Positions 1 to 64,000 of a stretch of DNA of 64,000 nucleotides are shown here, one piece after another. The stretch lies in assembly GCA_029261055.1 (NCBI GenBank), contig JAJDCA010000071.1, positions 153,778 to 217,777 on the forward strand, written 5' to 3'. The notes below the pieces were generated by a model. That model did not search any database. It had not been told where the DNA came from and saw nothing but the letters and a program-made list of their open reading frames with translations. Made by a program: the position numbers and the translations under genes. This DNA is from Candidatus Omnitrophota bacterium (GTDB lineage Bacteria; Omnitrophota; Gorgyraeia; Zapsychrales; Zapsychraceae). Numbering within the stretch: the stretch's first letter is position 1; each line of letters starts with the position of its first letter.

Positions 1-490
1 GCGCGCCCATGAGTTAGGCATGTTCACGATTCTTTGGTGTTATCTACGTAATCCTGGGTTTAAGAAGGGTGGAACAGATTATCATGCCGCGGCTGATCTG
101 ACTGGTCAGGCTAATCATTTAGGGGTTACCATTCAGGCAGATATTATCAAACAAAAACTTCCGGAAAATAATGGTGGATTTAATGCCTTAAAGTTTGCAA
201 AAACACATAAATCTGTTTACGACAAGCTTTCTTCTGATCATCCTATTGATTTATGCCGATACCAAGTAGCTAATTGTTATATGGGTAAAATTGGTCTTAT
301 CAATTCCGGTGGAGCTTCAGGCGATAATGATATGCAAGATGCTGTTAAAACAGCCGTTGTCAACAAGCGTGCAGGAGGGATGGGTTTGATTTCCGGCCGT
401 AAAGCGTTCCAAAAACCTGTCGATGAAGGAGTTAAACTCCTTAATGTTATTCAGGATGTGTATCTTTCTGATGAAGTAACGATTGCATAA
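1..490 (+). CDS. Class I fructose-bisphosphate aldolase (DhnA/FbaB-type), C-terminal part; the 5' end lies outside the window
   Basis: Translation (…[10 protein letters not shown]…[12 protein letters not shown]…) resembles the C-terminal region of DhnA-type class I aldolases. The ORF runs to the window edge. A hairpin terminator follows. Confidence 0.6.
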
Positions 491-512
491 GGTTTTTTAA
501 AAATATTATTAA

Positions 513-553
513 AAAGGGCAATTTAATACAATTTGTATTAAATTGCCCTTTTT
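513..553 (+). terminator. Rho-independent terminator (perfect inverted repeat agggcaatttaatacaa/ttgtattaaattgccct followed by a T-run)
   Basis: A 17-bp perfect inverted repeat followed by TTTTT, directly after the aldolase stop codon. Confidence 0.7.
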
Positions 554-606
554 AATGTCGGCCGTAATGATTGACAAATTTAAGAGAGTATGATACATTT
601 TGCCTT

Positions 607-1563
607 ATGATTAAAAGATGTATAATAGTATTATTTTTATCCATATTTTCTTTATCAATTGCAAAAAATAGCTTCGCATTTTGGGTTTGGACACCGGAAA
701 CAAATAAATGGACCAACCCTAAATATTCCGTTAAAGAAACTCCCGCCGAACAACTTGAATATGCACAAGAATTTTATCAAGCCAAAGAATATAAAGAAGC
801 GATTCGGGAATATCGAAAATTATTGAAGCATTATCCTCGTGCGCGTCAGGCTCCTGATGCGCAGTATTTTATCGGACGTTGTTTTGAAAATCAGGAGCAG
901 CATTACGGTGCCTTTAAACAATATCAATTAGTGATAGATAAGTATCCATTTAGTGAACGCTCGGCAGAGATTGTAAAAAGACAGTATGATATTGGCGTGA
1001 AATTTTTAGAAGGAAAGACATCGCGCAGTAAGTTGATGGAAGCTATATCGGATGAAGATTATGACGTGGTTAACGTATTTAATGCGGTAATTAAGAATGC
1101 TCCTTATGGAGATTTAGCTGGTCCGGCGCAGTATAAAATTGGTTTGTATTTTTTAGAAAAGCAGTTGTATCAAGATGCCAGGGATGAGTTTGAAAAGGTG
1201 ATTAATGATTATCCGGATAGTGAATGGTCTAAGGCGGCAAAATATCAAATTGCTATGTCTGATTCTAAACGTTCTGCGGGCGCTCAGTATGATCAAAAAA
1301 TTACAGAATCAGCTGTAGAAGAATTTAAAGAATTTGTGGAGGTTTATCCGGAGGCGGAATTGTCTAAAGAGGCTAAAACACAAATTCAAGAATTGAAGGA
1401 AAAAGAAGCAGAAAATAATGTATTAGTTGCTAGATTTTATGAAAAACAAAAGAATTTTAAGGCAGCTAAGATGTATTATCAGACTATTGTTGATGAATAC
1501 CCAAGTTCAAAGTGGGCTTCTGAATCATTGAAGAAAATTCGTGACTTAGGAAAACAAAACTAA
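607..1563 (+). CDS. Secreted TPR-repeat protein, BamD/YfiO-like outer-membrane assembly factor candidate
   Basis: N-terminal signal peptide (MIKRCIIVLFLSIFSLSIAKNSFA). Multiple TPR-like Y/F-rich repeats and a K/E-rich C-terminus. The upstream ATG at 571 overlaps a TTGACA..TATGAT promoter-like sequence, so 607 is the preferred start. Confidence 0.45.
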   Translation: MIKRCIIVLFLSIFSLSIAKNSFAFWVWTPETNKWTNPKYSVKETPAEQLEYAQEFYQAKEYKEAIREYRKLLKHYPRARQAPDAQYFIGRCFENQEQHYGAFKQYQLVIDKYPFSERSAEIVKRQYDIGVKFLEGKTSRSKLMEAISDEDYDVVNVFNAVIKNAPYGDLAGPAQYKIGLYFLEKQLYQDARDEFEKVINDYPDSEWSKAAKYQIAMSDSKRSAGAQYDQKITESAVEEFKEFVEVYPEAELSKEAKTQIQELKEKEAENNVLVARFYEKQKNFKAAKMYYQTIVDEYPSSKWASESLKKIRDLGKQN

Positions 1564-1579
1564 GAGGTTAAAATACATA

Positions 1580-2116
1580 ATGCGTAAATTTATTTTTTTA
1601 TCTATTTTTTTAACAATTTTTTCCATAAGTTGCGGTTATTCTACACGGTCGACACTTCCAGCGAATATTAGAACTATTTATGTCGAACCTTTTAAAAATA
1701 ATATTGACTACACGGCATCAAGCGGGCGCAGGGTTTATTTTTCTTTATTGGAAGTTAATTCAAGGAATGCGGTGATTGATCGATTTTTGTTTGATGGTCG
1801 TTTGAAAATTGCTAAACCTGACGAAGCAGATTACATCCTTAAAGGGAATCTTGTGGGGTATGAAAGAAGTCCGTTAAGGTATACAGATAGCGATGATGTG
1901 GAAGAATATCGGGTGCATGTTAGTGTATCCTTTGAATTATTAAATCCTTACGCAGAGGAAGAGGGAGAGGAGGTTCTTTGGGCCGAACCTAGTTTTGTCG
2001 GAGAGGCTACCTATTTTGTAACAGGACCTTTAGCTTCATCTGAAGAAACAGCTGTGGATGAGGCTATTATTGATTTGGCGCGTCGTATTGTTGAACGGAC
2101 GATTGAGGATTGGTAA
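1580..2116 (+). CDS. lptE: LptE-like LPS-assembly lipoprotein
   Basis: Lipoprotein signal with a Cys lipobox (FSISCGY). The 'RTIYVEPFKN' motif is typical of LptE. The lptE-holA gene order matches the proteobacterial leuS-lptE-holA arrangement. Confidence 0.5.
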   Translation: MRKFIFLSIFLTIFSISCGYSTRSTLPANIRTIYVEPFKNNIDYTASSGRRVYFSLLEVNSRNAVIDRFLFDGRLKIAKPDEADYILKGNLVGYERSPLRYTDSDDVEEYRVHVSVSFELLNPYAEEEGEEVLWAEPSFVGEATYFVTGPLASSEETAVDEAIIDLARRIVERTIEDW

Positions 2117-2760
2117 TGGTGTACCTCCTTTGCGGTGAGGATAGTGGTGCGAAAGACCGGAAAATTACAGAAATTAAGAAAAAGTATATTTCAAGCAATG
2201 AAGCCTTGGAATTTGATTATGAGGCTTTTTATGGACAAAAATTAGACCCTGCTGAATTAAAAAAATCTCTTATTGCCCTTCCCGCTGTTGCCAAACAAAG
2301 GCTCATTCTTATTCGTTCTGTCCACAAATTAAATCCTCAAAATAAAGAAATTATTTTTCAATTTATTCAGAAAAAAGAAAAATTATCGGTATTGATTTTA
2401 GATTCTGAAAAAATTGATGCAAAGGATAGTTTTACAAAAAAAATAACTCCGTTCGTTCAGTTGCTGCGTTTCTCAACGGAATCCCAGAAAAATGTTTTTG
2501 ATATGACAAGAGCCATGTCTTCTGGGAAAGGAGAGCAGGCCCTTAAAATATTAGAGGGTTTGATATCTTCCGGAACGCATCCTTTGCAGCTTATGGGTGG
2601 GTTAGTTTGGTTTTGGGGAAAGTCTCGGAATCGGTTATCGGAAGAGCGTTATCGCAATGGTCTTTTAGCTCTTGAAGAAGCAGATCTAAACATTAAACGA
2701 AGTCGTTTAAATCCTATTCATGCTTTGGAAATTTTGGTAGTTAAATTAATGAACATTTAG
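2110..2760 (+). CDS. holA: DNA polymerase III delta subunit-like (short form, 216 aa)
   Basis: The start overlaps the lptE stop. N-terminal 'LLCGEDSGAKDRK' and its position after lptE fit holA. It is shorter than the canonical ~330 aa. Confidence 0.4.
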   Translation: MVMVYLLCGEDSGAKDRKITEIKKKYISSNEALEFDYEAFYGQKLDPAELKKSLIALPAVAKQRLILIRSVHKLNPQNKEIIFQFIQKKEKLSVLILDSEKIDAKDSFTKKITPFVQLLRFSTESQKNVFDMTRAMSSGKGEQALKILEGLISSGTHPLQLMGGLVWFWGKSRNRLSEERYRNGLLALEEADLNIKRSRLNPIHALEILVVKLMNI

Positions 2761-2816
2761 GATGGAATTGAAGGGGTGCTGAGGTAAATGATAAGAATTT
2801 TTCTAATTAAGAATTA

Positions 2817-3089
2817 CTACTTATCACTTACCACAGTATTTAATAATTTACTAAATCGAGATTTTCGTCGTGAAGCAGTATTGTCATGTAGGATATTGCG
2901 TTTAGCGGCTTTATCCAATTTCTTTTGAACTAATTTTAGATTAGCTTGAGCATCTGAGGTGTTTTTATCGTTGACGCTGGTAAGAAATTGTTTGATTGTT
3001 TTCTTGAGGTCAGTTTTGATATCAAGATTATGCATCCGACGTTTTCTAGTTTTTCTTAATTCTTTAATTCCTGACTTTCTTTGCGGCAC
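2817..3089 (-). CDS. rpsT: 30S ribosomal protein S20
   Basis: 90-aa basic protein: MPQRKSGIKELRKTRKRRMHNLDIKTDLKKTIK… This matches the bS20 N-terminal pattern (KSAxKRxRxxEKRRxxN). It is divergent to murJ, which is a common arrangement. Confidence 0.8.
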   Translation of the reverse strand: MPQRKSGIKELRKTRKRRMHNLDIKTDLKKTIKQFLTSVNDKNTSDAQANLKLVQKKLDKAAKRNILHDNTASRRKSRFSKLLNTVVSDK

Positions 3090-3144
3090 AGTGCTGCTCC
3101 TTTCGTTAATTTAAGAAACGTCAATATATCAAATAGGTTCATTT

Positions 3145-4731
3145 ATGTCAACCAATAAATTTTCCCCCCGGGCTATTATTAAATCAACGTCTGTTTTATC
3201 TTTAGGGACCTTAAGTTCGCGTATTTTGGGGTTTTTACGAGATATTATTTTAGCAAAATTATTAGGAACTGGGATTAAAGCGGATGCTTTTTTTGTGGCC
3301 TTTAAAATTCCTAATTTATTTAGGGATTTTGTTGGGGAAGGGGCTACAAATGCAGCGGTTGTGCCTGTTTTTTCAGAATATTATGCCAAAAAAGATAAAG
3401 AGGACTTTTGGAACTTTGTGAGTGTTGTTCTTTCTTTAGCTTTTATTGTCCTTAGCGTAATTACTCTTTTGGGCATTGTTTTTGCACCTCTTATTGTTCG
3501 TATGATTGCACCGGGTTTTATGGCAGATCCGGAAAAACTTTTATTGACTATTCAGTTAACGAAATGGATGTTTCCGTATCTTATTTTTATTGGTTTGACG
3601 GCCTACAGTATGGGGATTCTTTACACTTTTCGATCGTTTGCGGTGCCGGCATTTAGTCCATGTTTGCTTAATATTGCCATTATTATTAGCGCGTTTATTT
3701 CTTCAAGAACGATGGTGGAGCCCGTATTTGGTCTGGCTGTGGGTGTTCTTGTAGGGGGGCTATTGCAGCTTATGATTCAATTAGTCCCATTAAAGAAATT
3801 AGGTATGCGATATCGAAAGCCTAAGACATTACGCCATCCCGGGGCAAAAAAGATTGGTCGATTGCTGTTGCCGAGAATGTTTGGAAGTGGGGTTTATCAG
3901 CTAACGGTGCTGATTGATACGTTTTGTGCTTCTTTATCTTTTGTTGTCGGGCAAGGTGGAATTTCTGCAATTTATTATGCAAATCGACTCATTCAGTTTC
4001 CTATGGGGGTTTTTGGCGTTGCTTTAGCTAATGTAGTGTTGCCGACACTTTCCGATTTTGCCCACAAAAAAGATATGGATTCTATGAAAAAAACAATTGT
4101 TTTTTCTTTGGAAAATATCTTTTTTGTGATGTGTCCTTTTATTGTTATATTTGCACTTTTATCGACGCCTATCATTCGGGTGCTTTTTCAGCGTGGGGAA
4201 TTTAATGCTTATTCTACCGATATTACGTCCTGGGCGCTTACGTTTTATGGTTTGGGATTATTTAGTTTTGGCGGGATTAAGATTTTGGTGACGGCATTTC
4301 ATGCTCTTCAGGATACGAAGACACCTGTTAAAGTGGCTATTTTTTGTTTGGTTGTGAACGCAGTTTTGAATTTTGTTTTAATGGGTCCGCTTAAAATCGG
4401 CGGCATTGCGTTGGCCAGTGCCATAGCGGGGACTGTTGATTTTTTGATACTTTTTTATTTTCTTGAAAAAAAGCTTGGTAAGTTTAATGGCCAATTAAAA
4501 ATGTATTTCTTAAAGGTGATTTTGGCTGCAGCCCTTACCGGGGTTGGGATGTTTACTTTTTGGCGATATTGTTTTATTTCCAATGAAATCATTAAGTTAT
4601 GTTTTGCAATCATAAGCGGATTTTTATTTTACGGGTATGTCTGTTATGTATTCAAAGTTATGCAAGCTCAAAAGGTTTGGAAGTGGTTAAGAGATTGTCC
4701 CAAAACAGCTTGGACAACTCCCAAGAAGTAG
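3145..4731 (+). CDS. murJ: Lipid II flippase MurJ (MviN)
   Basis: 528-aa polytopic membrane protein. The N-terminus 'SRILGFLRDIILAKLLGTGIKADAFFVAFKIPNLFR' is a hallmark of the MurJ family. Confidence 0.85.
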   Translation: MSTNKFSPRAIIKSTSVLSLGTLSSRILGFLRDIILAKLLGTGIKADAFFVAFKIPNLFRDFVGEGATNAAVVPVFSEYYAKKDKEDFWNFVSVVLSLAFIVLSVITLLGIVFAPLIVRMIAPGFMADPEKLLLTIQLTKWMFPYLIFIGLTAYSMGILYTFRSFAVPAFSPCLLNIAIIISAFISSRTMVEPVFGLAVGVLVGGLLQLMIQLVPLKKLGMRYRKPKTLRHPGAKKIGRLLLPRMFGSGVYQLTVLIDTFCASLSFVVGQGGISAIYYANRLIQFPMGVFGVALANVVLPTLSDFAHKKDMDSMKKTIVFSLENIFFVMCPFIVIFALLSTPIIRVLFQRGEFNAYSTDITSWALTFYGLGLFSFGGIKILVTAFHALQDTKTPVKVAIFCLVVNAVLNFVLMGPLKIGGIALASAIAGTVDFLILFYFLEKKLGKFNGQLKMYFLKVILAAALTGVGMFTFWRYCFISNEIIKLCFAIISGFLFYGYVCYVFKVMQAQKVWKWLRDCPKTAWTTPKK

Positions 4732-4826
4732 CTTCAGAGTTACGTAAGAAATTTTTTTACATAAAAATTTAAATATTGACAACTAACACGGTGATTTGTT
4801 ATGATAATCACCAAGTTAGTCGTTAA

Positions 4827-5978
4827 TTGGAGGAATTTATGGATATTAAAAGGTGTATCAATCTTCGGGCAACCCTTAATAAAAAATCATTATTTTTATT
4901 TGGCCCCAGGCAGACGGGGAAGTCCTGGTTGATCAATCGTTATTTTAAGGATTGTAGAATTTACGATCTTTTGGATAGTGAAACATATCTTTTATTAAAT
5001 CAAAATCCAAAAAGATTAGAACAAGAAATTCAGCCAGAGGATAAGATTGTTGTTATTGATGAAATACAAAAACTTCCATCTCTTCTTGATGAGGTGCATC
5101 GGCTTATTGAACAGAGGGGGCTTCATTTTTTATTGACCGGATCTAGTGCAAGAAAATTACGCCGGGGTGGTGTCAATTTATTGGGGGGGAGGGCGCGGTC
5201 GCGTCATTTACATCCTTTTATTTTTAACGAACTTAATAATCATTTCAATTTATTAAAAGCTCTTAATTATGGTTTGATTCCTTCTATTTATTTTTCTGAT
5301 GCCCCCCAGGAAGATTTAAAAGCATACGCCGGTGATTATTTAAAAGAAGAAATAGCGACGGAAGGGTTAACTCGTAATGTGCCGGCGTTTAGCCGTTTTT
5401 TACAAGTAGCAGCCTTATGCAACGGATTATTAATCAATTATGCCAGTATTTCTAGTGACGCGCAGGTGCCAAGCAGTACGGTTCAGGAGTATTTTCAAAT
5501 TCTACGCGATACCCTTATTGGGTTTGATGTGCCCGCGTGGAAAAAAAGTATAAAGCGTAAGCCTGTGGGTACCTCAAAATTTTATTTTTTTGATGGAGGC
5601 GTTGTTCGATTTTTACAGAATCGATCCCCCTTTGAAGAAAAATCTCCAGAATTTGGAGATGCCTTTGAAACGTACATAGCGCATGAATTAAAATCTTTTA
5701 TTGATTATTCTCTGTCAGGGGAGCTTTGTTACTGGCGCTCTAGATCAGGTTTTGAAGTTGATTTTATTGTTAATGATATGCTGGCGGTGGAGGTAAAAGC
5801 AAAACAAAATATTACACCCAAAGATATGCGTGGTATTAAAGCTTTACAGGAAGAGCATAAATTATCGCATTATGTTATTGTTTCTTTAGAACAGCGGCCT
5901 CGCATTGTAAATAATATTCACATCCTTCCCTGGAAAGATTTTCTTTTTCAATTATGGGATGGGAAATTTAATAAATAG
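4827..5978 (+). CDS. AAA+ superfamily ATPase (AAA_14 + DUF4143 / COG1373 family)
   Basis: Walker A 'GPRQTGKS' and Walker B 'VVIDEIQ'. The C-terminal region is typical of DUF4143. This is the first of three diverged paralogs in the window. Confidence 0.7.
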   Translation: MEEFMDIKRCINLRATLNKKSLFLFGPRQTGKSWLINRYFKDCRIYDLLDSETYLLLNQNPKRLEQEIQPEDKIVVIDEIQKLPSLLDEVHRLIEQRGLHFLLTGSSARKLRRGGVNLLGGRARSRHLHPFIFNELNNHFNLLKALNYGLIPSIYFSDAPQEDLKAYAGDYLKEEIATEGLTRNVPAFSRFLQVAALCNGLLINYASISSDAQVPSSTVQEYFQILRDTLIGFDVPAWKKSIKRKPVGTSKFYFFDGGVVRFLQNRSPFEEKSPEFGDAFETYIAHELKSFIDYSLSGELCYWRSRSGFEVDFIVNDMLAVEVKAKQNITPKDMRGIKALQEEHKLSHYVIVSLEQRPRIVNNIHILPWKDFLFQLWDGKFNK

Positions 5979-6114
5979 TCAAATTTTAAAAGAATAATAA
6001 CATGTTGATACATAATAGTTTATGTTTTAATGAGTTTTTATTCGTTTATTAGAATTTCTGTAAACTATTAACCATCAGTTGGTTACAATATTCCTACCTG
6101 AAATTTGTGTCCCC

Positions 6115-6166
6115 TTGACATGTGCTTAAAATATGTTATCTTTTCAGTGTATTAGAGAAGAAAACG
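6115..6166 (+). promoter_or_regulatory. Putative sigma70-type promoter (TTGACA-N16-TATCTT) plus a ~38-nt conserved block shared with the 52163..52213 region
   Basis: TTGACA at 6115-6120, 16-nt spacer, TATCTT at 6137-6142. The block aaaatatgttatcttt[t/c]cagt[g/a]tatta..aagaaaacg is nearly identical upstream of the paralogous giant gene at 52327. Confidence 0.55.
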
Positions 6167-6204
6167 ATATCTTGAGTCATTTCGTATAAAAACCTGCCAA
6201 TAAT

Positions 6205-6239
6205 CCTGCCTGTCGGTAGACAGGCTCGCCACGGATTGG
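6205..6239 (+). promoter_or_regulatory. Conserved leader element: hairpin (gcctgtc-ggta-gacaggc) followed by invariant CTCGCCACGGATTGG
   Basis: The same architecture occurs at 52244..52273. The hairpin there has a different stem sequence but the same structure, with the identical 15-nt motif after it. Confidence 0.5.
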
Positions 6240-6267
6240 CCTATTTTTAACTCAATAGAGGAAAAAT

Positions 6268-9200
6268 ATGTTTATTTTACGCCAAAAACAACGGGTGCGT
6301 GTAGCGTACAGAGTGTTATCAGCCTTTATTATGGCCGTATTTTCCGTAACAACAATTATCCCAAGTGGTTATGCACAGAGTGTATCTTTGCCAACGGCAG
6401 GCACGGTTTTAAACCTTCCTGTGCCCGGCACGATGGTGGGCATAACCGAAGGATTTACCCCGGCTCTGATTAAAGGTATTACCATTTATCCGGACAATCC
6501 TTTGATGTTTGATTTTATTGTGGATAGCGGGCATTCTGAGATGACTGGAGAGGCCCTTAAAGATGAGGCGTCTGATATGATTAAATATTTCCTGGCGGCC
6601 TTAACCATTCCGGAAAAGGATTTATGGGTCAACTTGAGCCCGTATGAGGCGGACCGTATTATTCCTGATGGTTTGGGCGACACCTCTATGGGTCGCGATA
6701 TGTTGTCGCAAGATTATATGCTTAAACAACTTACGTCTTCGATGATGTATCCGGAGGATGAGCTGGGTGGTGAATTTTGGGAGCGTGTGTATGATAAGGC
6801 TTATGAAAAATTCGGCAACACCGACATTCCAATGAATACTTTTAACAAAATTTGGATTGTGCCACAGGCGGCTGAAGTCTATGAGCGTGAAAAAAGTGCT
6901 TTTGTAGTGGGCAGCCGTTTAAAGGTTATGTTGGAAGAAGACTATGTCGCTTTGCAGAAAAATTTAGGGGTGGAACAATATGGATTAGATGCGATGCCCA
7001 AGAGCGAGGCCAAGGTTGTCAGTGGTGTCACCTCAGAGGTAGTGCGTGAAGTCTTGATTCCTGAAATCGAACGCGAAATAAACGAAGGCGCCAACTTTGC
7101 CAAACTCCGCCAGATCTACCATGCCATGATTTTGTCTACGTGGTACAAAAAGAGGCTGCAGGAAAGTTTATTGGGACAGGTGTATGTAGATCAAAATAAA
7201 ACCATGGGCGTCGATACTCAGGATAAGCAGATCAACCAAAAAATTTACGATCAATATGTCGAATCTTTTAAAAAAGGCGTGTACAACTACATTAAAGAAG
7301 ATTACAACCCCGCCACCCAACAAATCACCCCCCGCAAATATTTCTCCGGCGGAATGAATCAATCCATGTTGAGCCGTATTTTTAAATTTATGGATAGGCC
7401 GACACGATTTGAGGTAGCACCGACAGGATTTGAGATATCCTACCAAACAAGTCTGATCGATGCCAATAAAGACAATGCGAGTATTGCCGTGCGTGTGAAA
7501 GAAGAGGTTGAATCGCAGGTTGATTTTGTGTTGATGAACTCAGAAAAAGAAATCGTTTCGGATGAGTCGATGCTTCAAGATTTTGATCCGTTTTTTTTGA
7601 TGAGTCTTATAACAAAATGGTCGCCTAAATATGAGGATGATTTAAAGGTATTCCACTTTATAAGGCATTTATATCTTGCCTGGATAGCGACGAAGGGGGA
7701 TCTTGCTAAGGCAACAATGACTTTAACGGAGAAGTCTTCATTTAAAAAATTTATTCAGGATAAAACTTTAGTCAATAAGGCTATTGAAGGGTCGCTTTAT
7801 GTGAATAATCCGAATATTAAAGGTTTGCTAAAAAACATCCGCACAGATATCACCAAGGCTGAAAATAAAATAAAGGCGGTAAGAAGAGAATTTGTTGGGG
7901 TGAATGAAAAAAGTACACAGGAAACGCAGGAGGCGGGGATGATCACGCTTCAGAATGTTCTTTTGAAAAATAAGAGTGCTGGTAAGACAGGGGAGGAGGA
8001 TGTTTTTGGAATAAGCATTAGTCGATTTCCAAGTGATCAATACGGTGAATTCGAGGCAAATTTTATCCAGAAAGATGGAAATACTGTGCAAATAATTGCA
8101 TGGCAAGAAAATAAAATTATTGACGTTGATTACAATCAGACAATGGAAAATTTTTACAAGGATCATAATTTATTTTATCGCAATAATAAAAAAGGGATTC
8201 CAACGGTAATTATTGAGGAAAAGTACGGAAAAAATAGAAAAATTTATAAAATTACACGTGGTGAAGGGCAAGAAGTAATGAAACAAAAGGATTTCAAAGA
8301 GCTTGTTTGGAATGATACGGCGATGGTTACAGATAAAGAAAGTCAGGCCGCTAAGAAGATATTGTTTGATTTTAGAGAAAGTGAAGCTAATAGGATGAAT
8401 ACTGCAAGAATACGAAGAGTCCATGTTCTTATGAATGCAATGAGAATTCGGTATGCCATAGGAAAAGATGAAGGAAGCAGTGTTGTTGGCATATTTTATG
8501 ATATGGAAAAAGCATTCTTGAAAAAGCAATCCAACTTCAAGCACTCAGATGCAATATTATTTTATCATACTGTTTTAGCGTTGGATCTACCAGACGAAGA
8601 ATACGTAACGCTAAAAAATAGTGTGATGCAAAGCTTGTTCCGTTTGGCAGAGAGAATAATGAAGGAAGAGGGGATCGTCATTAGTGTAAAGGAGATTTTA
8701 GCCCAGAAGGAAAAAATAAAAATGGCTATGATAAACGTTTTGCCGCATATGAAGCATTTTAAACATATGGAGTGGGGTGTCTATGATTACATTGATCGGG
8801 TTTTAAGCAGTTCAGATAAGAAATGGGATGAAGTATATTATTACAAGTACAAGGTGGCGATAAGTTTAGGGGAGAGCTATTCCAAGTTAGGGCATTCATT
8901 TGAAGGTGTTTTTGCGAAGATTAAGGGGAAGATAGCTTCTTTTCGGGCCAATGATTATGTAGATGTGTTTAGACAGTTGAATAAAAAATATACCGCGGAT
9001 GCATTGTATCAGGGGTTACCCTACACGGTAGATGGGGTGCGGATTTTTAAATCGAGATTAAAACAATACCGTCAGGATTTCAGATCGGCCATGGATACGC
9101 ACTATAAAAATATTTTTAAACTCGCACTTAAAGGTGAGCTGGAAGACAGTCCTTATGATATTTATGAAAATGAAGGGTCATCATTGCAAAATCAAGCAGG

Positions 9201-11340
9201 TGCGCAACTTTCTACAGAAGAATTAATTTATCTTAATGGCATTGCGGCAGGAAATGAATCGTTCTGGTTAGAAGCGTGGAGAATGCGCAATGCTTTTCAA
9301 AACAGTCCGGATGAGGTCGAAAGACTAATAATCCTTGAGGATGTTTTTAATGGCAAATCAATAGAGTTGGGGCTTTTAAAAATAGAAAAGGACGAAAAAA
9401 AGAAGGATAAGGAAAAAATAGCAATACTTGAAGTTGAAATGAAATCGATCGAAGAAACAATTGACCTTCTTTTAGAGAAAAAGCAAGAGATTTTAAGTGA
9501 AGTAGAGTATGTTGCGGAGGATGAGAATGAACAGAATCTAGCCATGTTAGTAGGGCTGAATCAGAAGATTGATCAATGGCTGCAGGGGCTTGAAAAAGAT
9601 GAAGACGCGGCGATGGCAGCGTTTAAATCATTGCTCCTTAAGATTAAACAGAAAATAACGGGGATATCTAATCGGAAAAAAATTGTTGTCGAGGATATTC
9701 CAGGTCTTGAGACGCTTGGGGTATCGATGGAAAATTTCCTAAATGCAGAAGGTATCCATACACCCAAAGATGCGGCTAAGTTGGGTAAGAGCATCAATGA
9801 GACGATAAACAGAGCGATTAAAGCATTTAGAAAGCGAGGTTCAGTGGATTTTACAGAAGATAATCTTTTCGCACTTCTTCTTAAGAAATATGATGAAAAT
9901 GTGCCCATTAATCGGGACGATTTAATGAAAGATTTAGAAAAATTTTCCCTAGGTGTGTATTCGAATTCTGTTGAGTTTGGCCTTATCAAATTACAATTAC
10001 AAATGAAAGTGTTTCTAAATCGGAACGTCGAGTGGTTTTTGAGTCCTATGCATCACTTTCCTCAAGCGGTGGCCAGGGCCAGTCAAGATAATAATATTGG
10101 GAGAACTATTGAAATGTTGGGCGAAATTTCGACGTATTTAGATGATGGAGTAACCTTTGCTGGAAACGCGGCGAGTAGGATATTCAAGAAGTATAAATAC
10201 ATAGATGAAAATAATTATGAAGAGATGGCCGATGAGTATGCACAAGTAGTGCGTTCTCTTCAAGATCACATCAAACAAATTGCAGATGAAGATCATGAGG
10301 AATTTCAAGAGATGATAGATATTTTAAATGCCAGTATTCAGCAACAGCTTGAAGATGTCTTGGGGGGTATTGCAGAGGCTAAAGTTCCTTATGTAGAAGA
10401 AAGAGGAGGTAAACGTTTTTCCATAGGTATTCCTTATGATTTGAGGGATAGCTTTGCTAAAAATGTAGTGAGTATCTATGAACGCCATACTGACTGGATG
10501 AACATTCTTAAAGTATCTTTAAAAGGGACCTATCGTGATTTGAAAATTAAAATAGATGAAGTGCGGGAGATGGAGAAAAAGTTCATAAATGATTATTTTA
10601 ATGTCAGGCCAAATAGCAATCTTTTGAAGGAAGAAGAAAAAGAAATATATATCCCAAGAGTAGAAGAGTTTTATGAGAAGTTAGCTGAATTTGAAGGAGT
10701 AAAAATGCCATCTAAGGAGAAGCGTTGGATTACGGGGTGGATTTTAAAATTAGAGGGCATATATAAAGGATTAGGAGGGGCAGACAAGGTTATTGATCGC
10801 GTGAATGTAAAGACAATAGGCGACGGCATGGACACCTGGGATGATTTGCCGGATTTTGATCAAATAACGGCAGAATTAGATGACTCCATGATGGCCACGA
10901 CTCTGGCAGAATTGCTAGAGAAATTGAAAATGTCAAAAGATGAAGTGGATAAAAAGGCTGTTACAAAACAAATATTTAGACTGGTGGACGAAGATTTAGA
11001 CGAGCCTTTAAAAGGTAGATTTCTTAAACAATTCACTGAATTAAATGGTGAAACGGATAAAGCGAGCATAACTCCCATTGGTGGTATTAATTTTGATTCG
11101 GCGATGTTGAATTTGCAGATTAAGCGCGATGGGGCTGGGGTGCCCTTGCCTTTGATTGAGCAGGATATGGATTTGGGTATGCGTGTCCAAGGATTTTTGC
11201 CGATTATTATTAATGCTACTCCAGTAAGCCTGCCGCAGTTGCTTGGTTTTTCCGATACTGTACCGCAAGAGGCCGATTCTTCGACTATGAGTCTGTCTTA
11301 TCACATCCTCACCCGCGACCCGCAGGATATTATCATTTAA
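6268..11340 (+). CDS. Giant secreted/surface protein of unknown function (1690 aa). N-terminal conserved domain, long K/E-rich coiled-coil centre, conserved C-terminal ~65-aa module
   Basis: N-terminal signal/anchor (positively charged, then hydrophobic, AQS). Residues ~40-375 are about 70% identical to the 52327 paralog. The central region is strongly lysine/glutamate-rich with heptad-like repeats. The C-terminal block GGINFDSAMLNLQIKRDGAGVPLP…LPIIINATPVSLPQLLGF is shared with the paralog. I recognise no known domain. Confidence 0.75.
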   Translation: MFILRQKQRVRVAYRVLSAFIMAVFSVTTIIPSGYAQSVSLPTAGTVLNLPVPGTMVGITEGFTPALIKGITIYPDNPLMFDFIVDSGHSEMTGEALKDEASDMIKYFLAALTIPEKDLWVNLSPYEADRIIPDGLGDTSMGRDMLSQDYMLKQLTSSMMYPEDELGGEFWERVYDKAYEKFGNTDIPMNTFNKIWIVPQAAEVYEREKSAFVVGSRLKVMLEEDYVALQKNLGVEQYGLDAMPKSEAKVVSGVTSEVVREVLIPEIEREINEGANFAKLRQIYHAMILSTWYKKRLQESLLGQVYVDQNKTMGVDTQDKQINQKIYDQYVESFKKGVYNYIKEDYNPATQQITPRKYFSGGMNQSMLSRIFKFMDRPTRFEVAPTGFEISYQTSLIDANKDNASIAVRVKEEVESQVDFVLMNSEKEIVSDESMLQDFDPFFLMSLITKWSPKYEDDLKVFHFIRHLYLAWIATKGDLAKATMTLTEKSSFKKFIQDKTLVNKAIEGSLYVNNPNIKGLLKNIRTDITKAENKIKAVRREFVGVNEKSTQETQEAGMITLQNVLLKNKSAGKTGEEDVFGISISRFPSDQYGEFEANFIQKDGNTVQIIAWQENKIIDVDYNQTMENFYKDHNLFYRNNKKGIPTVIIEEKYGKNRKIYKITRGEGQEVMKQKDFKELVWNDTAMVTDKESQAAKKILFDFRESEANRMNTARIRRVHVLMNAMRIRYAIGKDEGSSVVGIFYDMEKAFLKKQSNFKHSDAILFYHTVLALDLPDEEYVTLKNSVMQSLFRLAERIMKEEGIVISVKEILAQKEKIKMAMINVLPHMKHFKHMEWGVYDYIDRVLSSSDKKWDEVYYYKYKVAISLGESYSKLGHSFEGVFAKIKGKIASFRANDYVDVFRQLNKKYTADALYQGLPYTVDGVRIFKSRLKQYRQDFRSAMDTHYKNIFKLALKGELEDSPYDIYENEGSSLQNQAGAQLSTEELIYLNGIAAGNESFWLEAWRMRNAFQNSPDEVERLIILEDVFNGKSIELGLLKIEKDEKKKDKEKIAILEVEMKSIEETIDLLLEKKQEILSEVEYVAEDENEQNLAMLVGLNQKIDQWLQGLEKDEDAAMAAFKSLLLKIKQKITGISNRKKIVVEDIPGLETLGVSMENFLNAEGIHTPKDAAKLGKSINETINRAIKAFRKRGSVDFTEDNLFALLLKKYDENVPINRDDLMKDLEKFSLGVYSNSVEFGLIKLQLQMKVFLNRNVEWFLSPMHHFPQAVARASQDNNIGRTIEMLGEISTYLDDGVTFAGNAASRIFKKYKYIDENNYEEMADEYAQVVRSLQDHIKQIADEDHEEFQEMIDILNASIQQQLEDVLGGIAEAKVPYVEERGGKRFSIGIPYDLRDSFAKNVVSIYERHTDWMNILKVSLKGTYRDLKIKIDEVREMEKKFINDYFNVRPNSNLLKEEEKEIYIPRVEEFYEKLAEFEGVKMPSKEKRWITGWILKLEGIYKGLGGADKVIDRVNVKTIGDGMDTWDDLPDFDQITAELDDSMMATTLAELLEKLKMSKDEVDKKAVTKQIFRLVDEDLDEPLKGRFLKQFTELNGETDKASITPIGGINFDSAMLNLQIKRDGAGVPLPLIEQDMDLGMRVQGFLPIIINATPVSLPQLLGFSDTVPQEADSSTMSLSYHILTRDPQDIII

Positions 11341-11408
11341 CCTTCTGATGTTACGATTTTAGAATAAAATAACCTTGTATTATAGTCACAATATTGTATA
11401 ATTAACCT

Positions 11409-12737
11409 ATGAAAAGATTCATAGAAGAAGAATTAATAAAGTGGAAAGATGATTCAGATCGAAAGCCGCTTATTCTTTCAGGGGCTCGGCAAGTTGGCAA
11501 GTCTTATGTCATAGAACGCAACTTTTCTTCCAATTTTGATCAGGTTTTAAGTATCAACTTTGAAAAACAGCCTGAGTTTAAGGATTGTTTTGAGTCAGAC
11601 TTATCACCGGGAAAAATTATTCGTAAAATTGAGGCTTTAAGCCAGAAAAGAGTAGATATTGGTCGAACCCTAGTTTTTTTGGATGAGATTCAAATTTGCC
11701 CAAAAGCCATAACGGCTTTGCGGTATTTTTATGAAGAACTTCCTGCCTTACACCTTATCGCCGCGGGATCGCTGCTTGAGTTTACAATGGAAAGTATTTC
11801 TGTGCCTGTGGGGAGGGTAACTTACCGTCATTTAACTCCGTTATCATTTGAAGAATTTCTTTATAATTCCGGGAATGAAATTTTATTAGAAGAAATATCA
11901 CGGCATAATTTTGATGCCCCGTTTGATAAGGTGGTGGCTCAAAAAGCGGAAGTTCTTCTTAAAGAATATATGGCGATTGGAGGGATGCCGCAGGTTGTAG
12001 ATCGGTATATTCAGAATCAAGATTATTTAAAATGTCAGGAAATTTTGTCAGATTTGCTGGAAACTTATACTAACGATTTCCCTAAATATGGTCGAAGGGA
12101 TGCGGATTTGAAATATATTGATTTAGTTTTCGCGAGAGCTGCGCATCTCGTAGGAAAGCAGTTTAAATATGTTCATATTACGCGGGATATTCAATCAAAA
12201 TACATCAAACAAGGCGTTGACCTTCTTGTTAAGGCTGGCGTTTTGTCCTTGATTTACAAAACATATGGTTCTCCTCTGGGGGCTAATTATAATCCGCATC
12301 GTTTTAAGCTGCTATTTCTTGACATTGGTCTCATGCAAAGGGCATGTGGTTTGAACATATCTAGATGGGTAAGTGATGGGCATGATTTGATTCACGCAGG
12401 GGTGATCGCTGAACAGTTTGTAGGGCAGGAAATTGCAGCACATGCACATTTTAAAAAAGGAAGACTGTATTATTGGGAGAGAGACAAAAGGGGGAGTTCT
12501 GCGGAACTTGATTATCTTGTGGAAATGGCTGGGCGCATTCTACCTGTTGAGGTTAAATCAGGAACCATCGCCAGGTTAAAGAGTTTGCAGAATTTTCTGA
12601 AAGCGCATCCTGATATTCCTGAAGGAATTAAAGTATCTCTCGACAATTCTGGAAAGAAACAAAATATTCGTTCAATCCCGCTGTACGCCTTTGGGAGCTG
12701 GTTAAAACGGCAGGATTATACTAAATCTATTAAATAA
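11409..12737 (+). CDS. AAA+ superfamily ATPase (AAA_14 + DUF4143 / COG1373 family)
   Basis: Walker A 'GARQVGKS' and Walker B 'LVFLDEIQ'. Second paralog, immediately downstream of the giant gene. Confidence 0.7.
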   Translation: MKRFIEEELIKWKDDSDRKPLILSGARQVGKSYVIERNFSSNFDQVLSINFEKQPEFKDCFESDLSPGKIIRKIEALSQKRVDIGRTLVFLDEIQICPKAITALRYFYEELPALHLIAAGSLLEFTMESISVPVGRVTYRHLTPLSFEEFLYNSGNEILLEEISRHNFDAPFDKVVAQKAEVLLKEYMAIGGMPQVVDRYIQNQDYLKCQEILSDLLETYTNDFPKYGRRDADLKYIDLVFARAAHLVGKQFKYVHITRDIQSKYIKQGVDLLVKAGVLSLIYKTYGSPLGANYNPHRFKLLFLDIGLMQRACGLNISRWVSDGHDLIHAGVIAEQFVGQEIAAHAHFKKGRLYYWERDKRGSSAELDYLVEMAGRILPVEVKSGTIARLKSLQNFLKAHPDIPEGIKVSLDNSGKKQNIRSIPLYAFGSWLKRQDYTKSIK

Positions 12738-12769
12738 TTTTTTTAGTTTTTCGATACGAAGCATTCACG

Positions 12770-14002
12770 GTGACCATTAAAGAAAAAATACAGGCATTGC
12801 CTTTAACCAGCGGGGTGTATTTGATGAAAAATGCGGCTGGGAAGGTGATTTATGTGGGCAAAGCGATCGCTCTGCGTAAAAGAGTGCAGTCGTATTTTCG
12901 TAAATCGCAGGCGCCGATTTCTAAGACGGATCTTTTGGTTTCGGAAATTCGGGATATTTCGGTAATTGAGACCGCGAGTGAGGCTGAGGCACTTATTCTT
13001 GAAGCGAGCCTGGTTAAAGAATATAAACCTAAATACAATATTGATTTAAGAGATGATAAGAGTTATCCTTTGATTGAAATCTCTGGGGACATGTTTCCGC
13101 GTATTTCTGTGGAGAGGCCGCATAAGAAAAAAAAGGATAATAAATATTATGGGCCGTATGTTAAGGTGGGATTGGTACGCGAGGCATTAAGTTTAATCCG
13201 AAAGATTTTTCCGTTTAGGACATGTGATCCGTTTCCTCAAAAAGAATGCCTGGATTATCATATCGGTTTATGTGATGCGCCGTGCATAAAGCATATCAAT
13301 AAAAAAGATTATGCCAAGAATGTGCGCAATGTATGTTTGATTCTAGAGGGGAGAAAAGATTCTTTATATCGGAAGTTAAGGAAAGAGATGGAGACGTGCA
13401 CTCAAAAACAGCGGTTTGAAGAGGCGGCTAAAGTGCGAGATCAGCTTCAGGCTTTAGGGGCTTTGTATTCCGGGACAAAAGATATTAATTATTATAAAGA
13501 GGCCGAGCAATTACAACGTGCTTTAGGTTTGCCTCGTTTGCCTGAACGTGTTGAGACATTTGACATTTCGAATACTATGGGACAACAAGCAGTTGGATCT
13601 ATGGTTTCATTTTTGCATGGCAAACCAGACAAAAATAATTATCGGCGTTTTCGCATAAAAGAAGTGGAAGGTATTGATGATTTTAAGATGATTGCAGAAA
13701 TTGTGCGCAGACGTTATCGTCGTTTGAAGAAGGAGGGTCGGACTTATCCTGATCTTATTGTTATTGATGGAGGAAAGGGGCAGCTTTCGGCCGCATTTAG
13801 AGAATTACGATTATTGGATGTAGAAATTCCTATTATTTCCTTAGCTAAACGGGAAGAAGAAGTGTATCTTCCTCAAAAGAGAAGTTCCATTAAGTTGTCA
13901 TCTCATTCATTGGGATTAAAGCTTCTTCAACGGACACGTGATGAAGCGCATCGTTTTGCAATTACTTATCATAGGAAGTTGAGATGGAAAAACACAATTT
14001 AA
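12770..14002 (+). CDS. uvrC: UvrC-like excinuclease subunit (GIY-YIG + UVR + RNase H-like endonuclease domain; lacks the C-terminal HhH region)
   Basis: GIY-YIG motif (SGVYLMKNAAGKVIYVGKA), UVR-like 'QRFEEAAKVRDQLQAL', endonuclease domain 'DISN…IDGGKGQ…RDEAHRFAITYHR'. It is 410 aa against the typical ~600 aa. Confidence 0.7.
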   Translation: MTIKEKIQALPLTSGVYLMKNAAGKVIYVGKAIALRKRVQSYFRKSQAPISKTDLLVSEIRDISVIETASEAEALILEASLVKEYKPKYNIDLRDDKSYPLIEISGDMFPRISVERPHKKKKDNKYYGPYVKVGLVREALSLIRKIFPFRTCDPFPQKECLDYHIGLCDAPCIKHINKKDYAKNVRNVCLILEGRKDSLYRKLRKEMETCTQKQRFEEAAKVRDQLQALGALYSGTKDINYYKEAEQLQRALGLPRLPERVETFDISNTMGQQAVGSMVSFLHGKPDKNNYRRFRIKEVEGIDDFKMIAEIVRRRYRRLKKEGRTYPDLIVIDGGKGQLSAAFRELRLLDVEIPIISLAKREEEVYLPQKRSSIKLSSHSLGLKLLQRTRDEAHRFAITYHRKLRWKNTI

Positions 14003-14316
14003 TCCAAAAAAATTTATTTTTCGGATTAACAAATTTTCAGTGGCAAGTTTTAGCAACTACAGTTAAAATCCCACTAGGAGAAACGAGATCGTACAAATGG
14101 GTAGCGCAACAAATTGGTAATCCAAAGGCAGTACGTGCGGTAGGTCAGGCTTTACGAAGGAATCCTTTTCCGGTTATTATTCCTTGTCATCGAGTGATTA
14201 AATCAGACGGATCTTTAGGTGGTTATGCAGGAGGGCCATCAAAGAAAAAAAAGGAGTTACTAGATTTGGAACAAAGAATTGTGCAAGGGGTTAAAAAGTT
14301 TAAGATAAAGAATTAA
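13984..14316 (+). CDS. ogt: Methylated-DNA-protein-cysteine methyltransferase (DNA-binding/active-site domain only)
   Basis: PCHRV active-site motif (IIPCHRVIKSDGSLGGYAGG). The 110-aa product corresponds to the C-terminal MGMT domain. The start overlaps the uvrC end. Confidence 0.7.
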   Translation: MEKHNLIQKNLFFGLTNFQWQVLATTVKIPLGETRSYKWVAQQIGNPKAVRAVGQALRRNPFPVIIPCHRVIKSDGSLGGYAGGPSKKKKELLDLEQRIVQGVKKFKIKN

Positions 14317-14424
14317 GAAGTAAGAAGCAAAGACGCAAGAAGCAGAAACCTCATAAGGTTGGTTAATTTTTTTCGCTGCATCTTGGTTCTATACTTTTTT
14401 ACTTCTCTTAAGAGAGGAGCGTAT

Positions 14425-15504
14425 ATGAAAGTTAAAGAACTTTTTCAAATTATGGTTGAAAGAGAAGCTTCGGATATGTATTTACGGACAAAGGCTTATC
14501 CTCGTGCACGGATTAATGGGCAAGTAGAAGTGGTTGGGACGGAAGCTCTTTCCAAGGAAGAGATGTCTGCTGTAACAAATTTTCTTTTGGAAAAAGAACA
14601 ACTACGAAGACAATTTCTGAAAGAGATGGATATTGATTTTATCCATGTGGAAGAGGGCGTGGGGCGTTTTCGAGTTAATATTTTTATGCAACGAGGTTCC
14701 CCTGCTATTGTTGCCAGGCACGTACATTCACATTCCAAAACATTTGAAGAATTAAATTTACCTGCCGAATTATTTCAGAAATTTTGTGAAGAATCCAAGG
14801 GGATGTTTATTTGTTCTGGACCGGCAGGAAATGGAAAGTCAACGACCATTGCCACAATGATTGAGCATATTAATACAACCAAATCTAAACATATCATAAC
14901 GGTTGAGGATCCTATTGAATTTTTATTTACAGATAAAAAAAGTATTATTAACCAAAGGGAATTAGGTTTAGATGTTCCTTCGTATCTTTCTGCCTTAAAG
15001 CATGTTACTCAGCAGAGCCCGGATATTGTTTACATTGGTAATATTAGAGATGAAGAAACCATGCGCGCAGCTATTACAGCTACAGAATTGGGTACTTTTG
15101 TGATGACTACATTTCATACGGTCAATGCCGTTCAGGCGATCATACGTATCGTTAATTTCTTTCCACCGTATTTACATGATGAAATAAGGATGCAGCTTTC
15201 AATAATACTGAAAGGAACGATTTCTTTGCGGTTACTTCCACGTAAAGATGGGAAGGGTCGGGTTCCTGCGTTTGAAACTATGGTCGTTACTCCAACCATC
15301 GCGCGTTTAATCAGAGAGGGTCGTATTCGTGAAATTCAGAACTACATTGATGAAGGGGCTATGTTTGGTATGCAATCGTTTAAGAAATCTTTAGTCTCTT
15401 TAGTGAAGCGGGATTTGGTTAATGAAAATGCAGCGCGTGAGTATGCGGATAGTAAAGATGATTTTAATCTTGAATTAAAAGGGATTAAACGAACGTCGGA
15501 ATAA
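14425..15504 (+). CDS. pilT: Type IV pilus retraction ATPase PilT/PilU family
   Basis: Start moved to the ATG at 14425, preceded by AGAGGAG. Walker A 'GPAGNGKSTT' and overall PilT-like sequence (DMYL…, His/Asp boxes). Confidence 0.8.
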   Translation: MKVKELFQIMVEREASDMYLRTKAYPRARINGQVEVVGTEALSKEEMSAVTNFLLEKEQLRRQFLKEMDIDFIHVEEGVGRFRVNIFMQRGSPAIVARHVHSHSKTFEELNLPAELFQKFCEESKGMFICSGPAGNGKSTTIATMIEHINTTKSKHIITVEDPIEFLFTDKKSIINQRELGLDVPSYLSALKHVTQQSPDIVYIGNIRDEETMRAAITATELGTFVMTTFHTVNAVQAIIRIVNFFPPYLHDEIRMQLSIILKGTISLRLLPRKDGKGRVPAFETMVVTPTIARLIREGRIREIQNYIDEGAMFGMQSFKKSLVSLVKRDLVNENAAREYADSKDDFNLELKGIKRTSE

Positions 15505-15602
15505 GAGATTGTAAAGAAATATTGATGTTTTTTTGCAGCACTTAATTGAATATTAGAGAAAATTTGTGATATACTATTTTTTAAAAAAAATGGAAAATTC
15601 TT

Positions 15603-16698
15603 GTGATAGATGATATTAAAAAACAGATTAATCATATTGAGGGAAAATTAAAGCACCTCAGGGGGTTTCTTTGACTTAGCTGAGAAGCAAAAAATAGTCG
15701 AATCTATTCAATCTCAAATGAATGAGGCTGATTTTTGGGAGAATACGGCTAAGGCAAATAAGTTGATGAAGGAAATGAAGTATTTAAAAGGATGTGTAGA
15801 GCCCTTTGAAGAGAGTGTTAAAAAAGTTACCGACCTTAAAGAATTAGCTGAATTATCCGCAGATGATGAAGAACTTTTAACACAGATTCAGGAAGAAGTT
15901 ACTGTTCTTGAAAAGGATGTTGATGTCACAGAGCTGCAAAGTATTTTGGCGGGCCCTTTTGATCGTAATAATGCCATTCTCAGTATTAATGCAGGTGCGG
16001 GTGGAACAGAATCATGTGATTGGTCAAATATGCTTTTGCGGATGTATACCCGTTGGGCGGATGAGCGTAAAGCACAGGTTAAAGTATTAGATATTTTGCC
16101 AGGTGAAGAGGCTGGTGTTAAGAACGTCACGCTGAGCATAGAAGGCGATATGGTGTATGGTTATTTGAAGGGGGAAAGAGGTGTTCATCGGCTAGTGCGG
16201 ATATCACCTTTTGATTCCAATAAAAGACGACATACTTCTTTTGCTTCTGTTGATGTTATTCCTGAAATAGAGGATGATATTGAAATCGAAATTAATCCTG
16301 ATGATTTACGGATTGATATTTTTCGTTCTTCCGGTCCTGGTGGTCAAAGTGTAAATACCACGGATTCAGCGGTGAGAATTACACATATTCCGACAGGGAT
16401 TTCTGTTCAAAGTCAGAATGAACGATCGCAGTTGCAAAATAAACAGAATGCAATGAAGGTTCTTCGAGCACGACTTTACGAATTGAAACTTAAAGCTCAG
16501 GAAGAGAAGATTTCAAAAGAATATGCAGAAAAGCAAAAAATCGAATGGGGAAGTCAAATTCGTTCGTATGTAATGCATCCCTATTCGATGGTCAAGGATC
16601 ACCGGACCGACGCAGAGACAGGTAATGTCGCTAAAGTTATGGACGGGGGTATAGATTTGTTTATAGAGGCTTATTTAAAGAAAAAGGATAAAGGATAA
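15603..16698 (+). CDS. prfB: Peptide chain release factor 2, with a programmed +1 ribosomal frameshift at CTT TGA C (15669-15675)
   Basis: Frame-0 leader peptide VIDDIKKQINHIEGKLKHLRGFL stops at an in-frame TGA. This is preceded by the SD-like AGGGGG and the slippery CTTT, exactly the conserved RF2 autoregulatory site. The +1 frame continues DLAEKQ…MNEADFW… Downstream RF2 motifs: SPFDSNKRRHTSF and GQ-type 'GGQSVNTTDSAVRITHIPTG'. Confidence 0.85.
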
Positions 16699-16701
16699 TT
16701 T

Positions 16702-19700
16702 ATGTTTGATTTTCTTATTAAGAAACAAGCTGTTAAAAATACGCAAAAATTTATTGATAAATTAGAGCCTAAGGTGCAAGTGTATGTTTCAGAAGAACTG
16801 CCTTTGCCATCAGTTAAGGTGATAAAGAAAAAAGCTGCTATTGTATCTCAGATTAATGCCCTTGAAGAAAAAATTAGTGGATTGTCTGATGGTGATTTGA
16901 AGGCAAAGACACAGGAATTTAAGTCAAGATATCAAGAGGTGGTTAAAAAAGATCAAGAGGCTCTGGCACAACAGCAAGATTTTTATAAAAAAGCATCGGG
17001 ACCTGAAGAAAAAGAAAATATTAATCTGCAAATAGAAAAGGCGCAAGAGACACTTAAGAAGGCGAAGCAAAAGTCTCTTGATGAAATTTTACCTGAGGCT
17101 TTTGCTGTGGTGAGGGAGGCAGGTAAAAGAGTGCTTTCGATGCGACATTTTGATGTTCAAATGATTGGCGGTATGGTTTTGCATGAAGGGAATATTGCAG
17201 AGATGACTACAGGGGAAGGGAAAACTTTGGTAGCAACATTACCTTCTTATTTGAATGCCTTAACTGGCGAAGGTGTGCATGTTGTGACCGTGAATGATTA
17301 TTTAGCTAATCGTGATTGTGGATGGATGGGGCCGATTTTTGAATTTTTAGGGTTAACCATTGGCGTGATTCAACATGATATGATGCCGCGCGAACGTCAG
17401 GACGCTTACGCATGTGATATTGTTTATGGAACAAATAATGAATTTGGATTTGATTATCTTCGAGACAATATGGTGAATTACAAAGAAGAAATGGTACAAA
17501 AAAGACATCATTTTGCGGTTGTTGATGAGGTGGATAGTATTTTGATTGATGAGGCAAGAACGCCGCTTATCATTTCCGGTCCGGCTGAAGAATCTACAGA
17601 TAAATATTACAGAGCAAATGAAATTTCCAAAAAACTCAAAGGTAGGCGCGTAACGGAAAAAGATGAAATTGATGCTAAGCATCGTCAAGAAGATTTATCT
17701 GTAGGGTTTGATTATATGGCGGATGAAAAGGCTAAATCTGTTTCATTGACGGAAACGGGAGAAATAAATGTGGCCAAATTATTTGGGATCGATAATTTGC
17801 ATGACATGGAAACCATCGAGTATCGTCATCATATTTTAGCAGCGTTGAGAGCTAAAGAGTTTTTTGTACAAGACGTAGACTATGTTCTTCGTGATGGTGA
17901 AGTCATTATCGTTGATGAATTCACCGGACGTATGATGCCGGGTCGACGCTGGTCGGATGGTTTACACCAGGCTGTAGAAGCCAAAGAAGGGATTAAGATT
18001 GCACGGGAAAATCAGACGTTAGCAACGATTACATTCCAGAATTATTTTCGGCTTTATGAAAAATTGTCCGGTATGACCGGTACAGCGCATACCGAAGCAA
18101 CAGAGTTTAAGCAAATTTATGATTTAGACTGCGTTTCAATTCCAACAAATAAAAAGTTACAGAGGACTAATCATCCAGATTGTGTTTATCGAAGTTTGAA
18201 GGAAAAATTTGCCGCCGTTGTGGAGGAAATTGCCGACTGTCATAAACAAGGGCAGCCTGTTTTAGTGGGGACAATTTCCATAGAGAAATCCGAATTATTG
18301 TCGAAAATGTTAAAACAGAAAGGTGTTGAGCATAAAGTGCTTAATGCTAAATATCATGAAATGGAAGCTCATATTATTGCCCAGGCGGGACGATATAAAG
18401 GTGTAACCATTGCAACGAATATGGCTGGTCGCGGAACGGATATTGTTTTGGGAGGGAATGCAGAATATTTGGCTCAGAATTTAGTTGAACAAAAGGTTAA
18501 AACTAAAAAATCTGAAGAAGGAGACTCAGAAGAGTTAACAGAAAAATTTATTGAACAGTTTCGGCAGCAGGTAAAAGAGGAAAATGGAAAAGTTCTTGAG
18601 GCGGGTGGTTTGTATGTTTTGGGAACGGAGCGGCATGAATCTCGGCGGATTGATAATCAGTTGCGTGGTCGTCAGGGGCGTCAGGGGGATCCAGGGGCTT
18701 CACGTTTTTTTGTTTCTTTGGAAGATGATTTAATGCGCCTTTTTGCTTCCGATAGAATTATTGGTCTTATGGATAAACTGGGTATGGAAGAAGGGCAAGT
18801 GTTAGAGCATCCGTGGTTGACAAAAGCGATTGAGAATGCGCAGAGAAGAGTTGAGGGACATAATTTTGAAATTCGTAAACATCTTTTGGAATATGATAAT
18901 GTGATGAATCGACAGCGTGAAGTTATTTATAATCTTCGACGGGATGTTTTAGAAAGTGAAGATGTTAAATATCTTATTGTTCAGGCTATTGAAGATGCCG
19001 CTGAAGATATTGTTGCACAGCATCTTTTTGAGGATGGGCAGGAAGAATCCGGTTGGGATATTGAAGGATTAGAAACTTATTTAAAGACTAAGTTTAATTG
19101 TGATGTAGGAGATCATAGGGAAAAATTGAATGATATGTCCAGGGAGAAAATTGCCGATTTAATTCGTGAAAAATTATTATCCCTTTATGGTGTGAAAGAA
19201 AGAGATATTGACTCTCAAAATTTACGTCATTTGGAAAAAATGCTTTTATTACAGACCATTGATGCGAAATGGAAAGATCATCTTTATGCTATGGATCATT
19301 TAAAGGAAGGGATTAACCTTCGTTCTGTTGCCCAGAGAGACCCGATTATTGAATACAAGAGAGAAGGTTTTGAAATGTTTCAGCAGATGTATATTTCTGT
19401 CAGCCGCGAAGTGATTGAAATTTTGTTTAAGATACAGTCGGCAGAACCTTCGCAAAAAGTTAAAGGTGTTTTTAGTTCATTGCCTCAGAAACTCGTTCAT
19501 AATGAATTTTCCGGTTTATCTGGGCCAGAAGCTCAAGATCAAGGCCTTCAGCCCATTCAGCCGTCATCATCCTCCTTTTCAAGTGCATCTCCTCAGGAAA
19601 ACGCGCCTACTTTTGAACCTCTCCGAAAAACTGGCCCCAAAGTCGGCCGCAATGACCCCTGCCCCTGCGGCAGTGGAAAAAAACATAAAAAATGCTGCGG

Positions 19701-19704
19701 GTAG
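16702..19704 (+). CDS. secA: Preprotein translocase ATPase SecA
   Basis: 1000-aa DEAD-like motor (…[11 protein letters not shown]…[10 protein letters not shown]…). C-terminal zinc-binding tail [14 protein letters not shown]. Confidence 0.9.
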
Positions 19705-21203
19705 AAAAATTAATAAAAAAGAGTGCCCCGATACTTCTAGTTTGTTTTTCTGCGATATTGCTCACCTTGGCTTTTCCTAAAACTGACGTATGGATTTTGA
19801 CATGGATTGGGCTTGTGCCATTAATGTTGGCTTTGGATGGGCAGAAGCCGTTTAAAGCGTTTTGGACGGCATATTTTTGTGGCGTGCTTTTTTTTGCCGG
19901 TACGCTGTATTGGCTTGTTCATGTCACGATTCCTGGGGCGATGCTTATGGTTTTGGTTTTGTCTGTTTATTTTGGTTTGTTTGGTTGGGGTTATAGTTAT
20001 TTTTCTGGTCAAAAGCCAGTGTGGAAATTATTTTTACTGCCTAGCCTTTGGGTAGGGTTAGAGTTTTTACGTACACATCTTTTTACTGGTTTTGGGTGGG
20101 CGAGTTTAGGATATTCGCAGTATAAAAATTTACCAGTGATTCAAATAGCAGATATTACCGGCCTATTTGGTGTTTCATTTTTGATTGTGATGGTGAATGT
20201 TTTTTTGAAGGAATGGATCGTAACCACAAGCAGACCTCCGAGGTTTGTTTGTGGTCTGATTGTGGTGATTACGCTTGGAATTGTTTTAGGGTATGGAGGT
20301 TTTCGTCTCAATGAAAAGGATAGTTCTTCGGGGATGTCCGTAGCGGTTGTTCAGGCTAATATTCCGCAAGAAATGAAATGGCGGGAATCGGCTTGGCCAA
20401 GCATTATGAAAAAATATTTGGCCTTAACCGAAAAAGCATCTCAAGATCAGCCAGATCTTATTATTTGGCCTGAAACAGCTTTTCCAGGGTTTTTGTGGGA
20501 AGATGATGATGTATTAAAAGATGTAAGGCAATTGGTACGCAATATTCAAATACCTTTATTGTTTGGCTCTGTTGTAAAGGAGGGGGGGGACTATTATAAT
20601 TCGGCTATTTTCCTCGACAAAGATGGTGAATTCTCTGAAGGTTATAATAAAATACATTTAGTCCCTTTTGGTGAATATATTCCTTTGCGAGGATTTTTTC
20701 CGTTTTTAAGTGATATTGTGCCAATCGCAGACTTTACACCAGGTAATCAATATACTGTTTACAAAAAAGGTTTTTCAGTTTTAATTTGTTTTGAAGATAC
20801 GATAGCCTGGTTGACAAGACAATTTGTAGGGCAAGGGGCGCAATGGTTGATTAATATTACGAATGATGCATGGTTTCAAGATACAAAAGAACCTTTTATG
20901 CATTTGCAAGGATCGGTTTTTCGTGCGATTGAAAATAGAAGAAATCTTGTCCGGGCTGCGAATACAGGGGTAAGTTGTTTTATTGATTCTTATGGAAGGA
21001 TTGTGCAGAAATTGCAGAATCAAAATCAAAAAACAACCTTCATCGCTGGTTCCTCCACGGGAACGGTTTATTTAAGGGATAGAAAATCTTTTTATACAAA
21101 ATATGGAGATGTTTTTGCATATTTATGTTTTGGGTGTATACTGATGGGTGTTGTGTTAAGAAATTTAAAAATTTCTGGAGAAAAATATGAAAAATATACT
21201 TGA
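19692..21203 (+). CDS. lnt: Apolipoprotein N-acyltransferase
   Basis: N-terminal multi-TM region plus C-terminal CN-hydrolase domain (…LIIWPETAFPGF…, C in ICFEDT). Confidence 0.75.
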   Translation: MLRVEKLIKKSAPILLVCFSAILLTLAFPKTDVWILTWIGLVPLMLALDGQKPFKAFWTAYFCGVLFFAGTLYWLVHVTIPGAMLMVLVLSVYFGLFGWGYSYFSGQKPVWKLFLLPSLWVGLEFLRTHLFTGFGWASLGYSQYKNLPVIQIADITGLFGVSFLIVMVNVFLKEWIVTTSRPPRFVCGLIVVITLGIVLGYGGFRLNEKDSSSGMSVAVVQANIPQEMKWRESAWPSIMKKYLALTEKASQDQPDLIIWPETAFPGFLWEDDDVLKDVRQLVRNIQIPLLFGSVVKEGGDYYNSAIFLDKDGEFSEGYNKIHLVPFGEYIPLRGFFPFLSDIVPIADFTPGNQYTVYKKGFSVLICFEDTIAWLTRQFVGQGAQWLINITNDAWFQDTKEPFMHLQGSVFRAIENRRNLVRAANTGVSCFIDSYGRIVQKLQNQNQKTTFIAGSSTGTVYLRDRKSFYTKYGDVFAYLCFGCILMGVVLRNLKISGEKYEKYT

Positions 21204-21918
21204 TAATGTAAAAACGATAGGTGTTTTATTATCCGTATTATTTGGCATTTCCTTGATTAATTATCTCTTTGTTTTCCACGTTGAGGGTTTTAGTTGGAAC
21301 ACAGTTTTTTTAATTGTTTTATTTGTAGGCTCATTTGTGGGCTCATTAGCCGTGATTTGTTTACAAGATTGGGGGAGGGTTGTATTAGTTTTGGCGCACG
21401 CTTTTTTGGCAGTGTATTTTATAAAACCCTATTTAATAATGGACAATATTTTATCCATTGGATACGTATCTATAAGTATTATAATTATTCTTTTTTTTAC
21501 CCAAGAACAAACCAAAACACGCTTTTTGGTAAAAGGTGGAAAAGTCGATTGGAAATCTATTTTAGTTGTTGATGATGATGAAACTTTGTTGAGGACGATT
21601 CGTCCAATTCTGATTACGCATGGCTATTCTGTTTTAACGGCAAATACAGGTGAAAGCGGCTTACAAGTTGCGATTAGCCAGAAACCTGATTTAATTATTT
21701 TGGATGTTATTCTTCCGGGAATGATAGGAAGAAAGGTATGTGAAAATTTAAAATCAAACCCAGCCACCAAAAATATTCCTGTGGTTTTTTTAACGGCAAA
21801 AGATTCTGCTTATGATATTCAAGCCGAAATGGATGTCGGCGGTGAAGCGCATTTAACTAAGCCGGTTAATGCGAAGGCACTAATTGAAACCATCCGAAAT
21901 GTCCTCAAGATGCGGTAA
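21187..21918 (+). CDS. Membrane-anchored response-regulator receiver (REC) domain protein
   Basis: Three predicted TM helices, then a CheY-like receiver (ILVVDDDETLL…LIILDVILPGMIG…FLTAKD…). No output domain. The start overlaps the lnt end. Confidence 0.6.
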   Translation: MKNILDNVKTIGVLLSVLFGISLINYLFVFHVEGFSWNTVFLIVLFVGSFVGSLAVICLQDWGRVVLVLAHAFLAVYFIKPYLIMDNILSIGYVSISIIIILFFTQEQTKTRFLVKGGKVDWKSILVVDDDETLLRTIRPILITHGYSVLTANTGESGLQVAISQKPDLIILDVILPGMIGRKVCENLKSNPATKNIPVVFLTAKDSAYDIQAEMDVGGEAHLTKPVNAKALIETIRNVLKMR

Positions 21919-21922
21919 TTTT

Positions 21923-22843
21923 ATGAAATCCCCCCTTAAACTAAAAGAATTTAATCGAGCATTTGCCCGGAATAGTTTATATGCCGTTTCGTGGTGTTTT
22001 AATCGTCTTCCTTTTTGGGCTATTCGTTTTTTTTCTTATCTGCTTGTGTCTATTGCATTTTATTTTATTAAGAAGCAGCGAAAAATTGCACAAGAGAGTC
22101 TTGATATAGCTTTTGGTCAAGAAAAAAGTGCCCAAGATGTTAATAATATCATAAAGAAATGTTTTAGGAATTTTGGTTACGGCATGATTGAAATGTTTTA
22201 TTTTATGGCCCACCCACAACTGATTAATCCACAAGTTGCATTAGAAGGTAAAGAGCATATTGAAGCCGCCTTTAAACAAGGAAAAGGAATTATTGCGGTA
22301 ACAGCCCATTTTGGTAATTTTCCATTGATGATGTTGCGTTGTATTAGGGAGGGATATAAGGTGAATGTTATTCTTCGTCATATGCGGGATCAAAAATTTG
22401 AAGAATTTTTAGCAAAAAAAAGATCTGAGGTTGGATTAAAATCAATCTATGCCATCCCACGTCGAGAGTGTGTAAAAACTTCTTTGGAAGCGTTAAAGAA
22501 TAATGAAATGGTGTTTATTCCCCTTGATCAAAATTTTGGAAGTAAGGGAGGCGTATTTGTGGATTTTTTTGGACAAAAAGCGGCGACAGCCACAGGTCCG
22601 GTTGTTTTTGCCCGCCGTTCAAATGCTGTTATTTTACCCATGTTTGTTGTGCGGCAAAAAGATGATACGCACAAAATTATTGTGGAGCCACCGCTTGAGC
22701 TTGAAGAGGGAAAAGATGATGAGGATGTGAAATTAGTGAACACTGCAAAAATAACAAAAATTATTGAGAAGTATATACGGAAGTATCCCGAGGAATGGGG
22801 TTGGATGCATCGACGCTGGAAGAGCCGCCCAAAAACTCGGTAA
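21923..22843 (+). CDS. Lipid A biosynthesis (Kdo2-lipid IVA) acyltransferase, LpxL/HtrB family
   Basis: N-terminal membrane anchor and 'HFGNFPLM' acyltransferase motif region. Family-level resemblance to lauroyl/myristoyl acyltransferases. The start was chosen at the ATG directly after the upstream stop. Confidence 0.6.
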   Translation: MKSPLKLKEFNRAFARNSLYAVSWCFNRLPFWAIRFFSYLLVSIAFYFIKKQRKIAQESLDIAFGQEKSAQDVNNIIKKCFRNFGYGMIEMFYFMAHPQLINPQVALEGKEHIEAAFKQGKGIIAVTAHFGNFPLMMLRCIREGYKVNVILRHMRDQKFEEFLAKKRSEVGLKSIYAIPRRECVKTSLEALKNNEMVFIPLDQNFGSKGGVFVDFFGQKAATATGPVVFARRSNAVILPMFVVRQKDDTHKIIVEPPLELEEGKDDEDVKLVNTAKITKIIEKYIRKYPEEWGWMHRRWKSRPKTR

Positions 22844-22862
22844 CATTGGAGAACATTAATTT

Positions 22863-23030
22863 ATGGCTAAAAAATCACTTTATGCAATCGCAGGTATTCC
22901 CTTATTAATTGTGGGCATTACATTAATCCTTGTGTGGTGGGTAGATGTTGTTAGTATTTTTCGTGGAGGTATTGGATTGGCCTTAGCCCTGGCTGGATTA
23001 TTAGTGTTATATTCGGCAAATAAAAAATAG
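22863..23030 (+). CDS. Small two-TM membrane protein (55 aa), hypothetical
   Basis: MAKKSLYAIAGIPLLIVGITLILVWWVDVVSIFRGGIGLALALAGLLVLYSANKK. Not in the ORF track (<60 aa). It is an intergenic ORF with hydrophobic composition. Confidence 0.3.
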   Translation: MAKKSLYAIAGIPLLIVGITLILVWWVDVVSIFRGGIGLALALAGLLVLYSANKK

Positions 23031-23055
23031 CGACGAGCCATTATTCAAATTAATT

Positions 23056-24033
23056 ATGTATTGGTTACAATTTCTTATAAGTGCTTTTATGATAGTTATC
23101 AGTGGGGTTCGGCTTACTCGATACGCTGATAAACTTAGTGATCAAATTCAACTTGGAAAAGTATGGGTTGGAATTATGCTGTTGGGACTTGTAACGTCTT
23201 TACCTGAGTTAGTGACGAGTCTCATAGCTGTGATTTCTATAGGCGCGGAAGATTTAGCCGTGGGTAATTTGCTGGGAAGTAATAATTTTAACCCTATGCT
23301 CATTGTTGTTATGGATATAATTTATCGGAAAGGATCTGTTACGAATGCTATTGTGCCACGTTCTTCCCATAAAATATCCGCATTTTTGGCGATGAGTCTA
23401 GCCATAGTCGTGATTATGCAAATCTTTTTTAGGATACCATTTCTTTTTTCTTTGGGAAGTTTTTTGATCGTTTTAATTTATTTTGGAGGAATGAGATATT
23501 TGGCGCATATTGGGAAAGCAGAGTCTCAAACACAGCAATATGATACATCGCAAAAACCGATGTCGCTAAGTCGTATATGGATAAATTTAATCGTGAGTGC
23601 TATATTGATTGTTTTGGCGGCTATGTGGTTGACACATTCGGCAGATACAATAGCTGAAAAGACAGGTTTGGGGCGGACGTTTGTAGGAAGTATTCTTTTA
23701 GCTATTGTCACTTCGTTACCTGAAATGGTAGTTACGATTTCGGCCTTAAAATTAGGTTCATTTGATTTGGCGGTAGGAAATATTTTTGGCAGTAATATGA
23801 CCAATACTTTTATTCTTGTCATTTGTGATATGGTTCAGCCTGGAGCCGCCATATTAAATGCCGTTGCCCCAACCCATATTTTTACGGCGATTTTAAGTGT
23901 TATTTTGGTAGGTGTTGTTGTGACAGGTATTTATACAAGAAATAAAAAAACAATTTTTGGTTTGGGGTGGGATTCTGTTATAATGATTTTTTTCTTTATT
24001 ATGGGGACGGGGCTGCTGTATAAATTGAAATAG
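23056..24033 (+). CDS. Ca2+/cation antiporter, CaCA (YrbG-like) family
   Basis: Two alpha-repeat motifs (GNLLGSNNFN…, GNIFGSNMTN…) in a ~10-TM protein. Confidence 0.7.
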   Translation: MYWLQFLISAFMIVISGVRLTRYADKLSDQIQLGKVWVGIMLLGLVTSLPELVTSLIAVISIGAEDLAVGNLLGSNNFNPMLIVVMDIIYRKGSVTNAIVPRSSHKISAFLAMSLAIVVIMQIFFRIPFLFSLGSFLIVLIYFGGMRYLAHIGKAESQTQQYDTSQKPMSLSRIWINLIVSAILIVLAAMWLTHSADTIAEKTGLGRTFVGSILLAIVTSLPEMVVTISALKLGSFDLAVGNIFGSNMTNTFILVICDMVQPGAAILNAVAPTHIFTAILSVILVGVVVTGIYTRNKKTIFGLGWDSVIMIFFFIMGTGLLYKLK

Positions 24034-24036
24034 TTT

Positions 24037-24651
24037 TTGGGAATAAATATTATGCTTAAACATTTTAAAAAATATTTTCTTTCAGGATTAGTCGTTTTTC
24101 TTCCGATGGCTTTGACGGTGTATTTATTTGTTTTGGCCATAAATTTTACGGATGGACTTGTTGGGAAGTATTTGCAGCCTTATTTTTATGAGAATTTTGG
24201 TTTTTATTTCCGAGGGATTAGTATTCTTGTCGGTGTTTTTCTTATTGTGTCGGTAGGTTTTTTTGTGACGAATTTCTTAGGACGAAAGGTTTACGATTTT
24301 TTTGAGAAACTGTTGGTTAAACTTCCATTTTTTAGACAGGTGTATCCAGCCATTAAAGAAATGGCTATTTTTTTATTTTCTCGAGAACGATTGAGTTCTT
24401 TTCGTCAAGTCGTTTTATTGGAGTATCCGCGGAAAGGTATTTATTCGTTTGGTTTCTTAACAAATGAATCGGCGCAAAAAGTTTCAGAAGCAACTAAAGT
24501 GGAATTATGTAATGTGTTTGTCCCGAGTGCTCCTGGTCCTTTAACAGGTTTTGCGCTCATGGTGCCTAAAAAAGAAATTATTTTTACAGATATTACTGTT
24601 GAAGAAGCTTTTAAATTTATTGTTTCAGGTGGGGTGGTTAATCCCGGATAG
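24037..24651 (+). CDS. DUF502-family membrane protein
   Basis: Two N-terminal TM helices and a conserved DUF502-like core (…LLEYPRKGIYSFGFLT…PSAPGPLTGF…). Assigned by sequence pattern only. Confidence 0.5.
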   Translation: MGINIMLKHFKKYFLSGLVVFLPMALTVYLFVLAINFTDGLVGKYLQPYFYENFGFYFRGISILVGVFLIVSVGFFVTNFLGRKVYDFFEKLLVKLPFFRQVYPAIKEMAIFLFSRERLSSFRQVVLLEYPRKGIYSFGFLTNESAQKVSEATKVELCNVFVPSAPGPLTGFALMVPKKEIIFTDITVEEAFKFIVSGGVVNPG

Positions 24652-24775
24652 TCCGGGTAACTCTGATTCAGAGACTTTTTTAATAATTTTAATTGCTTAT
24701 TAGGCCCTTTTTTTGTATAAATATCGTTTAAAAAGTTTGAATAAACAATAGCATAGAAAAGAGAGGTGTATTACT

Positions 24776-24856
24776 ATGAGTAAAAAGAAAAGAAGAGGGA
24801 AATTAAGTTGGCGTTCTAAAAAAGCAAACCATGGAACCAAACCAAACAAAGGATAA
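24776..24856 (+). CDS. Small highly basic peptide (26 aa), hypothetical
   Basis: MSKKKRRGKLSWRSKKANHGTKPNKG with a strong SD (GAGAGGTG) 8 nt upstream. It sits just before hppA. Vague resemblance to small ribosomal/THX-like peptides. Not verified. Confidence 0.25.
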   Translation: MSKKKRRGKLSWRSKKANHGTKPNKG

Positions 24857-24863
24857 ATAATAT

Positions 24864-26960
24864 ATGTCAGACTTTATTTTTTTTGTGCCACTGTGTGCCG
24901 TAATTGCATTAGGTTTTTCAGGATATCTTACCTTAAAAATATTTCGGCATGAAGAAGGCAGTGAAAAAATGATCGAAATTGCTGTTGCCGTTCGCGAAGG
25001 TGCATCAGCCTATTTAGGTAGGCAATATAAAGCTGTCAGTGTCTTTTTTCTTATTGTATTTTTATTGCTTTTTGGACTTGTCCTTAAGGGGTATTTTGTT
25101 ATATTTGTGCCGTTTGCTTTTATTGCAGGTGGATTTTTTTCCGGTTTAGCTGGATTCTTTGGGATGAAAATTGCCACGCATTCGAGTGCACGGACAGCTC
25201 ATGCCTGTAAATCGAGTTTGAATGCCGGCCTGAGGCTCGCTTTTTCGTCAGGGGCTGTTATGGGATTTATCGTCGTTGGACTCGGCCTTTTAGATATAAG
25301 TATTTGGTACTTTGGTCTTGACTGGTATTATTCTAATAATCCCCTTCCAGAAGGTGTTAGTAAATTAACGGTCATTACAAGTACAATGCTGTGTTTAGGA
25401 ATGGGGGCGAGTTTTATGGCCCTTTTTGCGCGTGTTGGTGGCGGTATTTTTACGAAGGCAGCTGATGTTGGAGCCGATCTTGTTGGGAAAGTTGAGGCAG
25501 GCATTCCAGAAGATGATCCTAGAAATCCAGCTGTTATTGCAGACAATGTTGGGGATAATGTTGGTGATGTAGCTGGCATGGGCGCAGATCTTTTTGAATC
25601 TTACATTGGTTCGATTATCGCGACGTCAACATTGGGTGTAGCGGCTGGTCTTGGTGTAAAAGGTCTGACGGTTCCTATGATATTAGCTTCTGTTGGCGTT
25701 TTAGCTTCTATTATCGGAACGTATTTTGTTAAGACAAAAGAAGATGCCACACAAGAAGCCTTACTCATGGCCTTACGAAAAGGAATTTTTATTGCTTCGG
25801 GAATTGTGGCCGTATTGGCTTATATTATTGTCAGGGGGGTTCTTGGGATTCAATATACCGGAATCGCTTGGGCGATTATTACAGGATTATTAGCAGGTTT
25901 ATTCATTGGATTGACGACAGAATATTTTACGTCTGCTAGTTATAAGCCTACGCAAAAATTATCTGAAACAGCTCTAACAGGTCCGGCAACGATTATTATT
26001 GGAGGTTTGTCTTTGGGTATGATGTCTACGGCAATGCCTGTTATTATTATTGCCGGCGCGATATTACTCAGTTTCTTTCTGGCGGGTGGTGGTAGTGACA
26101 CTACTCTTGGATTGTATGGCATAGGTATTGCAGCAGTAGGAATGCTGAGTACATTGGGAATTACATTAGCAACGGATGCTTATGGGCCGGTAGCTGATAA
26201 TGCCGGCGGTATTGCGCAGATGGCTGATCTTGATCCTGAGGTACGAAAAAAAACAGATGCCCTTGACTCATTAGGAAATACGACAGCCGCTACGGGAAAA
26301 GGTTTTGCCATTGGTTCGGCTGCTTTAACGGCATTAGCTTTAATTGCTGCGTACAAAGAAGGGGTTATTTTAGCCGGCGGAACAATTCATCTTGATTTGA
26401 TGAATCCGGTGGTTTTAATTGGTCTTTTTATTGGAACAATGATGCCATTTTTATTTTCAGCTTTGACGATGAGTGCTGTAGGGCGGGCTGCAGGTATGGT
26501 AGTCGTCGAAGTTAGGCGACAGTTTAAAGAGATTGCAGGTATTATGGAAGGCAAAGGTAAACCTGATTATGCCCGTTGTGTGAGTATTGTAACAAAAGCT
26601 GCTTTGAAAGAAATGATATTGCCCGCATTATTAGCTTTAGTCACCCCGATAGTTGTTGGAATTTTATTTGGTGTTAATTGTGTCGGAGGGCTTTTAATTG
26701 GAGCGACAGCATCAGGTTTTGTTTTAGCCATTATGATGGCCAATTCCGGTGGGGCGTGGGATAACGCCAAAAAACATATGGAAGAAGGCGCTTGTGGCGG
26801 TAAGGGCTCAGATGCCCATAAAGCCGGTGTGGTTGGAGACACCGTGGGGGACCCGTTTAAAGACACTTCCGGACCGAGCATTAATATTCTTATCAAACTT
26901 ATGTCTATCGTTTCAATTGTTTTTGTAGCATTTGTGATTAAAAACACCTTAATTCCTTAA
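24864..26960 (+). CDS. hppA: Membrane-bound proton/sodium-translocating pyrophosphatase
   Basis: 698-aa polytopic protein with signature [20 protein letters not shown] and '[11 protein letters not shown]' motifs. Confidence 0.9.
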
Positions 26961-26969
26961 TTCTCTACT

Positions 26970-28496
26970 ATGAAGCAACCTCAATTAAGTGAAGCGCATC
27001 ATCCGCGACCGCAGTGGAAGTCTCGAATGGGATTTATCCTTGCTGCATTAGGATCAGCCGTTGGATTAGGTAATATTTGGCGGTTTTCTTACCTGTGTTA
27101 TAAAAATGGCGGCGGAGCGTTTCTTGTTCCTTATCTTATTGCCCTCTTTGTTGTGGGTATTCCCCTTATGATTTTAGAATTAGGCATCGGGCATCGTATG
27201 CGCGGTAGTGCGCCTATGACTTTTGCAAAAGTTAACCGTAATTGGGAATGGTGTGGTTGGTGGGCGGTTATTTGTGCAATGTTTGGGATTATGCTTTATT
27301 ATTCAACGGTGATTTCTTGGTGTTTTAATTATGTCTTTTTTTCATTTGATCTAAGGTGGGGAATAGATGCAAATCATTTCTTTTTTCAAGAATTTTTGAA
27401 AATAAGTTCTGGTCCTGGAGAAATTGGTGATATTATTTCACCCATTGTTTTAGGCTTGATTGGTGTTTGGGCTTTTAGTTGGCTCATTGTATTCTTTGGT
27501 GTGCAAAAAGGGGTGGAGCGCGCCAATAAAATTTTTATGCCTTTATTGCTTGTTCTAACGATTGTATTGGTTGTTTTAAGTGTTCGGTTAGAGGGGGCCA
27601 TGGAAGGCATTAAAGTATATTTAACTCCAAATTTTGATCTTCTCACCAAAAAGCAGGTTTGGATTGATGCCTTTTCTCAAATATTTTTTACGTTGTCCCT
27701 AAGTTTTGGGATTATGATTACGTATGCTTCCTATCTTCCACGTAAAGTTAATATTGTTAAAGATGCTTACATCATTAGTTTAGGTAATTGTTTATTCTCG
27801 TTTATTTCAGGTTTTGCCGTATTTGGGACGTTAGGATATATGTCACATGCAACGGGTAAACCTGTTTCTGAAGTTGTCAGTCAAGCTATTGGGCTTGCTT
27901 TTGTGACTTATCCGCAGGCCATCAGTTTGATGCCGAAAATGTTTTGTAATTTTTTTGGTGTCTTATTTTTTGGCAGCCTTGTCGTTGCCGGGTTATCTAG
28001 TGCTGTTTCATTGATAGAAGCTTTTAGTTCCGCAGTGATTGATAAGTTCCATTACCCTCGGAAGGTTGTTGTTTCTGTTGTATGCATTGCAGGGTTTTTC
28101 GGGAGCATTATTTTTACATCACAGAGTGGATTGTTTTGGATCGATATCGTCGATCATTTTATTAATCAATATGGGCTAATTTTGGTGGGTATTTTTCAGT
28201 GCATTTTATTAGGTTGGATTTTTAAATTATCCAAATTGCGAGAGCATATCAATCATGCCGGAGGAATTGTTTTGCGCAGATGGTGGGAGGTATGTATTAA
28301 ATTTGTTACTCCGATTGTTCTTATTTTGCTGTTTATAAATAATTTACAAAAGGAACTTTCCAGCCCGTATGAAGGCTATCCTTGGGAGGCGATTATTCTC
28401 ATCGGTCGTGACTGGTTAATAGTTGCTTTGATTGCGGCTTTGTTTGTTGCGATGCGCCCATGGAAAAGAGAATTAGTAGATCAATCTGAACATTAA
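26970..28496 (+). CDS. Sodium-dependent transporter, neurotransmitter:sodium symporter (SNF) family
   Basis: N-terminal 'GLGNIWRFSYLCYKNGGGAFLVPYLI' NSS signature. 12-TM topology. Confidence 0.8.
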   Translation: MKQPQLSEAHHPRPQWKSRMGFILAALGSAVGLGNIWRFSYLCYKNGGGAFLVPYLIALFVVGIPLMILELGIGHRMRGSAPMTFAKVNRNWEWCGWWAVICAMFGIMLYYSTVISWCFNYVFFSFDLRWGIDANHFFFQEFLKISSGPGEIGDIISPIVLGLIGVWAFSWLIVFFGVQKGVERANKIFMPLLLVLTIVLVVLSVRLEGAMEGIKVYLTPNFDLLTKKQVWIDAFSQIFFTLSLSFGIMITYASYLPRKVNIVKDAYIISLGNCLFSFISGFAVFGTLGYMSHATGKPVSEVVSQAIGLAFVTYPQAISLMPKMFCNFFGVLFFGSLVVAGLSSAVSLIEAFSSAVIDKFHYPRKVVVSVVCIAGFFGSIIFTSQSGLFWIDIVDHFINQYGLILVGIFQCILLGWIFKLSKLREHINHAGGIVLRRWWEVCIKFVTPIVLILLFINNLQKELSSPYEGYPWEAIILIGRDWLIVALIAALFVAMRPWKRELVDQSEH

Positions 28497-28518
28497 GAAA
28501 AATAAAAGGAGGCTTGCA

Positions 28519-28920
28519 TTGAATTTGTCATCCATCCGAAAGAGTATACTCTTAAAATTGTTTTTGTTACCATTATTAATTTCTTTATCAGGGTGTATTT
28601 ATGTTGTTGTCGGAGGGGTTGGTGTTTTGGGTGGTTATATTGTCAGCCCGGATACGGTTGAAGGGGTTGTGGAAAATGATATGATAAGTGCATGGGAAAC
28701 GGCTGTTGATGTCGTTTCCATTATGGGCACGATTCAAGAAGAATATGAAAGTAGTGGTATTATACTTGCTCAAATTCATAGAGCTAAAGTAATTGTAACG
28801 CTAACATCATTAAGTGATTCGGCGGTAAAAGTAAATGTAAAAGCAAGAAAAACCCTTTTTCCAAGAATTTCTATCGCCCAGGATGTTTATGCAAAAGTTG
28901 TAAGCCGTCTGAATGAATAG
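28519..28920 (+). CDS. Small lipoprotein, hypothetical
   Basis: Signal peptide with lipobox LSGC, followed by a ~110-aa domain of unknown function. Confidence 0.5.
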   Translation: MNLSSIRKSILLKLFLLPLLISLSGCIYVVVGGVGVLGGYIVSPDTVEGVVENDMISAWETAVDVVSIMGTIQEEYESSGIILAQIHRAKVIVTLTSLSDSAVKVNVKARKTLFPRISIAQDVYAKVVSRLNE

Positions 28921-28987
28921 ACCAATAGAATATTTGACATTTAAGTTTTTTTGTATATCATAGGTGTTTCATATTTATTTTTTGAGT

Positions 28988-29063
<76 letters not shown>

Positions 29064-29176
29064 TTTTTCTTGAAGTTAACTACGAAGTCGAACAAAATGA
29101 GACTAAGTGATTTAGCCTAGTAGAATCAAAATGCCCGAACTATTTTTGTTCGGTTTTTTTATAGATATAAAAACTG

Positions 29177-29264
29177 CCGTTGTAGCTCAGTTTCCGCCAC
29201 AAAGCGTGGCAGATCCGCCATGTATTTTGGTGGAGGTAGGGCAAGTGAGTTTATTCGTAATTTT
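29177..29264 (+). pseudogene. Degenerate tRNA-Thr 5' fragment (D-arm + anticodon arm) interrupted by a ~44-nt insertion
   Basis: gccgttgtagctcagtt … gggcaagtgagtttattcgtaatttt matches the 5' half of the intact tRNA-Thr at 31659. There is no 3' half. Confidence 0.55.
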
Positions 29265-29336
29265 TTAATATTTTGATGAATATTGGTATTGAAGTAATTA
29301 GCATCTTTTGGTGCCGTTTATTGTGAGTTTAAGAAA

Positions 29337-29963
29337 ATGACAAAGATAAAAATTTGGGAATCATTTTGTGATGGTCAGAATTTTTTTTATGGAATTGGAT
29401 GTAAGAAGAATTATAAAAAAGCTTTTGAGTTTTTAATGATAGCTGCCAATAATGGAATTCCTCACGCTCAAAATCTTATTGGATTTTGCTATTCAGAAGG
29501 AAAAGGAATTAAGAAAGATAGTAAATCAGGCTTTAAATGGTATCGTAAGGCTGTCCTTAATAAAAAGAAACATGATTCCTCCAGAAAAAATAGAGCTATT
29601 GCTTTTTGTAATTTAGCTATGATGTGCGATGAAGGTAAAGGCGTCGAAAAAAATTCAAAACTTGCGTTTAAATATTATAAAAGTGCTGCTGAATTAGGGG
29701 ACACTGAATCCCAGTGTAATTTAGGAGTTTTATATCATGAAGGTCGTGGCATTCAGCAGAATGATAAGTTATCGATCTATTGGACTAGAAAAGCGGCAAA
29801 AAAAGGTGATGATATGGCTCAATATAACCTTGGATTGTTTTATTTGGATGGAGATGGAGTCCAAAAAAGTAATAAATTTGCAAATTTATGGTTAAAAAAG
29901 GCTTCTGGTAACAGGAATAAAAAAACTGAAAAGAAGTTAAAGTTGATTAACAAATGTAATTGA
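29337..29963 (+). CDS. Sel1-like repeat (SLR) protein
   Basis: Repeated 'A.NLG..Y..G.GV.KD..KA..WY.KAA' Sel1 motifs. Confidence 0.65.
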   Translation: MTKIKIWESFCDGQNFFYGIGCKKNYKKAFEFLMIAANNGIPHAQNLIGFCYSEGKGIKKDSKSGFKWYRKAVLNKKKHDSSRKNRAIAFCNLAMMCDEGKGVEKNSKLAFKYYKSAAELGDTESQCNLGVLYHEGRGIQQNDKLSIYWTRKAAKKGDDMAQYNLGLFYLDGDGVQKSNKFANLWLKKASGNRNKKTEKKLKLINKCN

Positions 29964-30011
29964 TTCTAGTGCTCATCCTTTATAAAAGACAGCATTTATT
30001 TATGGCTCCAC

Positions 30012-30743
30012 ATGAAAGTTAAAATTTTAATAGTTTATTTTGTCTCGATAATGTGTAATTCTTATGCTTTTGCTGATGATATAAGTGGTTATGATGCTTG
30101 TCCTAAATCAGATTATAAATTAACTTTAAATGAATTTAGGAGTTTTGATAATCCAAGAGGTGTTGATATTACTTGTGAATATGAAAAACGATTTACACTT
30201 AGAGTGTGGTATTATTTAGATTCAGTTGAAAGTCAAGAGTTGTGTGAGAAGACAGCTTCATATATTGCATCGAATTCTAATGAAATTGAATTTATTAGGA
30301 AAGAAGAATCTCAATATACAGGTGTTGGCATAGAAGTTAAAAAACAATTTAAAAATTTTGTTATATTGAGTGTACTCAAAGATGGACCTTCTGAGAAGGC
30401 AGGTATTAAAGTTAATGATCAAATTCTTATGATTAACGAAGAGAGTGTAACAAACTTAAGTTTTGAAGAAGGTATTAAAATGATTGGAGGTCCAGAAAGT
30501 ACAAATATTAGGTTAAAAATATACAGACCAGAAGAAATGAATTATTTTGAAGTACTCCTAAGTCGTGAATTGTTAGCTCCTGCCTCAGTTACATTAACAA
30601 AGCTAAGTAGAGATTCTTTAATATCTGTTATGGTTAGAATGCCAAAAAGTGAAGAAAGTAATCAGGAGTTGATTGAATATTGGCAAGGAATGGCCAATCA
30701 GTTTTTATTTAGATTTAAAAATGAAGCTTATCAATGTAATTAA
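30012..30743 (+). CDS. Secreted PDZ-domain protein
   Basis: Signal peptide and PDZ motif (…GVGIEVKK…VLKDGPSEKAGIKVNDQILMINEESV…). Confidence 0.55.
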   Translation: MKVKILIVYFVSIMCNSYAFADDISGYDACPKSDYKLTLNEFRSFDNPRGVDITCEYEKRFTLRVWYYLDSVESQELCEKTASYIASNSNEIEFIRKEESQYTGVGIEVKKQFKNFVILSVLKDGPSEKAGIKVNDQILMINEESVTNLSFEEGIKMIGGPESTNIRLKIYRPEEMNYFEVLLSRELLAPASVTLTKLSRDSLISVMVRMPKSEESNQELIEYWQGMANQFLFRFKNEAYQCN

Positions 30744-30801
30744 AATATAGAAAAAGTGAAAAATTATAGAATATAGTATTAAAAATTTTTTAATTTCCAT
30801 G

Positions 30802-30848
30802 ACGTTGTAGCTCAGTTAGTAGGGCCAGTGAGTTCATTCGTAATTTTC
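30802..30848 (+). pseudogene. Degenerate tRNA-Thr 5' fragment
   Basis: acgttgtagctcagttagtagggccagtgagttcattcgtaatttt aligns to positions 1-~40 of the tRNA-Thr at 31659. The 3' half is absent. Confidence 0.55.
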
Positions 30849-30975
30849 TAAATTTGTAGATATATTGCTTTTTGAACAGAAAATAGGATATAAAATTTGA
30901 GAAATATACTGACATAATTAAACCTAGTAGAGTTTTTCATACTTAATAGAATTTAAGAATAATAAAGAATTTGTT

Positions 30976-31572
30976 ATGCTACAGATTATCAAGCGTATAA
31001 TTCGTGCAGCTAAATTGGATTTAACTCTTTATGAAGAAATTAAATTCGATAAAACAGCCACACGTCAGGCAATATTTATTGTTGCTTCGTGTAGTTCTTT
31101 TTTAGGGGTGTTTCTTTCTATAGCGAGTCGAAATTTAATTTTTATACCAATGTATATCATATCGGGATTAGTAAGTTGGTATATTTTGACGTATTGTATT
31201 TATTTTGTTGGTACAAAATTTCTTAAATCTTCACAAACAAACGTTGATCACAGGAGTTTGTTAAGAACGATAGGGTTTTCCTATTCCCCTGGATTAATAA
31301 TATTTTTATTCTTAATTCCTGGTATTGAGTTGAATTTGTTAATTTTAATTGTTAAAATTTGGATGTTAAGTTCATTGGTTATTGCGGTACAAAATACTTT
31401 TGGTTATAAAAATGTAGGGAGAGCGATAGGTGTTTGCATTATAGGGTGGATTGTTCAAATTGTTTTTTATATTATTCTTGGGACGCTATTGTTTATTGTT
31501 AAAAAATCTTCGAACAAGACTCCATCAAAAGATTTAAAGCTTGAGGATAATAGAATTTCAATCCCAGGATAG
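30976..31572 (+). CDS. Yip1-like multi-TM membrane protein, hypothetical
   Basis: 198 aa with 4-5 hydrophobic helices. No catalytic motif recognised. Confidence 0.4.
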   Translation: MLQIIKRIIRAAKLDLTLYEEIKFDKTATRQAIFIVASCSSFLGVFLSIASRNLIFIPMYIISGLVSWYILTYCIYFVGTKFLKSSQTNVDHRSLLRTIGFSYSPGLIIFLFLIPGIELNLLILIVKIWMLSSLVIAVQNTFGYKNVGRAIGVCIIGWIVQIVFYIILGTLLFIVKKSSNKTPSKDLKLEDNRISIPG

Positions 31573-31658
31573 CGTGGAATATGGTTTTAAATGTTAAAAA
31601 ATATGGGGAATAGACATCTAAATAGGGAAAGTCCACTGTCCCTCAATTACAAATTCAT

Positions 31659-31731
<73 letters not shown>

Positions 31732-31865
31732 TTTATTTAGGAATTTCGATGCTTTAACGAAATTCCAAACGGGTTTAATACCCTTGATTATCCTTCTTGA
31801 AAGATTTTTTATAAGATGATATACTTCTGCCTTAACTCATTGAAAGAAAATACGTTTTGCTTCTT

Positions 31866-33368
31866 ATGAAAAATTTCTTAATAAAAATATGGGTGTTTCT
31901 TGTAGTTATCTTTCTTGGGCTTCCTTTTGCCGCACAAGGACAGGGGACGGCTACGGATTCTTATACGCATCATGGTCGCGTTATGTTGGAGTGGGGAAAT
32001 GTGACTGAGGCTGTTGATGATTTTAGCAAGGCTATTTTGCGTGATCCTCATAATAGAGAAGCCCAAGGGCAATTGATGGCCTTGGCTTCGCAGGGTAGCT
32101 TAACGCCTCAACAAAGGATCAATTTGGTCCTTTTGAAAGACTTAGTGAAATATAATCAGAGCCTTGAGGCTAAAGTAGATTATTATGAAACTAAAAATAG
32201 GCTGCTTAGAGAAATTCTCATCCAGAAAGGATATCCTGTACCTTTTAGTGATGAAGAAATTATACAGATTAAGTTTAATGGAACATCAGCTGAACCATTA
32301 GAGCAAGTGAATGCAGCGTTAAGGTTTGAAAAACAACAATTATCAGATAAAATTGTATTTTTGAAAAAAGAGTATGATCGTTTAAGAAATGTGCGCAGTG
32401 AGAACTTCTCAAATGTGCGGCGTGTTGTTAAAACGCAACCATCGGAAAGGATAACGCATTTTTATAACCCGTATTCTGAAGATTTTCATAATAGAACAAA
32501 AGGTTCAACAGAATCTTTGAATGTTCCATCAGAGCAGATAATTCGAAATCAAGACATGTATGCGGCTCAATTTAAACCTGTGGAAGTCCCAACGGTTATA
32601 TCGGCATCACGAGAAGATGCCCTTATGTTGAAAAACGAATTAGCCCTTGTACTTGGAAAATTGAATAATTTGGAAAGAAATATTACACAGAAAGATCAAA
32701 GAATTGAAGAATTAAATAAACAAATCGTTAATTATGCCTTGGAGCTTTCTGAAGTTAAAATGATGTTAACACAAAAGATTGAAAAAATTTCGTCATTTAA
32801 TACGGCATTGATTGATATACAGTCGCGATTTGAACTTGGGCAGAGAATAATCCAAGAAAAAGATGGAACAATTCAATCCGTTCAAGCTATGCTTCAAGAG
32901 GTCAGGACACAGTTATTTTCACGGGAAAATGAAATAAAGACTATCCTAACGTCTAAGGATGAAAAATTGGTTGAGCTGAACGGCATATTGCAAGTTTACA
33001 AGGAAAAGCTCGGTGATGTTCACCAAGAAGTAAAAGAAAAAGGGGCAAGTGTGTCTACTTTAGAAGATCAATTAACGCTTGTGCAGGTTAAAATGTTTGA
33101 GAAAAATAAAATGCTTCGTAAAACACAAGAACAATTTTTGAAATTAGAAGGACAGTTAAAGGATATTCAAAATAATGTGTTTGAATTAAAGGGGTATTCA
33201 AAAGGCAATAGTAAAATTCTTGAATTTGATGAAGATGTTTCAGGTTTGCAAGGTGAGTTAAAAAATATTCACCAATTTTTATTAAAGCAATTAAGCAGTT
33301 TTGAGGATTCTAACAGTAATTTTGCTGTTGAGGATTTGCGTGACGTCAGGGAAATGCTTGATAAGTAA
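31866..33368 (+). CDS. Secreted coiled-coil protein with an N-terminal TPR-like segment, hypothetical
   Basis: Signal peptide (MKNFLIKIWVFLVVIFLGLPFAAQG), then long heptad-rich, Q/E/K-rich sequence. Confidence 0.5.
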   Translation: MKNFLIKIWVFLVVIFLGLPFAAQGQGTATDSYTHHGRVMLEWGNVTEAVDDFSKAILRDPHNREAQGQLMALASQGSLTPQQRINLVLLKDLVKYNQSLEAKVDYYETKNRLLREILIQKGYPVPFSDEEIIQIKFNGTSAEPLEQVNAALRFEKQQLSDKIVFLKKEYDRLRNVRSENFSNVRRVVKTQPSERITHFYNPYSEDFHNRTKGSTESLNVPSEQIIRNQDMYAAQFKPVEVPTVISASREDALMLKNELALVLGKLNNLERNITQKDQRIEELNKQIVNYALELSEVKMMLTQKIEKISSFNTALIDIQSRFELGQRIIQEKDGTIQSVQAMLQEVRTQLFSRENEIKTILTSKDEKLVELNGILQVYKEKLGDVHQEVKEKGASVSTLEDQLTLVQVKMFEKNKMLRKTQEQFLKLEGQLKDIQNNVFELKGYSKGNSKILEFDEDVSGLQGELKNIHQFLLKQLSSFEDSNSNFAVEDLRDVREMLDK

Positions 33369-34852
33369 TGAAATTATTTTCTAAATATTTGTTATTGTTT
33401 TTTGGTTTATGGAGCGTAACGGCTGTTTCTACGGCGGCTTTACCACCGACAGATGCTGTTGTTAAAGTTTTTGTTACGTCCAACAGCATGGATTATCAAA
33501 GTCCCTGGCAATCTGAGGGAACGCAGGTTGCAGGTGGCTCAGGCAGTATTATCAGCGGCAATAGAATTCTTACCAATGCCCACGTAGTAGCCGATCACAC
33601 TTTTATTCAAGTCAAAAGAAATGCCGATCCTAAGAAATATACAGCTAAGGTTGAAGTTATTGGTTACGATTGTGATTTAGCTCTCCTTTCCGTTGATGAT
33701 CCCGATTTTTTTAAAGATATTAAGCCGTTAGATTTTGGTCAGTTGCCCAGTTTGCAAGATACGGTGGCTGTTTTAGGGTATCCACAAGGTGGGGATAAAC
33801 TTTCGATTACAAAAGGGGTTGTCTCCCGTATTGAGTTAACTTCTTACGTTATTAGTTCCCGAAAATTATTAGCCGTACAAATTGATGCTGCCATTAATCC
33901 TGGCAATAGCGGTGGTCCAGTGGTAAAGGATGGTCAAATTGTTGGTGTCGCCATGCAGGGGTATAAATGGGCGCAAAGTATTGGATATATGATTCCGATT
34001 CCGGTTATCGAACATTTTTTTCAAGATCTTGAAGATGGAACCTATGATGGTTTTCCAGTTATGGGGATTGAGTTTCATAATACGGAAAATAAGGCGCTCA
34101 GAAAATTTTATGATCTTGGAAAAGATGAAGGCGGTATACTTGTTAATAAGGTTTTACCATTTTCACCAGCCTTTGAAGTTATTAAGGCAGGAGATATTAT
34201 TCTTAAGATAGGCGATGTTTCTATTGGTGAAGATGGAACATTTGCTTTTCAAGGTGGTGAGCGGCTTTCAATGTCTTACCTTATTACAAGCCAACAAATC
34301 GAGGGGAAAATTTCGATAAAAGTTAAACGTAATAAGAAAGTGAAAGATGTTATTGTCAAGCTGAGTTCTTTTGTACCATTAGTGCCGTATCCGCATCATT
34401 TTAAAAAACCATCGTATTATATTTTTGGGGGTTTGGTTTTTACTGTGCTGAGTGCAGATTTATTAAGTTCGTGGGGTGAACGGTGGTGGGAAAATGCCCC
34501 TTTAGAACTAAGTAATTATTATTTTGGAACAGGTCGGTTGAATGATAAAAAACGTCAAGAATTAGTTGTTCTTTTAGACGTTTTATCCGATGATGTCAAT
34601 GTTGGTTATCATAATCAAGCCAATGTTATCATTACAAAGGTTAATGATCAGGAGTTTAGGTCATTCAAAGAGTTTGTATTGCTTCTCAATAAAATAAAGA
34701 CTAAGGAAGAATATACTTTAATTGAGACGGAGCGCGCTTCACGCATTGTTTTGGATAATGCAAATATTGATCAAATTGATGAAAAAATTTTAAACCGCAA
34801 CAATATTCCTTACCTGTACTCATCGGATGTTGCTAACTGGCTTGGAAAATAA
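33368..34852 (+). CDS. HtrA/DegP-family (S1C) periplasmic serine protease with PDZ domain
   Basis: Catalytic His 'ILTNAHVV', Asp in 'DCDLALL', Ser in 'GNSGGPVV'. PDZ 'GILVNKVLPFSPAFEVIKAGDIIL'. Signal peptide present. Confidence 0.75.
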   Translation: MKLFSKYLLLFFGLWSVTAVSTAALPPTDAVVKVFVTSNSMDYQSPWQSEGTQVAGGSGSIISGNRILTNAHVVADHTFIQVKRNADPKKYTAKVEVIGYDCDLALLSVDDPDFFKDIKPLDFGQLPSLQDTVAVLGYPQGGDKLSITKGVVSRIELTSYVISSRKLLAVQIDAAINPGNSGGPVVKDGQIVGVAMQGYKWAQSIGYMIPIPVIEHFFQDLEDGTYDGFPVMGIEFHNTENKALRKFYDLGKDEGGILVNKVLPFSPAFEVIKAGDIILKIGDVSIGEDGTFAFQGGERLSMSYLITSQQIEGKISIKVKRNKKVKDVIVKLSSFVPLVPYPHHFKKPSYYIFGGLVFTVLSADLLSSWGERWWENAPLELSNYYFGTGRLNDKKRQELVVLLDVLSDDVNVGYHNQANVIITKVNDQEFRSFKEFVLLLNKIKTKEEYTLIETERASRIVLDNANIDQIDEKILNRNNIPYLYSSDVANWLGK

Positions 34853-34854
34853 TT

Positions 34855-35787
34855 TTGAAAAAATTAAATTCTTACCCCAAAAGTAAATCAAATTATTTTG
34901 TTCTTATTTTAAAAGGTTTTTGTATGGGAACCGCGGATATTATTCCCGGTATTTCCGGTGGGACCATTGCTTTTATTTTAGGTATTTATGAGGAATTTAT
35001 CCAGTCTATCAAATCATTTGACCTGCCGTTTTTGCAATTGCTTTTTCGTTTTAGAATTCGTGAAGCTTTTCAGAAGGTGTCCTGGAAATTTCTTGGGTCT
35101 ATTCTTCTAGGTATTATTTGTGCAATTTTAACTTTGTCAAAATCTCTTAGTTGGCTTTTACACAATAAGCCGATCTTAATTAATTCGTTTTTCTTTGGAC
35201 TGATCTTAGCCACGATTCCTATTGTTATGCGTGTTATGAAACAATGGACTGTAGCTAAGGGGATATCCGTTGTCGTTGCGGCTATGGGGACTTATTTTTT
35301 TGTAGGGATGGCACCGGTATCAACACCTGAGGCATTATGGTTTGTTTTTTTAAGTGGGGCGGTAGCCATCAGTGCCATGATTATGCCGGGGGTTTCTGGC
35401 GCCTTTATTTTAGTTTTATTTGGCAAATATAGTTTTATTCTTGATGCGGTGAATCATCGTGATTTTGTGGTTTTAGGTGTTTTTATTTTAGGTATTGGTG
35501 TAGGGGTTATAACATTTGTTCGTGTTTTAAGTTGGCTTTTTAAAAATTACCATGATGCAACTATTGCCGTTATTACCGGAGTTGTCATTGGTTCTCTCAA
35601 TAAAATTTGGCCATGGAAAGAAACCATACGAGAAATAACGACAAGTCATGGGAAAATTATACCGATTGAGCAAATAAATATATGGCCAGCGTCCATAAAT
35701 AATGAAGTAGGTTTTGCCGTTGGGCTTATGGTTATTGGATTTGTTATGGCGTTAAATTTAAATGTTTTTGGCAATAAGAAATCATAA
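34855..35787 (+). CDS. DUF368-family polytopic membrane protein (putative polyprenyl-phosphate transporter family)
   Basis: Repeated 'PG(I/V)SGG' motifs (IIPGISGGTIAF…, MPGVSGAFIL) characteristic of DUF368. Confidence 0.5.
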   Translation: MKKLNSYPKSKSNYFVLILKGFCMGTADIIPGISGGTIAFILGIYEEFIQSIKSFDLPFLQLLFRFRIREAFQKVSWKFLGSILLGIICAILTLSKSLSWLLHNKPILINSFFFGLILATIPIVMRVMKQWTVAKGISVVVAAMGTYFFVGMAPVSTPEALWFVFLSGAVAISAMIMPGVSGAFILVLFGKYSFILDAVNHRDFVVLGVFILGIGVGVITFVRVLSWLFKNYHDATIAVITGVVIGSLNKIWPWKETIREITTSHGKIIPIEQINIWPASINNEVGFAVGLMVIGFVMALNLNVFGNKKS

Positions 35788-35799
35788 AAAAGGAGGCTT

Positions 35800-37131
35800 A
35801 TGCAACGTATCTTTTTAAAAATTATTATGACATTTGGGTTTATTTTTTGTTCCGGCAGTTTAGCTTTTTCTGGTGAGGAGATTGGGGTTGATTCCGGTGT
35901 GACTTCCTGGATGATAACATCAACGGCATTAGTGCTTTTGATGATTCCGGGATTGGCCATGTTTTATGGTGGTTTGGTACGTGCGAAAAATGTTCTTGGG
36001 ACTATGTTGCACAGTTACAGTGCCATGGCAATTATCGGTGTTTTTTGGGCCGTCTGTGGTTATTCTATGAGTTTTGGTCCGAGTGTGATGGGAGGGTGGT
36101 TTGGATGGGATCCCGACTTGGTTTTTCTGTCAGGGATTGATGATAAAATTATGGACGCGGGGGTTCCGGAATATGTATTTGCCATGTTCCAGGGGAAATT
36201 TGCGATTATCACACCTGCTATCATTGCAGGGGCCTTTGCTGAAAGGGTACGTTTTAAGACCTATTGTATTTTTATTCTATTGTGGACTATTTTGGTCTAT
36301 TCCCCTTTATGCCATTGGGTTTGGGCTGAGGATGGTTTTATTTTTAACATGGGGGCTAATGGAGCTATTGATTTTGCCGGTGGGACAGTGGTTCATATTT
36401 CATCAGGAATCAGTGCGTTAGTTATTGCTCTTTATTTAGGCTCCCGGCGTGGTTATCCAAGAACGGCTATGCATCCGAATAATCTTGTGATGACATTGAT
36501 TGGAGCCGGTCTTTTATGGGTGGGTTGGTTTGGATTTAATGCAGGAAGTTCAATAGGAAGTAATCTGGACACAGCCCGAGCTTTAACGGTTACGCAAGTT
36601 GCCGGTGCATCCGGAGCTTTGATGTGGATGCTGATAGAAGGCTTCAAACATGAAAAGGTTACCAGTTTAGGGGTGGCGAGTGGTATTTTAGCTGGGTTGG
36701 TTGTTATAACGCCGGCAGCCGGTGTGGTGCAGGTTAAAGGGGCGATTATTTTGGGTTTTATTGCTTCGATTTTTAGTTATAGTGCTATTCAGATGAAAAA
36801 TAAATTAGGATATGATGATACTTTAGATGTATTTGGCATACACGGCGTATCCGGGATTGTCGGAGCTCTTGGGTTGACATTTTTTATCCGTTCCAGTTGG
36901 ATGGAAGAAGCGGCAATTTTGGCCGGCGGTTCATGGACCGTTCTCCAGCAGTTAGGCGTACAAGCTTTGGCCGTATTGATTACTGTTATTTATGCTTCAA
37001 TTATTACATTCATTTTGGTTGTTATTTTAGAAAAGACAATAGGTTTTCGTATCACAGAAAGAGAAGAAATGGAAGGTCTTGATCATAGCCTTCATGGCGA
37101 ACATGGGTATGGGTTAATTAATTTGAATTAA
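35800..37131 (+). CDS. amtB: Ammonium transporter
   Basis: Amt signatures 'DFAGGTVVHISSG' and 'GAGLLWVGWFGFNAGS'. Signal peptide. A P-II gene follows. Confidence 0.9.
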   Translation: MQRIFLKIIMTFGFIFCSGSLAFSGEEIGVDSGVTSWMITSTALVLLMIPGLAMFYGGLVRAKNVLGTMLHSYSAMAIIGVFWAVCGYSMSFGPSVMGGWFGWDPDLVFLSGIDDKIMDAGVPEYVFAMFQGKFAIITPAIIAGAFAERVRFKTYCIFILLWTILVYSPLCHWVWAEDGFIFNMGANGAIDFAGGTVVHISSGISALVIALYLGSRRGYPRTAMHPNNLVMTLIGAGLLWVGWFGFNAGSSIGSNLDTARALTVTQVAGASGALMWMLIEGFKHEKVTSLGVASGILAGLVVITPAAGVVQVKGAIILGFIASIFSYSAIQMKNKLGYDDTLDVFGIHGVSGIVGALGLTFFIRSSWMEEAAILAGGSWTVLQQLGVQALAVLITVIYASIITFILVVILEKTIGFRITEREEMEGLDHSLHGEHGYGLINLN

Positions 37132-37260
37132 AGGTTATTCTTAGAGAAGCAAGAAATAAAGAAGTAAGAATCAGAGAGATAAAACAGCGTTAATTTTTTG
37201 TTTTGTTCTTTGCATCTTGCTTCTTTGTGCCTGTGCTTCTTTATTAGTGAGGAGAGTTAT

Positions 37261-37602
37261 ATGAAACTTATTACTGCAATAATTCAACCTGATAAATTAG
37301 ATGAGGTACGGGAAGCTCTTATAAAAAAAGATATTAAACGCATCACGGCCAGTCGTGTTACAGGGCGTGGTCAGCATGTTGAAGAAGATTTGTACCGCGG
37401 TCAGGAAGTGGCCCTTGATTTAATTCCAAAGGTACGTGTTGATATTGCCTGTAATGAAAAATTTGTTAAGGTCATTTGCGATACCATTATCAAATCTGCC
37501 CGGCATAATAACGGAAAGTTGGGGGATGGAAAGATTTTTGTCACAAATCTTGAAGAATGTATCCGCATCCGCACCGGTGAAAAAGGGGCGGATGCTATTT
37601 AG
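37261..37602 (+). CDS. glnK: Nitrogen regulatory protein P-II
   Basis: MKLITAIIQPDKLDEVREAL…RVTGRGQH…GDGKIFV is a classic P-II sequence. Start chosen at the ATG with GAGGAGAG SD rather than the upstream ORF-track ATG. amtB-glnK pairing. Confidence 0.9.
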   Translation: MKLITAIIQPDKLDEVREALIKKDIKRITASRVTGRGQHVEEDLYRGQEVALDLIPKVRVDIACNEKFVKVICDTIIKSARHNNGKLGDGKIFVTNLEECIRIRTGEKGADAI

Positions 37603-37625
37603 TCTATAAATATAGTCAAAAAACC

Positions 37626-37680
37626 GGGGCAGGTATGAATTTAAAATATATCTTTAAATTTGTATCTGCCCTTGTTTTTT
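37626..37680 (+). terminator. Rho-independent terminator after glnK
   Basis: gggcag…ctgccc stem with an internal aatttaaa/tttaaatt sub-stem, followed by ttgtttttt. Confidence 0.5.
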
Positions 37681-37717
37681 GGATATGTCTATAAGTCGTA
37701 TGTTATACTTATAATGA

Positions 37718-38569
37718 ATGGAAATGAGATGGGAATTTAAAAGATTAAATAAAGAGAAAATTATGCGTTATTTTAGAACTAACAAACAAATTGTTGTTTT
37801 ATTGACAGTATGCCACTTTTTGTTAATAAGTGGGGTAGGAGGGGTTTATGCTTTTGATTTGAGCCTGGAAGGTAAGAAGTTGTATGAAGAGAAAACAGGA
37901 AAGAATTGGCAGGATGCGACTATTTATGAACAGGAAACTTTTTTGCAATATTTTCGAACTAGAAAACTTAATTCTACAAGAAATGTTAATAGTCAAAGAC
38001 AGGCGAAGGATGTAAACGAAGAAACGCAGGAGGTCAGTCAAGAAGTTCTAAAACGTACTCTTAAAATTCGTGGTGAATTTAAGGAAAAGACAGGTAAGGA
38101 GTGGGGTCAGGCGAATGAACGTGAGCAAGAAATATTTCTTAAGCATTTTCGTATTATTGAATTAAAGGAAAAACAAAAGAAGGTAACAAAAAAATATGCT
38201 CCGGATCCTAATGTTACATTAGAAATTCGTCGTAATTTTGAAAGAGGTCGAAATAAAAAATGGGAAGAGGCTACTGAGGAAGAGCAGAATAAATTTTTTA
38301 AAGATTATGAAAAGGCAAAAAAAATAGAGCTACAAAAAGAGTCCCGAAGAATACTTCAAGTAAAAAGGTCTGGGCAAATATCTGAAAGAAATAAAAAGAA
38401 TGCAAAAAGAAGTAAAAAGCGAGCCAAGATGCGGGAAGAAAGAGAAAGGATGCTTGAGCATCGCGCTAAGGAAAAGAAACGTCAGGATATACGGAGATGG
38501 ATCGTACAGACAAAAAGGAATTTTGATCGTAAACGCCAACAAATGCAGAGGAAGCGAAAGAAAAGGTGA
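37718..38569 (+). CDS. Secreted lysine/arginine-rich tandem-repeat protein, hypothetical
   Basis: Three ~45-aa repeats with core K(T/R)GK.W..A.E.EQE.FLK.F, a highly basic C-terminus (KRSKKRAKMREERERM…RKRKKR), and a signal-like segment after M37763. Confidence 0.5.
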   Translation: MEMRWEFKRLNKEKIMRYFRTNKQIVVLLTVCHFLLISGVGGVYAFDLSLEGKKLYEEKTGKNWQDATIYEQETFLQYFRTRKLNSTRNVNSQRQAKDVNEETQEVSQEVLKRTLKIRGEFKEKTGKEWGQANEREQEIFLKHFRIIELKEKQKKVTKKYAPDPNVTLEIRRNFERGRNKKWEEATEEEQNKFFKDYEKAKKIELQKESRRILQVKRSGQISERNKKNAKRSKKRAKMREERERMLEHRAKEKKRQDIRRWIVQTKRNFDRKRQQMQRKRKKR

Positions 38570-38626
38570 TAATAGCATCAAATCATCTTGCCAAATTTTC
38601 CCACCCAAATTACAATAAGTCATTTT

Positions 38627-39298
38627 ATGTCTAAAATAAATTATAAAGTTAAAGCTGTTATTTTTGATATGGATGGTGTGATTACTAACACCATGCCAGA
38701 CCATTATCGTTCTTGGAAAGTTATTCTTGATAAAGAAGGTATTCCGCTGACGCATCATGATGTTTATATTCGGGAAGGTCAGCCGGGGCAATTTTTTTTA
38801 AAGGAAATTCTTCCGAAATATAATAAAGTTTATAGTGAAAAATTAGCTAAAAGAATATTGCATGAAAAAGAAGAATATTTTAAGGGAATTGTAAAGACGC
38901 GGTTTGTGGTGGGGGCGAGAAGTTTTTTAAAGGGTTTGCATAAACGGAATTTTTGTTTGGCTTTAGTCACAGGAACGTCGCGTCATGAATTACATAAAAT
39001 ACTGCCACAACATTTGCTTGATTTATTTTCTGTCATAATTACGGGGACTGACGTCAAGAAAGGAAAACCTCATCCTGAGCCGTATCTAAGGTCTTTAAAT
39101 AAGTTGAACTTGAAGCCTTGTGAAGCCGTTGTCATTGAAAATGCCCCGTTTGGTATTCAGGCCGCAAAGAGTGCCGGAATGAAATGCTTGGCATTAGAAA
39201 CCTCATTATCAAAAGGGTATTTAAAGGAAGCCAATGGTGTTTTTATTTCTTTTAAAGCGCTTTGTAATAAAGTTAGTTTTAACCTCTTATCATCATGA
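38627..39298 (+). CDS. HAD-superfamily hydrolase, subfamily IA (beta-phosphoglucomutase-like)
   Basis: Motif I 'VIFDMDGVITNT', motif III K, motif IV 'ENAPFGIQAA…'. Confidence 0.7.
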   Translation: MSKINYKVKAVIFDMDGVITNTMPDHYRSWKVILDKEGIPLTHHDVYIREGQPGQFFLKEILPKYNKVYSEKLAKRILHEKEEYFKGIVKTRFVVGARSFLKGLHKRNFCLALVTGTSRHELHKILPQHLLDLFSVIITGTDVKKGKPHPEPYLRSLNKLNLKPCEAVVIENAPFGIQAAKSAGMKCLALETSLSKGYLKEANGVFISFKALCNKVSFNLLSS

Positions 39299-40161
39299 TT
39301 AAAAAAACATTACTTCTTTATAAAAAAAGTTCTTACACGATATATTTTATGGAACGTAAGAATGCGTTATGTCACGATAAAAATACGGTGACTAAAAAAG
39401 CATTTGATCGTTTGATAAAATCGCATGATGAGCATTATGCTGCGTTAAAAAAAGTGCAGCATATTTTGCATAAATATAAGGTGGCGTATGACAAATGTTG
39501 TCGGGGGAATACGATTAATTATGCCAAATATGATTTAGTTATTACAGTCGGGGGAGATGGAACATTTCTTGAAGCGGCTCGAAAAATTAAGAATCAAATT
39601 ATTGTGGGGGTTAATTCTTCCCTTAGTTACAGCGTAGGAAAATTATGTGCGGCTAATACCAATAATTTTGAGTTGTTTTTAAGTGGTATTTTAGATAAAA
39701 GTCTAGAGATAAGTATTTGGCCTCGGTTAAGGTTACAATTGGAAGAAAGGGTTAATCCTATCGAGGTGATGAATGATATGTTGATTTGTCATGGTAATCC
39801 GGCGGCCATGAGCCGATATATTTTAAAAATTAAAGGTGTCAGGGAAAATCAACGCAGCTCAGGTCTTTGGATATCTACATCCTCGGGAAGTACGGGGGCT
39901 ATACATTCTGCCGGAGGCAAAACAATGGCTCCGGAAGAAAAAAATATGCAATATCGGCCCAGGGAATTATGTCAGAGCTGTAAGGGGGGGTATCGTTTAA
40001 CCGGTGATATTTTAACATCGCGTCAGAAGATTTCGGTGACCTCTTTAATGCGCAAGGGCATGATATTCATTGATGGTACGCATGTGCGTATCCCATTTGA
40101 TTTTGGGTTAACGGCAAAAATTGGGCTATCCCCAACACCTATCAGGACGGTTAAACTATGA
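39295..40161 (+). CDS. NAD+ kinase-like (ATP-NAD kinase/diacylglycerol kinase fold)
   Basis: 'DLVITVGGDGTFL' GGDGT motif and 'NDMLI' region typical of NadK/PpnK. Confidence 0.55.
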   Translation: MIKKTLLLYKKSSYTIYFMERKNALCHDKNTVTKKAFDRLIKSHDEHYAALKKVQHILHKYKVAYDKCCRGNTINYAKYDLVITVGGDGTFLEAARKIKNQIIVGVNSSLSYSVGKLCAANTNNFELFLSGILDKSLEISIWPRLRLQLEERVNPIEVMNDMLICHGNPAAMSRYILKIKGVRENQRSSGLWISTSSGSTGAIHSAGGKTMAPEEKNMQYRPRELCQSCKGGYRLTGDILTSRQKISVTSLMRKGMIFIDGTHVRIPFDFGLTAKIGLSPTPIRTVKL

Positions 40162-40538
40162 AAGCTATTTTGTTAATTGCTCACGGCAGTTATAATGCCA
40201 AGGTTAAAATAGAAGTACGTGCGCTTGTTGATACGCTCCAAGAAAAATATTCCAAAAAACATCCCGATGAAAAAGTAATATTTGATTACGCTTTTTTGAC
40301 AATCGAAGATCCGGATGTTTATGAAGGGATTGAGCAGTGTGTTAATAAAGGGGCTAAAGAAATTGTTGTTTTGTTAAATTTTCTTAATTCCGGACGGCAT
40401 GCCGATGAAGATATTCCTAAGATGGTTGATAATGCCCGTAAGAAGTATCCTGACGTAGTTTTTCGGTTGACACCACCTTTGGGTTTGCATCCTTTAATCA
40501 ATGACCTTTTTCTTGATCTTATCGAAGCGAAGAAATAG
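40158..40538 (+). CDS. CbiX-like (short form) sirohydrochlorin chelatase family protein
   Basis: 126 aa. 'LLIAHGS' at the N-terminus and overall CbiX(S)-like layout. Confidence 0.45.
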   Translation: MKAILLIAHGSYNAKVKIEVRALVDTLQEKYSKKHPDEKVIFDYAFLTIEDPDVYEGIEQCVNKGAKEIVVLLNFLNSGRHADEDIPKMVDNARKKYPDVVFRLTPPLGLHPLINDLFLDLIEAKK

Positions 40539-40565
40539 TCCAAAAGAAAATTGAACAACTCCTAA

Positions 40566-41618
40566 ATGAAACAAAACATTCCTTTCACAAAATTAATCAT
40601 GCAATGGTATCGGAAGAACGCTCGGGATTTACCGTGGCGCAGGACATCTGATCCTTATTCTATTTGGGTGTCTGAGGTGATGCTGCAGCAAACCACGGTT
40701 AATGCTGTTATTCCTTATTATCAGCGTTGGTTAAAAGAATTTCCAACGGTCCAACATGTAGCCAAGGCTTCTGAACAAAAAGTTCTTAAATTATGGCAGG
40801 GGTTGGGATATTATCAACGGGCTAAGAATTTGCATAAGTCCGCCCAAATAATATGTCAGGAATATGATGGGAAAGTTCCCAATACAGCTGAAGGATTGAG
40901 TAAATTACCTGGTTTTGGGCCTTATACGATTGGAGCGGTATTAAGTATTGCCTTTGATGTCCGGCATCCGATTATTGATGCCAATGTGCGTCGTGTGATT
41001 ATGCGGATACAGGCGATCGAAGGATTTGCGGATACCTCACAGGATAAAAAGATTTTAACTTTTCTTGAAAAAGCTTTACCTTATCGACATTTGAGCATTT
41101 TTAATCAGGCCTTGATGGAATTAGGCGCCTTGATTTGTGCTAATCGACAGGCAGCCTGTTTGCAATGTCCTGTGCGAACAGAATGTAAGGCTTATGCTAA
41201 AGGCGTTCAGGAAATTATTCCCACCCCGAAAAAGAAAGTGATTAAAGACTTACATGTTGCGATTGGTATTATTAAGAATAAAGAGAAATATTTTATTCAA
41301 AAGCGTCCTCCCAAAGGTTTATTAGCCGATTTATGGGAATTTCCGGGAGGCAAAATTGAACAAGGCGAAACGCCGCAACAAGCCTTAAAGCGGGAACTTA
41401 AAGAAGAATTAGACGTTGAAGTCATTTTAGAGCAACACGTTATGAATGTTCAGCATTATTACACCCAGTTTCGCGTCAAACTCCACGTTTTTTCCTGCCA
41501 ACTCAAATACAATCCCGCACAAGACGCCACTCACAAATGGGTCACCCCCCGCCAAATTATCAAATATCCTATGCCCTCTGGAAGTGCCAAAATTGTAGAA
41601 AAGTTGATAAAGCTTTGA
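40566..41618 (+). CDS. mutY: A/G-specific adenine DNA glycosylase MutY (HhH-GPD + [4Fe-4S] + NUDIX-like C-terminal domain)
   Basis: 'WYRKNARDLPWRRTSDPYSIWVSEVMLQQT' N-terminus. Cys cluster CANRQAACLQCPVRTEC. C-terminal MutT-like domain. Confidence 0.85.
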   Translation: MKQNIPFTKLIMQWYRKNARDLPWRRTSDPYSIWVSEVMLQQTTVNAVIPYYQRWLKEFPTVQHVAKASEQKVLKLWQGLGYYQRAKNLHKSAQIICQEYDGKVPNTAEGLSKLPGFGPYTIGAVLSIAFDVRHPIIDANVRRVIMRIQAIEGFADTSQDKKILTFLEKALPYRHLSIFNQALMELGALICANRQAACLQCPVRTECKAYAKGVQEIIPTPKKKVIKDLHVAIGIIKNKEKYFIQKRPPKGLLADLWEFPGGKIEQGETPQQALKRELKEELDVEVILEQHVMNVQHYYTQFRVKLHVFSCQLKYNPAQDATHKWVTPRQIIKYPMPSGSAKIVEKLIKL

Positions 41619-41697
41619 AGCGGTAAAATTTTTTATTGACAAATTTTATGAAGCAGTGTATCATTACTAACTTAATTAACTAACGAGACATTAGAAG

Positions 41698-42123
41698 ATG
41701 AAAATATCCGCTAAGACAGATTATGCGTGTCGGGCGCTTTTGGAGTTATCTTTGCATTGGCCTAATGAGGTGCCGTTGCATATTGGGGTGATTGCTGAAC
41801 GGCAGGGTATTCCGATGAAGTTTTTGACGCAGATTTTGGTTCTTTTAAAACAATTGGGTTATGTACAAAGTGTCCGTGGTAAAAGTGGGGGTTACCTTTT
41901 GACGCGGGAACCGCAGGCTATAAATTTGGGGGATTTTCTGAAGAGTTTTGATAGCGGGGCCTATGCTGCCTATAATAGAGAAAATAGTAAGAGCGAGCAT
42001 GTGATGGATTTGATTTGGGGAGAGATTAATGCAACGGTTGTTGAGGCTATGGAAAAAATTAATTTTGAAATTATTTGTCAGCGTAAGCGTGATCAGGATA
42101 ATGTGGTGATGTTTAATATTTAA
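41698..42123 (+). CDS. Rrf2-family transcriptional regulator (CymR/IscR-like)
   Basis: 'MKISAKTDYACRALLEL' Rrf2 wHTH N-terminus. Lies upstream of a sulfate-assimilation cluster, as B. subtilis CymR does. Confidence 0.7.
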   Translation: MKISAKTDYACRALLELSLHWPNEVPLHIGVIAERQGIPMKFLTQILVLLKQLGYVQSVRGKSGGYLLTREPQAINLGDFLKSFDSGAYAAYNRENSKSEHVMDLIWGEINATVVEAMEKINFEIICQRKRDQDNVVMFNI

Positions 42124-42136
42124 GTGATAAGAAGGG

Positions 42137-43102
42137 GTGAGAAGGATGTTTTGGGTGGTCATTATTTTGGCGGTGTTTTTTGCGGTTAATATGGGGGTGG
42201 CGAGTTTTGCGGCTTCATTTGCTACGGCTTATGGAGGAAAGGTTCTTTCACAAAAATCGGCAGGGTTTCTTTTTGTTGGATTTGTGATTTTGGGATCAGT
42301 TGTGCTTGGCAAAAATGTGGCCATTACTTTAGGTCAAGAGATTGTGCCACCGCTTTTTATTGGAAAAAAGGCTTTGATCGTGATTTTTGTGTCTGCGGGA
42401 TCGAGTATGTTTATTTCCAACCTCATGAAGATTCCGCAGTCAACCAGCTTAGTTACAGTGGCCGCTATTGCCGGTGTAGGAGCATATTATCGGAAAGTTA
42501 ATCTTCCCGTTATTGCGGGGTTGATTCCATTTTGGATTTTGCTACCTTTGATAAGTTATTTTATTACGCGTTATATTACGGGATTAATTTACCCACCACG
42601 CAAAGGTAATTTTTGGGTATATGAACGTTTTATTCATCATCGTGAAAAGTTAAAGAAGTTTGTTATTATTACGGGGTGTTACAGCGCATTTTCCGTCGGA
42701 GCCAATAATGTGGCGAATGTGGCGGGGCCTCTAATCGGGTTAGAAGGTTTTTCAGTATTTTTTGCATTAGTTATATTTGCAGGCATCTACGGAATGGGAG
42801 CTTTTACATTTGACGGACCGTTAAAAACAGCAGGTAAACATATCGTGCCCTTAGGGTTGATGACAGCCTCGATTATTTCTTGTGTGAGTGGTACATTAAT
42901 GATATTTGCTTCTCTCTTTGGCGTACCACAATCATTTGTCATGTTACAGATGGGCGCCATCTTTGCCGTGGCTAGTTTGAAGCATGGAACGGAGTTAACA
43001 TTTAATGATGCATGGACAAAGAAAACATTGTATACTTGGACCATTAATCCCGTGCTGACATTTGTGATCAGCTGGGGCTTGTGCTTTTTGATTATTAGAT
43101 GA
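42137..43102 (+). CDS. PiT-family anion permease (putative sulfate/phosphate permease, CysP-like)
   Basis: Two 'GANNVAN/GANDVAN'-type PiT signature regions (GANNVANVAGPLIG). Context is cysK/H/D/N. Confidence 0.6.
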   Translation: MRRMFWVVIILAVFFAVNMGVASFAASFATAYGGKVLSQKSAGFLFVGFVILGSVVLGKNVAITLGQEIVPPLFIGKKALIVIFVSAGSSMFISNLMKIPQSTSLVTVAAIAGVGAYYRKVNLPVIAGLIPFWILLPLISYFITRYITGLIYPPRKGNFWVYERFIHHREKLKKFVIITGCYSAFSVGANNVANVAGPLIGLEGFSVFFALVIFAGIYGMGAFTFDGPLKTAGKHIVPLGLMTASIISCVSGTLMIFASLFGVPQSFVMLQMGAIFAVASLKHGTELTFNDAWTKKTLYTWTINPVLTFVISWGLCFLIIR

Positions 43103-43122
43103 ATCTGGAAAGTATCATGCTC

Positions 43123-43313
43123 GACACGAAATCGCTTTTAAGAGATTGCTGATAAATTATTTGCAATCTCCTAAGCAAAGATTAGCACATTCGGCTCAGA
43201 GGAGATTTCGTTCTGCTCGATCTCCAATTCGCCGCATGCACTAATCTTTGCTTTGAACGATTACAACTTTTAAGTTGTAAATTTTTGGTCAACCCGTCTT
43301 ATCAAGAGGTTGT
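43123..43313 (+). repeat. Structured repeat element, copy 1 (long imperfect hairpin; carries an extra 34-nt sub-hairpin gagattgc…gcaatctc)
   Basis: ~85% identical to 58597..58750 over the shared segments (cgaaatcgcttttaag…aaagattagcacattcggctcagaggag…ctccaattcgcc…atgcactaatcttt…cgattac…ggtcaa(c/t)ccgtctta..aagaggtt). Inverted-repeat arms pair into a long stem-loop. Confidence 0.6.
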
Positions 43314-43403
43314 GTTAAAGCCTGCAAGCGAATTGGACGCGACAAAAATACTACGTCCTCTGAGCTGAAAGGTTTTAACACAATTTCCAATAGACGGGTT
43401 GAC
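43288..43403 (+). promoter_or_regulatory. 116-nt perfect-ended hairpin (gtcaacccgtct … agacgggttgac) in the cysK 5' region
   Basis: 12-bp perfect terminal inverted repeat plus inner gtgttaaag/ttttaacac pairing. It ends 34 nt before the cysK ATG. Candidate cis-regulatory RNA structure. Confidence 0.4.
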
Positions 43404-43436
43404 TTGAAAGTGTCTTTTAATTTGGATAGTAGTAAA

Positions 43437-44369
43437 ATGAAAAATAAAATTATTAACAATGTGATTGAGCTTATCGGCGGGACGCCGTTGATACGGTTGA
43501 ATAAGATCGTTGCGCAAGAGAACTGTGCTGAGATATTAGGGAAGTTGGAGTCGTTTAATCCTGGGGGGAGTGTCAAAGATCGGCCTTGTTTGGCTATGAT
43601 TGAGAATGCTGAACGGAAAGGGATTTTGAAAAAAGGGGCAACGGTTATTGAGCCGACTACCGGGAATACCGGTATTGGGTTGGCTATGATTTGTGCGGTT
43701 AAAGATTATCGTTGTATTTTGACTATGCCTGAAGATTTAAGTTTGGAACGCATTTATCTTTTGCGTTCTTATGGGGCTGAAGTTATTTTGACGCCGGCCA
43801 AAAAAGGTATTCAAGGGGCTATAAAAAGGGCGGATGAGTTGAATCATAAAATAGCGGGCAGTTTTATGCCGCGGCAATTTAAAAGTCCTGAGAATCCTGA
43901 AGCCCATCGGCAGACAACAGCAAAAGAAATTTTAGAGGCTGTTGATGGAAAGATAGATGCCTTTGTCGCAAGCGTCGGTACAGGAGGGACAATAACTGGA
44001 ATCGGAGAAGTCTTGAAAAAAGAGTTTAATTCGATTAGAATTGTGGCCGTCGAACCCAAGAAAAGTGCTGTTTTATCTGGTCGACCGGCAGGAGCCCATA
44101 GAATTCAAGGTATCGGTGCGGGGTTTGTCCCAAAAACATTAAACCGCAATATTATTGATGAAATTATTTTAGTAGACGATCAAGAAGCCTTTGATATGTC
44201 ACGGCGTTTAGGGCACCAAGAAGGCCTATGTGTTGGGATTTCTTCAGGGGCCAATGTACTGGCAGCCTTGAAGGTAGCAAAAGATCTTGGTCCGGGTAAA
44301 CGTGTCGTAACCGTATTATGCGATACTGGTGAACGTTATTTTTCAATGGAACAATATTTTGAAGCGTAA
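43437..44369 (+). CDS. cysK: Cysteine synthase A (O-acetylserine sulfhydrylase)
   Basis: PLP-lysine motif 'SVKDRP'. 'TTGNTGIGLA' and 'GISSGA' motifs. Start at the ATG giving MKNKIINNVIELIGGTPLIRLNK. Confidence 0.9.
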   Translation: MKNKIINNVIELIGGTPLIRLNKIVAQENCAEILGKLESFNPGGSVKDRPCLAMIENAERKGILKKGATVIEPTTGNTGIGLAMICAVKDYRCILTMPEDLSLERIYLLRSYGAEVILTPAKKGIQGAIKRADELNHKIAGSFMPRQFKSPENPEAHRQTTAKEILEAVDGKIDAFVASVGTGGTITGIGEVLKKEFNSIRIVAVEPKKSAVLSGRPAGAHRIQGIGAGFVPKTLNRNIIDEIILVDDQEAFDMSRRLGHQEGLCVGISSGANVLAALKVAKDLGPGKRVVTVLCDTGERYFSMEQYFEA

Positions 44370-44378
44370 GGAATTATC

Positions 44379-45104
44379 ATGAATTATCAAGATAAAATAA
44401 AAGAGTATTTAGAAAAAACTAAAGATTATAGCCCGGAAGAAATTATCAAATTTGCCTATGAAGAGTTTGGGGCAAGGGTAAAATTTGCTTCGAGTCTGGG
44501 AGAAGAAGATCAAGTCATAGCCGATATGATTTCTCGTGAAGCGCCACAAATTGAAATATTCACATTAGATACAGGTCGGCTTTTTCAAGAGACGTACGAA
44601 TTGTTAGCTAAAACACAGAAAAGATATTCTACAAATTTAAAGGTCTATTATCCCGACACAAAGGCTGTTGAAGAAATGGTACAGCAAAAAGGGATTAATT
44701 TGTTTTATGAAAGTGTTGAAAATAGAAAACAATGCTGTCATGTACGAAAGATTGAACCTTTGCAAAGGGCTTTGAAAGATACGGATGCCTGGATATGTGG
44801 ATTGCGTCGGGCGCAATCCATTACGCGTACGGCCGTCGCAACATTTGAGTGGGACGAAGGTAATCAGAAAGTTAAAATTAATCCTTTGGCGGCTTGGAGT
44901 ATGCAACAGTTGCAAGAGTATATCAGCCAAAATAGTGTTGATGTTAATCCTTTGCATCAGCAAGGTTTTGTTAGTATCGGTTGTGCGAGTTGTACACGTG
45001 CACTTAAAGATGGAGAAGATATCCGCGCTGGTCGGTGGTGGTGGGAAGAACCGGAACAGAAAGAGTGTGGATTGCATGGCCGTTTAAAAGATGCAAAGAA
45101 ATAA
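44379..45104 (+). CDS. cysH: Assimilatory adenylyl-sulfate (APS)/PAPS reductase, thioredoxin-dependent, with Fe-S cysteine pairs
   Basis: PAPS-reductase fold. 'KQCCHVRKIEPL' and 'SIGCASCT' cysteine pairs typical of [4Fe-4S] APS reductases. C-terminal 'ECGLH'. Confidence 0.85.
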   Translation: MNYQDKIKEYLEKTKDYSPEEIIKFAYEEFGARVKFASSLGEEDQVIADMISREAPQIEIFTLDTGRLFQETYELLAKTQKRYSTNLKVYYPDTKAVEEMVQQKGINLFYESVENRKQCCHVRKIEPLQRALKDTDAWICGLRRAQSITRTAVATFEWDEGNQKVKINPLAAWSMQQLQEYISQNSVDVNPLHQQGFVSIGCASCTRALKDGEDIRAGRWWWEEPEQKECGLHGRLKDAKK

Positions 45105-45111
45105 GATGTAA

Positions 45112-45131
45112 CCTGCCTGCCGGCAGGCAGG
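45112..45131. repeat. 20-bp perfect palindrome CCTGCCTGCCGGCAGGCAGG (member of a small palindromic repeat family)
   Basis: Perfect self-complementarity in the cysH-cysD intergenic spacer. Related copies at 6205..6224, 53120..53135 and 53289..53315. Confidence 0.7.
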
Positions 45132-45158
45132 GAAGCAGAGAAAAGGAATTAAAAAAAT

Positions 45159-46058
45159 ATGATAAAACAAAAAACTATGTCCAAATTAGATGTCATTGAA
45201 TCGCAGAGTATTTATATTTTGCGTGAAGCTTATCGAGAATTTAAAAATTTGGCTATGCTTTGGTCAATCGGTAAGGATAGTACCGTGTTGTTGTGGTTGG
45301 CCCGTAAGGCTTTTTTTGGGCATGTGCCTTTGCCTTTAGTGCATATTGATACACATTACAAAATTCCGGAAATGATAGAATATCGAGACAAACTCGCCCG
45401 TAAATGGAAATTGAATATGGTTTACGGCCAAAATACAAAAGCACTTGAATCGAAACAAACATTTCCTGATGGTGCTATTGATCGGATTGCCTGCTGTAAA
45501 TCATTAAAATCTGAAGCCCTTAAACATACATTGGCTGGAGATTGGCCAAGATACCGGATGAATCATCAAACAGGGAAGTATGATTTGGATACAAACACAG
45601 AACCGTATACCGGTGTGATTGTCGGTGTGCGTGCTGACGAAGAAGGTAGCCGTTCCAAAGAGAGGTATTTTTCCCCTCGCGATCGCAACAATGATTGGGA
45701 TGTTGGTGACCAACCGCCGGAATTATGGAATCAATTTAAAACAGATTTTGCGCCAGGAACCCATTTGCGTATTCATCCTTTATTAGACTGGACAGAATTG
45801 AATATTTGGGAATACATCGAACGGGAAAATATTCCGATTACTAAACTTTATTTTGATCAAGGCGAAGGCAAACGATACCGTTCGTTAGGATGTTATCCTT
45901 GTACAACCCCTGTAGAATCTCCGGCTAAAAATGTACAAGACATCGTTGAAGAACTACGTGGCGGAAAATTCGCCAACATCGCCGAACGCTCGGGACGTGC
46001 ACAAGACAAAGACGACGGCGGGGGTCTTGAGACGCTTCGCCTCGATGGATACATGTAA
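45159..46058 (+). CDS. cysD: Sulfate adenylyltransferase subunit 2
   Basis: '[20 protein letters not shown]' PP-loop ATPase motif. Overall CysD similarity. Confidence 0.9.
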
Positions 46059-46068
46059 AGGTAAATAA

Positions 46069-47889
46069 ATGAATAATACAACAAGAGAACAGATGAATGT
46101 CGTGATTGTCGGACACGTTGATCACGGGAAGAGTACTTTGATCGGGCGATTGCTGGCCGATACGAAATCTTTACCGGATGGTAAGTTAGAGGCTGTGAAG
46201 GCGAATTGTAAACGGAATGCGAAGCCTTTTGAATATGCTTTTCTTTTAGATGCCCTTAAAGATGAGCAGTCGCAGGGGATCACGATTGATACGGCCCGCT
46301 GTTTCTTTAAATCTGACAAAAGAGATTACATTATTATTGATGCGCCGGGGCACATTGAATTTCTCAAGAATATGATTACCGGAGCTGCACGAGCTGAAGC
46401 CGCTGTTTTGGTGATTGATGCCAAGGAAGGTATTCGTGAAAATTCTAAACGGCATGGTTACATGATGTCATTTTTAGGGATTAAGAATGTGACGGTGTGT
46501 GTGAATAAAATGGATTTGGTGGATTACAGTGAAAAAGTTTACGAAGATATTAAAGTGGAGTATACAGAATTCTTGAAAGAAATTAATCTTAAGCCCAAGA
46601 ATTTTATTCCGATTAGTTCACGTGAAGGGGATAATATGGTGACCCTTTCGGATAAAATGCCTTGGTATAAAGAGTTATCAGTTTTAGAAGCATTAGATCA
46701 TTTTTCTAAAGCGGCTCCAGATTATGCGCGTGATTTACGTTTTCCCATTCAAGATATTTATAAATTTACAGCAGAGAAGGATGACCGACGAATTATGGCA
46801 GGACGTATTGAATCCGGGACTGTGTGTGAAGGGGATGAAGTTATATTTTTGCCGTCTAAAAAAACATCCCGAATTACAACGATAGAAGGTTTTAATCTGG
46901 CGAAACAAACCGAAGCTTTTGCAGGGCAGAGCACCGGGATGACATTAGATACACAAATTTACATTCGTCCCGGCGAAATTATGTGCAAAGCCAATGAAAA
47001 ACAGCCGCATGTAAGTTCAAAATTTAAAGGCAATGTTTTTTGGATGAGCAAAGAACCCCTGGTTAAAGGCAAGAATTATAAATTGAAGCTGGCGACGCAG
47101 CAGGTTCCGGTGGTTCTGTCGGATATTCTTAGTGTTCTGGATGCTTCAGAGTTGTCTTCGATCAAAAATAAACCGCAAGTTGATCGCCATGATGTTGCAG
47201 AATGTATTTTGGAAACTTTAAAACCTATTGCTTTTGATGAAGTGAATAATATTTCCGAAACAGGGCGGTTCGTGATTGTCGATAATTATGAAATTGTCGG
47301 TGGAGGTATTGTTTTAGCACCGGTATTTGATCAGGAAACGTCTTTAAATCAGCATATTAAAGAGCGCGAGTTCCATTGGGAGCGCAGTGACATTACGCCG
47401 GGTAAACGGGCTGTAAAATATCAGCATAAGTCTGCTTTTGTGGTCGTTACCGGTCAGGCGGATACAGGGAAAAAAGACATTGCCAAGATGTTGGAAGAAG
47501 AGTTGTTCAAGTTAGGAAAATTTACCTATTTCCTTGGTATTGCTAATGAGTCGTTGGCAAGCACCTCAAACTCTAATGATAAGACGTTAAAAAGAGTTCA
47601 GCACGTTCGACAGTTAGGGGAAATGGCGCATACGTTTACTGATGCTGGGTTGATATTGATTACAAGTATTTCCGATATTGATGATTACGATATTGAAACT
47701 TTAAAATCATTGAATAGACCTAACAAAACAATTGTTGTTAATGTCGGGGAAAATCGATTTTCTGAAGGTTACATCGATTTGACCCTTCCGAAAACAGACT
47801 TCGATGCTGAAGTACTTAAAAATACCGTGACACAAATTATTCAGTTATTAATGAAATCTATTGTTTTAGATCCGGAGTATTCAATTTAA
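46069..47889 (+). CDS. cysN: Sulfate adenylyltransferase subunit 1 (GTPase) fused to an APS-kinase-like C-terminal domain (CysNC-type)
   Basis: G1 'GHVDHGKST', G3 'DAPGH', G4 'NKMD'. The C-terminal ~170 aa are APS-kinase-like but the P-loop is degenerate (TGQADTGKK instead of GxSGSGKS[T]). Confidence 0.85.
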
Positions 47890-47981
47890 AGTAAAGATAT
47901 CAGTCGTCAGACATTAGTCTTCAGTATGGTTTTACTGATGACGGACGTCGGGTGGCTAGAGACTACGTATTTCATATCAAA

Positions 47982-49817
47982 ATGAATATTTCTTTCATTT
48001 CCACGAAATTGTCCCGAATAAGTGTTTCGCTTCTAGTCGGGTTGGTTTTATTTTTACAGTCGGCCATTGCTCAAGATATATCCTTTGATGCAGAAGTAAG
48101 TACCAACAGGGCTGTTGTAGGAAATCCTATCCAATTAACGCTTATCATTCGCGGGACACAAAAAATTTCTCCGAAACAATTACCGCCGATAGATGGGTTT
48201 GACATCCAATATCAAAATTCTTCACAACGTTTTACAACAATCAATGGACAATTTGAAGGTTCGGTTTCATTTCAATATTCATTAGTTCCTTTAAAGGTTG
48301 GAAATTATGGCATACCCGCTTTAAAGCTGGCCATTGATGGTAAGGACTATACAACGCAGCCTATTTCTATTGAAGTTGTTGATTCTGCCGGGGGAGTATC
48401 ATCTCCATCTCAGGGCACACAAACTTCGCTTGATGATAGAATATTTGTACGTTTGGAAACATCAAAACAAGAAGTGTATTTAAATGATCGTGTGCCGATT
48501 AAGATGTTACTTTATATCGCCAATGTTGATGTTGATGATATCCAATATCCTCAATTAGAGCATGCCGGTTTTACGGTTGAGAAGGATGATCAATACAAAA
48601 AATATCAGCAAATTATTCAAGGGGTTCGGTATACAATTTTTGAATTTAATACATTTGCGTATCCAACACGATTAGGCGCTTTAACATTGGGGCCAGTTCA
48701 AATAGAATGTAATCTTATTGTACGTAATCAAAATCGAAGATCTTCATCTGGGCGAGGCAGAGGGGTCTTTGATGATGATTTCTTTAGTGGGTTTTTTGAT
48801 CGTGTTGAAAAAAGACCTGTAACATTAAAATCAGATCCGATCACGCTTAATGTTCTTCCCTTACCGGAAGATGGTCGGCCGCAGGATTTTTCCGGGGCCG
48901 TAGGAAATTTTAATTTTGATGTGTCGGTAGGGCCACGTGAGTTAAAAGTGGGGGATCCGATTACATTAAGGATGAAGATAAGGGGAAACGGGAATTTAAA
49001 GGCTGTGGAATTTCCTTCTTTTGCGAATCAGGATGAATTCAAGCTGTATGATCCGATTATTAAAGAAGAAAATAATACCAAGATTCTAGAGCAAGTGATC
49101 GTCCCAAAATCAGATCAGATAGAAACTGTCCTTGCTATTCAGTTTTCGTATTTTGATATTAATTATGGTAAATATCGAACGATAACCAGAGGGCCGTTTC
49201 CGATTAAAGTAGAAAAGTCAGATCAAGGTGAAGGGGTTAAGGTTATTGGGCTTGGTGAATTGGCAACTTCTATTGTTCCGCCGGAAAAATTAGGACAAGA
49301 CATAGTCTTTATTAAAGATTCTGCCGGGACGTTTCGTGCTAAGGGTGCGTGGCTTTACAGGCGGGTTGGATTTTATATTTTTCTTTTTGTGATGGGCATT
49401 TTTTGGGGTGTGGCGTATATTTTCTACAAACAAACACATCGTTTAAAAACAGATACCGTTTATGCCCGGCGTATGCAAGCGCCTCGACATGCGCGTAAAG
49501 GATTGATGCACGCTAAGAAGCTTTTGGAAGAAGGTAAAAGAGAAGACTATTACACTACGATTTTTAAGACTTTGCAGAATTATCTAGGCAATAAATTTCA
49601 TCTATCATCGGGGGCAGTGACATTTGAAACCATTGAAGAAATATTATTGAATAAACAAGGTGCCGATATGGCATCAGTCCGTAACAGATTAAAAATTATT
49701 TTTGACGAATGCGATATGATTCGTTATGCATCCGGACAGATTACGGCAAAGGATATGCAGGAAAATTATCAGAAGGTTGAGCAGATTATTGATTATTTGG
49801 AGAGGCACGTAAAATGA
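47982..49817 (+). CDS. BatD-like protein (Bacteroides aerotolerance operon D family): signal peptide, large periplasmic region, C-terminal TM
   Basis: N-terminal signal peptide. A single TM near residue ~470 (VGFYIFLFVMGIFWGVAYIFY), then a cytoplasmic tail. Followed by a TPR-SH3 (BatE-like) gene. Family assignment is by architecture and context. Confidence 0.45.
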   Translation: MNISFISTKLSRISVSLLVGLVLFLQSAIAQDISFDAEVSTNRAVVGNPIQLTLIIRGTQKISPKQLPPIDGFDIQYQNSSQRFTTINGQFEGSVSFQYSLVPLKVGNYGIPALKLAIDGKDYTTQPISIEVVDSAGGVSSPSQGTQTSLDDRIFVRLETSKQEVYLNDRVPIKMLLYIANVDVDDIQYPQLEHAGFTVEKDDQYKKYQQIIQGVRYTIFEFNTFAYPTRLGALTLGPVQIECNLIVRNQNRRSSSGRGRGVFDDDFFSGFFDRVEKRPVTLKSDPITLNVLPLPEDGRPQDFSGAVGNFNFDVSVGPRELKVGDPITLRMKIRGNGNLKAVEFPSFANQDEFKLYDPIIKEENNTKILEQVIVPKSDQIETVLAIQFSYFDINYGKYRTITRGPFPIKVEKSDQGEGVKVIGLGELATSIVPPEKLGQDIVFIKDSAGTFRAKGAWLYRRVGFYIFLFVMGIFWGVAYIFYKQTHRLKTDTVYARRMQAPRHARKGLMHAKKLLEEGKREDYYTTIFKTLQNYLGNKFHLSSGAVTFETIEEILLNKQGADMASVRNRLKIIFDECDMIRYASGQITAKDMQENYQKVEQIIDYLERHVK

Positions 49818-50587
49818 AATTGTATGCAAAATATTTTGGAACGACATTATTTGTACTGCTGGCGTTTGTTTTTACAGATTTAGCCATGGCGCAAATATCC
49901 AAAAGTGAAAGCCTGTCAAAATTTGTTTCTGCCGGATTAGCTTACAAAAGTGGGGAATATTCTGAGGCTATTGCAATCTATGAAGAAGTTCTTGATGGCG
50001 ACAAAGAAAGCGGGGCCTTGTATTACAATTTAGGCAATAGTTATTTTAAAGAGGGAAAGCGCGGTAAGGCAATTTTAAATTATGAACGTGCACTTCAACT
50101 GATGCCCCGCGATAGCGATTTACAATTTAATTATCGACACGCCCGCTCGTCTGTCAAAGGCTATGGTGAACAGAAGCCTTCCAATATTTTAAATCGATTG
50201 GCTCAGGCACATGTTCAATTTTATGCAGTTGATGAAATGGTCGTAATCATTACAATCATAACTTTGGCTCTAGGTATTCTTTATTTACTATCCCTTTATT
50301 TGAAATGGCCAACCAAATTACGTCAAAACTTCTTTATCATTTTAGGTGTTTTCTGGCTGATTTATACCGCCGGGTTTATTCTCAAATTTCAGCAAGATAA
50401 AAATATGGCTATTACTCTCACCAACGCAAAAGCCACCTTTGAACCCCGCCAAGAATCCACCACCCATTTCCAGCTTTCCGAAGGCATAAAAGTCAAAATA
50501 TTAAAAAAACAAGATAATTGGATCAAAATCAAACGCGCAGATGGAAAATTAGGGTGGGTTCAGGAAGATGCGGTAGAGAGGATTTGA
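49814..50587 (+). CDS. BatE-like TPR + SH3b domain protein
   Basis: Signal peptide, TPR motifs (…ALYYNLGNSYFKEGKRGKAILNYERALQL…), TM, and a C-terminal SH3b-like 'DNWIKIKRADGKLGWVQEDAV'. Confidence 0.5.
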   Translation: MKLYAKYFGTTLFVLLAFVFTDLAMAQISKSESLSKFVSAGLAYKSGEYSEAIAIYEEVLDGDKESGALYYNLGNSYFKEGKRGKAILNYERALQLMPRDSDLQFNYRHARSSVKGYGEQKPSNILNRLAQAHVQFYAVDEMVVIITIITLALGILYLLSLYLKWPTKLRQNFFIILGVFWLIYTAGFILKFQQDKNMAITLTNAKATFEPRQESTTHFQLSEGIKVKILKKQDNWIKIKRADGKLGWVQEDAVERI

Positions 50588-50592
50588 AGGGG

Positions 50593-51762
50593 TTACAAAT
50601 CATTCAAGAGGTGGATATCAGAAGGGTCTTTTATGATAAGTTTTTTGGTGGCTTTTATGCGGTTGAAAAGGTTTAATTGCTTTTTAGTAAGTTCTCGATA
50701 ATATTTTGATTCAATTAAGGTTTTATTTTGTGTATAGAAATCAATTTCTATGCCGTCCTCGTATATGTAAGATGGGCTTGCCTGACGGATTTTTAAGAAA
50801 ATATAGTTTTCAAAAAGGCTCCCTTTGTCTCGAAACCCTGTAAACAAAGTGCGTATGCCAAGGTCCGGGGCGTAGCCTTTTTTAGGGGATAGAAGTGTTT
50901 CATTAGTTTTACCATGGCGTGGGATAAGGTAAATTAAGTAGGTTTCGGCAAACATCGAAAGATAGCGTTTAGCTGTATCGGGCGCAATAGAGAGTATTTT
51001 AGCCATTTTATTGATACTTATTTGTTTGCCGGCACGTTCCATAAGGAGCATGAAATAGTCTTTTATCATTTGAGGATTCTTAATGTTATGATAGGCAATA
51101 ATATCTTTATAAATAATGTCATCGACCAGGGTTTTTAAATATTCACGATCTGGGTGGAGAACATATTCAGGGATACCACCGGTTTTCATATAATCTTCAA
51201 AATACGGTTCTTTAAGATAGTTTTCTTTTTGTTTGATGGTGATGTTACGAAATTGGCAAAATTCTTCAAAATCAAGTGGGGCGATTTCTAAAATACGTTC
51301 TCTTCCGGTTAAAAGTGCTTTTTTATCTTTGAGTAAAGAAGTGCTTGAGGAAGACGTATAAATTTTTACGTTTTGATTGTCATAAAGGTTTTTTAGTTGT
51401 AAATGTGGATTTTTTTTGTAGGTAATTTCATCAAGAAAAAGATAGATTTTTTTGTTAAGAGGCAGTTTGAAAATTTTGCGATATTCTGAAATGATATCAA
51501 GGATGGATTTATTTATTAAGGTATAATCATCCAGGCTCACATAAAAAATGTGTTTTGGGTTAGCTCCTTTATGAATAAGCCGTTGGATAAAAAGTTTCAA
51601 TAGAGTCGTTTTTCCAACCCTTCGTAAGCCGGTAAGGATAACGATTGATTTTGTGTTGAGAAGATTTTCCATGGAAGAAAGTATGCGCGGACGATCTTTA
51701 ATTGCTTCTAGTGAAATGGGCTCTTCCCACCATGGATTGTATTGGTAGAGTGTTTCTTTCAT
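50593..51762 (-). CDS. AAA+ superfamily ATPase (AAA_14 + DUF4143 / COG1373 family)
   Basis: Walker A 'GLRRVGKTT' and Walker B 'YLFLDEIT'. Start trimmed to MKETLYQYNPWWEE by analogy with the paralogs. Third paralog, divergent to the second giant gene. Confidence 0.65.
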   Translation of the reverse strand: MKETLYQYNPWWEEPISLEAIKDRPRILSSMENLLNTKSIVILTGLRRVGKTTLLKLFIQRLIHKGANPKHIFYVSLDDYTLINKSILDIISEYRKIFKLPLNKKIYLFLDEITYKKNPHLQLKNLYDNQNVKIYTSSSSTSLLKDKKALLTGRERILEIAPLDFEEFCQFRNITIKQKENYLKEPYFEDYMKTGGIPEYVLHPDREYLKTLVDDIIYKDIIAYHNIKNPQMIKDYFMLLMERAGKQISINKMAKILSIAPDTAKRYLSMFAETYLIYLIPRHGKTNETLLSPKKGYAPDLGIRTLFTGFRDKGSLFENYIFLKIRQASPSYIYEDGIEIDFYTQNKTLIESKYYRELTKKQLNLFNRIKATKKLIIKDPSDIHLLNDL

Positions 51763-52162
51763 GCCTAAAGTATACGTTATAATCGTATATTTATCAAGGA
51801 AATTATACGATAATGATAAAATAATAATGTAATTGTTAAATACCATGAAATAAGAAATTGACAATTTTGAATATCATGTCCTTAAGATATGTAAGTATTT
51901 AGCATTCTGAGTTGTCGAAGAGCGTTAAAAGCATGAAATTATTTCTAGCAGGACATTGAAAGCCCTGCGCATTCCATGCTGACACCGGGGAATTTTCTGA
52001 GTGTTTTCTTAAAAAAATAAGTATTTTAAAAGAAATGTATCATGTTTTAAATCAATAGGTTATGCAATCTACAAATTTCTTCATTTTTATAATATATTAT
52101 AACATTATTTATTTCAATATGTTATGAATCATCTGGCTTCATTTCTCTCCACTTGACACTCG

Positions 52163-52213
52163 TCCAAAATATGTTATCTTTCCAGTATATTAATAAGAAA
52201 ACGTTTTATTCCA
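52163..52213 (+). promoter_or_regulatory. Putative sigma70-type promoter (TTGACA-N16-TATCTT) plus conserved block, paralogous to 6115..6166
   Basis: TTGACA 52163-52168, TATCTT 52185-52190. The block aaaatatgttatctttccagtatattaataagaaaacg is nearly identical to the one upstream of the first giant gene. Confidence 0.55.
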
Positions 52214-52243
52214 CATAATTACACCAATAATTCCTACAGCAGG

Positions 52244-52273
52244 TAGGTCTCGCCACGGATTGGTTAAATTTAT
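52244..52273 (+). promoter_or_regulatory. Conserved leader element: hairpin (cctac-agcag-gtagg) followed by invariant CTCGCCACGGATTGG
   Basis: The structure is conserved relative to 6205..6239 with a different stem sequence (compensatory changes). The 15-nt motif is identical. Confidence 0.5.
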
Positions 52274-52326
52274 AAAAATTAATTAGACATTGAACTACAA
52301 TGTTTTTTCATAATCCGGAGGAAATA

Positions 52327-55300
52327 ATGAACATTTACATAAAAAAACAACGTTTTTGTCTGTTTTACAGGGCTTTATCCGCCTTTATTGCCGTGGCATT
52401 CCTAACCACCAGCATTGTGCCGCAAGGGTTTGGGCTGAGCGCAGTCGAAGCCTATGCGCAGAGTATGTCTGTGCCAGCACCAATAGTGTTAAATTTGCCT
52501 GTACCGGGTACAATGGTCGGCATGACCGAAGTATTTACACCGGCAATGGTCAAGGGCATCACTATTCATCCGGATAATCCGCTTTTATTTGATTTTCTCA
52601 TCAATAAAGGGGATACCCATCTTAAAGGCGACGAATTAAAGACGGAAGCCAATAAATTGATTAAATATTTTTTGGCGGGCCTAACCGTGCCGGAGAAAGA
52701 AATGTGGGTTAACCTCAGTCCGTACGAAGCAGATAGAATTATCCCTGAAGGTTTTGGCGATACCGAAATGGGCCGGGATTTGCTTGCGCAAGATTACATT
52801 TTAAAACAGCTCACCTCATCATTGATGTATCCAGAAGATGAATTAGGTGAGGCCTTTTGGCAACGTGTTTATGAAAAATCTTATGAAAAATTTGGTCATA
52901 CAGATATTCCGATGAACACATTTAACAAAATTTGGATCGTGCCGGAAAACGCATCTGTGTATGAACACGAAGAAACTTCGACCGTGTATTTAGTGGATAG
53001 TCATTTGAAGGTGATGCTTGAAGAAGATTATGTTGCTGCGCAACATAATAGTGACGCGTCGCTCGTGGCTCGTGACTCGAAAAAACATTCGGATATCAAG
53101 CGCGCCACGCGTCACGCCATGCCTGCCGGCAGGCAGGAGCGACTAGCGACGAACCTTATCCGAGAGATTCTTATCCCCGAAATCGAACGCGAAGTCAACC
53201 AAGGCAAAACGTTCGCCAATCTGCGCCAGATTTATCATTCCGTTATTCTGGCCACGTGGTACAAACGAAAATTTGCTGTAGGGAACGAGCACCTGCCTGC
53301 CGGTAGGCAAGGTGCCCAATCCTTATTAGGACACGTGTATGTAGATCAAAACAAAACCAAAGGTGTAGATACGCAGGATAAAGACATTAACCAAAAGATT
53401 TATAATCAGTACGTCGAATCTTTCAAGAAAGGCGTTTACGATTACATCAAAGAAGATTATGATCCCGCGACTCGACAGATCATCCCGCGGAAATATTTCT
53501 CAGGAGGAGCGGAGCTTTTTCTGGCCAAAATAAATCACGCTATGCTCACTCCAGAAAGGCGTGTAGAGATAACAAGCGAGGGTAAGAATACAGATCGTGT
53601 TGTAGTGGAATTGAATGAAATCGGATTAAAAGGTACTGACTATGCACAAGTAGTTACAGATTCAGGAGAATATTTACAGCGGGCAGGTGATATTAAAAGT
53701 GCGGAAAATGTAGATGCAGTAATTAGTCCTATTGTCGATAATGCGATGCAAACATTTCCAGGCTTAATGAATAAATTTTCAAAGGATGGGTATGTTTTAC
53801 ATGCATTGGAACGAGGAGCTGATTTAACGCCTTGGGATGGAGAGGTTGTTATGGAATTGCTTGGTCAAATGACTGAAGGGCGTGAGTATGCGAATGGAGT
53901 TATTTATGATTCGGGTCATTATAGAAGCAGAAGTTTTACTTATTTTAACATGCCATTTTTGAGTGAATTGAGTGAAGATATTATTAGGTTTTCCGTTGAT
54001 TCATCTCATAAAAATCCAATCGAAGTAGTAGATACATCTGAAAATTTTGAGTTTTTTCTTGGTGAAAATAAAGAAACACAAAAAATTGAATTTTTAGCTT
54101 GGGAATGGAAACGACGCGATGTGAGCTATGAAGAACATAACATTTCCTATAAAGGTGAAAATGGGAAATATGATGTTCTTAAAATAAGCCCTAAGCAATA
54201 TGGGAATGTTTTGAGTAAAGGATTTGGAGTTGAAGAAAAACCTTCTAGTAATCAGATTGCCTATTTAGGGGCTACACAACTAAAAGGGAAAGAGTTTAAG
54301 GAATGGAATTTTTCTAATATTGAAGAAACTTCTCAGGGAAAGTGGGGGCATGGCTCTTCATATAGTATGGATTATCCTGAGTTTAAGAAAGACTTTATTC
54401 ATTACACGCAATATAGAAATGATGATGTAGATTTAATGACACACGTTTATTCAATTCCAGTAATTATGAAAGATAATCTTTCTTATAATATGGGTAAAAA
54501 TAAAAATAGCGAAGGTTTTGAAATTCGTATTGGCAGAAATAAAAATAGAGAAATTGAGTTTATGTTGTTAACAGCTCCACAAAAAATTATTTTAAGGTAT
54601 AAAAATAAGCTAGGAATGCCGAAAAGTAAAGTGATAACGAAAGCTGAACGTGATCAAATTTTAAAAGATCCGACAATAATTAATACAATAATATTTAATA
54701 GTAAGAAAATGTCCAAGGAATGGGTTGTTGATGAGGCAAAGGAAAAAGAATTTTCAGAAAACACTAAAACACGTATTCTAAATAATCAGGTAATAGTAGA
54801 TGAGCATACTAAGGTATTAAAAAATAAGAGAGTTGTGGAGATTAAAGAAAATGGAAAGAAGCCCTCCAACTTAATGCCGGAGAATAAAAAAGAACATGAA
54901 AAAGTTATGCGTATTAATAAAATAATAGAAGAGATGAAGTCGGTTGTTAAGAACCATTCTTTTCGTGACCTTTATTTTGGTCCAATTCTAGGACGAAAAA
55001 ATATTAAATCTTTTCGTGATTATTTAATAGCAGGGAATATACAAGACATTCAGGCGATTGTTTCTGGTATGAATCCACAGAAGGCAAAAGATAAGGGAGA
55101 AAAAAAGATTTTTAGAAAATATTATGAAAGTCCAAAATTTTCTAATTTAGCAACACAAATCAAATCAAAAGCAAAAGCTTTAATAGATAAGCTTCCTCAA
55201 ATCAAGGGAAAAAATCTAGAAGCCGAGATAAATTCTTTTCGTGAAGATGTTTTAAATGAAATTGAAAATCTTGATGCGGCGATGATTGGAAATGGTCAAG

Positions 55301-56097
55301 ATAATACCACCGTGTCGGCAGAAATAAAGCCAACTATCGTTATGATAGAAGATAAGGACGAACCTAATTCTAGCGAGCCTGATAAAGCTATGATGGAGAA
55401 AAAGACAATTTTATTAGTTGAGGATGATGAAGATATAAGAAAAGGATTGAAGGATTTCTTTGAGTCGAGAGATTACAATGTTATTGCGATGGAAAATGGT
55501 AAAGAGGCTTTAACACTTATAATAAAGAGAAAGGAAATGAAAGAGCCTCTTGATCTTGTTATAAGTGACTTAGATATGCCAGAGATGGATGGGATGGAGT
55601 TGCTAGAAAATGCAGAAAAAATATGGCCCGAATTACTTTTTATTATGCAATCAGGGAGAATGCCTTCAAATATTTCTGGTTTGCTTGAGAGGAAATCTAA
55701 TGTACATAAGGCTTTGGATAAAAGATTTGCTTTAGAGAAATATGAATCTGCGTTAAATGATTTGTGGGGGGATGTTGATTCAGCAATGATAAGGGCGGAG
55801 GAAGTGACGGGGGTAAATAAAGTTGGTGGTATCAATCTTGACCCGGCCATGCTGGATTTGCAGATCAAGCGTGATGGCAACGGTGTACCATTGCCGGTGA
55901 GTGAACAGGATTTTTCGATGATGCATATTGAAGGGGTTTTGCCTGTTATTATCAATGTAACGCCAGTTAATATTCCTATGCTGCTAGGTTTTGCAAATGA
56001 CGTACTCCCTGTTGCTGGCTGTCCATCGGATGATGAAATGATTGATTGCGATCGCGACTTGATTTCCATCAAACCGGAAGAGGAGGTTTTTTTGTAG
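52327..56097 (+). CDS. Giant secreted/surface protein paralog (1256 aa) with an embedded CheY-like receiver (REC) domain near the C-terminus
   Basis: Start at the ATG preceded by CCGGAGGA. N-terminal ~400 aa are about 70% identical to the 6268 protein. REC domain at ~residues 1030-1150 (LLVEDDEDIRK…LVISDLDMPEMDG…IMQSG…). C-terminal module GGINLDPAMLDLQIKRDGNGVPLP…LPVIINVTPVNIPMLLGF is shared with the paralog. Confidence 0.75.
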   Translation: MNIYIKKQRFCLFYRALSAFIAVAFLTTSIVPQGFGLSAVEAYAQSMSVPAPIVLNLPVPGTMVGMTEVFTPAMVKGITIHPDNPLLFDFLINKGDTHLKGDELKTEANKLIKYFLAGLTVPEKEMWVNLSPYEADRIIPEGFGDTEMGRDLLAQDYILKQLTSSLMYPEDELGEAFWQRVYEKSYEKFGHTDIPMNTFNKIWIVPENASVYEHEETSTVYLVDSHLKVMLEEDYVAAQHNSDASLVARDSKKHSDIKRATRHAMPAGRQERLATNLIREILIPEIEREVNQGKTFANLRQIYHSVILATWYKRKFAVGNEHLPAGRQGAQSLLGHVYVDQNKTKGVDTQDKDINQKIYNQYVESFKKGVYDYIKEDYDPATRQIIPRKYFSGGAELFLAKINHAMLTPERRVEITSEGKNTDRVVVELNEIGLKGTDYAQVVTDSGEYLQRAGDIKSAENVDAVISPIVDNAMQTFPGLMNKFSKDGYVLHALERGADLTPWDGEVVMELLGQMTEGREYANGVIYDSGHYRSRSFTYFNMPFLSELSEDIIRFSVDSSHKNPIEVVDTSENFEFFLGENKETQKIEFLAWEWKRRDVSYEEHNISYKGENGKYDVLKISPKQYGNVLSKGFGVEEKPSSNQIAYLGATQLKGKEFKEWNFSNIEETSQGKWGHGSSYSMDYPEFKKDFIHYTQYRNDDVDLMTHVYSIPVIMKDNLSYNMGKNKNSEGFEIRIGRNKNREIEFMLLTAPQKIILRYKNKLGMPKSKVITKAERDQILKDPTIINTIIFNSKKMSKEWVVDEAKEKEFSENTKTRILNNQVIVDEHTKVLKNKRVVEIKENGKKPSNLMPENKKEHEKVMRINKIIEEMKSVVKNHSFRDLYFGPILGRKNIKSFRDYLIAGNIQDIQAIVSGMNPQKAKDKGEKKIFRKYYESPKFSNLATQIKSKAKALIDKLPQIKGKNLEAEINSFREDVLNEIENLDAAMIGNGQDNTTVSAEIKPTIVMIEDKDEPNSSEPDKAMMEKKTILLVEDDEDIRKGLKDFFESRDYNVIAMENGKEALTLIIKRKEMKEPLDLVISDLDMPEMDGMELLENAEKIWPELLFIMQSGRMPSNISGLLERKSNVHKALDKRFALEKYESALNDLWGDVDSAMIRAEEVTGVNKVGGINLDPAMLDLQIKRDGNGVPLPVSEQDFSMMHIEGVLPVIINVTPVNIPMLLGFANDVLPVAGCPSDDEMIDCDRDLISIKPEEEVFL
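53120..53135. repeat. Palindromic repeat copy (tgcctgccggcaggca) inside the giant gene, encoding an MPAGRQE insertion
   Basis: 16-bp perfect palindrome. It coincides with an extra peptide segment that is absent from the paralog. Confidence 0.55.
53289..53315. repeat. Imperfect palindromic repeat copy (cacctgcctgccggtaggcaaggtg) inside the giant gene, encoding a …HLPAGRQGAQ insertion
   Basis: Same family. It coincides with a 13-aa in-frame insertion relative to the paralog (KRKFAVGNEHLPAGRQGAQSLLG vs KKRLQESLLG). Confidence 0.5.
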
Positions 56098-56136
56098 CAT
56101 TTTCTGTGGTGAAATATTCTAAAGATTTAACATAGG

Positions 56137-56180
56137 GACACTTAAGGCGTTTTAAGAGCGTGGAAAGTGTCTTTTTTTTT
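56137..56180 (+). terminator. Rho-independent terminator after the giant gene
   Basis: ggacactt…aagtgtc stem followed by a T9 run. Confidence 0.65.
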
Positions 56181-56473
56181 GTAGTAGAATAATTATATGA
56201 TGGAATCGTGTAATTTCTAAATAAATCATACGATTACAGCTGAATATGTTTTAATGATCCATTATTTTTCCGTTTGCTTGATTTCTATAGGATGTACCCG
56301 TATACTTATAAATTCAAGAAGGGAATATATTATGAAAAATAATATTTTTAAGGCGGGTTATCAACAAGATGAGAAAGATTGTTTTATTGAGGAGTACAGC
56401 GACGAAAGAGTTCAAGAATTTATGGAGGAAGATAGTTTGGATAAGGTAACAGCGGATAAGATGAAAGCCTTTA

Positions 56474-57151
56474 ATGGCGCATAAAATTCTAATTATCGAA
56501 GATGACCGGGATATTGCGGAGATGATTGAGTATAATTTGCAGCGGGAGGGGTATGTGGTTCTGAAGGTGTTTGATGGTCAGGAGGCTTTGCCGGCGGTTA
56601 CGCGGCATCGGCCGGATTTGGTTATTTTGGATATTATGTTGCCTTCGGTGGATGGGTTGGATATCTGTAAGGCTTTGCGTAGAGATGAAACTACCATTGA
56701 TCTTCCGATTATTATGTTAACTGCCAAATCGCAAGAGTCGGATAAGGTGATTGGTTTGGAGCTCGGGGCCGACGATTATGTGACCAAGCCTTTTAGTCCG
56801 CGCGAATTGATGGCTAGGGTTAAGGCGGTGCTGCGACGGACGAAAGTAGATAAATCTTCGTCCAAAACTTCTTTCGGCCCTGTAATCATTGATCATAAAC
56901 GTCACAGGGTTGACGTGGATGGTCAGGAGGTTATGTTGACGGCTACGGAATTTAAGCTATTAGATTTCTTGGTCCAAAAGACAGGGGCGGTTGTTTCACG
57001 TGATCAGATTCTTGATGCGGTTTTTGGGTACAGCTCCGAAGTGTATGACCGCACGGTCGACGCCCATATTAAATCCCTACGTAAGAAACTGGGACCTGCC
57101 AAAGATTACATTGAAACCATCCGGGGTTTTGGATATCGATTCAAAGAGTAA
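56474..57151 (+). CDS. phoB: OmpR/PhoB-family response regulator
   Basis: REC domain (ILIIEDDRDIAEM…LVILDIMLPSVDG…) plus winged-helix output (…RGFGYRF). Adjacent to a PhoR-like kinase, a Na/Pi cotransporter and a PhoU-like gene. Confidence 0.75.
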   Translation: MAHKILIIEDDRDIAEMIEYNLQREGYVVLKVFDGQEALPAVTRHRPDLVILDIMLPSVDGLDICKALRRDETTIDLPIIMLTAKSQESDKVIGLELGADDYVTKPFSPRELMARVKAVLRRTKVDKSSSKTSFGPVIIDHKRHRVDVDGQEVMLTATEFKLLDFLVQKTGAVVSRDQILDAVFGYSSEVYDRTVDAHIKSLRKKLGPAKDYIETIRGFGYRFKE

Positions 57152-57156
57152 TTTTT

Positions 57157-58584
57157 ATGAAAAATAAAATCCTTTGGAAATTTTTAGGGGCGTATCTTCC
57201 TTTAATTTTGTTGGCTATTCTTGTGCTTAATTTTTTTGTGAGTTTTAGCTTACGAAAACATTTTGAAAAGAAAATTGCCGATCAATTGCATAGTAGTTCT
57301 CTTTTAATTGGTGATATTTTTGGAACAACATTATGGCAGAATCAACAAGAAAAAATTATTCAACAAAAAGTCAAAGATCTGGGGCAAAGATTAAATATTC
57401 GTATTACGATTATTGGTAAAAATGGTGAAGTTTTGGGGGATTCTGAAAAGAATCCACAACATATGGAGTTGCATAATAATCGTCCTGAAGTCATAGATGC
57501 TCTTAGATATGGACTTGGAGAGAGTTCACGCTACAGCAGCACGCTTAAATATGATATGAAATATTTAGCGACAACGGTTCGTGATAATGGAGGTGTGCTT
57601 GGCGTTATTCGTTTGGCTCTTCCATTAACAGAGGTTGGGGCGCAGATCCGTGTAATTTATCGGGCGGTTTTAATCGGTGGGATTTTTGCTGCATTTTTGA
57701 TGCTGATCATCGGTTATTTTATTTCGCGTAGTATCACTACGCCTATTAGTGAAATGAGAGATATTGCCGGGCGAATTGCTAAAGGGGATTTTTCACGAAA
57801 ATTGAAAGTTAAAAGTAAAGATGAATTGGGTCAGCTGGCGCATTCTATGAATTCTATGGCAGATGAATTACAAATGAAAATTAGTCATTTGGAAAGAATG
57901 GAGCAGATGAAGACGGACTTTGTTGCCAATGTTTCACATGAACTTAAGACGCCGTTAACGTCTATTAAAGGTTTTATTGAAACTTTAGAGCATGGGGCCG
58001 TGGATGACAAGGAAACGGCTAAGCGGTTTATGGGTATTATTCGCAAACATGCTGATTCTTTAAGTAATATTGTTGATGATTTATTGAGTCTATCTGAAAT
58101 TGAACCTGGAAAGAATGAATTAATAAAAGTGCCGTGTGATTTGAAAGGAATATTAGATGAAGTTATCTTAGGGTTTAGTCATCGGTTGAAAGGAAAAAAC
58201 CAACAGTTAACGTTGGAGGTTAAAGGCAGAAATTTTCAACTTAAGGCGGATAAGATTAAGCTTGAGCAGATATTTGTTAATTTGATTGATAATGCTAGTA
58301 AATATACGCCGGAAGGTGGGGAAATTAAGATTACAATGGATGAACAAAATGATGTTTTGCAGGTAATTGTGCAAGATAATGGCATAGGCATTCCTAAGGA
58401 AGATTTAGATAATGTCTTTGAGAGGTTTTATCGTGTAGACAAAGCGCGTTCCCGCGAATTAGGGGGGACAGGTCTTGGATTGTCTATTGTTAAACATATT
58501 GTCGCTTTGCATAAAGGAACTATCGATTTAAAAAGTGAGATTAATAAAGGTACGGCCATAACGATTTCTTTTCCGAAAGTTTAA
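57157..58584 (+). CDS. phoR: Sensor histidine kinase, PhoR-like (TM, HAMP, HisKA, HATPase_c)
   Basis: Two TM helices, HAMP, H-box 'FVANVSHELKTPLTSI', N/G boxes (…DNGIGIP…GGTGLGLSIV…). Confidence 0.75.
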   Translation: MKNKILWKFLGAYLPLILLAILVLNFFVSFSLRKHFEKKIADQLHSSSLLIGDIFGTTLWQNQQEKIIQQKVKDLGQRLNIRITIIGKNGEVLGDSEKNPQHMELHNNRPEVIDALRYGLGESSRYSSTLKYDMKYLATTVRDNGGVLGVIRLALPLTEVGAQIRVIYRAVLIGGIFAAFLMLIIGYFISRSITTPISEMRDIAGRIAKGDFSRKLKVKSKDELGQLAHSMNSMADELQMKISHLERMEQMKTDFVANVSHELKTPLTSIKGFIETLEHGAVDDKETAKRFMGIIRKHADSLSNIVDDLLSLSEIEPGKNELIKVPCDLKGILDEVILGFSHRLKGKNQQLTLEVKGRNFQLKADKIKLEQIFVNLIDNASKYTPEGGEIKITMDEQNDVLQVIVQDNGIGIPKEDLDNVFERFYRVDKARSRELGGTGLGLSIVKHIVALHKGTIDLKSEINKGTAITISFPKV

Positions 58585-58596
58585 CCTTAATCAGAG

Positions 58597-58750
58597 ACGC
58601 GAAATCGCTTTTAAGTAAAGATTAGCACATTCGGCTCAGAGGAGACCTCGTTCTGCTCGGCCTCCAATTCGCCTAATGCACTAATCTTTACTTTGAGCGA
58701 TTACGACTCAACTCGGTCAATCCGTCTTAATAAGAGGTTATGTATCTTCA
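58597..58750 (+). repeat. Structured repeat element, copy 2
   Basis: Matches 43123..43313, minus that copy's 34-nt sub-hairpin. Lies between the phoR stop and the Na/Pi transporter start. Confidence 0.6.
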
Positions 58751-58822
58751 CCTAATCTTCACATTTCCTTCACAGCAGTTTCACATAAAAACGTATAATC
58801 ATTTAATAGGAGTTCATACGTT

Positions 58823-59950
58823 TTGAAAAAAGAAACACTAAAAACAATTTTAAAATTTGCTGCCGTTTTTGCCCTTCTCTATTTTTTTCTTGTAAGTATT
58901 GGATTGATGGGGAAGGCTTTTAAGGGATTTGGTAAAGATTTTGCCGAAGCCCTTTTGAATACAACGTCTAATCCTTTTATCGGGCTTTTTGTTGGGATAT
59001 TTGCTACGAGTTTGGTGCAGAGTTCTTCCACAACCACATCTATTATTGTCGGCATGGTCGCCGCTGGTACCCTTACGGTCAGTGGAGCCGTGCCGATTAT
59101 TTTTGGAGCTAATATCGGAACAACCGTAACGAATTCTCTTGTTGCACTGGGGCATGTTTCGCGGCGGGAGGAATTTAAGCGGGCCATTGCTGGGGCCACG
59201 ATTCATGATTTTTTTAATTTAATTTGTGTAGCCATTCTTTTTCCCATTGAATTAGCTACAGGATTTCTCCAAAAAATGGCGACATGGTTAGCTAATGCTT
59301 TTATAAATTTTGGAGGTATAAAATTTACTAGTCCACTTAAGACAGCTACGACACCTGCGATTAGTGGTATTAAACATTTTATTCTGGATTTATTCCCGTC
59401 AAATCATACCTTGGGATATATCATGGTATTGGTCATTGCCTTTGGTATGCTTTATGTTGCCTTGTTTTTTATCGTAAAAGTGATGAAATCTATGGTAATG
59501 AAACAAACAGAGGCCGCATTTAACAATGTGATTGATAAGAATGGGTTTGTCGGGATTTTAGCTGGGGCTCTTTTTACGTTTCTTGTCCAGAGCAGTTCAA
59601 TTACAACGTCTATTTTAGTGCCTCTTATTGCATCCGGCATTATTAGTGTTGAGGCGGCGTTCCCTATTACTATGGGGGCAAATATTGGGACAACGGCGAC
59701 CGCTATGCTGGCTTCTTTTGCTACGGGAAACCCTTCAGCGATTATTATTGCTTTTGTGCATTTATTGTTTAATGTGATCGGGGTATCCTGTATTTATCCC
59801 ATCGCTATATTTCGAAAAATTCCTATTAAGCTGGCGAAAAGTTTAGGAGAGCTGGCCTTTCATAAAAGACGGTATGCTATTGCGTATGTGCTAAGTTTAT
59901 TCTTTATTATTCCGGGATTATTGATTATGATATCAAAGTTATTAAAATAA
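58823..59950 (+). CDS. Na+/phosphate cotransporter (NptA / type II Na-Pi cotransporter family)
   Basis: Duplicated 'GANIGTTVTN…' Na/Pi-cotransporter motifs. TTG start per the ORF track. Confidence 0.75.
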   Translation: MKKETLKTILKFAAVFALLYFFLVSIGLMGKAFKGFGKDFAEALLNTTSNPFIGLFVGIFATSLVQSSSTTTSIIVGMVAAGTLTVSGAVPIIFGANIGTTVTNSLVALGHVSRREEFKRAIAGATIHDFFNLICVAILFPIELATGFLQKMATWLANAFINFGGIKFTSPLKTATTPAISGIKHFILDLFPSNHTLGYIMVLVIAFGMLYVALFFIVKVMKSMVMKQTEAAFNNVIDKNGFVGILAGALFTFLVQSSSITTSILVPLIASGIISVEAAFPITMGANIGTTATAMLASFATGNPSAIIIAFVHLLFNVIGVSCIYPIAIFRKIPIKLAKSLGELAFHKRRYAIAYVLSLFFIIPGLLIMISKLLK

Positions 59951-59970
59951 AAATTAAGGAAGGGAAAACT

Positions 59971-60639
59971 ATGTTTAAAAATATTTTATCTTTTTGGAAA
60001 GGGCGCGAATTTTTAGAGCAAGCCTTAGGTGAATTTAAAGTAATGCTTACAAATAGTCAGGAGATGTATACTCTTGTGACGCGAAAGCTTATTGATAATG
60101 AAGAGATTGAGGATCTTGAGGATAAAATTTATACTTTGGATAAAGAAATTAATGAAAATGAAAAGGCTATCCGTAAGCGTATTGTAGAGCATTTAATTAT
60201 GCAGCCATCAGTGGATGTTTCTGTTTGTCTTACGTTGATGAGTGTGGTCAAAGATGCGGAAAGATTAGGGGATTATTGTAAAAATTTGCATGAGATAATT
60301 GATCTTTTGGACAAGCCAATCAAAAAAGAAATTTACGAAGATCTTTTTAATGGTACAGATACGCAGCTTGCTGAATTTTTTGAGAAGACCAAGACCGCTT
60401 TTATGGAATCGGACGAGGATATTGCTGCCAGTTCTTGGGATGAGAAAAAACAAATTTCCAAACGATGTGACGAAATTATCGAAAAACTTGCCAAAAGTAG
60501 CTTAGATGTCAACACAGCGGTCTGCTTCACACTTATTGCCCGCCATTTCAAACGCCTGTCGTCCCACCTAACCAATATCGCCACCTCCGTCATTTTGTCG
60601 GTTGATGAATTAGATTATTTTGATGAGAGTAGAAAATAA
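59971..60639 (+). CDS. PhoU-domain protein (Na/Pi-cotransporter-associated regulator)
   Basis: Two PhoU-like helical repeats. Lies directly downstream of the Na/Pi cotransporter. Confidence 0.6.
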   Translation: MFKNILSFWKGREFLEQALGEFKVMLTNSQEMYTLVTRKLIDNEEIEDLEDKIYTLDKEINENEKAIRKRIVEHLIMQPSVDVSVCLTLMSVVKDAERLGDYCKNLHEIIDLLDKPIKKEIYEDLFNGTDTQLAEFFEKTKTAFMESDEDIAASSWDEKKQISKRCDEIIEKLAKSSLDVNTAVCFTLIARHFKRLSSHLTNIATSVILSVDELDYFDESRK

Positions 60640-60798
60640 TATCAAAATAATCTAATTATCCATTGGTATGGGTATAATTTTTTTATAACTTATTCGACAA
60701 AAAGCTCCCTTTTTGATATAGTTCTCATCAATTAAGCCATTAAATTGGTTTGGTAAAGGGCGTAGTTTTTAATTTTAACTGTAATTAAGGAGAGAAAA

Positions 60799-61080
60799 AT
60801 GACTAAAGCAAAAGCACGGCATATTTTGGTGGAAAACCAAGAAGATTGTCAGAAATTAAAAGAAGAAATTGAAGGCGGTAAAGATTTTGCAAGTGTTGCC
60901 AAAGAAAATTCTCAATGTCCTTCAGGTAAGAGTGGTGGAGATTTGGGGGAGTTTGGCAAAGGGCAAATGGTTCCTGAATTTGACCAAGTTGTTTTCAACG
61001 AAGAAGTTAATAAGGTCCACGGCCCTATTAAAACTCAATTTGGATATCATTTGGTTGAAATTACAAGTCGAGAAGGTTAA
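60799..61080 (+). CDS. ppiC: Parvulin-type peptidyl-prolyl cis-trans isomerase (Par10/PpiC)
   Basis: 93 aa. 'ARHILV…' and 'GGDLGEF…GQMVPEFD…GYHLVE' parvulin signature. Confidence 0.85.
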   Translation: MTKAKARHILVENQEDCQKLKEEIEGGKDFASVAKENSQCPSGKSGGDLGEFGKGQMVPEFDQVVFNEEVNKVHGPIKTQFGYHLVEITSREG

Positions 61081-61158
61081 TTAGGAATTTCTAGCTGTAA
61101 AGAAATTCCAAAAGGATCTAATTCCCCGAGGCTTGCCTCGAGGAGATTCATTACTAGA

Positions 61159-62271
61159 TTAGAAATTATTTTCAATTGTGCTAATAGCAATCGCGGTGAA
61201 TATGACGGGGGCACACCACGTTGATATGATGGGAGGAAAAAGACCCCCTTTGCCGAAGGCGAGTGCAACGGCATTGGTTACAAAATAGAGAAGCCCGATG
61301 GCAAAAGCAATAGCCACAGAAGTAAAGGCCGAACGTTTGCGGCTTTTAACCATCAAAACAAACGGCAACCCACACAAAACCGTCACAAACGATCCCAAAG
61401 GAAATGTTAATTTTTGATGCATGTCGACCTTGAGATTTCTTAACGCTTGGGTCGCCCCGCTGTTAGCAAATCGGTTAATGTAGGCCTTGAGTTGTTGAAA
61501 ATTCATAGATGAGACATTCAGCCGTTGCCGCAGAAAATCTTCCGGAGTTTCTTTAATATCCATTAATTTTTCTTTGTACACCTTCACCTTGACGGGGAGG
61601 TTAACGCTTTCCGGAGAAAATTCTGTAATTTGACATTGATAGAATTTCCATGCAATTCCCGTCCATTTACCTCTAAAGGCAACCAATTTTTGTTTAACGT
61701 TTTGATGGGCATCGTATTCCAGGATCGTAATGCCGCTTAATTCGTCATTGTTGGCGTCAAAGGCGTCGATAAAATAGAGGCGGTTTTTTAAGCCATAAAA
61801 TGTCAGGTTTCTGATTTTTTCTTTTTTCTTACGTTCCCGGTCAACTTTGAGAATCATATTCTCATCACGGATTTGTTTAACCGCCACTGTGGCTTGCGGC
61901 ACGTAACTTTCATTAAACCAAAAAAGGGCTATTACAATAAGGATGCTAAATGAAATAGCTGGTTTAGTAATTTGCCAGAAATTTAGACCGCTGGAGCGCA
62001 TGGCAATGATTTCATTGTGATTATTGAGTTGGCTGAACGTTAGTAAGGGGGCTAAAAGACAGGCGACCGGAACAGCTTGCATTTGTGTGAAAAATATCGG
62101 TAATGAGGTGAGGTAATATTTTGCAAGGATCGTAAAGGGAATTTTACGCTCAATAATCTCATCCAGCTTTCCGGTGACATCAATCAGAACATACAGAAAA
62201 CAAAATACGGCCAGCAACATAAAGAATGTGGAAATGATGGATCGGTTAATGTGTTTGTCTAAGATACGCAT
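61159..62271 (-). CDS. lptG: LPS export ABC permease LptG (YjgP/YjgQ family)
   Basis: 6-TM YjgP/YjgQ permease, second of a tandem pair. Start overlaps the upstream gene's stop. Confidence 0.7.
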   Translation of the reverse strand: MRILDKHINRSIISTFFMLLAVFCFLYVLIDVTGKLDEIIERKIPFTILAKYYLTSLPIFFTQMQAVPVACLLAPLLTFSQLNNHNEIIAMRSSGLNFWQITKPAISFSILIVIALFWFNESYVPQATVAVKQIRDENMILKVDRERKKKEKIRNLTFYGLKNRLYFIDAFDANNDELSGITILEYDAHQNVKQKLVAFRGKWTGIAWKFYQCQITEFSPESVNLPVKVKVYKEKLMDIKETPEDFLRQRLNVSSMNFQQLKAYINRFANSGATQALRNLKVDMHQKLTFPLGSFVTVLCGLPFVLMVKSRKRSAFTSVAIAFAIGLLYFVTNAVALAFGKGGLFPPIISTWCAPVIFTAIAISTIENNF

Positions 62272-63344
62272 TTGTAGTTAAGTATAATCGCCAGAATTCC
62301 AGCGATGGCATTAGGTATCCACATAATAAAAATGGGTGGCAGGACATCTTTAATACCCAAAGCCTGACAGCCCATGGATAACAGGTAATAGCCAAATCCA
62401 AAAATCATGGCTAAAACGACATTAGCAGCCTTTTCCCTTCGATTTGTAATGATCGCTAAGGGGAATCCCAAAAGGATCAAGACTAAAGGGGAAAATGACC
62501 AGGAAATTTTGCGGTGATATTCTGTCCGCAACGGAGCGCTGTTGACAAACCGTCTGTTTAAATTATCAATTTCACTATCTAATTCTTTTAACGTCATACT
62601 TTTAGGTTTTTTTTCTACTTTTTTTTCTCCTGAAGATAAATCAAGAGTCATAAAATAATTTTTGAAATTGAGTTTGTAAAAATTTTGAGGATTTTCAAGG
62701 TTGGGTTCATCGGATGTTCCATCCATCAGTTTTAATTTGATCTGATCTTTTCCTGGAATAGGTGTAAATTCGCCACGCTTGGCAATGATCGTCCGGGTTG
62801 GGCCATCGGGCTGCGGCTGATAAATTGTGACATTGTACATTTTGTTGCCATCAATTTTATGGATAAAGAGAATTTGGTTATCAAATGAATGGATAAAAAT
62901 TCCAGCTTCTAACATAGCTGTTGGATTGTCTTTGCCAAGATTTTTGAGCAGCTTACGTTGCTCATGATGCGCATAAGGAACGACGCGTTCATTAAGAATA
63001 ATAGAACCTAAACTGATCAAAAGACCGATCATAAACAAGGGGGCTAGAATTTTGCTTAAATGAATGCCGTTGGCTCTCAAGGCAATAATTTCATTATCTG
63101 CCGAGAAGCGGCTGAAGGCCAGGATGACACTGACGAGGCAGGCGATTGGAAGTGTGTATCCGAGAAGCACAGGGATGTACAACACAAATACACGTCCGAT
63201 GGTCGCAAGACCGACGCCTTTATTAATAACCATATTCGTTAATTGAATAAGATTTCCGAGGAGAAAAACGCAGGTTAACACACCGAGAGATAAAATAAAG
63301 GGGAGAACGCATTCAGATAGGATGTAGTTTCTAAGGATTCGCAT
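62259..63344 (-). CDS. lptF: LPS export ABC permease LptF (YjgP/YjgQ family)
   Basis: YjgP/YjgQ permease with a periplasmic beta-jellyroll insert. First of the tandem pair. Confidence 0.7.
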   Translation of the reverse strand: MRILRNYILSECVLPFILSLGVLTCVFLLGNLIQLTNMVINKGVGLATIGRVFVLYIPVLLGYTLPIACLVSVILAFSRFSADNEIIALRANGIHLSKILAPLFMIGLLISLGSIILNERVVPYAHHEQRKLLKNLGKDNPTAMLEAGIFIHSFDNQILFIHKIDGNKMYNVTIYQPQPDGPTRTIIAKRGEFTPIPGKDQIKLKLMDGTSDEPNLENPQNFYKLNFKNYFMTLDLSSGEKKVEKKPKSMTLKELDSEIDNLNRRFVNSAPLRTEYHRKISWSFSPLVLILLGFPLAIITNRREKAANVVLAMIFGFGYYLLSMGCQALGIKDVLPPIFIMWIPNAIAGILAIILNYKCVS

Positions 63345-63415
63345 TTATTAGAAATTTAAAGTTAGTCATCAGATGTCTGAAGACTGATGCCTGAAAGCTA
63401 AAGTCATTCAATTTA

Positions 63416-64000
63416 TTAAGCTATCGCCAGAGTTAACACCCCGACTGTTTTTACGCCGGCGGATTTGATGGTACGGGCTGCTTCCGAAGCCGTAGCGCCG
63501 GTTGTTAATAAATCATCTATAAGTAAAATTGATTTTTCGGAAAATTGCTTAAGATTTTTTATTCTAAAAGCCTTGTGGATATTTGTCCAGCGTTCTTTTT
63601 TACTTAAAAGAGTTTGGTTTTTGGTATTTTGCACGCGAATAAGATTATTTAAAGATAAATTAATATTAAAAGTCTGCGCAATAGTTTGAGCCAGTAATTG
63701 AGACTGATTGTATCCGCGTTCTCTTAGGCGGCTTGGAAAAAGTGGGATGGGGGTAATGATGTCAAACTGTTCAATATCCAAATTGTATTCGCGAATAAAA
63801 GAAATGATCAGTTTGGAAAATAATGGGCTCAGTAATGTTTTTTGGTGGTATTTAAATTTATGAATGAGGTGACGTAATGGATCATGGTAAAGGCAAGCGG
63901 CCCAGGCAAAATCAAAGTGAGGATTAGAGGTGGAGCAATCCTGACATCGCGGATGTTCAAAATTTTTTCCAAGGTGGCGTGAACATTTGGGGCAAAACGG
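63416..64000 (-). CDS. comF: ComF-family protein (zinc-ribbon + phosphoribosyltransferase domain); N-terminus lies beyond the window
   Basis: C-terminal PRTase motif 'ILLIDDLLTTGATASEA'. The reading frame continues to the window edge, encoding …PFCPKCSRHLG…HPRCQDCS… (CxxC…CxxC zinc ribbon), so the ORF-track start at 63781 is internal. Confidence 0.7.
   Translation of the reverse strand, partial: PFCPKCSRHLGKNFEHPRCQDCSTSNPHFDFAWAACLYHDPLRHLIHKFKYHQKTLLSPLFSKLIISFIREYNLDIEQFDIITPIPLFPSRLRERGYNQSQLLAQTIAQTFNINLSLNNLIRVQNTKNQTLLSKKERWTNIHKAFRIKNLKQFSEKSILLIDDLLTTGATASEAARTIKSAGVKTVGVLTLAIA

Follow-up and report, generated by a model that had tools for sequence, protein, structure and literature searches.

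The window analysed here, a stretch of 64,000 nucleotides from the genome of an uncultivated Omnitrophota bacterium, contains two intergenic regions occupied by related palindromic elements (Table 1). The first (W1) separates a cysP-like permease gene from cysK. The second (W2) lies between a histidine-kinase gene and the Na/Pi cotransporter-phoU genes, whose probable promoter is found outside the element. This promoter consists of four TTCAC(C/A) direct repeats with 11-bp spacing (at 58747, 58758, 58769 and 58780; span 58747-58785) followed on their 3′ side by TATAAT at 58794-58799, and a Pho-box scan gave two overlapping matches there versus 0.15 expected. The similarity between the two regions stops exactly at the first TTCAC(C/A) repeat.

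Table 1. Repeat elements, their parts and the neighbouring features in the window.
Feature	Position	Strand	Remarks
PiT/PHO4-family permease gene (cysP-like)	42146..43102	+	directly 5′ of the W1 doublet; some homologues named "sulfate permease"
W1A (A-type copy, cysK locus)	43121..43272	+	nested hairpin; covariance model R1, 78.6 bits
Extra sub-hairpin in W1A	43143..43175	+	~33 nt; GAGATTGC...GCAATCTC; TAAG direct repeat on both sides
W1A apical core	43188..43238	+	CATT-CGGC-TCAGA-[GGAGAT..TTCTG..ATCTCC]-AATTC-GCCG-CATG; conserved
Small AT-rich hairpin, ACAACTTTTAAGTTGT	43263..43278	+	A/B spacer; arises from 12 nt missing in copy 2
W1B (B element, inverted and diverged)	43288..43403	-	R1, 69.3 bits on the minus strand
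cysK (PALP family)	43437..44369	+	33 nt 3′ of the W1B end
W2A (A-type, lacking both W1A insertions)	58596..58712	+	R1, 81.5 bits
W2A apical core	58628..58678	+	CATT-CGGC-TCAGA-[GGAGACC..TTCTG..GGCCTCC]-AATTC-GCCT-AATG; conserved
B-type remnant at copy 2	58714..58745	+	terminal ~30 nt only (GGTCAATCCGTCTTAATAAGAGGTTATGTAT); matches 43287-43315
Probable Pho-box promoter, Na/Pi cotransporter-phoU genes	58747..58799	+	outside the element

A preliminary description of this DNA had reported two similar copies of a structured element at these places, and both parts of that statement stand. In a global alignment of 43121-43315 with 58596-58745 there are 131 matches and 17 mismatches (88.5% identity over aligned columns), the 97-nt core of the two window copies is 90% identical, and an exact 29-mer (AAAGATTAGCACATTCGGCTCAGAGGAGA) occurs twice with 0.00 occurrences expected from shuffles. 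Both regions fold far beyond shuffled sequences, with -112.3 kcal/mol for 43115-43405 (z = -10.3) and -55.2 kcal/mol for 58590-58760 (z = -5.3). Hairpins after stop codons are common and one could imagine unrelated ones, for instance terminators, that are alike by chance. We give this reading hardly any credence: it is already refuted by the shared 29-mer, the core identity and the alignment over ~150 nt, for which nothing comparable is expected, the shuffle tests oppose chance similarity, and no U-tract terminator was found at either locus. Scans of both loci for promoter and terminator consensus sequences likewise gave nothing over shuffle expectation.

W1A is closed by the outermost arms CGAAATCGC / (A)ACGATT and has the main stem AAGCAAAGATTAGCAC / GCACTAATCTTTGCTT. 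The extra sub-hairpin previously noticed in this copy is real. It represents a variant due to internal insertion or duplication, and no second copy of it was found in the related DNA searched (1.25-1.27 Mb). Downstream, after a gap of ~15 nt, follows the 116-nt hairpin with 12-bp perfect ends (43288-43299 / 43392-43403) that had been described as a separate feature. The hairpin and its ends are confirmed, but it is an inverted, diverged member of the same family, and the cysK locus is thus an A(+)/B(-) doublet. The W1B core reads TTTCAGCTCAGAGGACG[TAGTATTTTTGTCG]CGTCCAATTCGCTTGCA on the minus strand and its outer stems are unrelated to the A stems; the relationship between W1A and W1B was equalled in 3 of 5000 shuffles in an orientation-specific test. 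The common right-hand end of both copies (GGTCAAYCCGTCTTA...GAGGTT) corresponds to the terminal ~30 nt of the inverted B element. W2A starts 12 nt past the stop codon of the histidine-kinase gene (58582-58584). The earlier picture of copies wedged between a stop codon and the next start codon does not hold for copy 2, from which the Na/Pi gene is separated by ~77 nt carrying the Pho-box array.

Further members are found outside the window. W3, another A-type unit, occupies ~64232-64309 on the plus strand, ~230 nt past the window end, in the Logan contig L202 that overlaps this end; it adjoins the start codon of a divergent comF-like gene, to which it is antisense, and L202 stops on its 3′ side. 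Orientation-specific shuffle tests support its kinship with the contig L004 elements La (2 of 10,000) and Lb (0 of 10,000) and with W1A and W2A (0 of 10,000 each). La(+) and Lb(-) form an inverted doublet with a spacing of 64 nt on contig L004 (GCA_029261065.1), while J1 is a single element on the JGI contig L201. The seven members seen (W1A, W1B, W2A, W3, La, Lb and J1) all score 58-82 bits with covariance model R1. The density is four units at three loci in ~64.3 kb here, two in 21 kb of L004 and one in 14.7 kb of L201. Every Logan contig end examined near these loci lies within an element (L001 in B, L002 in W2A, L202 in W3 and L005 in Lb), as repeats or palindromes are expected to behave in de Bruijn assembly.

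The related DNA was made up of the CysP loci L120-L199, mostly from Omnitrophota, and other loci from relatives. Searches of these 1.25-1.27 Mb with blastn-short, nhmmer and cmsearch returned members only in L004 and L201, and R1 had no further match at E <= 10 in 1.27 Mb. An exact 23-mer had no match in a genome collection that does not include the source genomes of the family, and a gapped 24-base stem pattern had none in metagenome and viral contigs. The core pattern CGGCTCAGA..TTCTG..TCGCC matched 110 metagenome and three viral sequences, all of them high-GC coding sequence; these matches are attributed to chance because they lie in coding sequence devoid of flanking inverted repeats. A second core pattern gave six matches in viral contigs, all in coding sequence, with neither a hairpin nor an R1 match. 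A literature search for REP elements in Omnitrophota found no paper. The repeat family is previously undescribed, and is present in this Omnitrophota genome and in at least two related ones.

The units are long hairpins of 80-150 nt, found singly or in inverted doublets (A+/B-, La+/Lb-). An apical core of asymmetric build is common to all seven and reads CATT-CGGCTCAGA, then an inner hairpin, then AATTCGCC. Its consensus is CATT-CGGC-TCAGA, inner hairpin (usually with a TTCTG loop), AATTC-GCC(T)-nATG, and a C·T mismatch is present beneath the GGC/GCC helix in six of the seven. The lineages in which the core is conserved have only about 65% CysP identity between them. The apex is the most conserved part of the element and the outer arms, which are unrelated among A, B, La, Lb and J1, the least conserved one; W1A and W2A have their outer arms in common. 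The long stems differ in sequence among members and nevertheless keep Watson-Crick pairing. Nine of 14 outer pairs are changed on both sides and none on one side only, and paired cells amount to 82.8% overall versus 63.4% in shuffles and 28-41% when partners are slid. Such covariation, entirely Watson-Crick and without G-U intermediates, is the pattern of DNA palindromes rather than of selected RNA helices. Furthermore, in all six complete elements the core strand folds less well than its complement, by 1.6-10 kcal/mol.

The elements have been inserted at gene junctions that are otherwise tight. They are present in several copies and in both orientations, and the junctions they occupy differ from genome to genome. 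The cysP-cysK spacer measures 334 bp here, whereas the range is -16 to 53 bp among the eight closest relatives with this gene order, a difference that identifies the element as an insertion. The spacer sequences of these relatives could not be aligned with the window flanks, so that the exact empty site was not reconstructed. The five loci are cysP|cysK (W1), kinase|Pho-box promoter (W2), the comF-like gene start (W3), cysK|cysH (L004) and cysD|cysN (L201). Junctions of cys operons thus account for three of the five, with p about 0.02-0.03 in a rough, post hoc junction count that is biased by the fetching of relatives' DNA around cysP. This proportion may hint at a function, subject to the same sampling bias. 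A function for the host could explain the conservation of the core across lineages equally well. At all four loci with an upstream gene (W1, W2, L004, L201) the first or only copy has the same sense as that gene, which a purely selfish repeat need not show.

These last features would also suit a cis-acting regulatory RNA. The sense hairpin would bind a protein or a ligand and thereby determine how strongly the flanking cistrons are expressed relative to each other, above all in sulfate-assimilation operons, while the inverted partner would offer an alternative pairing. Like SAM-I and protein-binding leaders, the elements have conserved unpaired nucleotides within covarying helices, here kept across three lineages, lie near sulfur and phosphate genes and have very stable predicted RNA folds; the sense orientation and the cys-operon bias (with the reservations given above) point the same way. 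Unlike such RNAs they are not placed in 5′ UTRs and their position is not conserved: the same junction is empty of the element in all close relatives, and each genome has it at a different junction. The inverted W1B and Lb would give the mRNA the complement of the core, W3 is antisense to its neighbour and adjoins its start, and W2 has a stop codon on one side and a probable promoter on the other. The lack of G-U intermediates and the better folding of the complementary strand also speak against a selected RNA. Moreover, the copies of one genome are nearly identical at full length, and the 88.5% identity of W1A and W2A denotes recent duplication rather than independent conservation. Altogether a regulatory RNA appears unlikely. 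The shared attenuator or riboswitch of the preliminary description is not supported either, on the same grounds, namely the inverted copies, the position of copy 2 on the 5′ side of a probable promoter, the absence at orthologous positions and the lack of an Rfam match.

No Rfam family matched the elements: Rfam 15 at gathering thresholds identified two tRNAs in the whole window and nothing else. The SAM-I riboswitch (RF00162), to which a short segment had been compared, was not detected window-wide at its gathering threshold, nor at E <= 10 on 43050-43480 or 58540-58860. K-turn, loop-E, hammerhead, twister and attC core readings were dropped by eye, the consensus nucleotides not being in place. 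At E <= 10 the two loci and the L004 elements gave only sub-threshold, chance-level matches to microRNA, snoRNA and IS605-orfB-II models. The latter, to 43125-43313 (17.4 bits, E = 1.5), raises the question of whether the elements are remnants of IS200/IS605 ends or of a guide-RNA scaffold (omega-RNA or IS605-orfB-type RNA), or else a free-standing small RNA gene. The ends of IS200/IS605 elements, PATEs and the TnpB omega-RNA are hairpins recognised as folded single strands, non-autonomous derivatives of which exist, and the hairpin richness observed here would be typical of such ends. The score is however far under the gathering threshold of 88 and copy 2 has no such match. Neither tnpA nor tnpB was found near the elements, no promoter or terminator consensus brackets them, and the units of a doublet are inverted whereas LE and RE are co-oriented. 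We regard an origin of this type as very unlikely.

The MITE-like element suggested before is the option favoured among those put forward, given the inverted, third and other-lineage copies and the cysP-cysK spacers of close relatives, which are empty or tiny, but conserved terminal inverted repeats (TIRs) and consistent target-site duplications (TSDs) were not found. For this reason the term applies only loosely, as a name for small palindromic repeats that are mobile and non-coding. Conventional MITEs derive by deletion from a DDE-type IS, move by cut-and-paste through their TIRs and leave TSDs; an element of that kind is improbable here. It would account for small, non-coding, multi-copy inverted repeats in intergenic regions, for the outer arms common to W1A and W2A and for a possible short direct repeat, GAAAGT, flanking the W1 doublet (43110-43115 and 43406-43411). 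On the other hand, the terminal arms are least and the apex most conserved, the reverse of a MITE recognised by its TIRs, and no terminal sequence is common to all subfamilies. No TSD of consistent length was identified, the candidates differing in length and having been found post hoc, and the W2 candidate belongs to the Pho-box array. A parent IS was not found in the 1.27 Mb of related DNA, and no transposase gene or domain was detected among the proteins of the 64-kb window.

Close parallels are the REP, BIME and REPIN elements, which are associated with RAYT (Y1/HUH) transposases (Bertels & Rainey 2011, PMC3116915; Di Nocera et al. 2013, PMC3733652). The Omnitrophota units are likewise intergenic, non-coding, imperfect palindromes, and like REPs and REPINs they form inverted doublets with a short spacer (~15 nt in W1A/W1B and 64 nt in La/Lb, W2 being an A element with a B remnant). 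The units also resemble REPs in having a conserved asymmetric part, presumably for recognition, in lying within operons or behind stop codons, and in the absence of a transposase next to most copies. They differ in length (80-150 nt versus 20-40 nt) and in the place of the conserved module, which is apical while the basal stems vary. In REPs a GTAG or CGTC tetranucleotide is conserved at one end of the palindrome (PMC3733652). No such tag is found at the hairpin foot of W1A, W2A, La, Lb or J1, and CGTC occurs only inside the B outer stem.

A second group for comparison consists of ERIC/IRU of enterobacteria, Correia/NEMIS, RUP and BOX, imperfect palindromes of 100-150 nt that are found in transcribed intergenic regions and have size variants due to internal insertions. 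ERIC-type repeats are co-transcribed, form long RNA hairpins and can alter the stability of neighbouring cistrons according to their orientation. The Omnitrophota elements are imperfect palindromes of about the same length (~100-150 nt), and the 33-nt and 12-nt extras of W1A resemble the size variants. ERIC and Correia copies are conserved over their whole length, termini included, and Correia insertions also duplicate a TA target and contain an IHF site. In the Omnitrophota family the subfamilies have only the apex in common, there is no sequence similarity to this group of repeats, and neither a TA duplication nor an IHF site was seen. ERIC/IRU and similar palindromic repeats have been reviewed (Delihas 2008, PMC2229807; PMC10969869).

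Taken together, we favour, with reasonable but far from full confidence, the reading that the elements are a lineage-restricted family of non-coding, hairpin-forming repeats of the REP/BIME/REPIN-ERIC kind that has spread through intergenic spacers. The conserved apex would then be recognised by a protein acting in trans, which mobilises or maintains the element as cruciform or folded single-stranded DNA. The stems above and below the apex are free to change in sequence provided that both arms change together. By analogy, the likeliest candidate for an apex-binding protein would be a Y1/HUH-type enzyme such as a RAYT or an IS200-like transposase. The cysP|cysK copy is probably transcribed, since it is operon-internal and leaves no room for a separate cysK promoter. 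Its transcript may fold into very stable hairpins, which could serve between the flanking cistrons as partial terminators or as barriers affecting processing or stability. A passive RNA-level effect of this type, exerted by hairpins within operon transcripts, is plausible as a secondary property of the repeat.

A bolder proposal is that the apex (CGGC-TCAGA ... AATTC-GCC, with its C·T mismatch), set in long stems that covary freely, is the recognition module of an undescribed Omnitrophota system based on a hairpin-specific protein. Such a system could be a novel one for single-strand recombination, similar to REP/RAYT or attC, or a protein-binding RNA or DNA element that has become domesticated. 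We consider it a long shot. If true in its domesticated version, the element would have been recruited repeatedly to the internal junctions of sulfate-assimilation operons, uncoupling the expression of their cistrons.

With the present analysis, the riboswitch or attenuator lead at cysK and the Na/Pi transporter gene proves false. A repeat family is also described from a phylum for which only metagenome-assembled genomes are available, and in which such palindromes interrupt assembly. Covariance model R1 and the core motif can be used for a census of the family, for a search of the mobilising enzyme and for studying the effect of operon hairpins on the expression of sulfur assimilation. Small mobile repeats usually conserve their ends. 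With a conserved apex and variable stems, the Omnitrophota repeat may spread in a way different from that of classical MITEs.

The cysK locus (43121-43315) and the Na/Pi cotransporter locus (58596-58745) carry two similar structured stretches, as the preliminary description had proposed. Their global alignment has 131 matches and 17 mismatches (88.5% identity over aligned columns), identity reaches 90% across the central 97 nt, and an exact 29-mer, AAAGATTAGCACATTCGGCTCAGAGGAGA, is common to both with no third site (0.00 expected from shuffles). The additional sub-hairpin attributed to the cysK copy is real, with a length of ~33 nt and TAAG...TAAG on its sides, and a second extra of 12 nt in this copy creates a small hairpin. 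The 116-nt hairpin was also found as described, including its perfect 12-bp ends. The folding of both loci is far beyond that of shuffles (z-scores of -10.3 and -5.3; see the table for regions and energies).

The minus-strand apex of the 116-nt hairpin (unit W1B) is TTTCAGCTCAGAGGACG[TAGTATTTTTGTCG]CGTCCAATTCGCTTGCA, whose blocks are those flanking the inner hairpin of the A-type copies W1A and W2A (TTCGGCTCAGAGGAGAT[...]ATCTCCAATTCGCCGCA). Only 3 of 5000 shuffles were as good as W1B in a chained local alignment with an A copy, and this held for this orientation only. Judged by these shared blocks and the orientation-specific alignment, the hairpin is an inverted family member and the cysK locus an inverted doublet, A(+)/B(-). 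What the two copies have in common at their right-hand end (GGTCAAYCCGTCTTA..GAGGTT) is the terminal ~30 nt of B, and copy 2 consists of an A unit followed by a truncated B unit. The composite motif GCTCAGA(10-45 nt)WATTCGC has three matches in the window, namely W1A, W1B and W2A, and no further match on either strand of the 1.25 Mb of DNA searched.

Logan contigs of run SRR15505515 are identical in sequence to the window. Logan contig L202 overlaps the right end of the window and terminates within a third A-type copy, W3 (GAAATCGCTTTTGAACAAAAATTAACACATTCGGCTCAGAAGAGTCCTCCTTCTGGTCGGCCTCTAATTCGCCTC), that adjoins a start codon; none of 10000 shuffles scored as well as W3 against W1A or against W2A. 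The 335-bp cysK-cysH spacer of contig L004 (GCA_029261065.1), whose permease is 64% identical to that of the window, carries two long hairpins inverted to each other, La and Lb, with apices CTGTCCGGCTCAGAYATTCGCC..CCTTCTGGGC..GCTCAAACTCGCCTGACAG and perfect outer stems (26 and 20 bp, respectively) that are unrelated to each other. Their similarity to W3 is orientation-specific (2/10000 shuffles for La, 0/10000 for Lb). Within this spacer (11895-12159, JAJDCB010000024.1) the 57-nt apex of the two hairpins is nearly identical despite completely different outer stems, and pairing is also possible between the 3′ half of La and the 5′ half of Lb (26 nt, 88%). A seventh member, J1 (GCCATTCGGCTCAACGAACG[GTCCCCTTCGGGGCT]GCGTTCAATTCGCCTCATG), was recovered with a profile of these six sequences and lies between a second PAPS-reductase-family gene and cysN on a JGI contig whose permease is 65% identical to that of the window. 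A covariance model built on all seven members scores them at 58-82 bits and, across 1.27 Mb of related loci, gave no additional match at E <= 10.

Location of the family members and of associated features (window positions unless a contig is named)
Feature	Location	Strand	Junction or remark
W1A	43121-43272	+	cysP/cysK
Extra sub-hairpin of W1A	43143-43175		
Second extra hairpin of the cysK copy	43263-43278		
W1B (116-nt hairpin)	43288-43403	-	cysP/cysK
Perfect 12-bp ends of W1B	43288-43299, 43392-43403		
Folded region, cysK locus	43115-43405		MFE -112.3 kcal/mol
W2A	58596-58712	+	kinase/putative promoter of Na/Pi gene
B remnant of copy 2	58714-58745		
Folded region, Na/Pi locus	58590-58760		MFE -55.2 kcal/mol
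TTCAC(C/A) repeats	58747, 58758, 58769, 58780		
TATAAT	58794-58799		
W3	~64232-64309, just past window end	+	immediately upstream of divergent comF-like gene
La	L004 11895-11995	+	cysK/cysH
Lb	L004 12060-12159	-	cysK/cysH
J1	Ga0129284_10000729 (L201)		cysD/cysN

Alignment of the seven members shows that C-GCTCA (followed by GA in 6/7) and AA-TCGC are invariant or nearly so, as is the TT of the apical loop (TTCTG in 5/7). The first block contributes GGC and the last GCC to a helix, and a C·T mismatch lies directly beneath it in 6/7 members, as read off the alignment and the displayed pairing. In the window type TCAGA and AATTC stay unpaired, and in the L004 type the unpaired strands are longer on each side. 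Standard pairs are formed by 82.8% of the cells counted, a value reached by 0 of 500 shuffles (63.4%) and falling to 28-41% when partners are slid. Of the outer-stem pairs, 9/14 have changed on both sides and none on one side only, so that no pair of the modelled helices varies by way of G-U. For each of the six complete elements, the strand opposite the one carrying the core (GCTCAGA..TTCGCC) folds more stably, by 1.6-10 kcal/mol, because C·A and C·T account for most mismatches on the core strand. In this small sample of about four independent lineages, both features are easier to reconcile with a palindrome kept up in the DNA than with selection for an RNA helix in the sense strand.

The spacer between the permease gene (cysP) and cysK, measured by tblastn wherever both genes are adjacent, is 334 bp in the window and -16, 1, 1, 15, 20, 22, 35 and 53 bp in the eight closest relatives. 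Subtracting 43121-43403 leaves ~51 bp, within the normal range, and this comparison indicates that the elements are insertions. The junction occupied differs from genome to genome. Three of the five loci, in three different genomes, are nevertheless cys-operon junctions, an association with p ~0.02-0.03 by a rough junction count that is in part a sampling effect, as all DNA of relatives was fetched around cysP. Since this value is not negligible, the elements may be domesticated and bear a function; wherever an element follows an upstream gene, the single copy or the first of the doublet has the sense orientation, and the core is retained across lineages with only ~65% permease identity. Other hairpins were noted in cys spacers: a different nested one without the family core between cysK and cysH of GCA_964541845.1 (L006, 6040-6160), and a small one, CCCACTTNCGAAGTGGG, between cysP and cysK of both L200 (~10960-10985) and L006 (~5045-5070).

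Almost all window genes are on the + strand. Copy 1 lies in a sulfate assimilation cluster (Rrf2 regulator, PiT/PHO4-type permease, element, cysK, cysH, cysD-like, cysN/C-like), some permease homologues carrying the name "sulfate permease". B ends only 33 nt before the cysK start codon. Copy 1 is presumably transcribed through, as no convincing promoter was found in this gap and cysP and cysK overlap or almost touch in relatives. Copy 2 has a gene pair for a response regulator and a histidine kinase on its upstream side and the Na/Pi cotransporter gene and phoU on its downstream side. The similarity of the two copies stops at 58745, immediately beyond which TTCAC(C/A) is directly repeated four times at intervals of exactly 11 bp (0.15 expected), followed by a TATAAT located 24 nt upstream of the TTG start. 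PhoB/PhoP boxes replacing the -35 element are a known layout of Pho regulons, and 58747-58799 is probably a Pho-box promoter of Na/Pi cotransporter-phoU downstream of a phoP/phoR-like pair. Copy 2 would then belong to the 3′ end of the kinase transcript and precede the start site of Na/Pi-phoU transcription, which would place it outside the Na/Pi 5′ UTR and speak against a shared attenuator or riboswitch.

At gathering thresholds Rfam identified only two tRNAs in the whole window, and at E <= 10 each locus gave sub-threshold, chance-level matches, so the elements were assigned to no known family. The best "bacterial" match, IS605-orfB-II, reached 17.4 bits where the gathering score is 88 (E = 1.5, copy 1 only) and was rejected. 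Nothing like SAM-I was found at either locus in these searches, and the suggested SAM-I resemblance of CTTATCAAGAG is not supported.

Those homologues of the permease and cotransporter that bear a taxonomic name belong to Candidatus Omnitrophota/Omnitrophica, and Omnitrophota MAGs supply nearly all related loci of the genome collection. The exact 23-mer has no match in the species-representative collection, which is without the source MAG and GCA_029261065.1; stem and core patterns were absent or matched by chance only in JGI metagenome contigs and IMG/VR. All four Logan contig ends near the loci lie within a family member (L001 in B, L002 in W2A, L202 in W3, L005 in Lb). Repeats and long palindromes have this effect on de Bruijn assemblies, and the pattern hints at more copies.

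Other repeats were observed in the window. Regions 5983-7353 and 52023-53508 share 76-81% nucleotide identity and comprise the 5′ parts and upstream regions of two very large paralogous ORFs without Pfam domain (6268-11340, 1690 aa; 52300-56097, 1265 aa), beside which lie AAA_14+DUF4143 ATPase genes (4827-5978 +, 11409-12737 +, 50593-51864 -). A second small hairpin, TTAGGAATTTC..GAAATTCCAAA..GG.T.TAAT.CCC, is found just 3′ of tRNA-Thr and 3′ of a rotamase ORF (31737-31783 and 61081-61126); it may serve as a terminator at both sites or belong to a further class of mini-repeat. The 33-nt GTAGGGCMAGTGAGTTYATTCGTAATTTTYTAA, in two copies 91% identical (29236-29268 and 30819-30851) upstream of a Sel1-repeat gene and a Yip1-domain gene, may be a shared regulatory site. 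A 24-bp perfect palindrome with a 1-nt loop (508-556) separates DeoC-family and BamD/YfiO-like genes, and a 17-bp perfect inverted repeat (60608-60657) spans the phoU stop codon.

The elements form a multi-copy, lineage-restricted family of long hairpins whose asymmetric apex is conserved and whose stems covary, present in both orientations, at times as inverted doublets, and inserted in otherwise compact intergenic junctions. We consider it rather probable that they are small non-autonomous mobile or amplifiable palindromic repeats of the REP/BIME/REPIN-ERIC-MITE kind. Among the options first raised, MITE-like is supported in a loose sense, and riboswitch, attenuator and SAM-I are not supported. 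No transposase domains are encoded in the window, a check that included the L001 gene list covering 31.8-43.3 kb. DDE transposases act on terminal repeats, whereas here the apex rather than the termini would be the recognised part. Taken with the mismatch that is conserved and the covariation that is all Watson-Crick, this argues against a DDE transposase and would suggest that a folded single strand or a cruciform is recognised, as with RAYT/IS200-type Y1 enzymes or integron attC sites; this specific mechanism is a tentative and rather doubtful proposal.

Hairpins of REP, ERIC and Correia elements are known to affect RNA. From this knowledge, the stable RNA hairpins of the elements, inside the cys operon and at the kinase 3′ end, are predicted to act as stability or processing barriers or as leaky terminators. 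Precedent for such effects comes in part from published work (PMC2229807, PMC10969869). The elements systematically break short-read assemblies and may consequently be under-represented in MAGs. They make up a new family within a known kind of element, and their architecture, which combines a conserved apex with variable stems, is unusual.

Follow-up and report, generated by a model that had tools for sequence, protein, structure and literature searches.

A 21-bp palindromic unit, likely a very small insertion element, in spacers and in frame within genes of an Omnitrophota contig, other bacteria, and phages

Introduction

REP, RPE, and other short palindromic repeats are considered specific to particular lineages. 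REP superfamilies are defined by a GTAG or CGTC tetranucleotide at one end of the unit, and REPs are occasionally found within genes, among them those for tRNA synthetases and DNA ligases (PMC3733652). Rickettsia palindromic elements (RPE) were reportedly described by Ogata et al. in 2000 (cited in PMC3733652). RPEs are palindromic selfish DNA of ∼100 to 150 bp, confined to Rickettsia and relatives, that lie in frame within protein genes and are translated, in surface or loop regions. The mobile GC clusters of yeast and fungal mitochondria and the “byp” elements are short GC-rich palindromes in AT-rich genomes; GC clusters occur in spacers as well as in coding and rRNA sequence, encode no mobilization protein, and form nested copies. 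These clusters are organellar and lineage-restricted, measure 30 to 50 bp, often come with a target duplication (e.g., AG), and in some cases are bypassed in translation. Elements of the IS1397/ISKpn1 type, which insert in the loops of palindromic units, are complete insertion sequences that encode a transposase themselves. Finally, the tandem repeats known as PARCEL lie within genes and are linked to the variation of surface proteins in Mollicutes and other microbes (PMC2996958).

Here, we describe P (CCTGCCTGCCGGCAGGCAGG), a 20-bp perfect palindrome of a single 10+10-nt design, found in the window (the whole 64-kb stretch of an Omnitrophota contig that was analyzed) and in many other genomes and phages. 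P is likely a discrete, tiny, nonautonomous palindromic insertion element that behaves in the manner of REPs and RPEs.

Results

One extra base, G or T, usually accompanies P and brings the unit to 21 bp, with CCTG and CAGG as its ends. It folds into an 8-bp stem with a CCGG loop and falls within the 20- to 40-bp hairpin-forming size class of REPs. None of the six reading frames of the canonical sequence contains a stop codon, and 21 nt amounts to exactly seven codons; a copy in a loop that tolerates it is therefore just translated, LPAGRQ being the most frequent peptide. A 21-bp unit is probably the rule, with its length not fully settled given that copies of P nested within P add 20 nt, not 21.

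Four palindrome sites had been predicted in the window, and all four exist, with the two genic ones (predicted at 53120 to 53135 and 53289 to 53315) being the same objects with slightly different boundaries. Copy A, predicted as a perfect 20-bp palindrome in the cysH-cysD spacer and confirmed as such, occupies positions 45112 to 45131 of the plus strand and is followed by G (21-nt unit, 45112 to 45132). It lies in a 54-nt spacer, 8 nt past the stop codon of the PAPS-reductase ORF 44379-45104 and 27 nt ahead of the ATG of ORF 45159-46058; both bordering ORFs match Pfam PF01507 (PAPS-reductase-type). The copy A hairpin has 8 bp (−16.7 kcal/mol; z, −3.1), no terminator was called there, and no T run follows it. 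A metagenome search found no empty cysH-cysD site.

Copies B and C both lie inside ORF 52300-56097, referred to here as G2. Copy B (CATGCCTGCCGGCAGGCAGG, 53118 to 53137) has one mismatch; its 21-nt unit, CCTGCCTGCCGGCAGGCATG plus G, is on the minus strand at 53117 to 53137 and is in frame, encoding A-M-P-A-G-R-Q (site 1). Copy C (CCTGCCTGCCGGTAGGCAAG, 53292 to 53311) has two mismatches; its unit, CCTGCCTGCCGGTAGGCAAG plus G, is on the plus strand at 53292 to 53312 and supplies seven in-frame codons (...H-LPAGRQG-A..., site 2). Copy C is positioned at the center of GCA|TGC and is nested in the center of an older, degenerate outer palindrome (GTAGGGAACGAGCA ... TGCCCAATCCTTAT, 53278 to 53326, plus strand). 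With its flanks, it forms an 11-bp hairpin (z, −2.6). For this copy, a 1-nt insertion of A cannot be distinguished from a G19A change followed by G. At site 2, homolog P0003 carries the perfectly palindromic sequence GTAGGGGCTGAAAATCTTCAGCCCCTAC.

Copy D (CCTGCCTGTCGGTAGACAGG, 6205 to 6224, plus strand) is a degenerate P-like hairpin with three mismatches in the 5′ leader of ORF 6268-11340 (G1), 44 nt upstream of the ATG and downstream of a promoter-like site at 6115 to 6142. It does form the leader hairpin, as had been predicted, although the register (GCCUGUC-GGUA-GACAGGC) is offset by 4 nt. Alignment of the G1 and G2 leaders places another hairpin, CCTACAGCAGGTAGG (52233 to 52247, plus strand), at the homologous position ahead of G2, and the same flanks, CCAATAAT and CTCGCCACGGATTGG, frame both. 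Copy D is the least certain member of the set because, within the same flanks, the leader of the paralog forms a different hairpin at the corresponding position. The hairpin at 52233 to 52247 may be a more decayed relative of the P unit; copy D may be an old or remodeled hairpin common to the paralogous leader rather than, as the original prediction implied, the product of an invasion of its own. Copy A and the leader copies could conceivably influence mRNA folding, and no function is required of them.

Overall, the window has three clear copies of P and, probably, one or two decayed leader copies. All of its copies fold well (z, −2 to −3). Shuffled sequence gave no comparable matches, either with ≤3 mismatches in 100 dinucleotide shuffles or with ≤5 mismatches in 50 block shuffles, and a search of the window against Rfam returned only two tRNAs. 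The count of 3 to 4 copies in the source genome refers to these 64 kb only, and a high copy number there is unproven.

The host gene G2 (52300 to 56097, plus strand) encodes 1,265 residues, with a conserved N-terminal domain of the Omnitrophota type, a receiver domain (residues 1037 to 1148), and a conserved C-terminal tail. Its paralog G1 (6268 to 11340, plus strand; 1,690 residues) is 60% identical to it across ∼400 N-terminal residues and serves as the empty-site comparator for both genic inserts. Relative to G1, G2 has extra segments of 10 and 13 residues exactly at the palindromes, and the 13 residues at site 2 correspond to copy C together with the outer palindrome. PAGRQ segments at the G2 sites were present in neither G1 nor any of the 120 best homologs, and a metagenome pattern search found no other family member with P at site 2. 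When both 21-mers are deleted in silico, the G2 ORF stays intact, with site 1 becoming ...RATRH-ERLATN... In the AlphaFold model, copy B corresponds to residues 265 to 270, at the end of a hypervariable linker (pLDDT, <50), and copy C to a coil between helices 297-317 and 333-338 (pLDDT, ∼61). Both copies in G2 are lineage-specific additions, in what the model predicts to be loop or linker segments of the N-terminal domain. A Foldseek comparison of the N-terminal domain model with the PDB gave no significant match, and the 117-residue insert region, used as a protein query, returned only three uninformative fragments. A Logan contig that was assembled independently codes for an identical G2 protein.

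To survey the family, species-representative genomes were scanned with an 18-nt core pattern, which returned at least 120 loci. Based on record titles, 38 of 120 loci belong to Bacteroidota (8 from cultured isolates), 31 to Patescibacteria, 9 to Planctomycetota, and 8 to Omnitrophota/PVC, with others making up the remainder. Taxonomic labels of metagenome-assembled genomes (MAGs) are fallible; the isolates, a curated complete WWE3 genome, and the window span at least three phyla. Genomes with P include the source MAG (SRR15505515), Omnitrophota CP070655.1, WWE3 MEWB01000001, Winogradskyella echinorum KCTC 22026, Olivibacter oleidegradans CCM 7765, and Flagellimonas yonaguniensis. The perfect 20-mer is present at 69 of 124 sites, and across these 124 sites the flanks are unrelated to one another, with near-random, near-uniform composition. 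None of the 124 showed a target duplication of ≥3 nt. The boundaries of P are sharp, and its sites are nonhomologous across many genomes and phages. The same 20-mer, with unrelated flanks, occurs in genomes labeled as about ten phyla (labels that can be wrong) and on phage contigs.

Roughly 80% of P sites are intergenic, with 26 of 127 falling within ORFs of ≥200 residues versus 77% of random positions; the in-ORF copies are in MiaA, RfbB, LeuRS, ValRS, FtsK, and DNA-ligase-type proteins. Among 73 oriented copies of the T variant, position −1 is G or A in 63 and position +1 is G or T in 64. Flanking stems of ≥7 bp accompany 5% of P sites versus 0.5% of control positions. GTAG occurs in P only internally, in the C13T variant. 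Two candidate descriptions were rejected: that P interrupts functional tRNA genes (the copies concerned are all in truncated 5′ tRNA fragments, at loci L028, L056, and L066, and none is in an intact gene) and that P belongs to a larger MITE with extended conservation around its copies (flank composition is near uniform).

Viral sequences contain 66 loci with the core pattern, compared to 2 and 20 for composition-matched control palindromes, and none of the control matches was a full palindrome. A genuine tailed phage is among the carriers; at least six copies of one variant are scattered over it, in addition to a tandem array with a 21-nt period. Up to ∼15 copies of P occur on a single 30.8-kb phage contig. 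Variants of P can be lineage-specific, with several copies on the same contig sharing one variant, which points to spread or concerted copying within a genome. Likewise, the inner and outer copies of nested P-in-P arrangements have the same private variant. A BLAST search of a P dimer against 7.3 Gb of plasmid sequence retrieved no full copy, the longest exact matches being 18 nt, in Rhodococcus plasmids. Other mini-palindromes, TCCGCCAGCTGGCGGA and TCCCGATAGCTATCGGGA, were observed near P. No description of P was found in the searchable literature using the sequence, its halves, the encoded peptides, or neighboring repeat peptides.

A search for genes linked to P, by all-against-all clustering of 3,384 ORFs from the 120 loci, found no shared family, the most widespread one being present at 7 of 120 loci. 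No mobilizing enzyme was identified. In the window, tblastn detected no Y1 transposase; elsewhere, IS200/RAYT-like (Y1-like) ORFs occur near P, within stretches of up to 8 kb, at 3 of the 120 loci, all from Bacteroidota. L061 is the only locus at which such an ORF adjoins a copy of P, and it does so on one side only.

Filled and empty sites can be compared directly in miaA of Bacteroidota (a Ginsengibacter/Chitinophagaceae series), where 17 of 120 orthologs have a 7-residue insert at one site. At the DNA level, the empty site reads GGA AAG ATT TCA and the filled site reads GGG AAA A[CCTTGCCTACCGGCAGGCAGG]TT TCC, a clean 21-nt insertion (P plus one base) without target duplication. One filled/empty pair has 93.8% nucleotide identity and is separated by a single 21-nt gap. 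The insert is absent from the comparison sequence of PDB entry 2qgn. Filled sequences are nearer to empty ones than to other filled groups, and the two states are interleaved among close orthologs, based on a neighbor-joining tree and pairwise identities; repeated gain and repeated loss cannot be separated on this evidence. In the empty allele P0163, three bases beside the site differ from the expected sequence. The apical bases of the miaA copies decay freely, and orthologs from different projects have inherited point variants and decayed descendants of P.

Taken as a whole, the original prediction of a small palindromic family that had entered regulatory and coding DNA while keeping the reading frame open held at its core, as did its statement that the PAGRQ peptides are absent from the colinear paralog. 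It would have been refuted if orthologs universally contained PAGRQ or if the palindrome occurred only a few times; neither is so, with 0 of 120 best homologs containing the segments and with P forming a large, dispersed family. Its label “REP/MITE-like” fared less well: the MITE part failed (P has neither separate terminal inverted repeats nor a target-site duplication), and for the REP part, the terminal GTAG/CGTC tag of REPs (PMC3733652) is missing. The occurrence of the same 20-mer in about ten labeled phyla and on phage contigs goes beyond what had been predicted.

Discussion

How P, as a probable insertion element, might be moved is inferred, not shown, and no enzyme has been identified. 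P may be moved or duplicated in the form of a single-stranded DNA hairpin, with the enzyme supplied in trans. The best candidate for this enzyme would be an HUH/Y1 “peel-and-paste” transposase (for instance, one of the RAYT/IS200-like proteins), and the alternative is hairpin processing or repair by the host. The Y1-type route specifically is a possibility that rests on inference alone, without enzymology. P would favor the centers of existing palindromes to some degree and would be removable again by deletion.

A bolder reading can be entertained, tentatively, in which P represents an undescribed “nano-transposon” class that spreads across phyla, possibly via phages. As parts of one joint claim, P might insert without target duplication, prefer palindrome centers, and undergo excision, and its mover might be a widely conserved host or phage single-strand hairpin-processing enzyme, with no linked dedicated transposase. 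It is also conceivable that a length divisible by three, together with the lack of stops in six frames, allows insertion into genes to be tolerated and that P is one of a wider cross-phylum set of mini-palindromes (compare TCCGCCAGCTGGCGGA and TCCCGATAGCTATCGGGA).

Among rival explanations, the one that survives best, although we consider it unlikely, is that P is a functional hairpin kept by selection (an mRNA stabilizer or processing site, an attenuator, or a protein-binding site) and that its spread reflects recruitment. In its favor, copies A and D occupy an operon spacer and a 5′ leader, respectively; despite different sequences, the leaders of G1 and G2 both retain a hairpin at the same place; and every copy folds well. 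Against it, P sites have no common gene context; ∼20% are inside unrelated long ORFs, housekeeping genes included; P is not an intrinsic terminator, because no T run follows it; P is likewise present in phage DNA, as tandem arrays, and with one copy inside another; and the apical bases of the miaA copies decay freely.

Very unlikely is a local origin, in which template-switch (quasi-palindrome) mutation or (CCTG)n slippage created the palindromes independently. The outer palindrome at site 2 of P0003 does resemble an inverted copy of adjoining native sequence, and a private variant shared by inner and outer P-in-P copies is what local copying predicts. However, such a process cannot account for one 20-mer recurring, with identical boundaries, at hundreds of unrelated sites across many phyla; there is no enrichment of the matched control palindromes, and no templating native sequence is seen in the flanks of P.

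Two last explanations can be set aside almost entirely. That PAGRQ is ancestral functional coding of the giant protein, its likeness to an intergenic palindrome being coincidental or secondary, accords with both segments being in frame and translated with the rest of the ORF, but they are missing from the paralog and the 120 closest homologs, are nearly identical in DNA to a noncoding copy 8 kb away (chance expectation, 0), lie in low-confidence loops, and went unmatched when metagenomes were searched with a pattern for the P-containing site. That P is a sequencing or assembly artefact (adapters or chimera junctions) draws on the facts that chimeric junctions can yield perfect palindromes and that many carriers are MAGs, but the same G2 protein is on the independent Logan contig, P is present in cultured isolates and a curated complete genome, miaA orthologs from different projects share inherited point variants and decayed descendants, and P keeps reading frames open.

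The finding of one 21-bp unit in Patescibacteria, Omnitrophota, Bacteroidota, Planctomycetota, and phages implies either horizontal movement or a conserved sequence-writing enzyme. Under the horizontal option, the mobile piece would be far smaller than any known transposable element, and P offers a concrete, searchable marker for tracing such transfer. P also explains odd “LPAGRQ”-type inserts in proteins of uncultivated bacteria, which is relevant to annotation, to alignments, and to predicting structures. In the window, it marks the two added peptides of G2 as passenger DNA in loops rather than functional motifs. P is, moreover, a tractable test system, since cultured Bacteroidota carry it and miaA has both filled and empty alleles.

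Of the known systems, REP/REPIN sequences mobilized by RAYT resemble P in being GC-rich, hairpin-forming repeats of 20 to 40 bp that are mainly intergenic, and P likewise occurs in tRNA synthetase and DNA-ligase-type genes. REP/IS200-type elements share with P the lack of target duplication and a (nearly) seamless loss, as expected of single-strand “peel-and-paste.” In contrast to REPs, P lacks a GTAG or CGTC tag at both ends and also the bulge that usually interrupts the REP palindrome, being perfectly palindromic; it measures only 21 bp and does not flank a RAYT gene in the window or at the 120 loci. P is also identical across phyla, whereas REP families are species-specific; because of that specificity, no known REP-like system readily explains the identity of the 20-mer across phyla. 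Substrates of IS200/IS605 need a specific tetra- or pentanucleotide 5′ target and are cleaved by a Y1 transposase. The flanks of P show only a weak bias (purine at −1 and G/T at +1). MITEs (Correia/NEMIS) and the PATEs of IS200/IS605 are, like P, small nonautonomous hairpin repeats that can be present in transcripts. However, in MITEs, an internal segment is bounded by separate terminal inverted repeats, and target-site duplications are present; P has neither feature. PATEs require two different subterminal hairpins, whereas P is a single hairpin. For the window and the 120 loci, with the rest of the source genome unseen, P thus fails membership in both REPs (no tag and no flanked RAYT) and MITEs (no terminal inverted repeats and no target-site duplication).

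The RPE trait of in-frame gene insertion missing in orthologs is present for P, both in G2 (relative to G1 and 120 homologs) and in miaA, and P is alike in being translated in loop regions. P differs from RPEs in its 21-bp length, its occurrence in many phyla and phages, and its lack of conserved flanks; it is unrelated in size to RPE-1 to RPE-8, and no direct sequence comparison with RPEs was made. P is similar to mitochondrial GC clusters in occupying both spacers and coding sequence, in lacking an encoded mobilization protein, and in forming nested copies, but, unlike some of these elements, it is translated in genes, and it has no target duplication, which GC clusters often have. With IS1397/ISKpn1, P shares a preference for palindrome centers, as seen at site 2 of G2, at the miaA target GGAAA(A)TTTCC, and in P-in-P copies, with nesting ∼10 times as frequent as at control positions; in P, this preference is partial, applying to about 5 to 10% of sites. 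Lastly, PARCEL and P have in common a palindrome at the DNA level, coding capacity on both strands, and a horizontal distribution among distant microbes, with P differing in being a single unit that is mostly intergenic.

Palindrome copies in the window

The palindrome P (CCTGCCTGCCGGCAGGCAGG, 20 bp) occurs in perfect form at 45112-45131 (copy A), in the spacer between two ORFs of the PAPS-reductase family, 8 nt past the stop of ORF 44379-45104 and 27 nt ahead of ORF 45159-46058. This copy folds as an 8-bp hairpin, without a downstream T run or a terminator call. Two further copies lie inside the giant gene G2 (ORF 52300-56097, 1265 aa): copy B at 53118-53137 with one mismatch and copy C at 53292-53311 with two. 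A P-like sequence with three mismatches is found at 6205-6224, in the leader of the paralogous giant gene G1 (ORF 6268-11340, 1690 aa). No match with ≤3 mismatches was seen in 100 dinucleotide-preserving shuffles of the window, and none with ≤5 mismatches in 50 block shuffles. Because the window is only ∼38% G+C, the copies stand out as conspicuous G+C islands. A 21-mer consisting of P plus G fits all three clear copies, with A and C on the plus strand and B on the minus strand. The original prediction, that a REP/MITE-like palindrome had entered both regulatory and coding DNA while keeping the reading frame open, described a real finding and was essentially right in its interpretation; what it saw was one local part of an unusual family that extends much farther.

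Insertions within the giant gene G2

The two giant proteins have in common an N-terminal domain of ∼400 residues (60% identity) and a C-terminal tail of ∼70 aa (GGINxDxAMLxLQIKRDGxGVPLP); their middles are unrelated. Relative to G1, G2 carries extra segments of 10 and 13 residues, placed exactly at copies B and C (sites 1 and 2, respectively). The N-terminal domain of G2 has 1,543 homologs at E ≤ 1e-5, with source names Candidatus Omnitrophica/Omnitrophota, many of them cut off at contig ends. A PAGRQ-like peptide is present at site 1 or site 2 in none of the best 120, most of which have no insertion whatever at site 2 (WYKxxL-KE-SLLG). Copies B and C are insertions. Deletion of 53117-53137 and 53292-53312 (21 nt each) leaves the ORF intact, reading ...RATRH-ERLATN... 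and ...WYKRKFAVGNEH-AQSLLG...; since any in-frame deletion keeps the frame, this proves only that each copy spans a whole number of codons. An independently assembled Logan contig (run SRR15505515) encodes the same protein, which rules out an assembly accident in the window as the source of the inserts.

In an AlphaFold model of the N-terminal domain, built from 58 family members (mean pLDDT of 74), site 2 lies in a coil between two helices (pLDDT of ∼61) and the site 1 peptide lies at the end of a linker (pLDDT of <50). The domain belongs to no Pfam family, and the model has no significant fold match in the PDB. Copy C sits at the center (GCA|TGC) of an older, degenerate palindrome at 53278-53326. 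At the same site, homolog P0003 (L190) has a perfect 28-nt palindrome (GTAGGGGCTGAAAATCTTCAGCCCCTAC), homolog P0029 (L191) has a triple nest that includes P-like arms, and homologs P0009 and P0105 have the peptide KVGTGRDL; P0029 also carries GTAGGGGCGGGTTTGAAACCCGCCCGTAC at site 1. Given the different palindromes found at one loop in G2, P0003, and P0029, we regard site 2 as a repeated landing place for palindromic DNA. The P0003 palindrome resembles an inverted copy of the adjoining native codons.

Site 1 is flanked by CGTCGCT-type heptamers on the left (53057-53077) and by their inverse, AGCGACT/AGCGACG, on the right (53138-53151); the two sets base-pair in the predicted fold and form part of the translated linker. 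They resemble the locus-specific short tandem repeats (6- to 8-nt units) that often flank P elsewhere (L047, L089, L098, and L108). Separately, residues 1037 to 1148 of G2 (55408-55743) form a response-regulator receiver domain near the C terminus, and the genes that follow G2 at 56474-58584 encode a distinct OmpR-type response regulator and a HAMP/HisKA/HATPase sensor kinase. Such a pairing is unusual in a giant protein predicted to have a hydrophobic helix at its N terminus (model residues 12 to 30).

The leader copy

The leaders of G1 and G2 (upstream regions 5975-6267 and 52015-52299) are homologous: each has a TTGACA-16-TATCTT site that looks like a promoter, together with the motif CCAATAAT-[hairpin]-CTCGCCACGGATTGG; ATATGTTAT appears repeatedly upstream of homologs in the family. 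The hairpin of the G2 leader is CCTACAGCAGGTAGG (52233-52247), and that of the G1 leader is the P-like 20-mer, with its folding register shifted by 4 nt. The G1 hairpin could be a copy of P that predates the duplication and has since been remodeled, or it could be a leader hairpin that merely resembles P. As a 17/20 match is not expected by chance, we retain 6205-6224 as a probable decayed member of the family, less certain than the genic copies.

Filled and empty sites in miaA

The clearest example is the miaA gene of a Ginsengibacter metagenome-assembled genome (MAG; L071), which encodes a precise 7-residue insertion, TLPTGRQ, relative to the solved MiaA structure 2qgn. An insert of this length is present at the same position in 17 of 120 close orthologs and absent from 103. 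Empty alleles read GGA AAG ATT TCA, and filled alleles read GGG AAA A[CC TTG CCT ACC GGC AGG CAG G]TT TCC, so the insertion is exactly 21 nt, P plus one base. It lies within an Ile codon, without duplication, at the center of the short palindrome GGAAA(A)TTTCC. One filled/empty pair (L218, P0137, and L219, P0163) is 93.8% identical in DNA, with a single 21-nt gap. P is a discrete unit, with no target duplication and clean presence/absence.

The empty allele of P0163 reads AAA TTT CCG TTG (K-F-P-L) rather than the usual AAA/G ATT TCN YTN (K-I-S-L), with three base changes ≤6 nt from the site, which may be the footprint of an imprecise loss. Filled sequences are repeatedly closer to empty sequences than to filled sequences of other groups (for example, 91.8% versus 82% and 84.5% versus 76%), so the site has switched state several times, whether through recurrent gain at a single nucleotide position or through recurrent loss. 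Codon 4 of the insert, at the hairpin apex, is never the canonical GCC but always one or two steps off, encoding T, G, D, P, or H.

The unit and its placement

Across 124 sites, 69 of which hold the perfect 20-mer, flanking positions are near random, with direct flank repeats of ≥3 nt at none of the sites, indicating that the moving unit is essentially the palindrome itself. With copies oriented by the frequent C13T variant, a bias is left at the two bases adjoining P: G or A at position −1 in 63/73 and G or T at position +1 in 64/73. Only 26 of 127 sites (∼20%) fall in stop-free ORFs of ≥200 aa, compared to 77% of random positions in the same loci; P is therefore mostly intergenic. In-ORF hosts checked against solved structures are MiaA, RfbB, and LeuRS, and those recognized by eye are of ValRS, FtsK, DNA-ligase, acyl-CoA-synthetase, histidine-kinase, and T9SS-tail type. 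Fifteen of the 26 ORFs read through P in the LPAGRQ frame. By direct reading, canonical P is free of TAA, TAG, and TGA in all frames of both strands, and the T variant adds one TAG.

P is centered in other inverted repeats (flanking stems of ≥7 bp) at 5% of sites versus 0.5% of control positions. Nested cases include P within P, with the inner and outer copies carrying the same variant. In three Patescibacteria loci (L028:4041, L056:3628, and L066:2127), P lies in a truncated 5′ tRNA-gene fragment, within or at the end of the D-arm; none of the three has an intact tRNA interrupted by P. In L056, the intact tRNA-Val(TAC) directly downstream has its 5′ half repeated in the fragment, with one C replaced by A plus P.

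Distribution and signs of copying within genomes

A scan of one GTDB genome per species with the pattern CCTGCCTGCCGGYAGGCA, which catches three of the four window copies, returned at least 120 genome loci. Judged by record titles, 38 of the 120 are Bacteroidota, including 8 cultured isolates (among them Winogradskyella echinorum KCTC 22026, Olivibacter oleidegradans CCM 7765, Flagellimonas yonaguniensis, Terrimonas NS-102, Longitalea luteola, and Flavivirga 57AJ16), and 31 are Patescibacteria/CPR, including the curated complete WWE3 genome MEWB01000001. The others are Planctomycetota (9), delta-proteobacterial, Bdellovibrio, or Desulfobacterota types (9), Omnitrophota/PVC (8), MAGs labeled Gammaproteobacteria (7), Ignavibacteriota (4), Nitrospirota (4), Chloroflexota (2), Margulisiibacteriota (2), and unclassified (6). 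In IMG/VR, 66 stretches match CCTGCCTGCCGGYAGGCA, versus 2 and 20 for two composition-matched control palindromes, and no control match is a complete palindrome. BLAST found no full copy of P in 7.3 Gb of plasmids. The full texts searched contain no description of P or its peptides; a prior description elsewhere is not excluded.

Copies on one contig share private variants at nonhomologous sites. The variant CATGCCTACCGGCAGGCAGG occupies at least 6 dispersed sites and a tandem array on IMGVR_UViG_3300025106_000007 (L144 and L184; 30.8 kb), a tailed-phage contig with terminase, portal, capsid, protease, and tail proteins; the array has a 21-nt period and at least 10 units and reaches the contig end. 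The copies of L162 share a CACG/CGTG variant, and further examples are the perfect copies of L160, L170, and L173. Such sharing probably reflects copying within genomes.

Companion repeats

Other short palindrome or hairpin repeats occur near P: TCCGCCAGCTGGCGGA (L018, L028, L030, L058, and L069) and TCCCGATAGCTATCGGGA (L073, L091, and L110), together with the repeats GTCATTGCGAGGAG... (L014, L057, L064, L069, L088, L094, and L128) and GTCATCCTGAGC...CGAAGGATCTC (L103 and L139). These companions are identical in sequence in loci of different phyla, at most a few kilobases from P, and in L088 and L103 P is inserted at the center of one. P may therefore be one of a class of cross-phylum mini-palindromes.

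The window also holds a 97-nt repeat in two copies with 90% identity, one (43172-43268) between a PHO4-family transporter ORF and a PALP (cysteine-synthase-like) ORF and the other (58612-58708) between a histidine kinase and an Na/Pi-cotransporter and PhoU pair. It folds as an ∼82-nt hairpin (z scores of −5.7 and −6.1), the copies differ in part by compensatory changes, and there is no Rfam match. It could be a structured RNA with a regulatory role or a small repeat of another kind.

Mechanism and alternative explanations

P is most likely a dispersed palindromic insertion element. Its within-contig variant spread, reading-frame tolerance, and loop placement are established. We infer that P would move as a single-stranded hairpin, through an enzyme supplied in trans. 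The known chemistry that fits a lack of duplication, seamless excision, and hairpin recognition is that of HUH/Y1 transposases (IS200/IS605 and RAYT). Y1-like ORFs accompany P in 3 of 38 Bacteroidota loci. In L061 (3671-4178, a Chitinophagaceae MAG), an IS200/RAYT-like Y1 transposase gene, which has an HMH motif and an apparent frameshift near its start, begins ∼25 nt past a T-variant copy; in L011 and L091, Y1-related ORFs lie 1.5 to 3.5 kb from P. The remaining 117 genome loci have no such ORF, nor do phyla other than Bacteroidota or the window itself. With Y1-like ORFs confined to three Bacteroidota loci, we rate the Y1 route below the general statement of an insertion element: direct support for this route is thin, and we judge the route less likely than not.

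Four other readings fit much less well: that P is a hairpin selected for a function (copy A has no terminator call), that it arose locally by template switching (identical copies occur across phyla), that the G2 segments are ancestral coding sequence (the best 120 homologs lack the peptide), or that P is an artefact (the Logan contig agrees).

Relation to known systems

In its behavior, P resembles REPs and Rickettsia palindromic elements (RPEs), and REPs within genes, including tRNA synthetase and ligase genes, have been documented (PMC3733652). P lacks the terminal GTAG or CGTC tag that defines a REP, and no REPtron is found for it. It also fails both criteria of a MITE, namely, terminal inverted repeats and target duplication, and it is 5 to 7 times shorter than RPEs. 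The identity of P across phyla has no counterpart in the REP, MITE, or RPE families. In spirit, P is closest to mitochondrial GC clusters and to the PARCEL repeats, which are distributed horizontally (PMC2996958).

What the first reader, a model, noticed from the sequence alone, without database searches (positions are those of the whole stretch)
55350..55760. CheY-like receiver domain embedded in a protein predicted to be exported
The 52327 protein begins with a positively charged segment followed by a hydrophobic helix and an AYAQS-type cleavage context. This predicts export or an N-in/C-out signal anchor. Near its C-terminus it nevertheless carries an apparently intact REC domain: acidic pair in LLVEDDED, phospho-acceptor Asp in LVISDLDMPEMDG, Ser in IMQSG. 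REC domains function in the cytoplasm, so either the topology is unusual or the protein is cytoplasmic and membrane-tethered. In the second case the two giant paralogs would form a signalling scaffold. A phoB/phoR pair sits immediately downstream.
Basis: partly seen in the sequence, partly recalled or inferred. Interest (0 to 1): 0.6.

Follow-up and report, generated by a model that had tools for sequence, protein, structure and literature searches.

The report
Receiver domain inside exported Omnitrophota protein
A normal-looking phosphorylation "receiver" domain really does sit inside a protein that carries an export signal. It is one small member of a very large, undescribed Omnitrophota family that places cytoplasm-type domains between a constant exported head and a constant C-terminal tag.

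Summary
The gene at 52327..56097 (+) encodes a 1,256-aa protein with four recognisable parts:
- a textbook Sec-type signal (AYA|QS);
- a conserved ~350-aa head with no Pfam, NCBIfam or PDB match;
- a receiver (REC) domain at nt 55390-55758 (Pfam E 9e-16), with the acidic pair, the phospho-acceptor Asp, Ser and Lys in place;
- a ~56-aa, nearly invariant C-terminal module.

This is not a one-off. The head occurs at more than 573 loci in Omnitrophota genomes, and the C-terminal module in about 4,000 protein clusters. The variable middle of family members carries REC (often in tandem), J domain, PGM, PGI, PFK, PGK, adenylate kinase and similar domains.

New evidence here is that the family is almost free of cysteine: 0.03-0.13% against about 1.0-1.3% in neighbouring and cytoplasm-type proteins. 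I read this as export of the whole polypeptide, REC included, and as evidence against a cytoplasmic tether.

Two preprints (2023, 2026) already note cytoplasm-type domains, including REC, in signal-bearing giant Omnitrophota proteins. The searches I ran in them turned up neither the two constant modules nor the cysteine exclusion. The phoB/phoR neighbours are incidental. Where the REC domain finally works is unresolved.

The parts
52313..52317 (+). Shine-Dalgarno GGAGG, five bases before the ATG at 52327
   Evidence: Read directly from the sequence. It supports 52327 rather than 52300 as the start.
52327..56097 (+). The gene: a 1,256-aa modular protein. Residue numbers in this report use the 52300 ORF, so Met10 is the start.
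   Evidence: ORF list and translation. An identical 1,265-aa product was called on an independent Logan assembly contig of run SRR15505515.
52327..52458 (+). Sec-type signal peptide, aa 10-53: MNIYIKKQRFCLFYR (net +4), hydrophobic core ALSAFIAVAFLTTSIV, then P.G.G breakers and AYA|QS
   Evidence: The same three-part pattern occurs in 151 family N-termini: 94% have net charge of at least +2, 136 have Ala-Gln, and the -3 residue is A/S/V/G/T in 122 of those 136. Ordinary exported proteins of the window end in AIA|QD and AMA|QI.
52459..53511 (+). Conserved family N-domain, aa 54-404, from QS..LNLPVPGTMVG to PRKYFSGG
   Evidence: 60% identical to the paralog. 1,285 database hits, with source names mostly Omnitrophota/Omnitrophica. 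More than 573 loci in species-representative genomes. No Pfam or NCBIfam hit even at lax thresholds. AlphaFold pTM 0.66, mixed alpha/beta. No Foldseek match in PDB or BFVD.
53512..55389 (+). Variable middle region, aa 405-1030; Lys/Asn-rich, no recognisable domain
   Evidence: No Pfam hit at E<=10. Not shared with the paralog. Local G+C is 0.33.
55390..55758 (+). REC (CheY-like receiver) domain, aa 1031-1153. Key residues: E1041, D1042, D1043, D1090, S1118, K1141.
   Evidence: Pfam PF00072 E 9e-16. Residue mapping. AlphaFold and Foldseek results.
55825..55992 (+). Conserved C-terminal module, aa 1176-1231: GGINLDPAMLDLQIKRDGNGVPLPVSEQDFSMMHIEGVLPVIINVTPVNIPMLLGF
   Evidence: 48-60% identical to the paralog's C-terminus. 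A profile finds 3,995 cluster representatives at E<=1e-3. In the 150 best hits listed, the module lies at or near the C-terminus of proteins up to 5,808 aa. Invariant positions are GGI, I.R, LP, Q, I.G, P.I, P, P and G. Predicted mostly non-helical with block-mean pLDDT 56-85. No Pfam hit.
55993..56094 (+). Variable acidic tail, aa 1232-1265; 29% Asp+Glu. It holds the only two cysteines of the mature protein.
   Evidence: Tails of homologs are likewise variable and acidic.
6268..11340 (+). Paralog, 1,690 aa. Same signal (..SGYA|QS), N-domain (to about nt 7353) and C-module (nt 11080-11250). Different middle and no REC.
   Evidence: It has 0 Cys in 1,654 mature residues.

Best explanation
The REC domain is one cargo module of a Sec-exported, cysteine-free modular protein. 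The protein belongs to a very large family seen here essentially only in Omnitrophota.

Every complete member has the same frame:
- a cleavable signal peptide plus a ~350-aa N-domain at the front;
- a ~56-aa nearly invariant module plus an acidic tail at the very end.

The stretch between them is freely exchangeable and is filled with domains otherwise known from the cytoplasm, such as REC, J domain, HATPase, sugar-phosphate and glycolytic enzymes, and HEAT/WD40/ankyrin repeats.

Proposed mechanism:
1. The signal takes the unfolded chain across the inner membrane. This is inferred from sequence rules and from cysteine exclusion.
2. The constant N-domain and C-terminal module act as handling and address parts, for docking or for a second transport step. 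This is inferred from their constancy across unrelated cargo.
3. The REC domain keeps a working phospho-acceptor pocket. It is therefore probably phosphorylated only where phosphodonors exist. That would be at or inside a partner or prey cell's cytoplasm, or by small-molecule donors, not by the neighbouring PhoR. This step is inference only.
For: Signal peptide (shown):
- A family-wide Sec/SPase-I pattern.
- The same A-x-A|Q ending as bona fide exported proteins of this window.
- A positive n-region and a neutral-to-acidic downstream flank, which predict N-in/C-out.
- No other transmembrane-like helix. The only other hydrophobic stretch is the Pro-rich C-module, which is not predicted helical.

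Cysteine exclusion (shown):
- Target: 2 Cys in 1,212 mature residues. Paralog: 0 in 1,654.
- 48 full-length members: 32 Cys in 93,000 residues, or 0.034%.
- Controls from the window: 1.02% for other proteins, 1.28% for cytoplasm-type proteins, 0.30% for signal-bearing proteins.
- Across 78 loci from other genomes: 0.13% in family ORFs against 1.07% in neighbours, Mann-Whitney p 5e-26.
- Cysteine exclusion is an established trait of exported proteins in some bacteria (PMC2823432).

Family architecture (shown):
-.
- A 153-aa 'J-domain protein' in NCBI is in fact the end of a 1,047-aa ORF with signal, N-domain, J domain and C-module.

Cargo census (shown).

REC within the family (shown):
- REC recurs in at least 11 family members, often as 2-3 tandem copies. 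In five members a copy lies 18-43 aa before the C-module.
- The acidic pair, D57 and T/S87 positions are kept in nearly all full-length copies.
- The nearest family RECs (P0227, P0313) match the target better than ordinary regulators do.

Context from the literature:
- Giant Omnitrophota proteins carry REC (105 proteins) and PGM. 94% of them have a signal peptide or transmembrane helix (bioRxiv 10.64898/2026.06.07.730766).
- An Omnitrophota predator shows open cytoplasmic contact with its prey (PMC13153191).
Against: - No dedicated signal-peptide or topology predictor could be run.
- The hydrophobic core (16-18 aa) and the signal length (about 38-44 aa) are at the long end for cleaved signals. 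The 2026 preprint reports that DeepTMHMM splits giant Omnitrophota proteins between 'SP' and 'TM only'.
- The cargo list is hard to reconcile with work outside a cytoplasm. It includes ATP-, NAD- and SAM-dependent enzymes, a J domain that needs Hsp70, and REC that needs a phosphodonor.
- One member has a PGI domain at E 8e-195, which looks like a working enzyme.
- No secretion apparatus or receptor for the C-module was identified. No conserved neighbour was found.
- The alpha4-beta5-alpha5 face of the REC is divergent and poorly modelled.
- Cysteine depletion is indirect evidence and could have another cause.
Confidence: 0.5

Rival explanations
1. Cytoplasmic, membrane-tethered scaffold. The N-terminal hydrophobic segment is an uncleaved anchor, or the signal is not used. 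The body of the protein, including REC, faces the producer's own cytoplasm. There REC is phosphorylated by a resident kinase and the enzyme domains of larger relatives use cytosolic substrates.
For: - The domain content of the family is overwhelmingly cytoplasm-type: REC, J domain, HATPase_c, CheR, PGM, UDPGP, PGI, PFK, PGK, adenylate kinase, PPDK, malate synthase and aminotransferase.
- The REC catalytic residues are conserved.
- The hydrophobic core is long for a signal peptide.
- The 2026 preprint considers this reading for the 46% of giant proteins called 'TM only'.
Against: - The charge distribution predicts N-in/C-out, not N-out.
- An anchor has no need for the conserved small-x-Ala|Gln site with upstream prolines, which 90% of members have.
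- There is no stop-transfer segment after the N-domain.
- A cytoplasmic location gives no reason for roughly 30-fold cysteine depletion, which is stronger than in ordinary exported proteins of the same genome.
Confidence: 0.22
2. The protein is exported, but the REC is a pseudo-receiver. It is kept as a structural or protein-binding module and is never phosphorylated.
For: - The alpha4-beta5-alpha5 output face is divergent in the target and in most family RECs. A small receiver HMM built here aligns only to about position 90-100 of the profile.
- AlphaFold gives pLDDT below 50 after beta4 and no beta5.
- Ala replaces the Tyr106 switch residue, and Lys-Arg replaces Lys-Pro.
- No kinase or phosphodonor is expected outside a cytoplasm (general knowledge of two-component systems).
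Against: - The Mg2+/phosphoryl pocket (acidic pair, D57, T/S87) is retained in essentially every full-length family REC over deep divergence. Pseudo-receivers usually lose it.
- The target's Pfam score is well above the cut-off.
- A colinear, ungapped alignment to a solved receiver places a Lys at the K109 position.
Confidence: 0.18
3. Artefact. The long ORF is a chimeric assembly, or a fusion of separate genes. The REC would then really belong to an ordinary small cytoplasmic regulator translated from an internal start.
For: - The REC is preceded by Met-Met-Glu-Lys-Lys-Thr-Ile-Leu-Leu-Val-Glu-Asp-Asp, which resembles the N-terminus of a stand-alone regulator.
- Gene callers often cut family members into short pieces. 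One example is the 153-aa J-domain call.
Against: - An identical 1,265-aa product occurs on an independently assembled contig.
- The same signal, N-domain, cargo and C-module layout recurs in many genomes.
- There is no Shine-Dalgarno sequence before the internal ATG at 55390, unlike the GGAGG at the true start.
- The REC and everything downstream share the family's cysteine depletion.
Confidence: 0.05

Closest known systems
Giant multi-domain Omnitrophota proteins, called 'Archaeovorins' (West-Roberts et al., bioRxiv 10.1101/2023.11.21.568195), and the >=10-kaa protein catalogue of bioRxiv 10.64898/2026.06.07.730766
   Same: - Same phylum.
- An N-terminal signal or anchor followed by a long chain carrying cytoplasm-type domains.
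- REC (PF00072) is listed in 105 of the giant proteins, PGM in 88, plus HATPase_c, HAD, HEAT and glycolytic enzymes.
- Both preprints note that these domains are predicted to be extracytoplasmic and regard this as unresolved.
   Different: - The target is 1.3 kaa, not 10 kaa or more. It has no internal transmembrane helices and no adjacent type-II-like secretion locus or pilZ genes.
- The searches I ran in the two preprints turned up no description of the conserved ~350-aa N-domain or the ~56-aa C-terminal module, and no mention of cysteine.
- I could not test whether the giants share these two modules. The longest member in my hit list is 5,808 aa.
Two-step secretion cargo with an N-terminal Sec signal and a C-terminal sorting domain (type IX secretion CTD proteins; autotransporters)
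   Same: - A Sec signal at the front, a conserved module at the extreme C-terminus, and arbitrary cargo between them.
- Cysteine-poor cargo. This last point is my recollection for autotransporter passengers, not something tested here.
   Different: - No Por_Secre_tail or autotransporter HMM matches the C-module at E<=10.
- The module is only ~56 aa and is not predicted as a beta-sandwich or barrel.
- A variable acidic tail follows it.
- The family also has a constant N-domain that those systems lack.
Dockerin-bearing cellulosomal enzymes and SLH-anchored surface proteins
   Same: A small constant terminal module attached to many different signal-bearing proteins, serving as a docking tag. S-layer-type proteins are typically cysteine-free (my recollection).
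   Different: - No dockerin or SLH HMM hit.
- The cargo here is cytoplasm-type rather than carbohydrate-active or adhesive.
- No cohesin-like partner was identified.
Canonical response regulators (CheY, Spo0F, PhoB)
   Same: Receiver fold for beta1-beta4. Acidic pair, phospho-acceptor Asp, Ser/Thr and Lys all present.
   Different: - It sits about 1,000 residues into a signal-bearing protein.
- There is no known output domain.
- The alpha4-beta5-alpha5 face is divergent.
- No cognate kinase is evident, and the adjacent phoB/phoR pair is self-contained.
Chlamydial glycogen-metabolism enzymes secreted into the inclusion lumen (my recollection of Gehre et al. 2016, eLife; not retrieved here)
   Same: Chlamydiae are usually grouped with Planctomycetes and Verrucomicrobia, a grouping with which Omnitrophota are also associated (my recollection, not tested here). 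They export sugar-phosphate and glycogen enzymes to work outside their own cytoplasm.
   Different: That export uses type III secretion without Sec signals, and involves no constant head or tail modules. This is an analogy only.

Membership tests
REC / CheY-like receiver domain (PF00072) | Profile match above the curated threshold | tested here: met
   58.5 bits against a cut-off of 30.2, E 9e-16, profile positions 1-106 of 111.
REC / CheY-like receiver domain (PF00072) | Acidic pair, phospho-acceptor Asp and Thr/Ser (CheY D12, D13, D57, T87) | tested here: met
   E1041, D1042, D1090 and S1118. The same positions are kept in the other family RECs.
REC / CheY-like receiver domain (PF00072) | Conserved Lys (CheY K109) on beta5, and a complete (beta-alpha)5 fold | tested here: inconclusive
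   K1141 aligns to the Lys of 3kcn_A without gaps. However, AlphaFold gives pLDDT below 50 and no beta5 after residue 1118, and a small receiver HMM built here stops aligning near profile position 87.
REC / CheY-like receiver domain (PF00072) | Actual phosphorylation of the Asp | not testable with these tools
   Needs an in-vitro assay with acetyl phosphate or a kinase.
Sec-dependent signal peptide cleaved by signal peptidase I | Positive n-region, hydrophobic h-region, helix breaker, small residues at -3 and -1 | tested here: met
   Net +4; core ALSAFIAVAFLTTSIV; P/G breakers; A-Y-A|Q. The pattern is family-wide: 94% have net charge of at least +2, 136 of 151 have Ala-Gln, and the -3 residue is small in 122 of those 136.
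Sec-dependent signal peptide cleaved by signal peptidase I | Call by trained predictors (SignalP, DeepTMHMM), or experimental cleavage | not testable with these tools
   No such tool was available. The 16-18-aa core is borderline between a signal and an anchor.
Archaeovorin-type giant Omnitrophota proteins | Omnitrophota origin, and cytoplasm-type domains behind an N-terminal signal or anchor | tested here: met
   Source names of homologs are mostly Omnitrophota. REC lies behind the signal. The cargo census matches the published lists.
Archaeovorin-type giant Omnitrophota proteins | Giant size (ORF over 20 kb, or 10 kaa and more) with many internal transmembrane helices | tested here: not met
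   1,256 aa. No hydrophobic helix apart from the signal.
Archaeovorin-type giant Omnitrophota proteins | Upstream type-II/IV-like secretion locus and downstream pilZ genes | tested here: not met
   Upstream lie an AAA_14/DUF4143 ATPase, a TPR-SH3 protein, BatD and CysN/D. Downstream lie phoB, phoR, a Na/Pi transporter and PhoU.
Type IX secretion cargo (Por_Secre_tail CTD) | C-terminal domain matching the CTD profile, with a beta-sandwich fold | tested here: not met
   No Pfam hit for the C-module at E<=10. It is modelled as mostly coil. One of 36 relatives carries a Por_Secre_tail domain in addition to the family C-module.
Dockerin-tagged proteins | Dockerin profile (PF00404) with duplicated Ca-binding loops | tested here: not met
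   No hit. The module has only a single DGNG-like turn.
PhoB/OmpR-type response regulator or PhoBR regulon member | Output domain, or conserved linkage to phoB/phoR | tested here: not met
   No Trans_reg_C or other output domain. Linkage is seen in 3 of 78 related loci.

The most novel reading that the evidence does not exclude
The signal plus N-domain and the C-terminal module would define the cargo of an Omnitrophota-specific protein-delivery route. This route would move unfolded, cysteine-free polypeptides out of the predator or parasite and into, or against, the cytoplasm of a partner cell. The cargo would be a diversifying repertoire of 'cytoplasmic' effectors:
- receiver domains acting as phosphate sinks or as sensors of arrival;
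- J domains to capture host Hsp70;
- sugar-phosphate enzymes to divert host carbon.
Giant 'Archaeovorins' would be concatenated versions of the same principle.
Probability: 0.25. Interest if true: 0.85.

Novelty: new variant of a known kind. Interest (0 to 1): 0.6.

Why it matters
Omnitrophota are widespread ultra-small bacteria, and some are predators. The location and role of their oversized multi-domain proteins is an open question in two recent preprints.

This finding helps in two ways. First, the same paradox, cytoplasm-type domains behind an export signal, exists in small members of 0.5-6 kaa. These are experimentally tractable and are defined by two constant modules that can be searched for. 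Second, cysteine exclusion gives an independent, quantitative argument about their location.

A 1.3-kaa protein with a single intact REC is a practical test object for topology fusions, for in-vitro phosphorylation, and for finding the partner of the C-terminal tag.

Tried and rejected
1. I first inferred that the C-module also occurs on signal-less proteins: a 153-aa J-domain protein, an ABC-ATPase half, and PGK, HAD and HATPase fragments. I withdrew this for the one case I checked. The J-domain 'protein' is an under-called end of a 1,047-aa ORF with signal and N-domain. Most short hits come from tiny contigs. The other fragments were not individually checked.
2. AAA_14/DUF4143 ATPase genes flank both paralogs in the window. 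This association is not conserved: 2 of 78 loci.
3. A functional link to phoB/phoR is not conserved.
4. Internal translation start for the REC: there is no ribosome-binding site before the ATG at 55390.
5. The C-module as a transmembrane tail anchor: it has three conserved prolines, is not modelled as a helix, and is followed by an acidic rather than basic tail.
7. Pfam and NCBIfam searches for the N-domain, the middle region and the C-module gave nothing, even at E<=10.
8. I did not use the third homology search or the metagenome scan. The middle region (aa 405-1030) therefore remains uncharacterised.
Full report
**What is at the coordinates**

The region 55350-55760 lies near the 3' end of a long ORF on the + strand, 52300..56097. 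The real start is the ATG at 52327. It is preceded by GGAGG with a five-base spacer, and homologs start at the equivalent Met. Residue numbers below use the 52300 ORF, so the protein starts at Met10 and has 1,256 residues.

Pfam finds one domain only: Response_reg (PF00072) at aa 1037-1148, E 9e-16, 58.5 bits against a gathering score of 30.2. That is nt 55408-55743. NCBIfam gives only partial receiver-domain matches to many two-component proteins.

The window also holds a paralog, 6268..11340, of 1,690 aa. It shares the first ~400 residues at 60% identity and a ~65-85-residue C-terminal stretch at 48-60% identity. Its middle is unrelated and it has no REC.

**Is the receiver intact?**

I aligned the segment with CheY, Spo0F, the window's own PhoB-like regulator and other receivers. 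This places E1041/D1042 at the acidic pair, D1090 at the phospho-acceptor Asp57, and S1118 at Thr87. A gap-free phmmer alignment to the solved receiver 3kcn_A runs through beta5 and alpha5. It puts K1141 (LDKRF) on the conserved Lys.

There are three departures from a canonical receiver:
- Ala1138 stands where CheY has the Tyr106 switch residue.
- The sequence is Lys-Arg instead of Lys-Pro.
- AlphaFold models beta1-beta4 with block-mean pLDDT of about 91-98, but gives pLDDT below 50 and no beta5 for the alpha4-beta5-alpha5 part.

The model matches solved receivers in Foldseek with probability 1.0 and target-normalised TM up to 0.75. So the phosphorylation pocket is intact. The output face is divergent or uncertain.

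**Is the N-terminus an export signal?**

The segment MNIYIKKQRFCLFYR-ALSAFIAVAFLTTSIV-PQGFGLSAVEAYA|QS has:
- a net +4 n-region;
- a 16-residue hydrophobic core;
- Pro/Gly breakers;
- Ala at -3 and -1.

The next 40 residues have net charge -2, so the positive-inside rule predicts N-in/C-out.

The pattern is a family property. Among 151 N-termini, 94% have an n-region charge of at least +2 and the uncharged stretch has a median of 18 residues. In 136 of them an Ala-Gln lies about 8 residues before the conserved LNLPxPGTMV. The -3 residue is A/S/V/G/T in 122 of those 136.

Ordinary exported proteins of the same window end their signals the same way: BatD with AIA|QD and a TPR-SH3 protein with AMA|QI.

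The only other hydrophobic stretch in the protein is VLPVIINVTPVNIPMLLGF in the C-terminal module. It contains conserved prolines and is not modelled as a helix. I could not run SignalP or DeepTMHMM.

**The family**

*N-domain.* The N-domain (aa 54-404) has 1,285 hits in the protein collection. The source names given for them are mostly Candidatus Omnitrophota/Omnitrophica. The listed records are almost all named Omnitrophota/Omnitrophica or labelled 'uncultured Planctomycetales'. There are several copies per genome, and 12 of 78 loci hold two or three copies in tandem.

The N-domain has no Pfam or NCBIfam match, even at lax thresholds. Its AlphaFold model (pTM 0.66) matches nothing in PDB or BFVD.

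*C-module.* The C-terminal module has the consensus GGIDLNPALLDLQIKRDGNGVPLP..QQPI..M.IEGF.PVIINITPV.NLPLLLG, followed by a variable acidic tail. A profile found 3,995 cluster representatives at E<=1e-3 and 2,151 at 1e-10. In the 150 best hits listed, it lies at or near the C-terminus of proteins up to 5,808 aa.

Nearly all long, complete C-module proteins also start with the signal and N-domain.

*A correction.* I had taken short C-module 'proteins' for signal-less members. The one I examined, an NCBI-annotated 153-aa J-domain protein, is the end of a 1,047-aa ORF with signal, N-domain, J domain and C-module.

**What sits in the variable middle**

Pfam censuses of 36 mid-sized and 15 large members found the following:
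- REC;
- phosphoglucomutase domains I-IV;
- UDP-glucose pyrophosphorylase;
- glucose-6-phosphate isomerase (E 8e-195);
- phosphofructokinase, phosphoglycerate kinase and adenylate kinase;
- pyruvate phosphate dikinase and malate synthase;
- an aminotransferase, a CheR methyltransferase and a GHMP kinase;
- UDP-glucose dehydrogenase and a carbohydrate phosphorylase;
- HEAT and WD40 repeats.

Fragments from the first two searches add ankyrin, HAD, HATPase_c and an ABC ATPase half. The J domain comes from the 1,047-aa ORF described above. Cytoplasm-type cargo is therefore the rule, and the REC is one instance of it.

REC recurs in at least 11 of about 194 C-module proteins. It often appears as two or three tandem copies. 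In five members a copy lies only 18-43 residues before the C-module, as in the target. The acidic pair, Asp57 and Thr/Ser87 positions are conserved in essentially all full-length copies. The nearest family RECs (P0227, P0313) match the target better than ordinary regulators do. This suggests a REC lineage maintained inside the family.

**Evidence on location: cysteine exclusion**

| Protein set | Cys / residues | Cys frequency |
|---|---|---|
| Target, mature | 2 / 1,212 (both in the tail) | — |
| Paralog, mature | 0 / 1,654 | — |
| 48 full-length family members | 32 / 93,000 | 0.034% |
| 120 N-domain hits | 30 / 56,722 | 0.053% |
| All other window proteins | 162 / 15,823 | 1.02% |
| Window cytoplasm-type proteins | 71 / 5,565 | 1.28% |
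| Window signal-bearing soluble proteins | 8 / 2,669 | 0.30% |

The Poisson probabilities for the target and the paralog are 4e-4 and 4e-8.

In 78 loci from other genomes, family ORFs have 0.13% Cys against 1.07% in neighbouring ORFs (Mann-Whitney p 5e-26). The depletion covers members that carry enzyme domains.

Exclusion of cysteine from exported proteins is documented in bacteria (PMC2823432). I read the depletion as evidence that the whole chain, REC included, is adapted to leave the cytoplasm unfolded. A cytoplasmic tether gives no reason for it. This remains indirect evidence.

**Literature**

Two preprints describe the same paradox for giant Omnitrophota proteins.
- West-Roberts et al. 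(10.1101/2023.11.21.568195) name 'Archaeovorins'. They list glycolytic-enzyme, HATPase, HAD, GGDEF and CheY-like receiver domains in regions predicted to be extracellular, and caution that a missed transmembrane helix could explain it.
- A 2026 preprint (10.64898/2026.06.07.730766) catalogues 916 proteins of 10 kaa or more. PF00072 occurs in 105 and PGM in 88. 94% have a signal peptide or transmembrane helix by DeepTMHMM. [quoted passage not shown]

The searches I ran in the two preprints turned up no description of the N-domain or the C-module, and no mention of cysteine.

For Velamenicoccus archaeovorus, open cytoplasmic contact between predator and prey, and transfer of predator RNA into prey, have been reported (PMC13153191).

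**Interpretation**

Shown:
- an intact-pocket REC;
- a family-wide Sec-type signal;
- constant head and tail modules;
- exchangeable cytoplasm-type cargo;
- extreme cysteine depletion.

Inferred:
- The chain is exported.
- The constant modules are handling or address parts, for docking or a second transport step. The analogies are type IX CTDs, autotransporters and dockerins, but the membership features I could test for these were not met.
- The REC can only be phosphorylated where phosphodonors exist. That means in contact with, or inside, another cell's cytoplasm, or via small-molecule donors.

The main rival is a body that faces the producer's own cytoplasm from a membrane tether. It is kept alive by the enzyme content. 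It would win if embedded glycolytic domains prove to be the only copies in complete genomes.

The phoB/phoR/Na-Pi/PhoU cluster downstream is a self-contained phosphate unit. Its adjacency is not conserved.

**Verdict**

The evidence here leans towards export. The case is a small, tractable member of a class whose paradox is already on record. The defining modules and the cysteine signal appear to be new.

Noticed in passing
window 4827-5978 (+), 11409-12737 (+), 50593-51864 (-): Three AAA_14 + DUF4143 ATPase genes sit directly next to the two family paralogs. Two flank the first paralog and one precedes the target. The association is not conserved elsewhere (2 of 78 loci).
   Followed up: yes
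L002 5319-8462 (NCBI GCA_015232565.1, JADFZK010000032.1): A gene annotated in NCBI as a 153-aa 'J domain-containing protein' is the 3' end of an uninterrupted 1,047-aa ORF with signal, N-domain, J domain and C-module. About 3.2 kb of the contig upstream of the call carries no called gene. Many short database entries of this family are probably similar under-calls or contig-end fragments.
   Followed up: yes
window 21187-21918 (+): A 243-aa protein has a hydrophobic N-terminal half (transmembrane-like windows) and a C-terminal REC domain (aa 125-237, E 4e-24). It is a membrane-bound stand-alone receiver, unrelated to the family.
   Followed up: partly
window 55993-56094: The only two cysteines of the mature target protein lie in the variable acidic tail after the C-module (..VAGCPSDDEMIDCDRD..), 11 residues apart.
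   Followed up: no
L004-L081: Many genomes carrying the family are deposited as 'uncultured Planctomycetales bacterium'. Their family genes are as close to the query as those of genomes named Omnitrophota. This is probably a generic or wrong taxon label.
   Followed up: no
L002 8556-9017 and 10598-11068; L001 1030-1245: Weak PIN-domain genes (E 7e-4 and 9e-5, just below the Pfam cut-off) with small downstream ORFs follow family genes in L002. A similar-looking small ORF follows the REC-carrying fragment in L001. These are possibly toxin-antitoxin pairs.
   Followed up: partly
window 1-64000: GC skew is positive in every 2-kb bin, and 42 of the 47 ORFs of 150 aa or more are on the + strand. The whole window appears to lie on one leading-strand replichore. 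G+C dips to 0.31-0.33 at 30-32 kb and 54-56 kb; the latter is the Lys/Asn-rich middle of the target.
   Followed up: no
window 56254-56484 (+): A 76-aa ORF was called on the Logan contig between the target and phoB, overlapping the phoB start. It has no Pfam match. No + strand terminator-like site was found after the target's stop codon.
   Followed up: partly
L006, L015, L018, L025, L050, L054 and others: Family genes often stand head-to-tail. The C-module of one gene ends up to about 700 nt before the signal peptide of the next. Up to three copies occur within 9 kb.
   Followed up: partly
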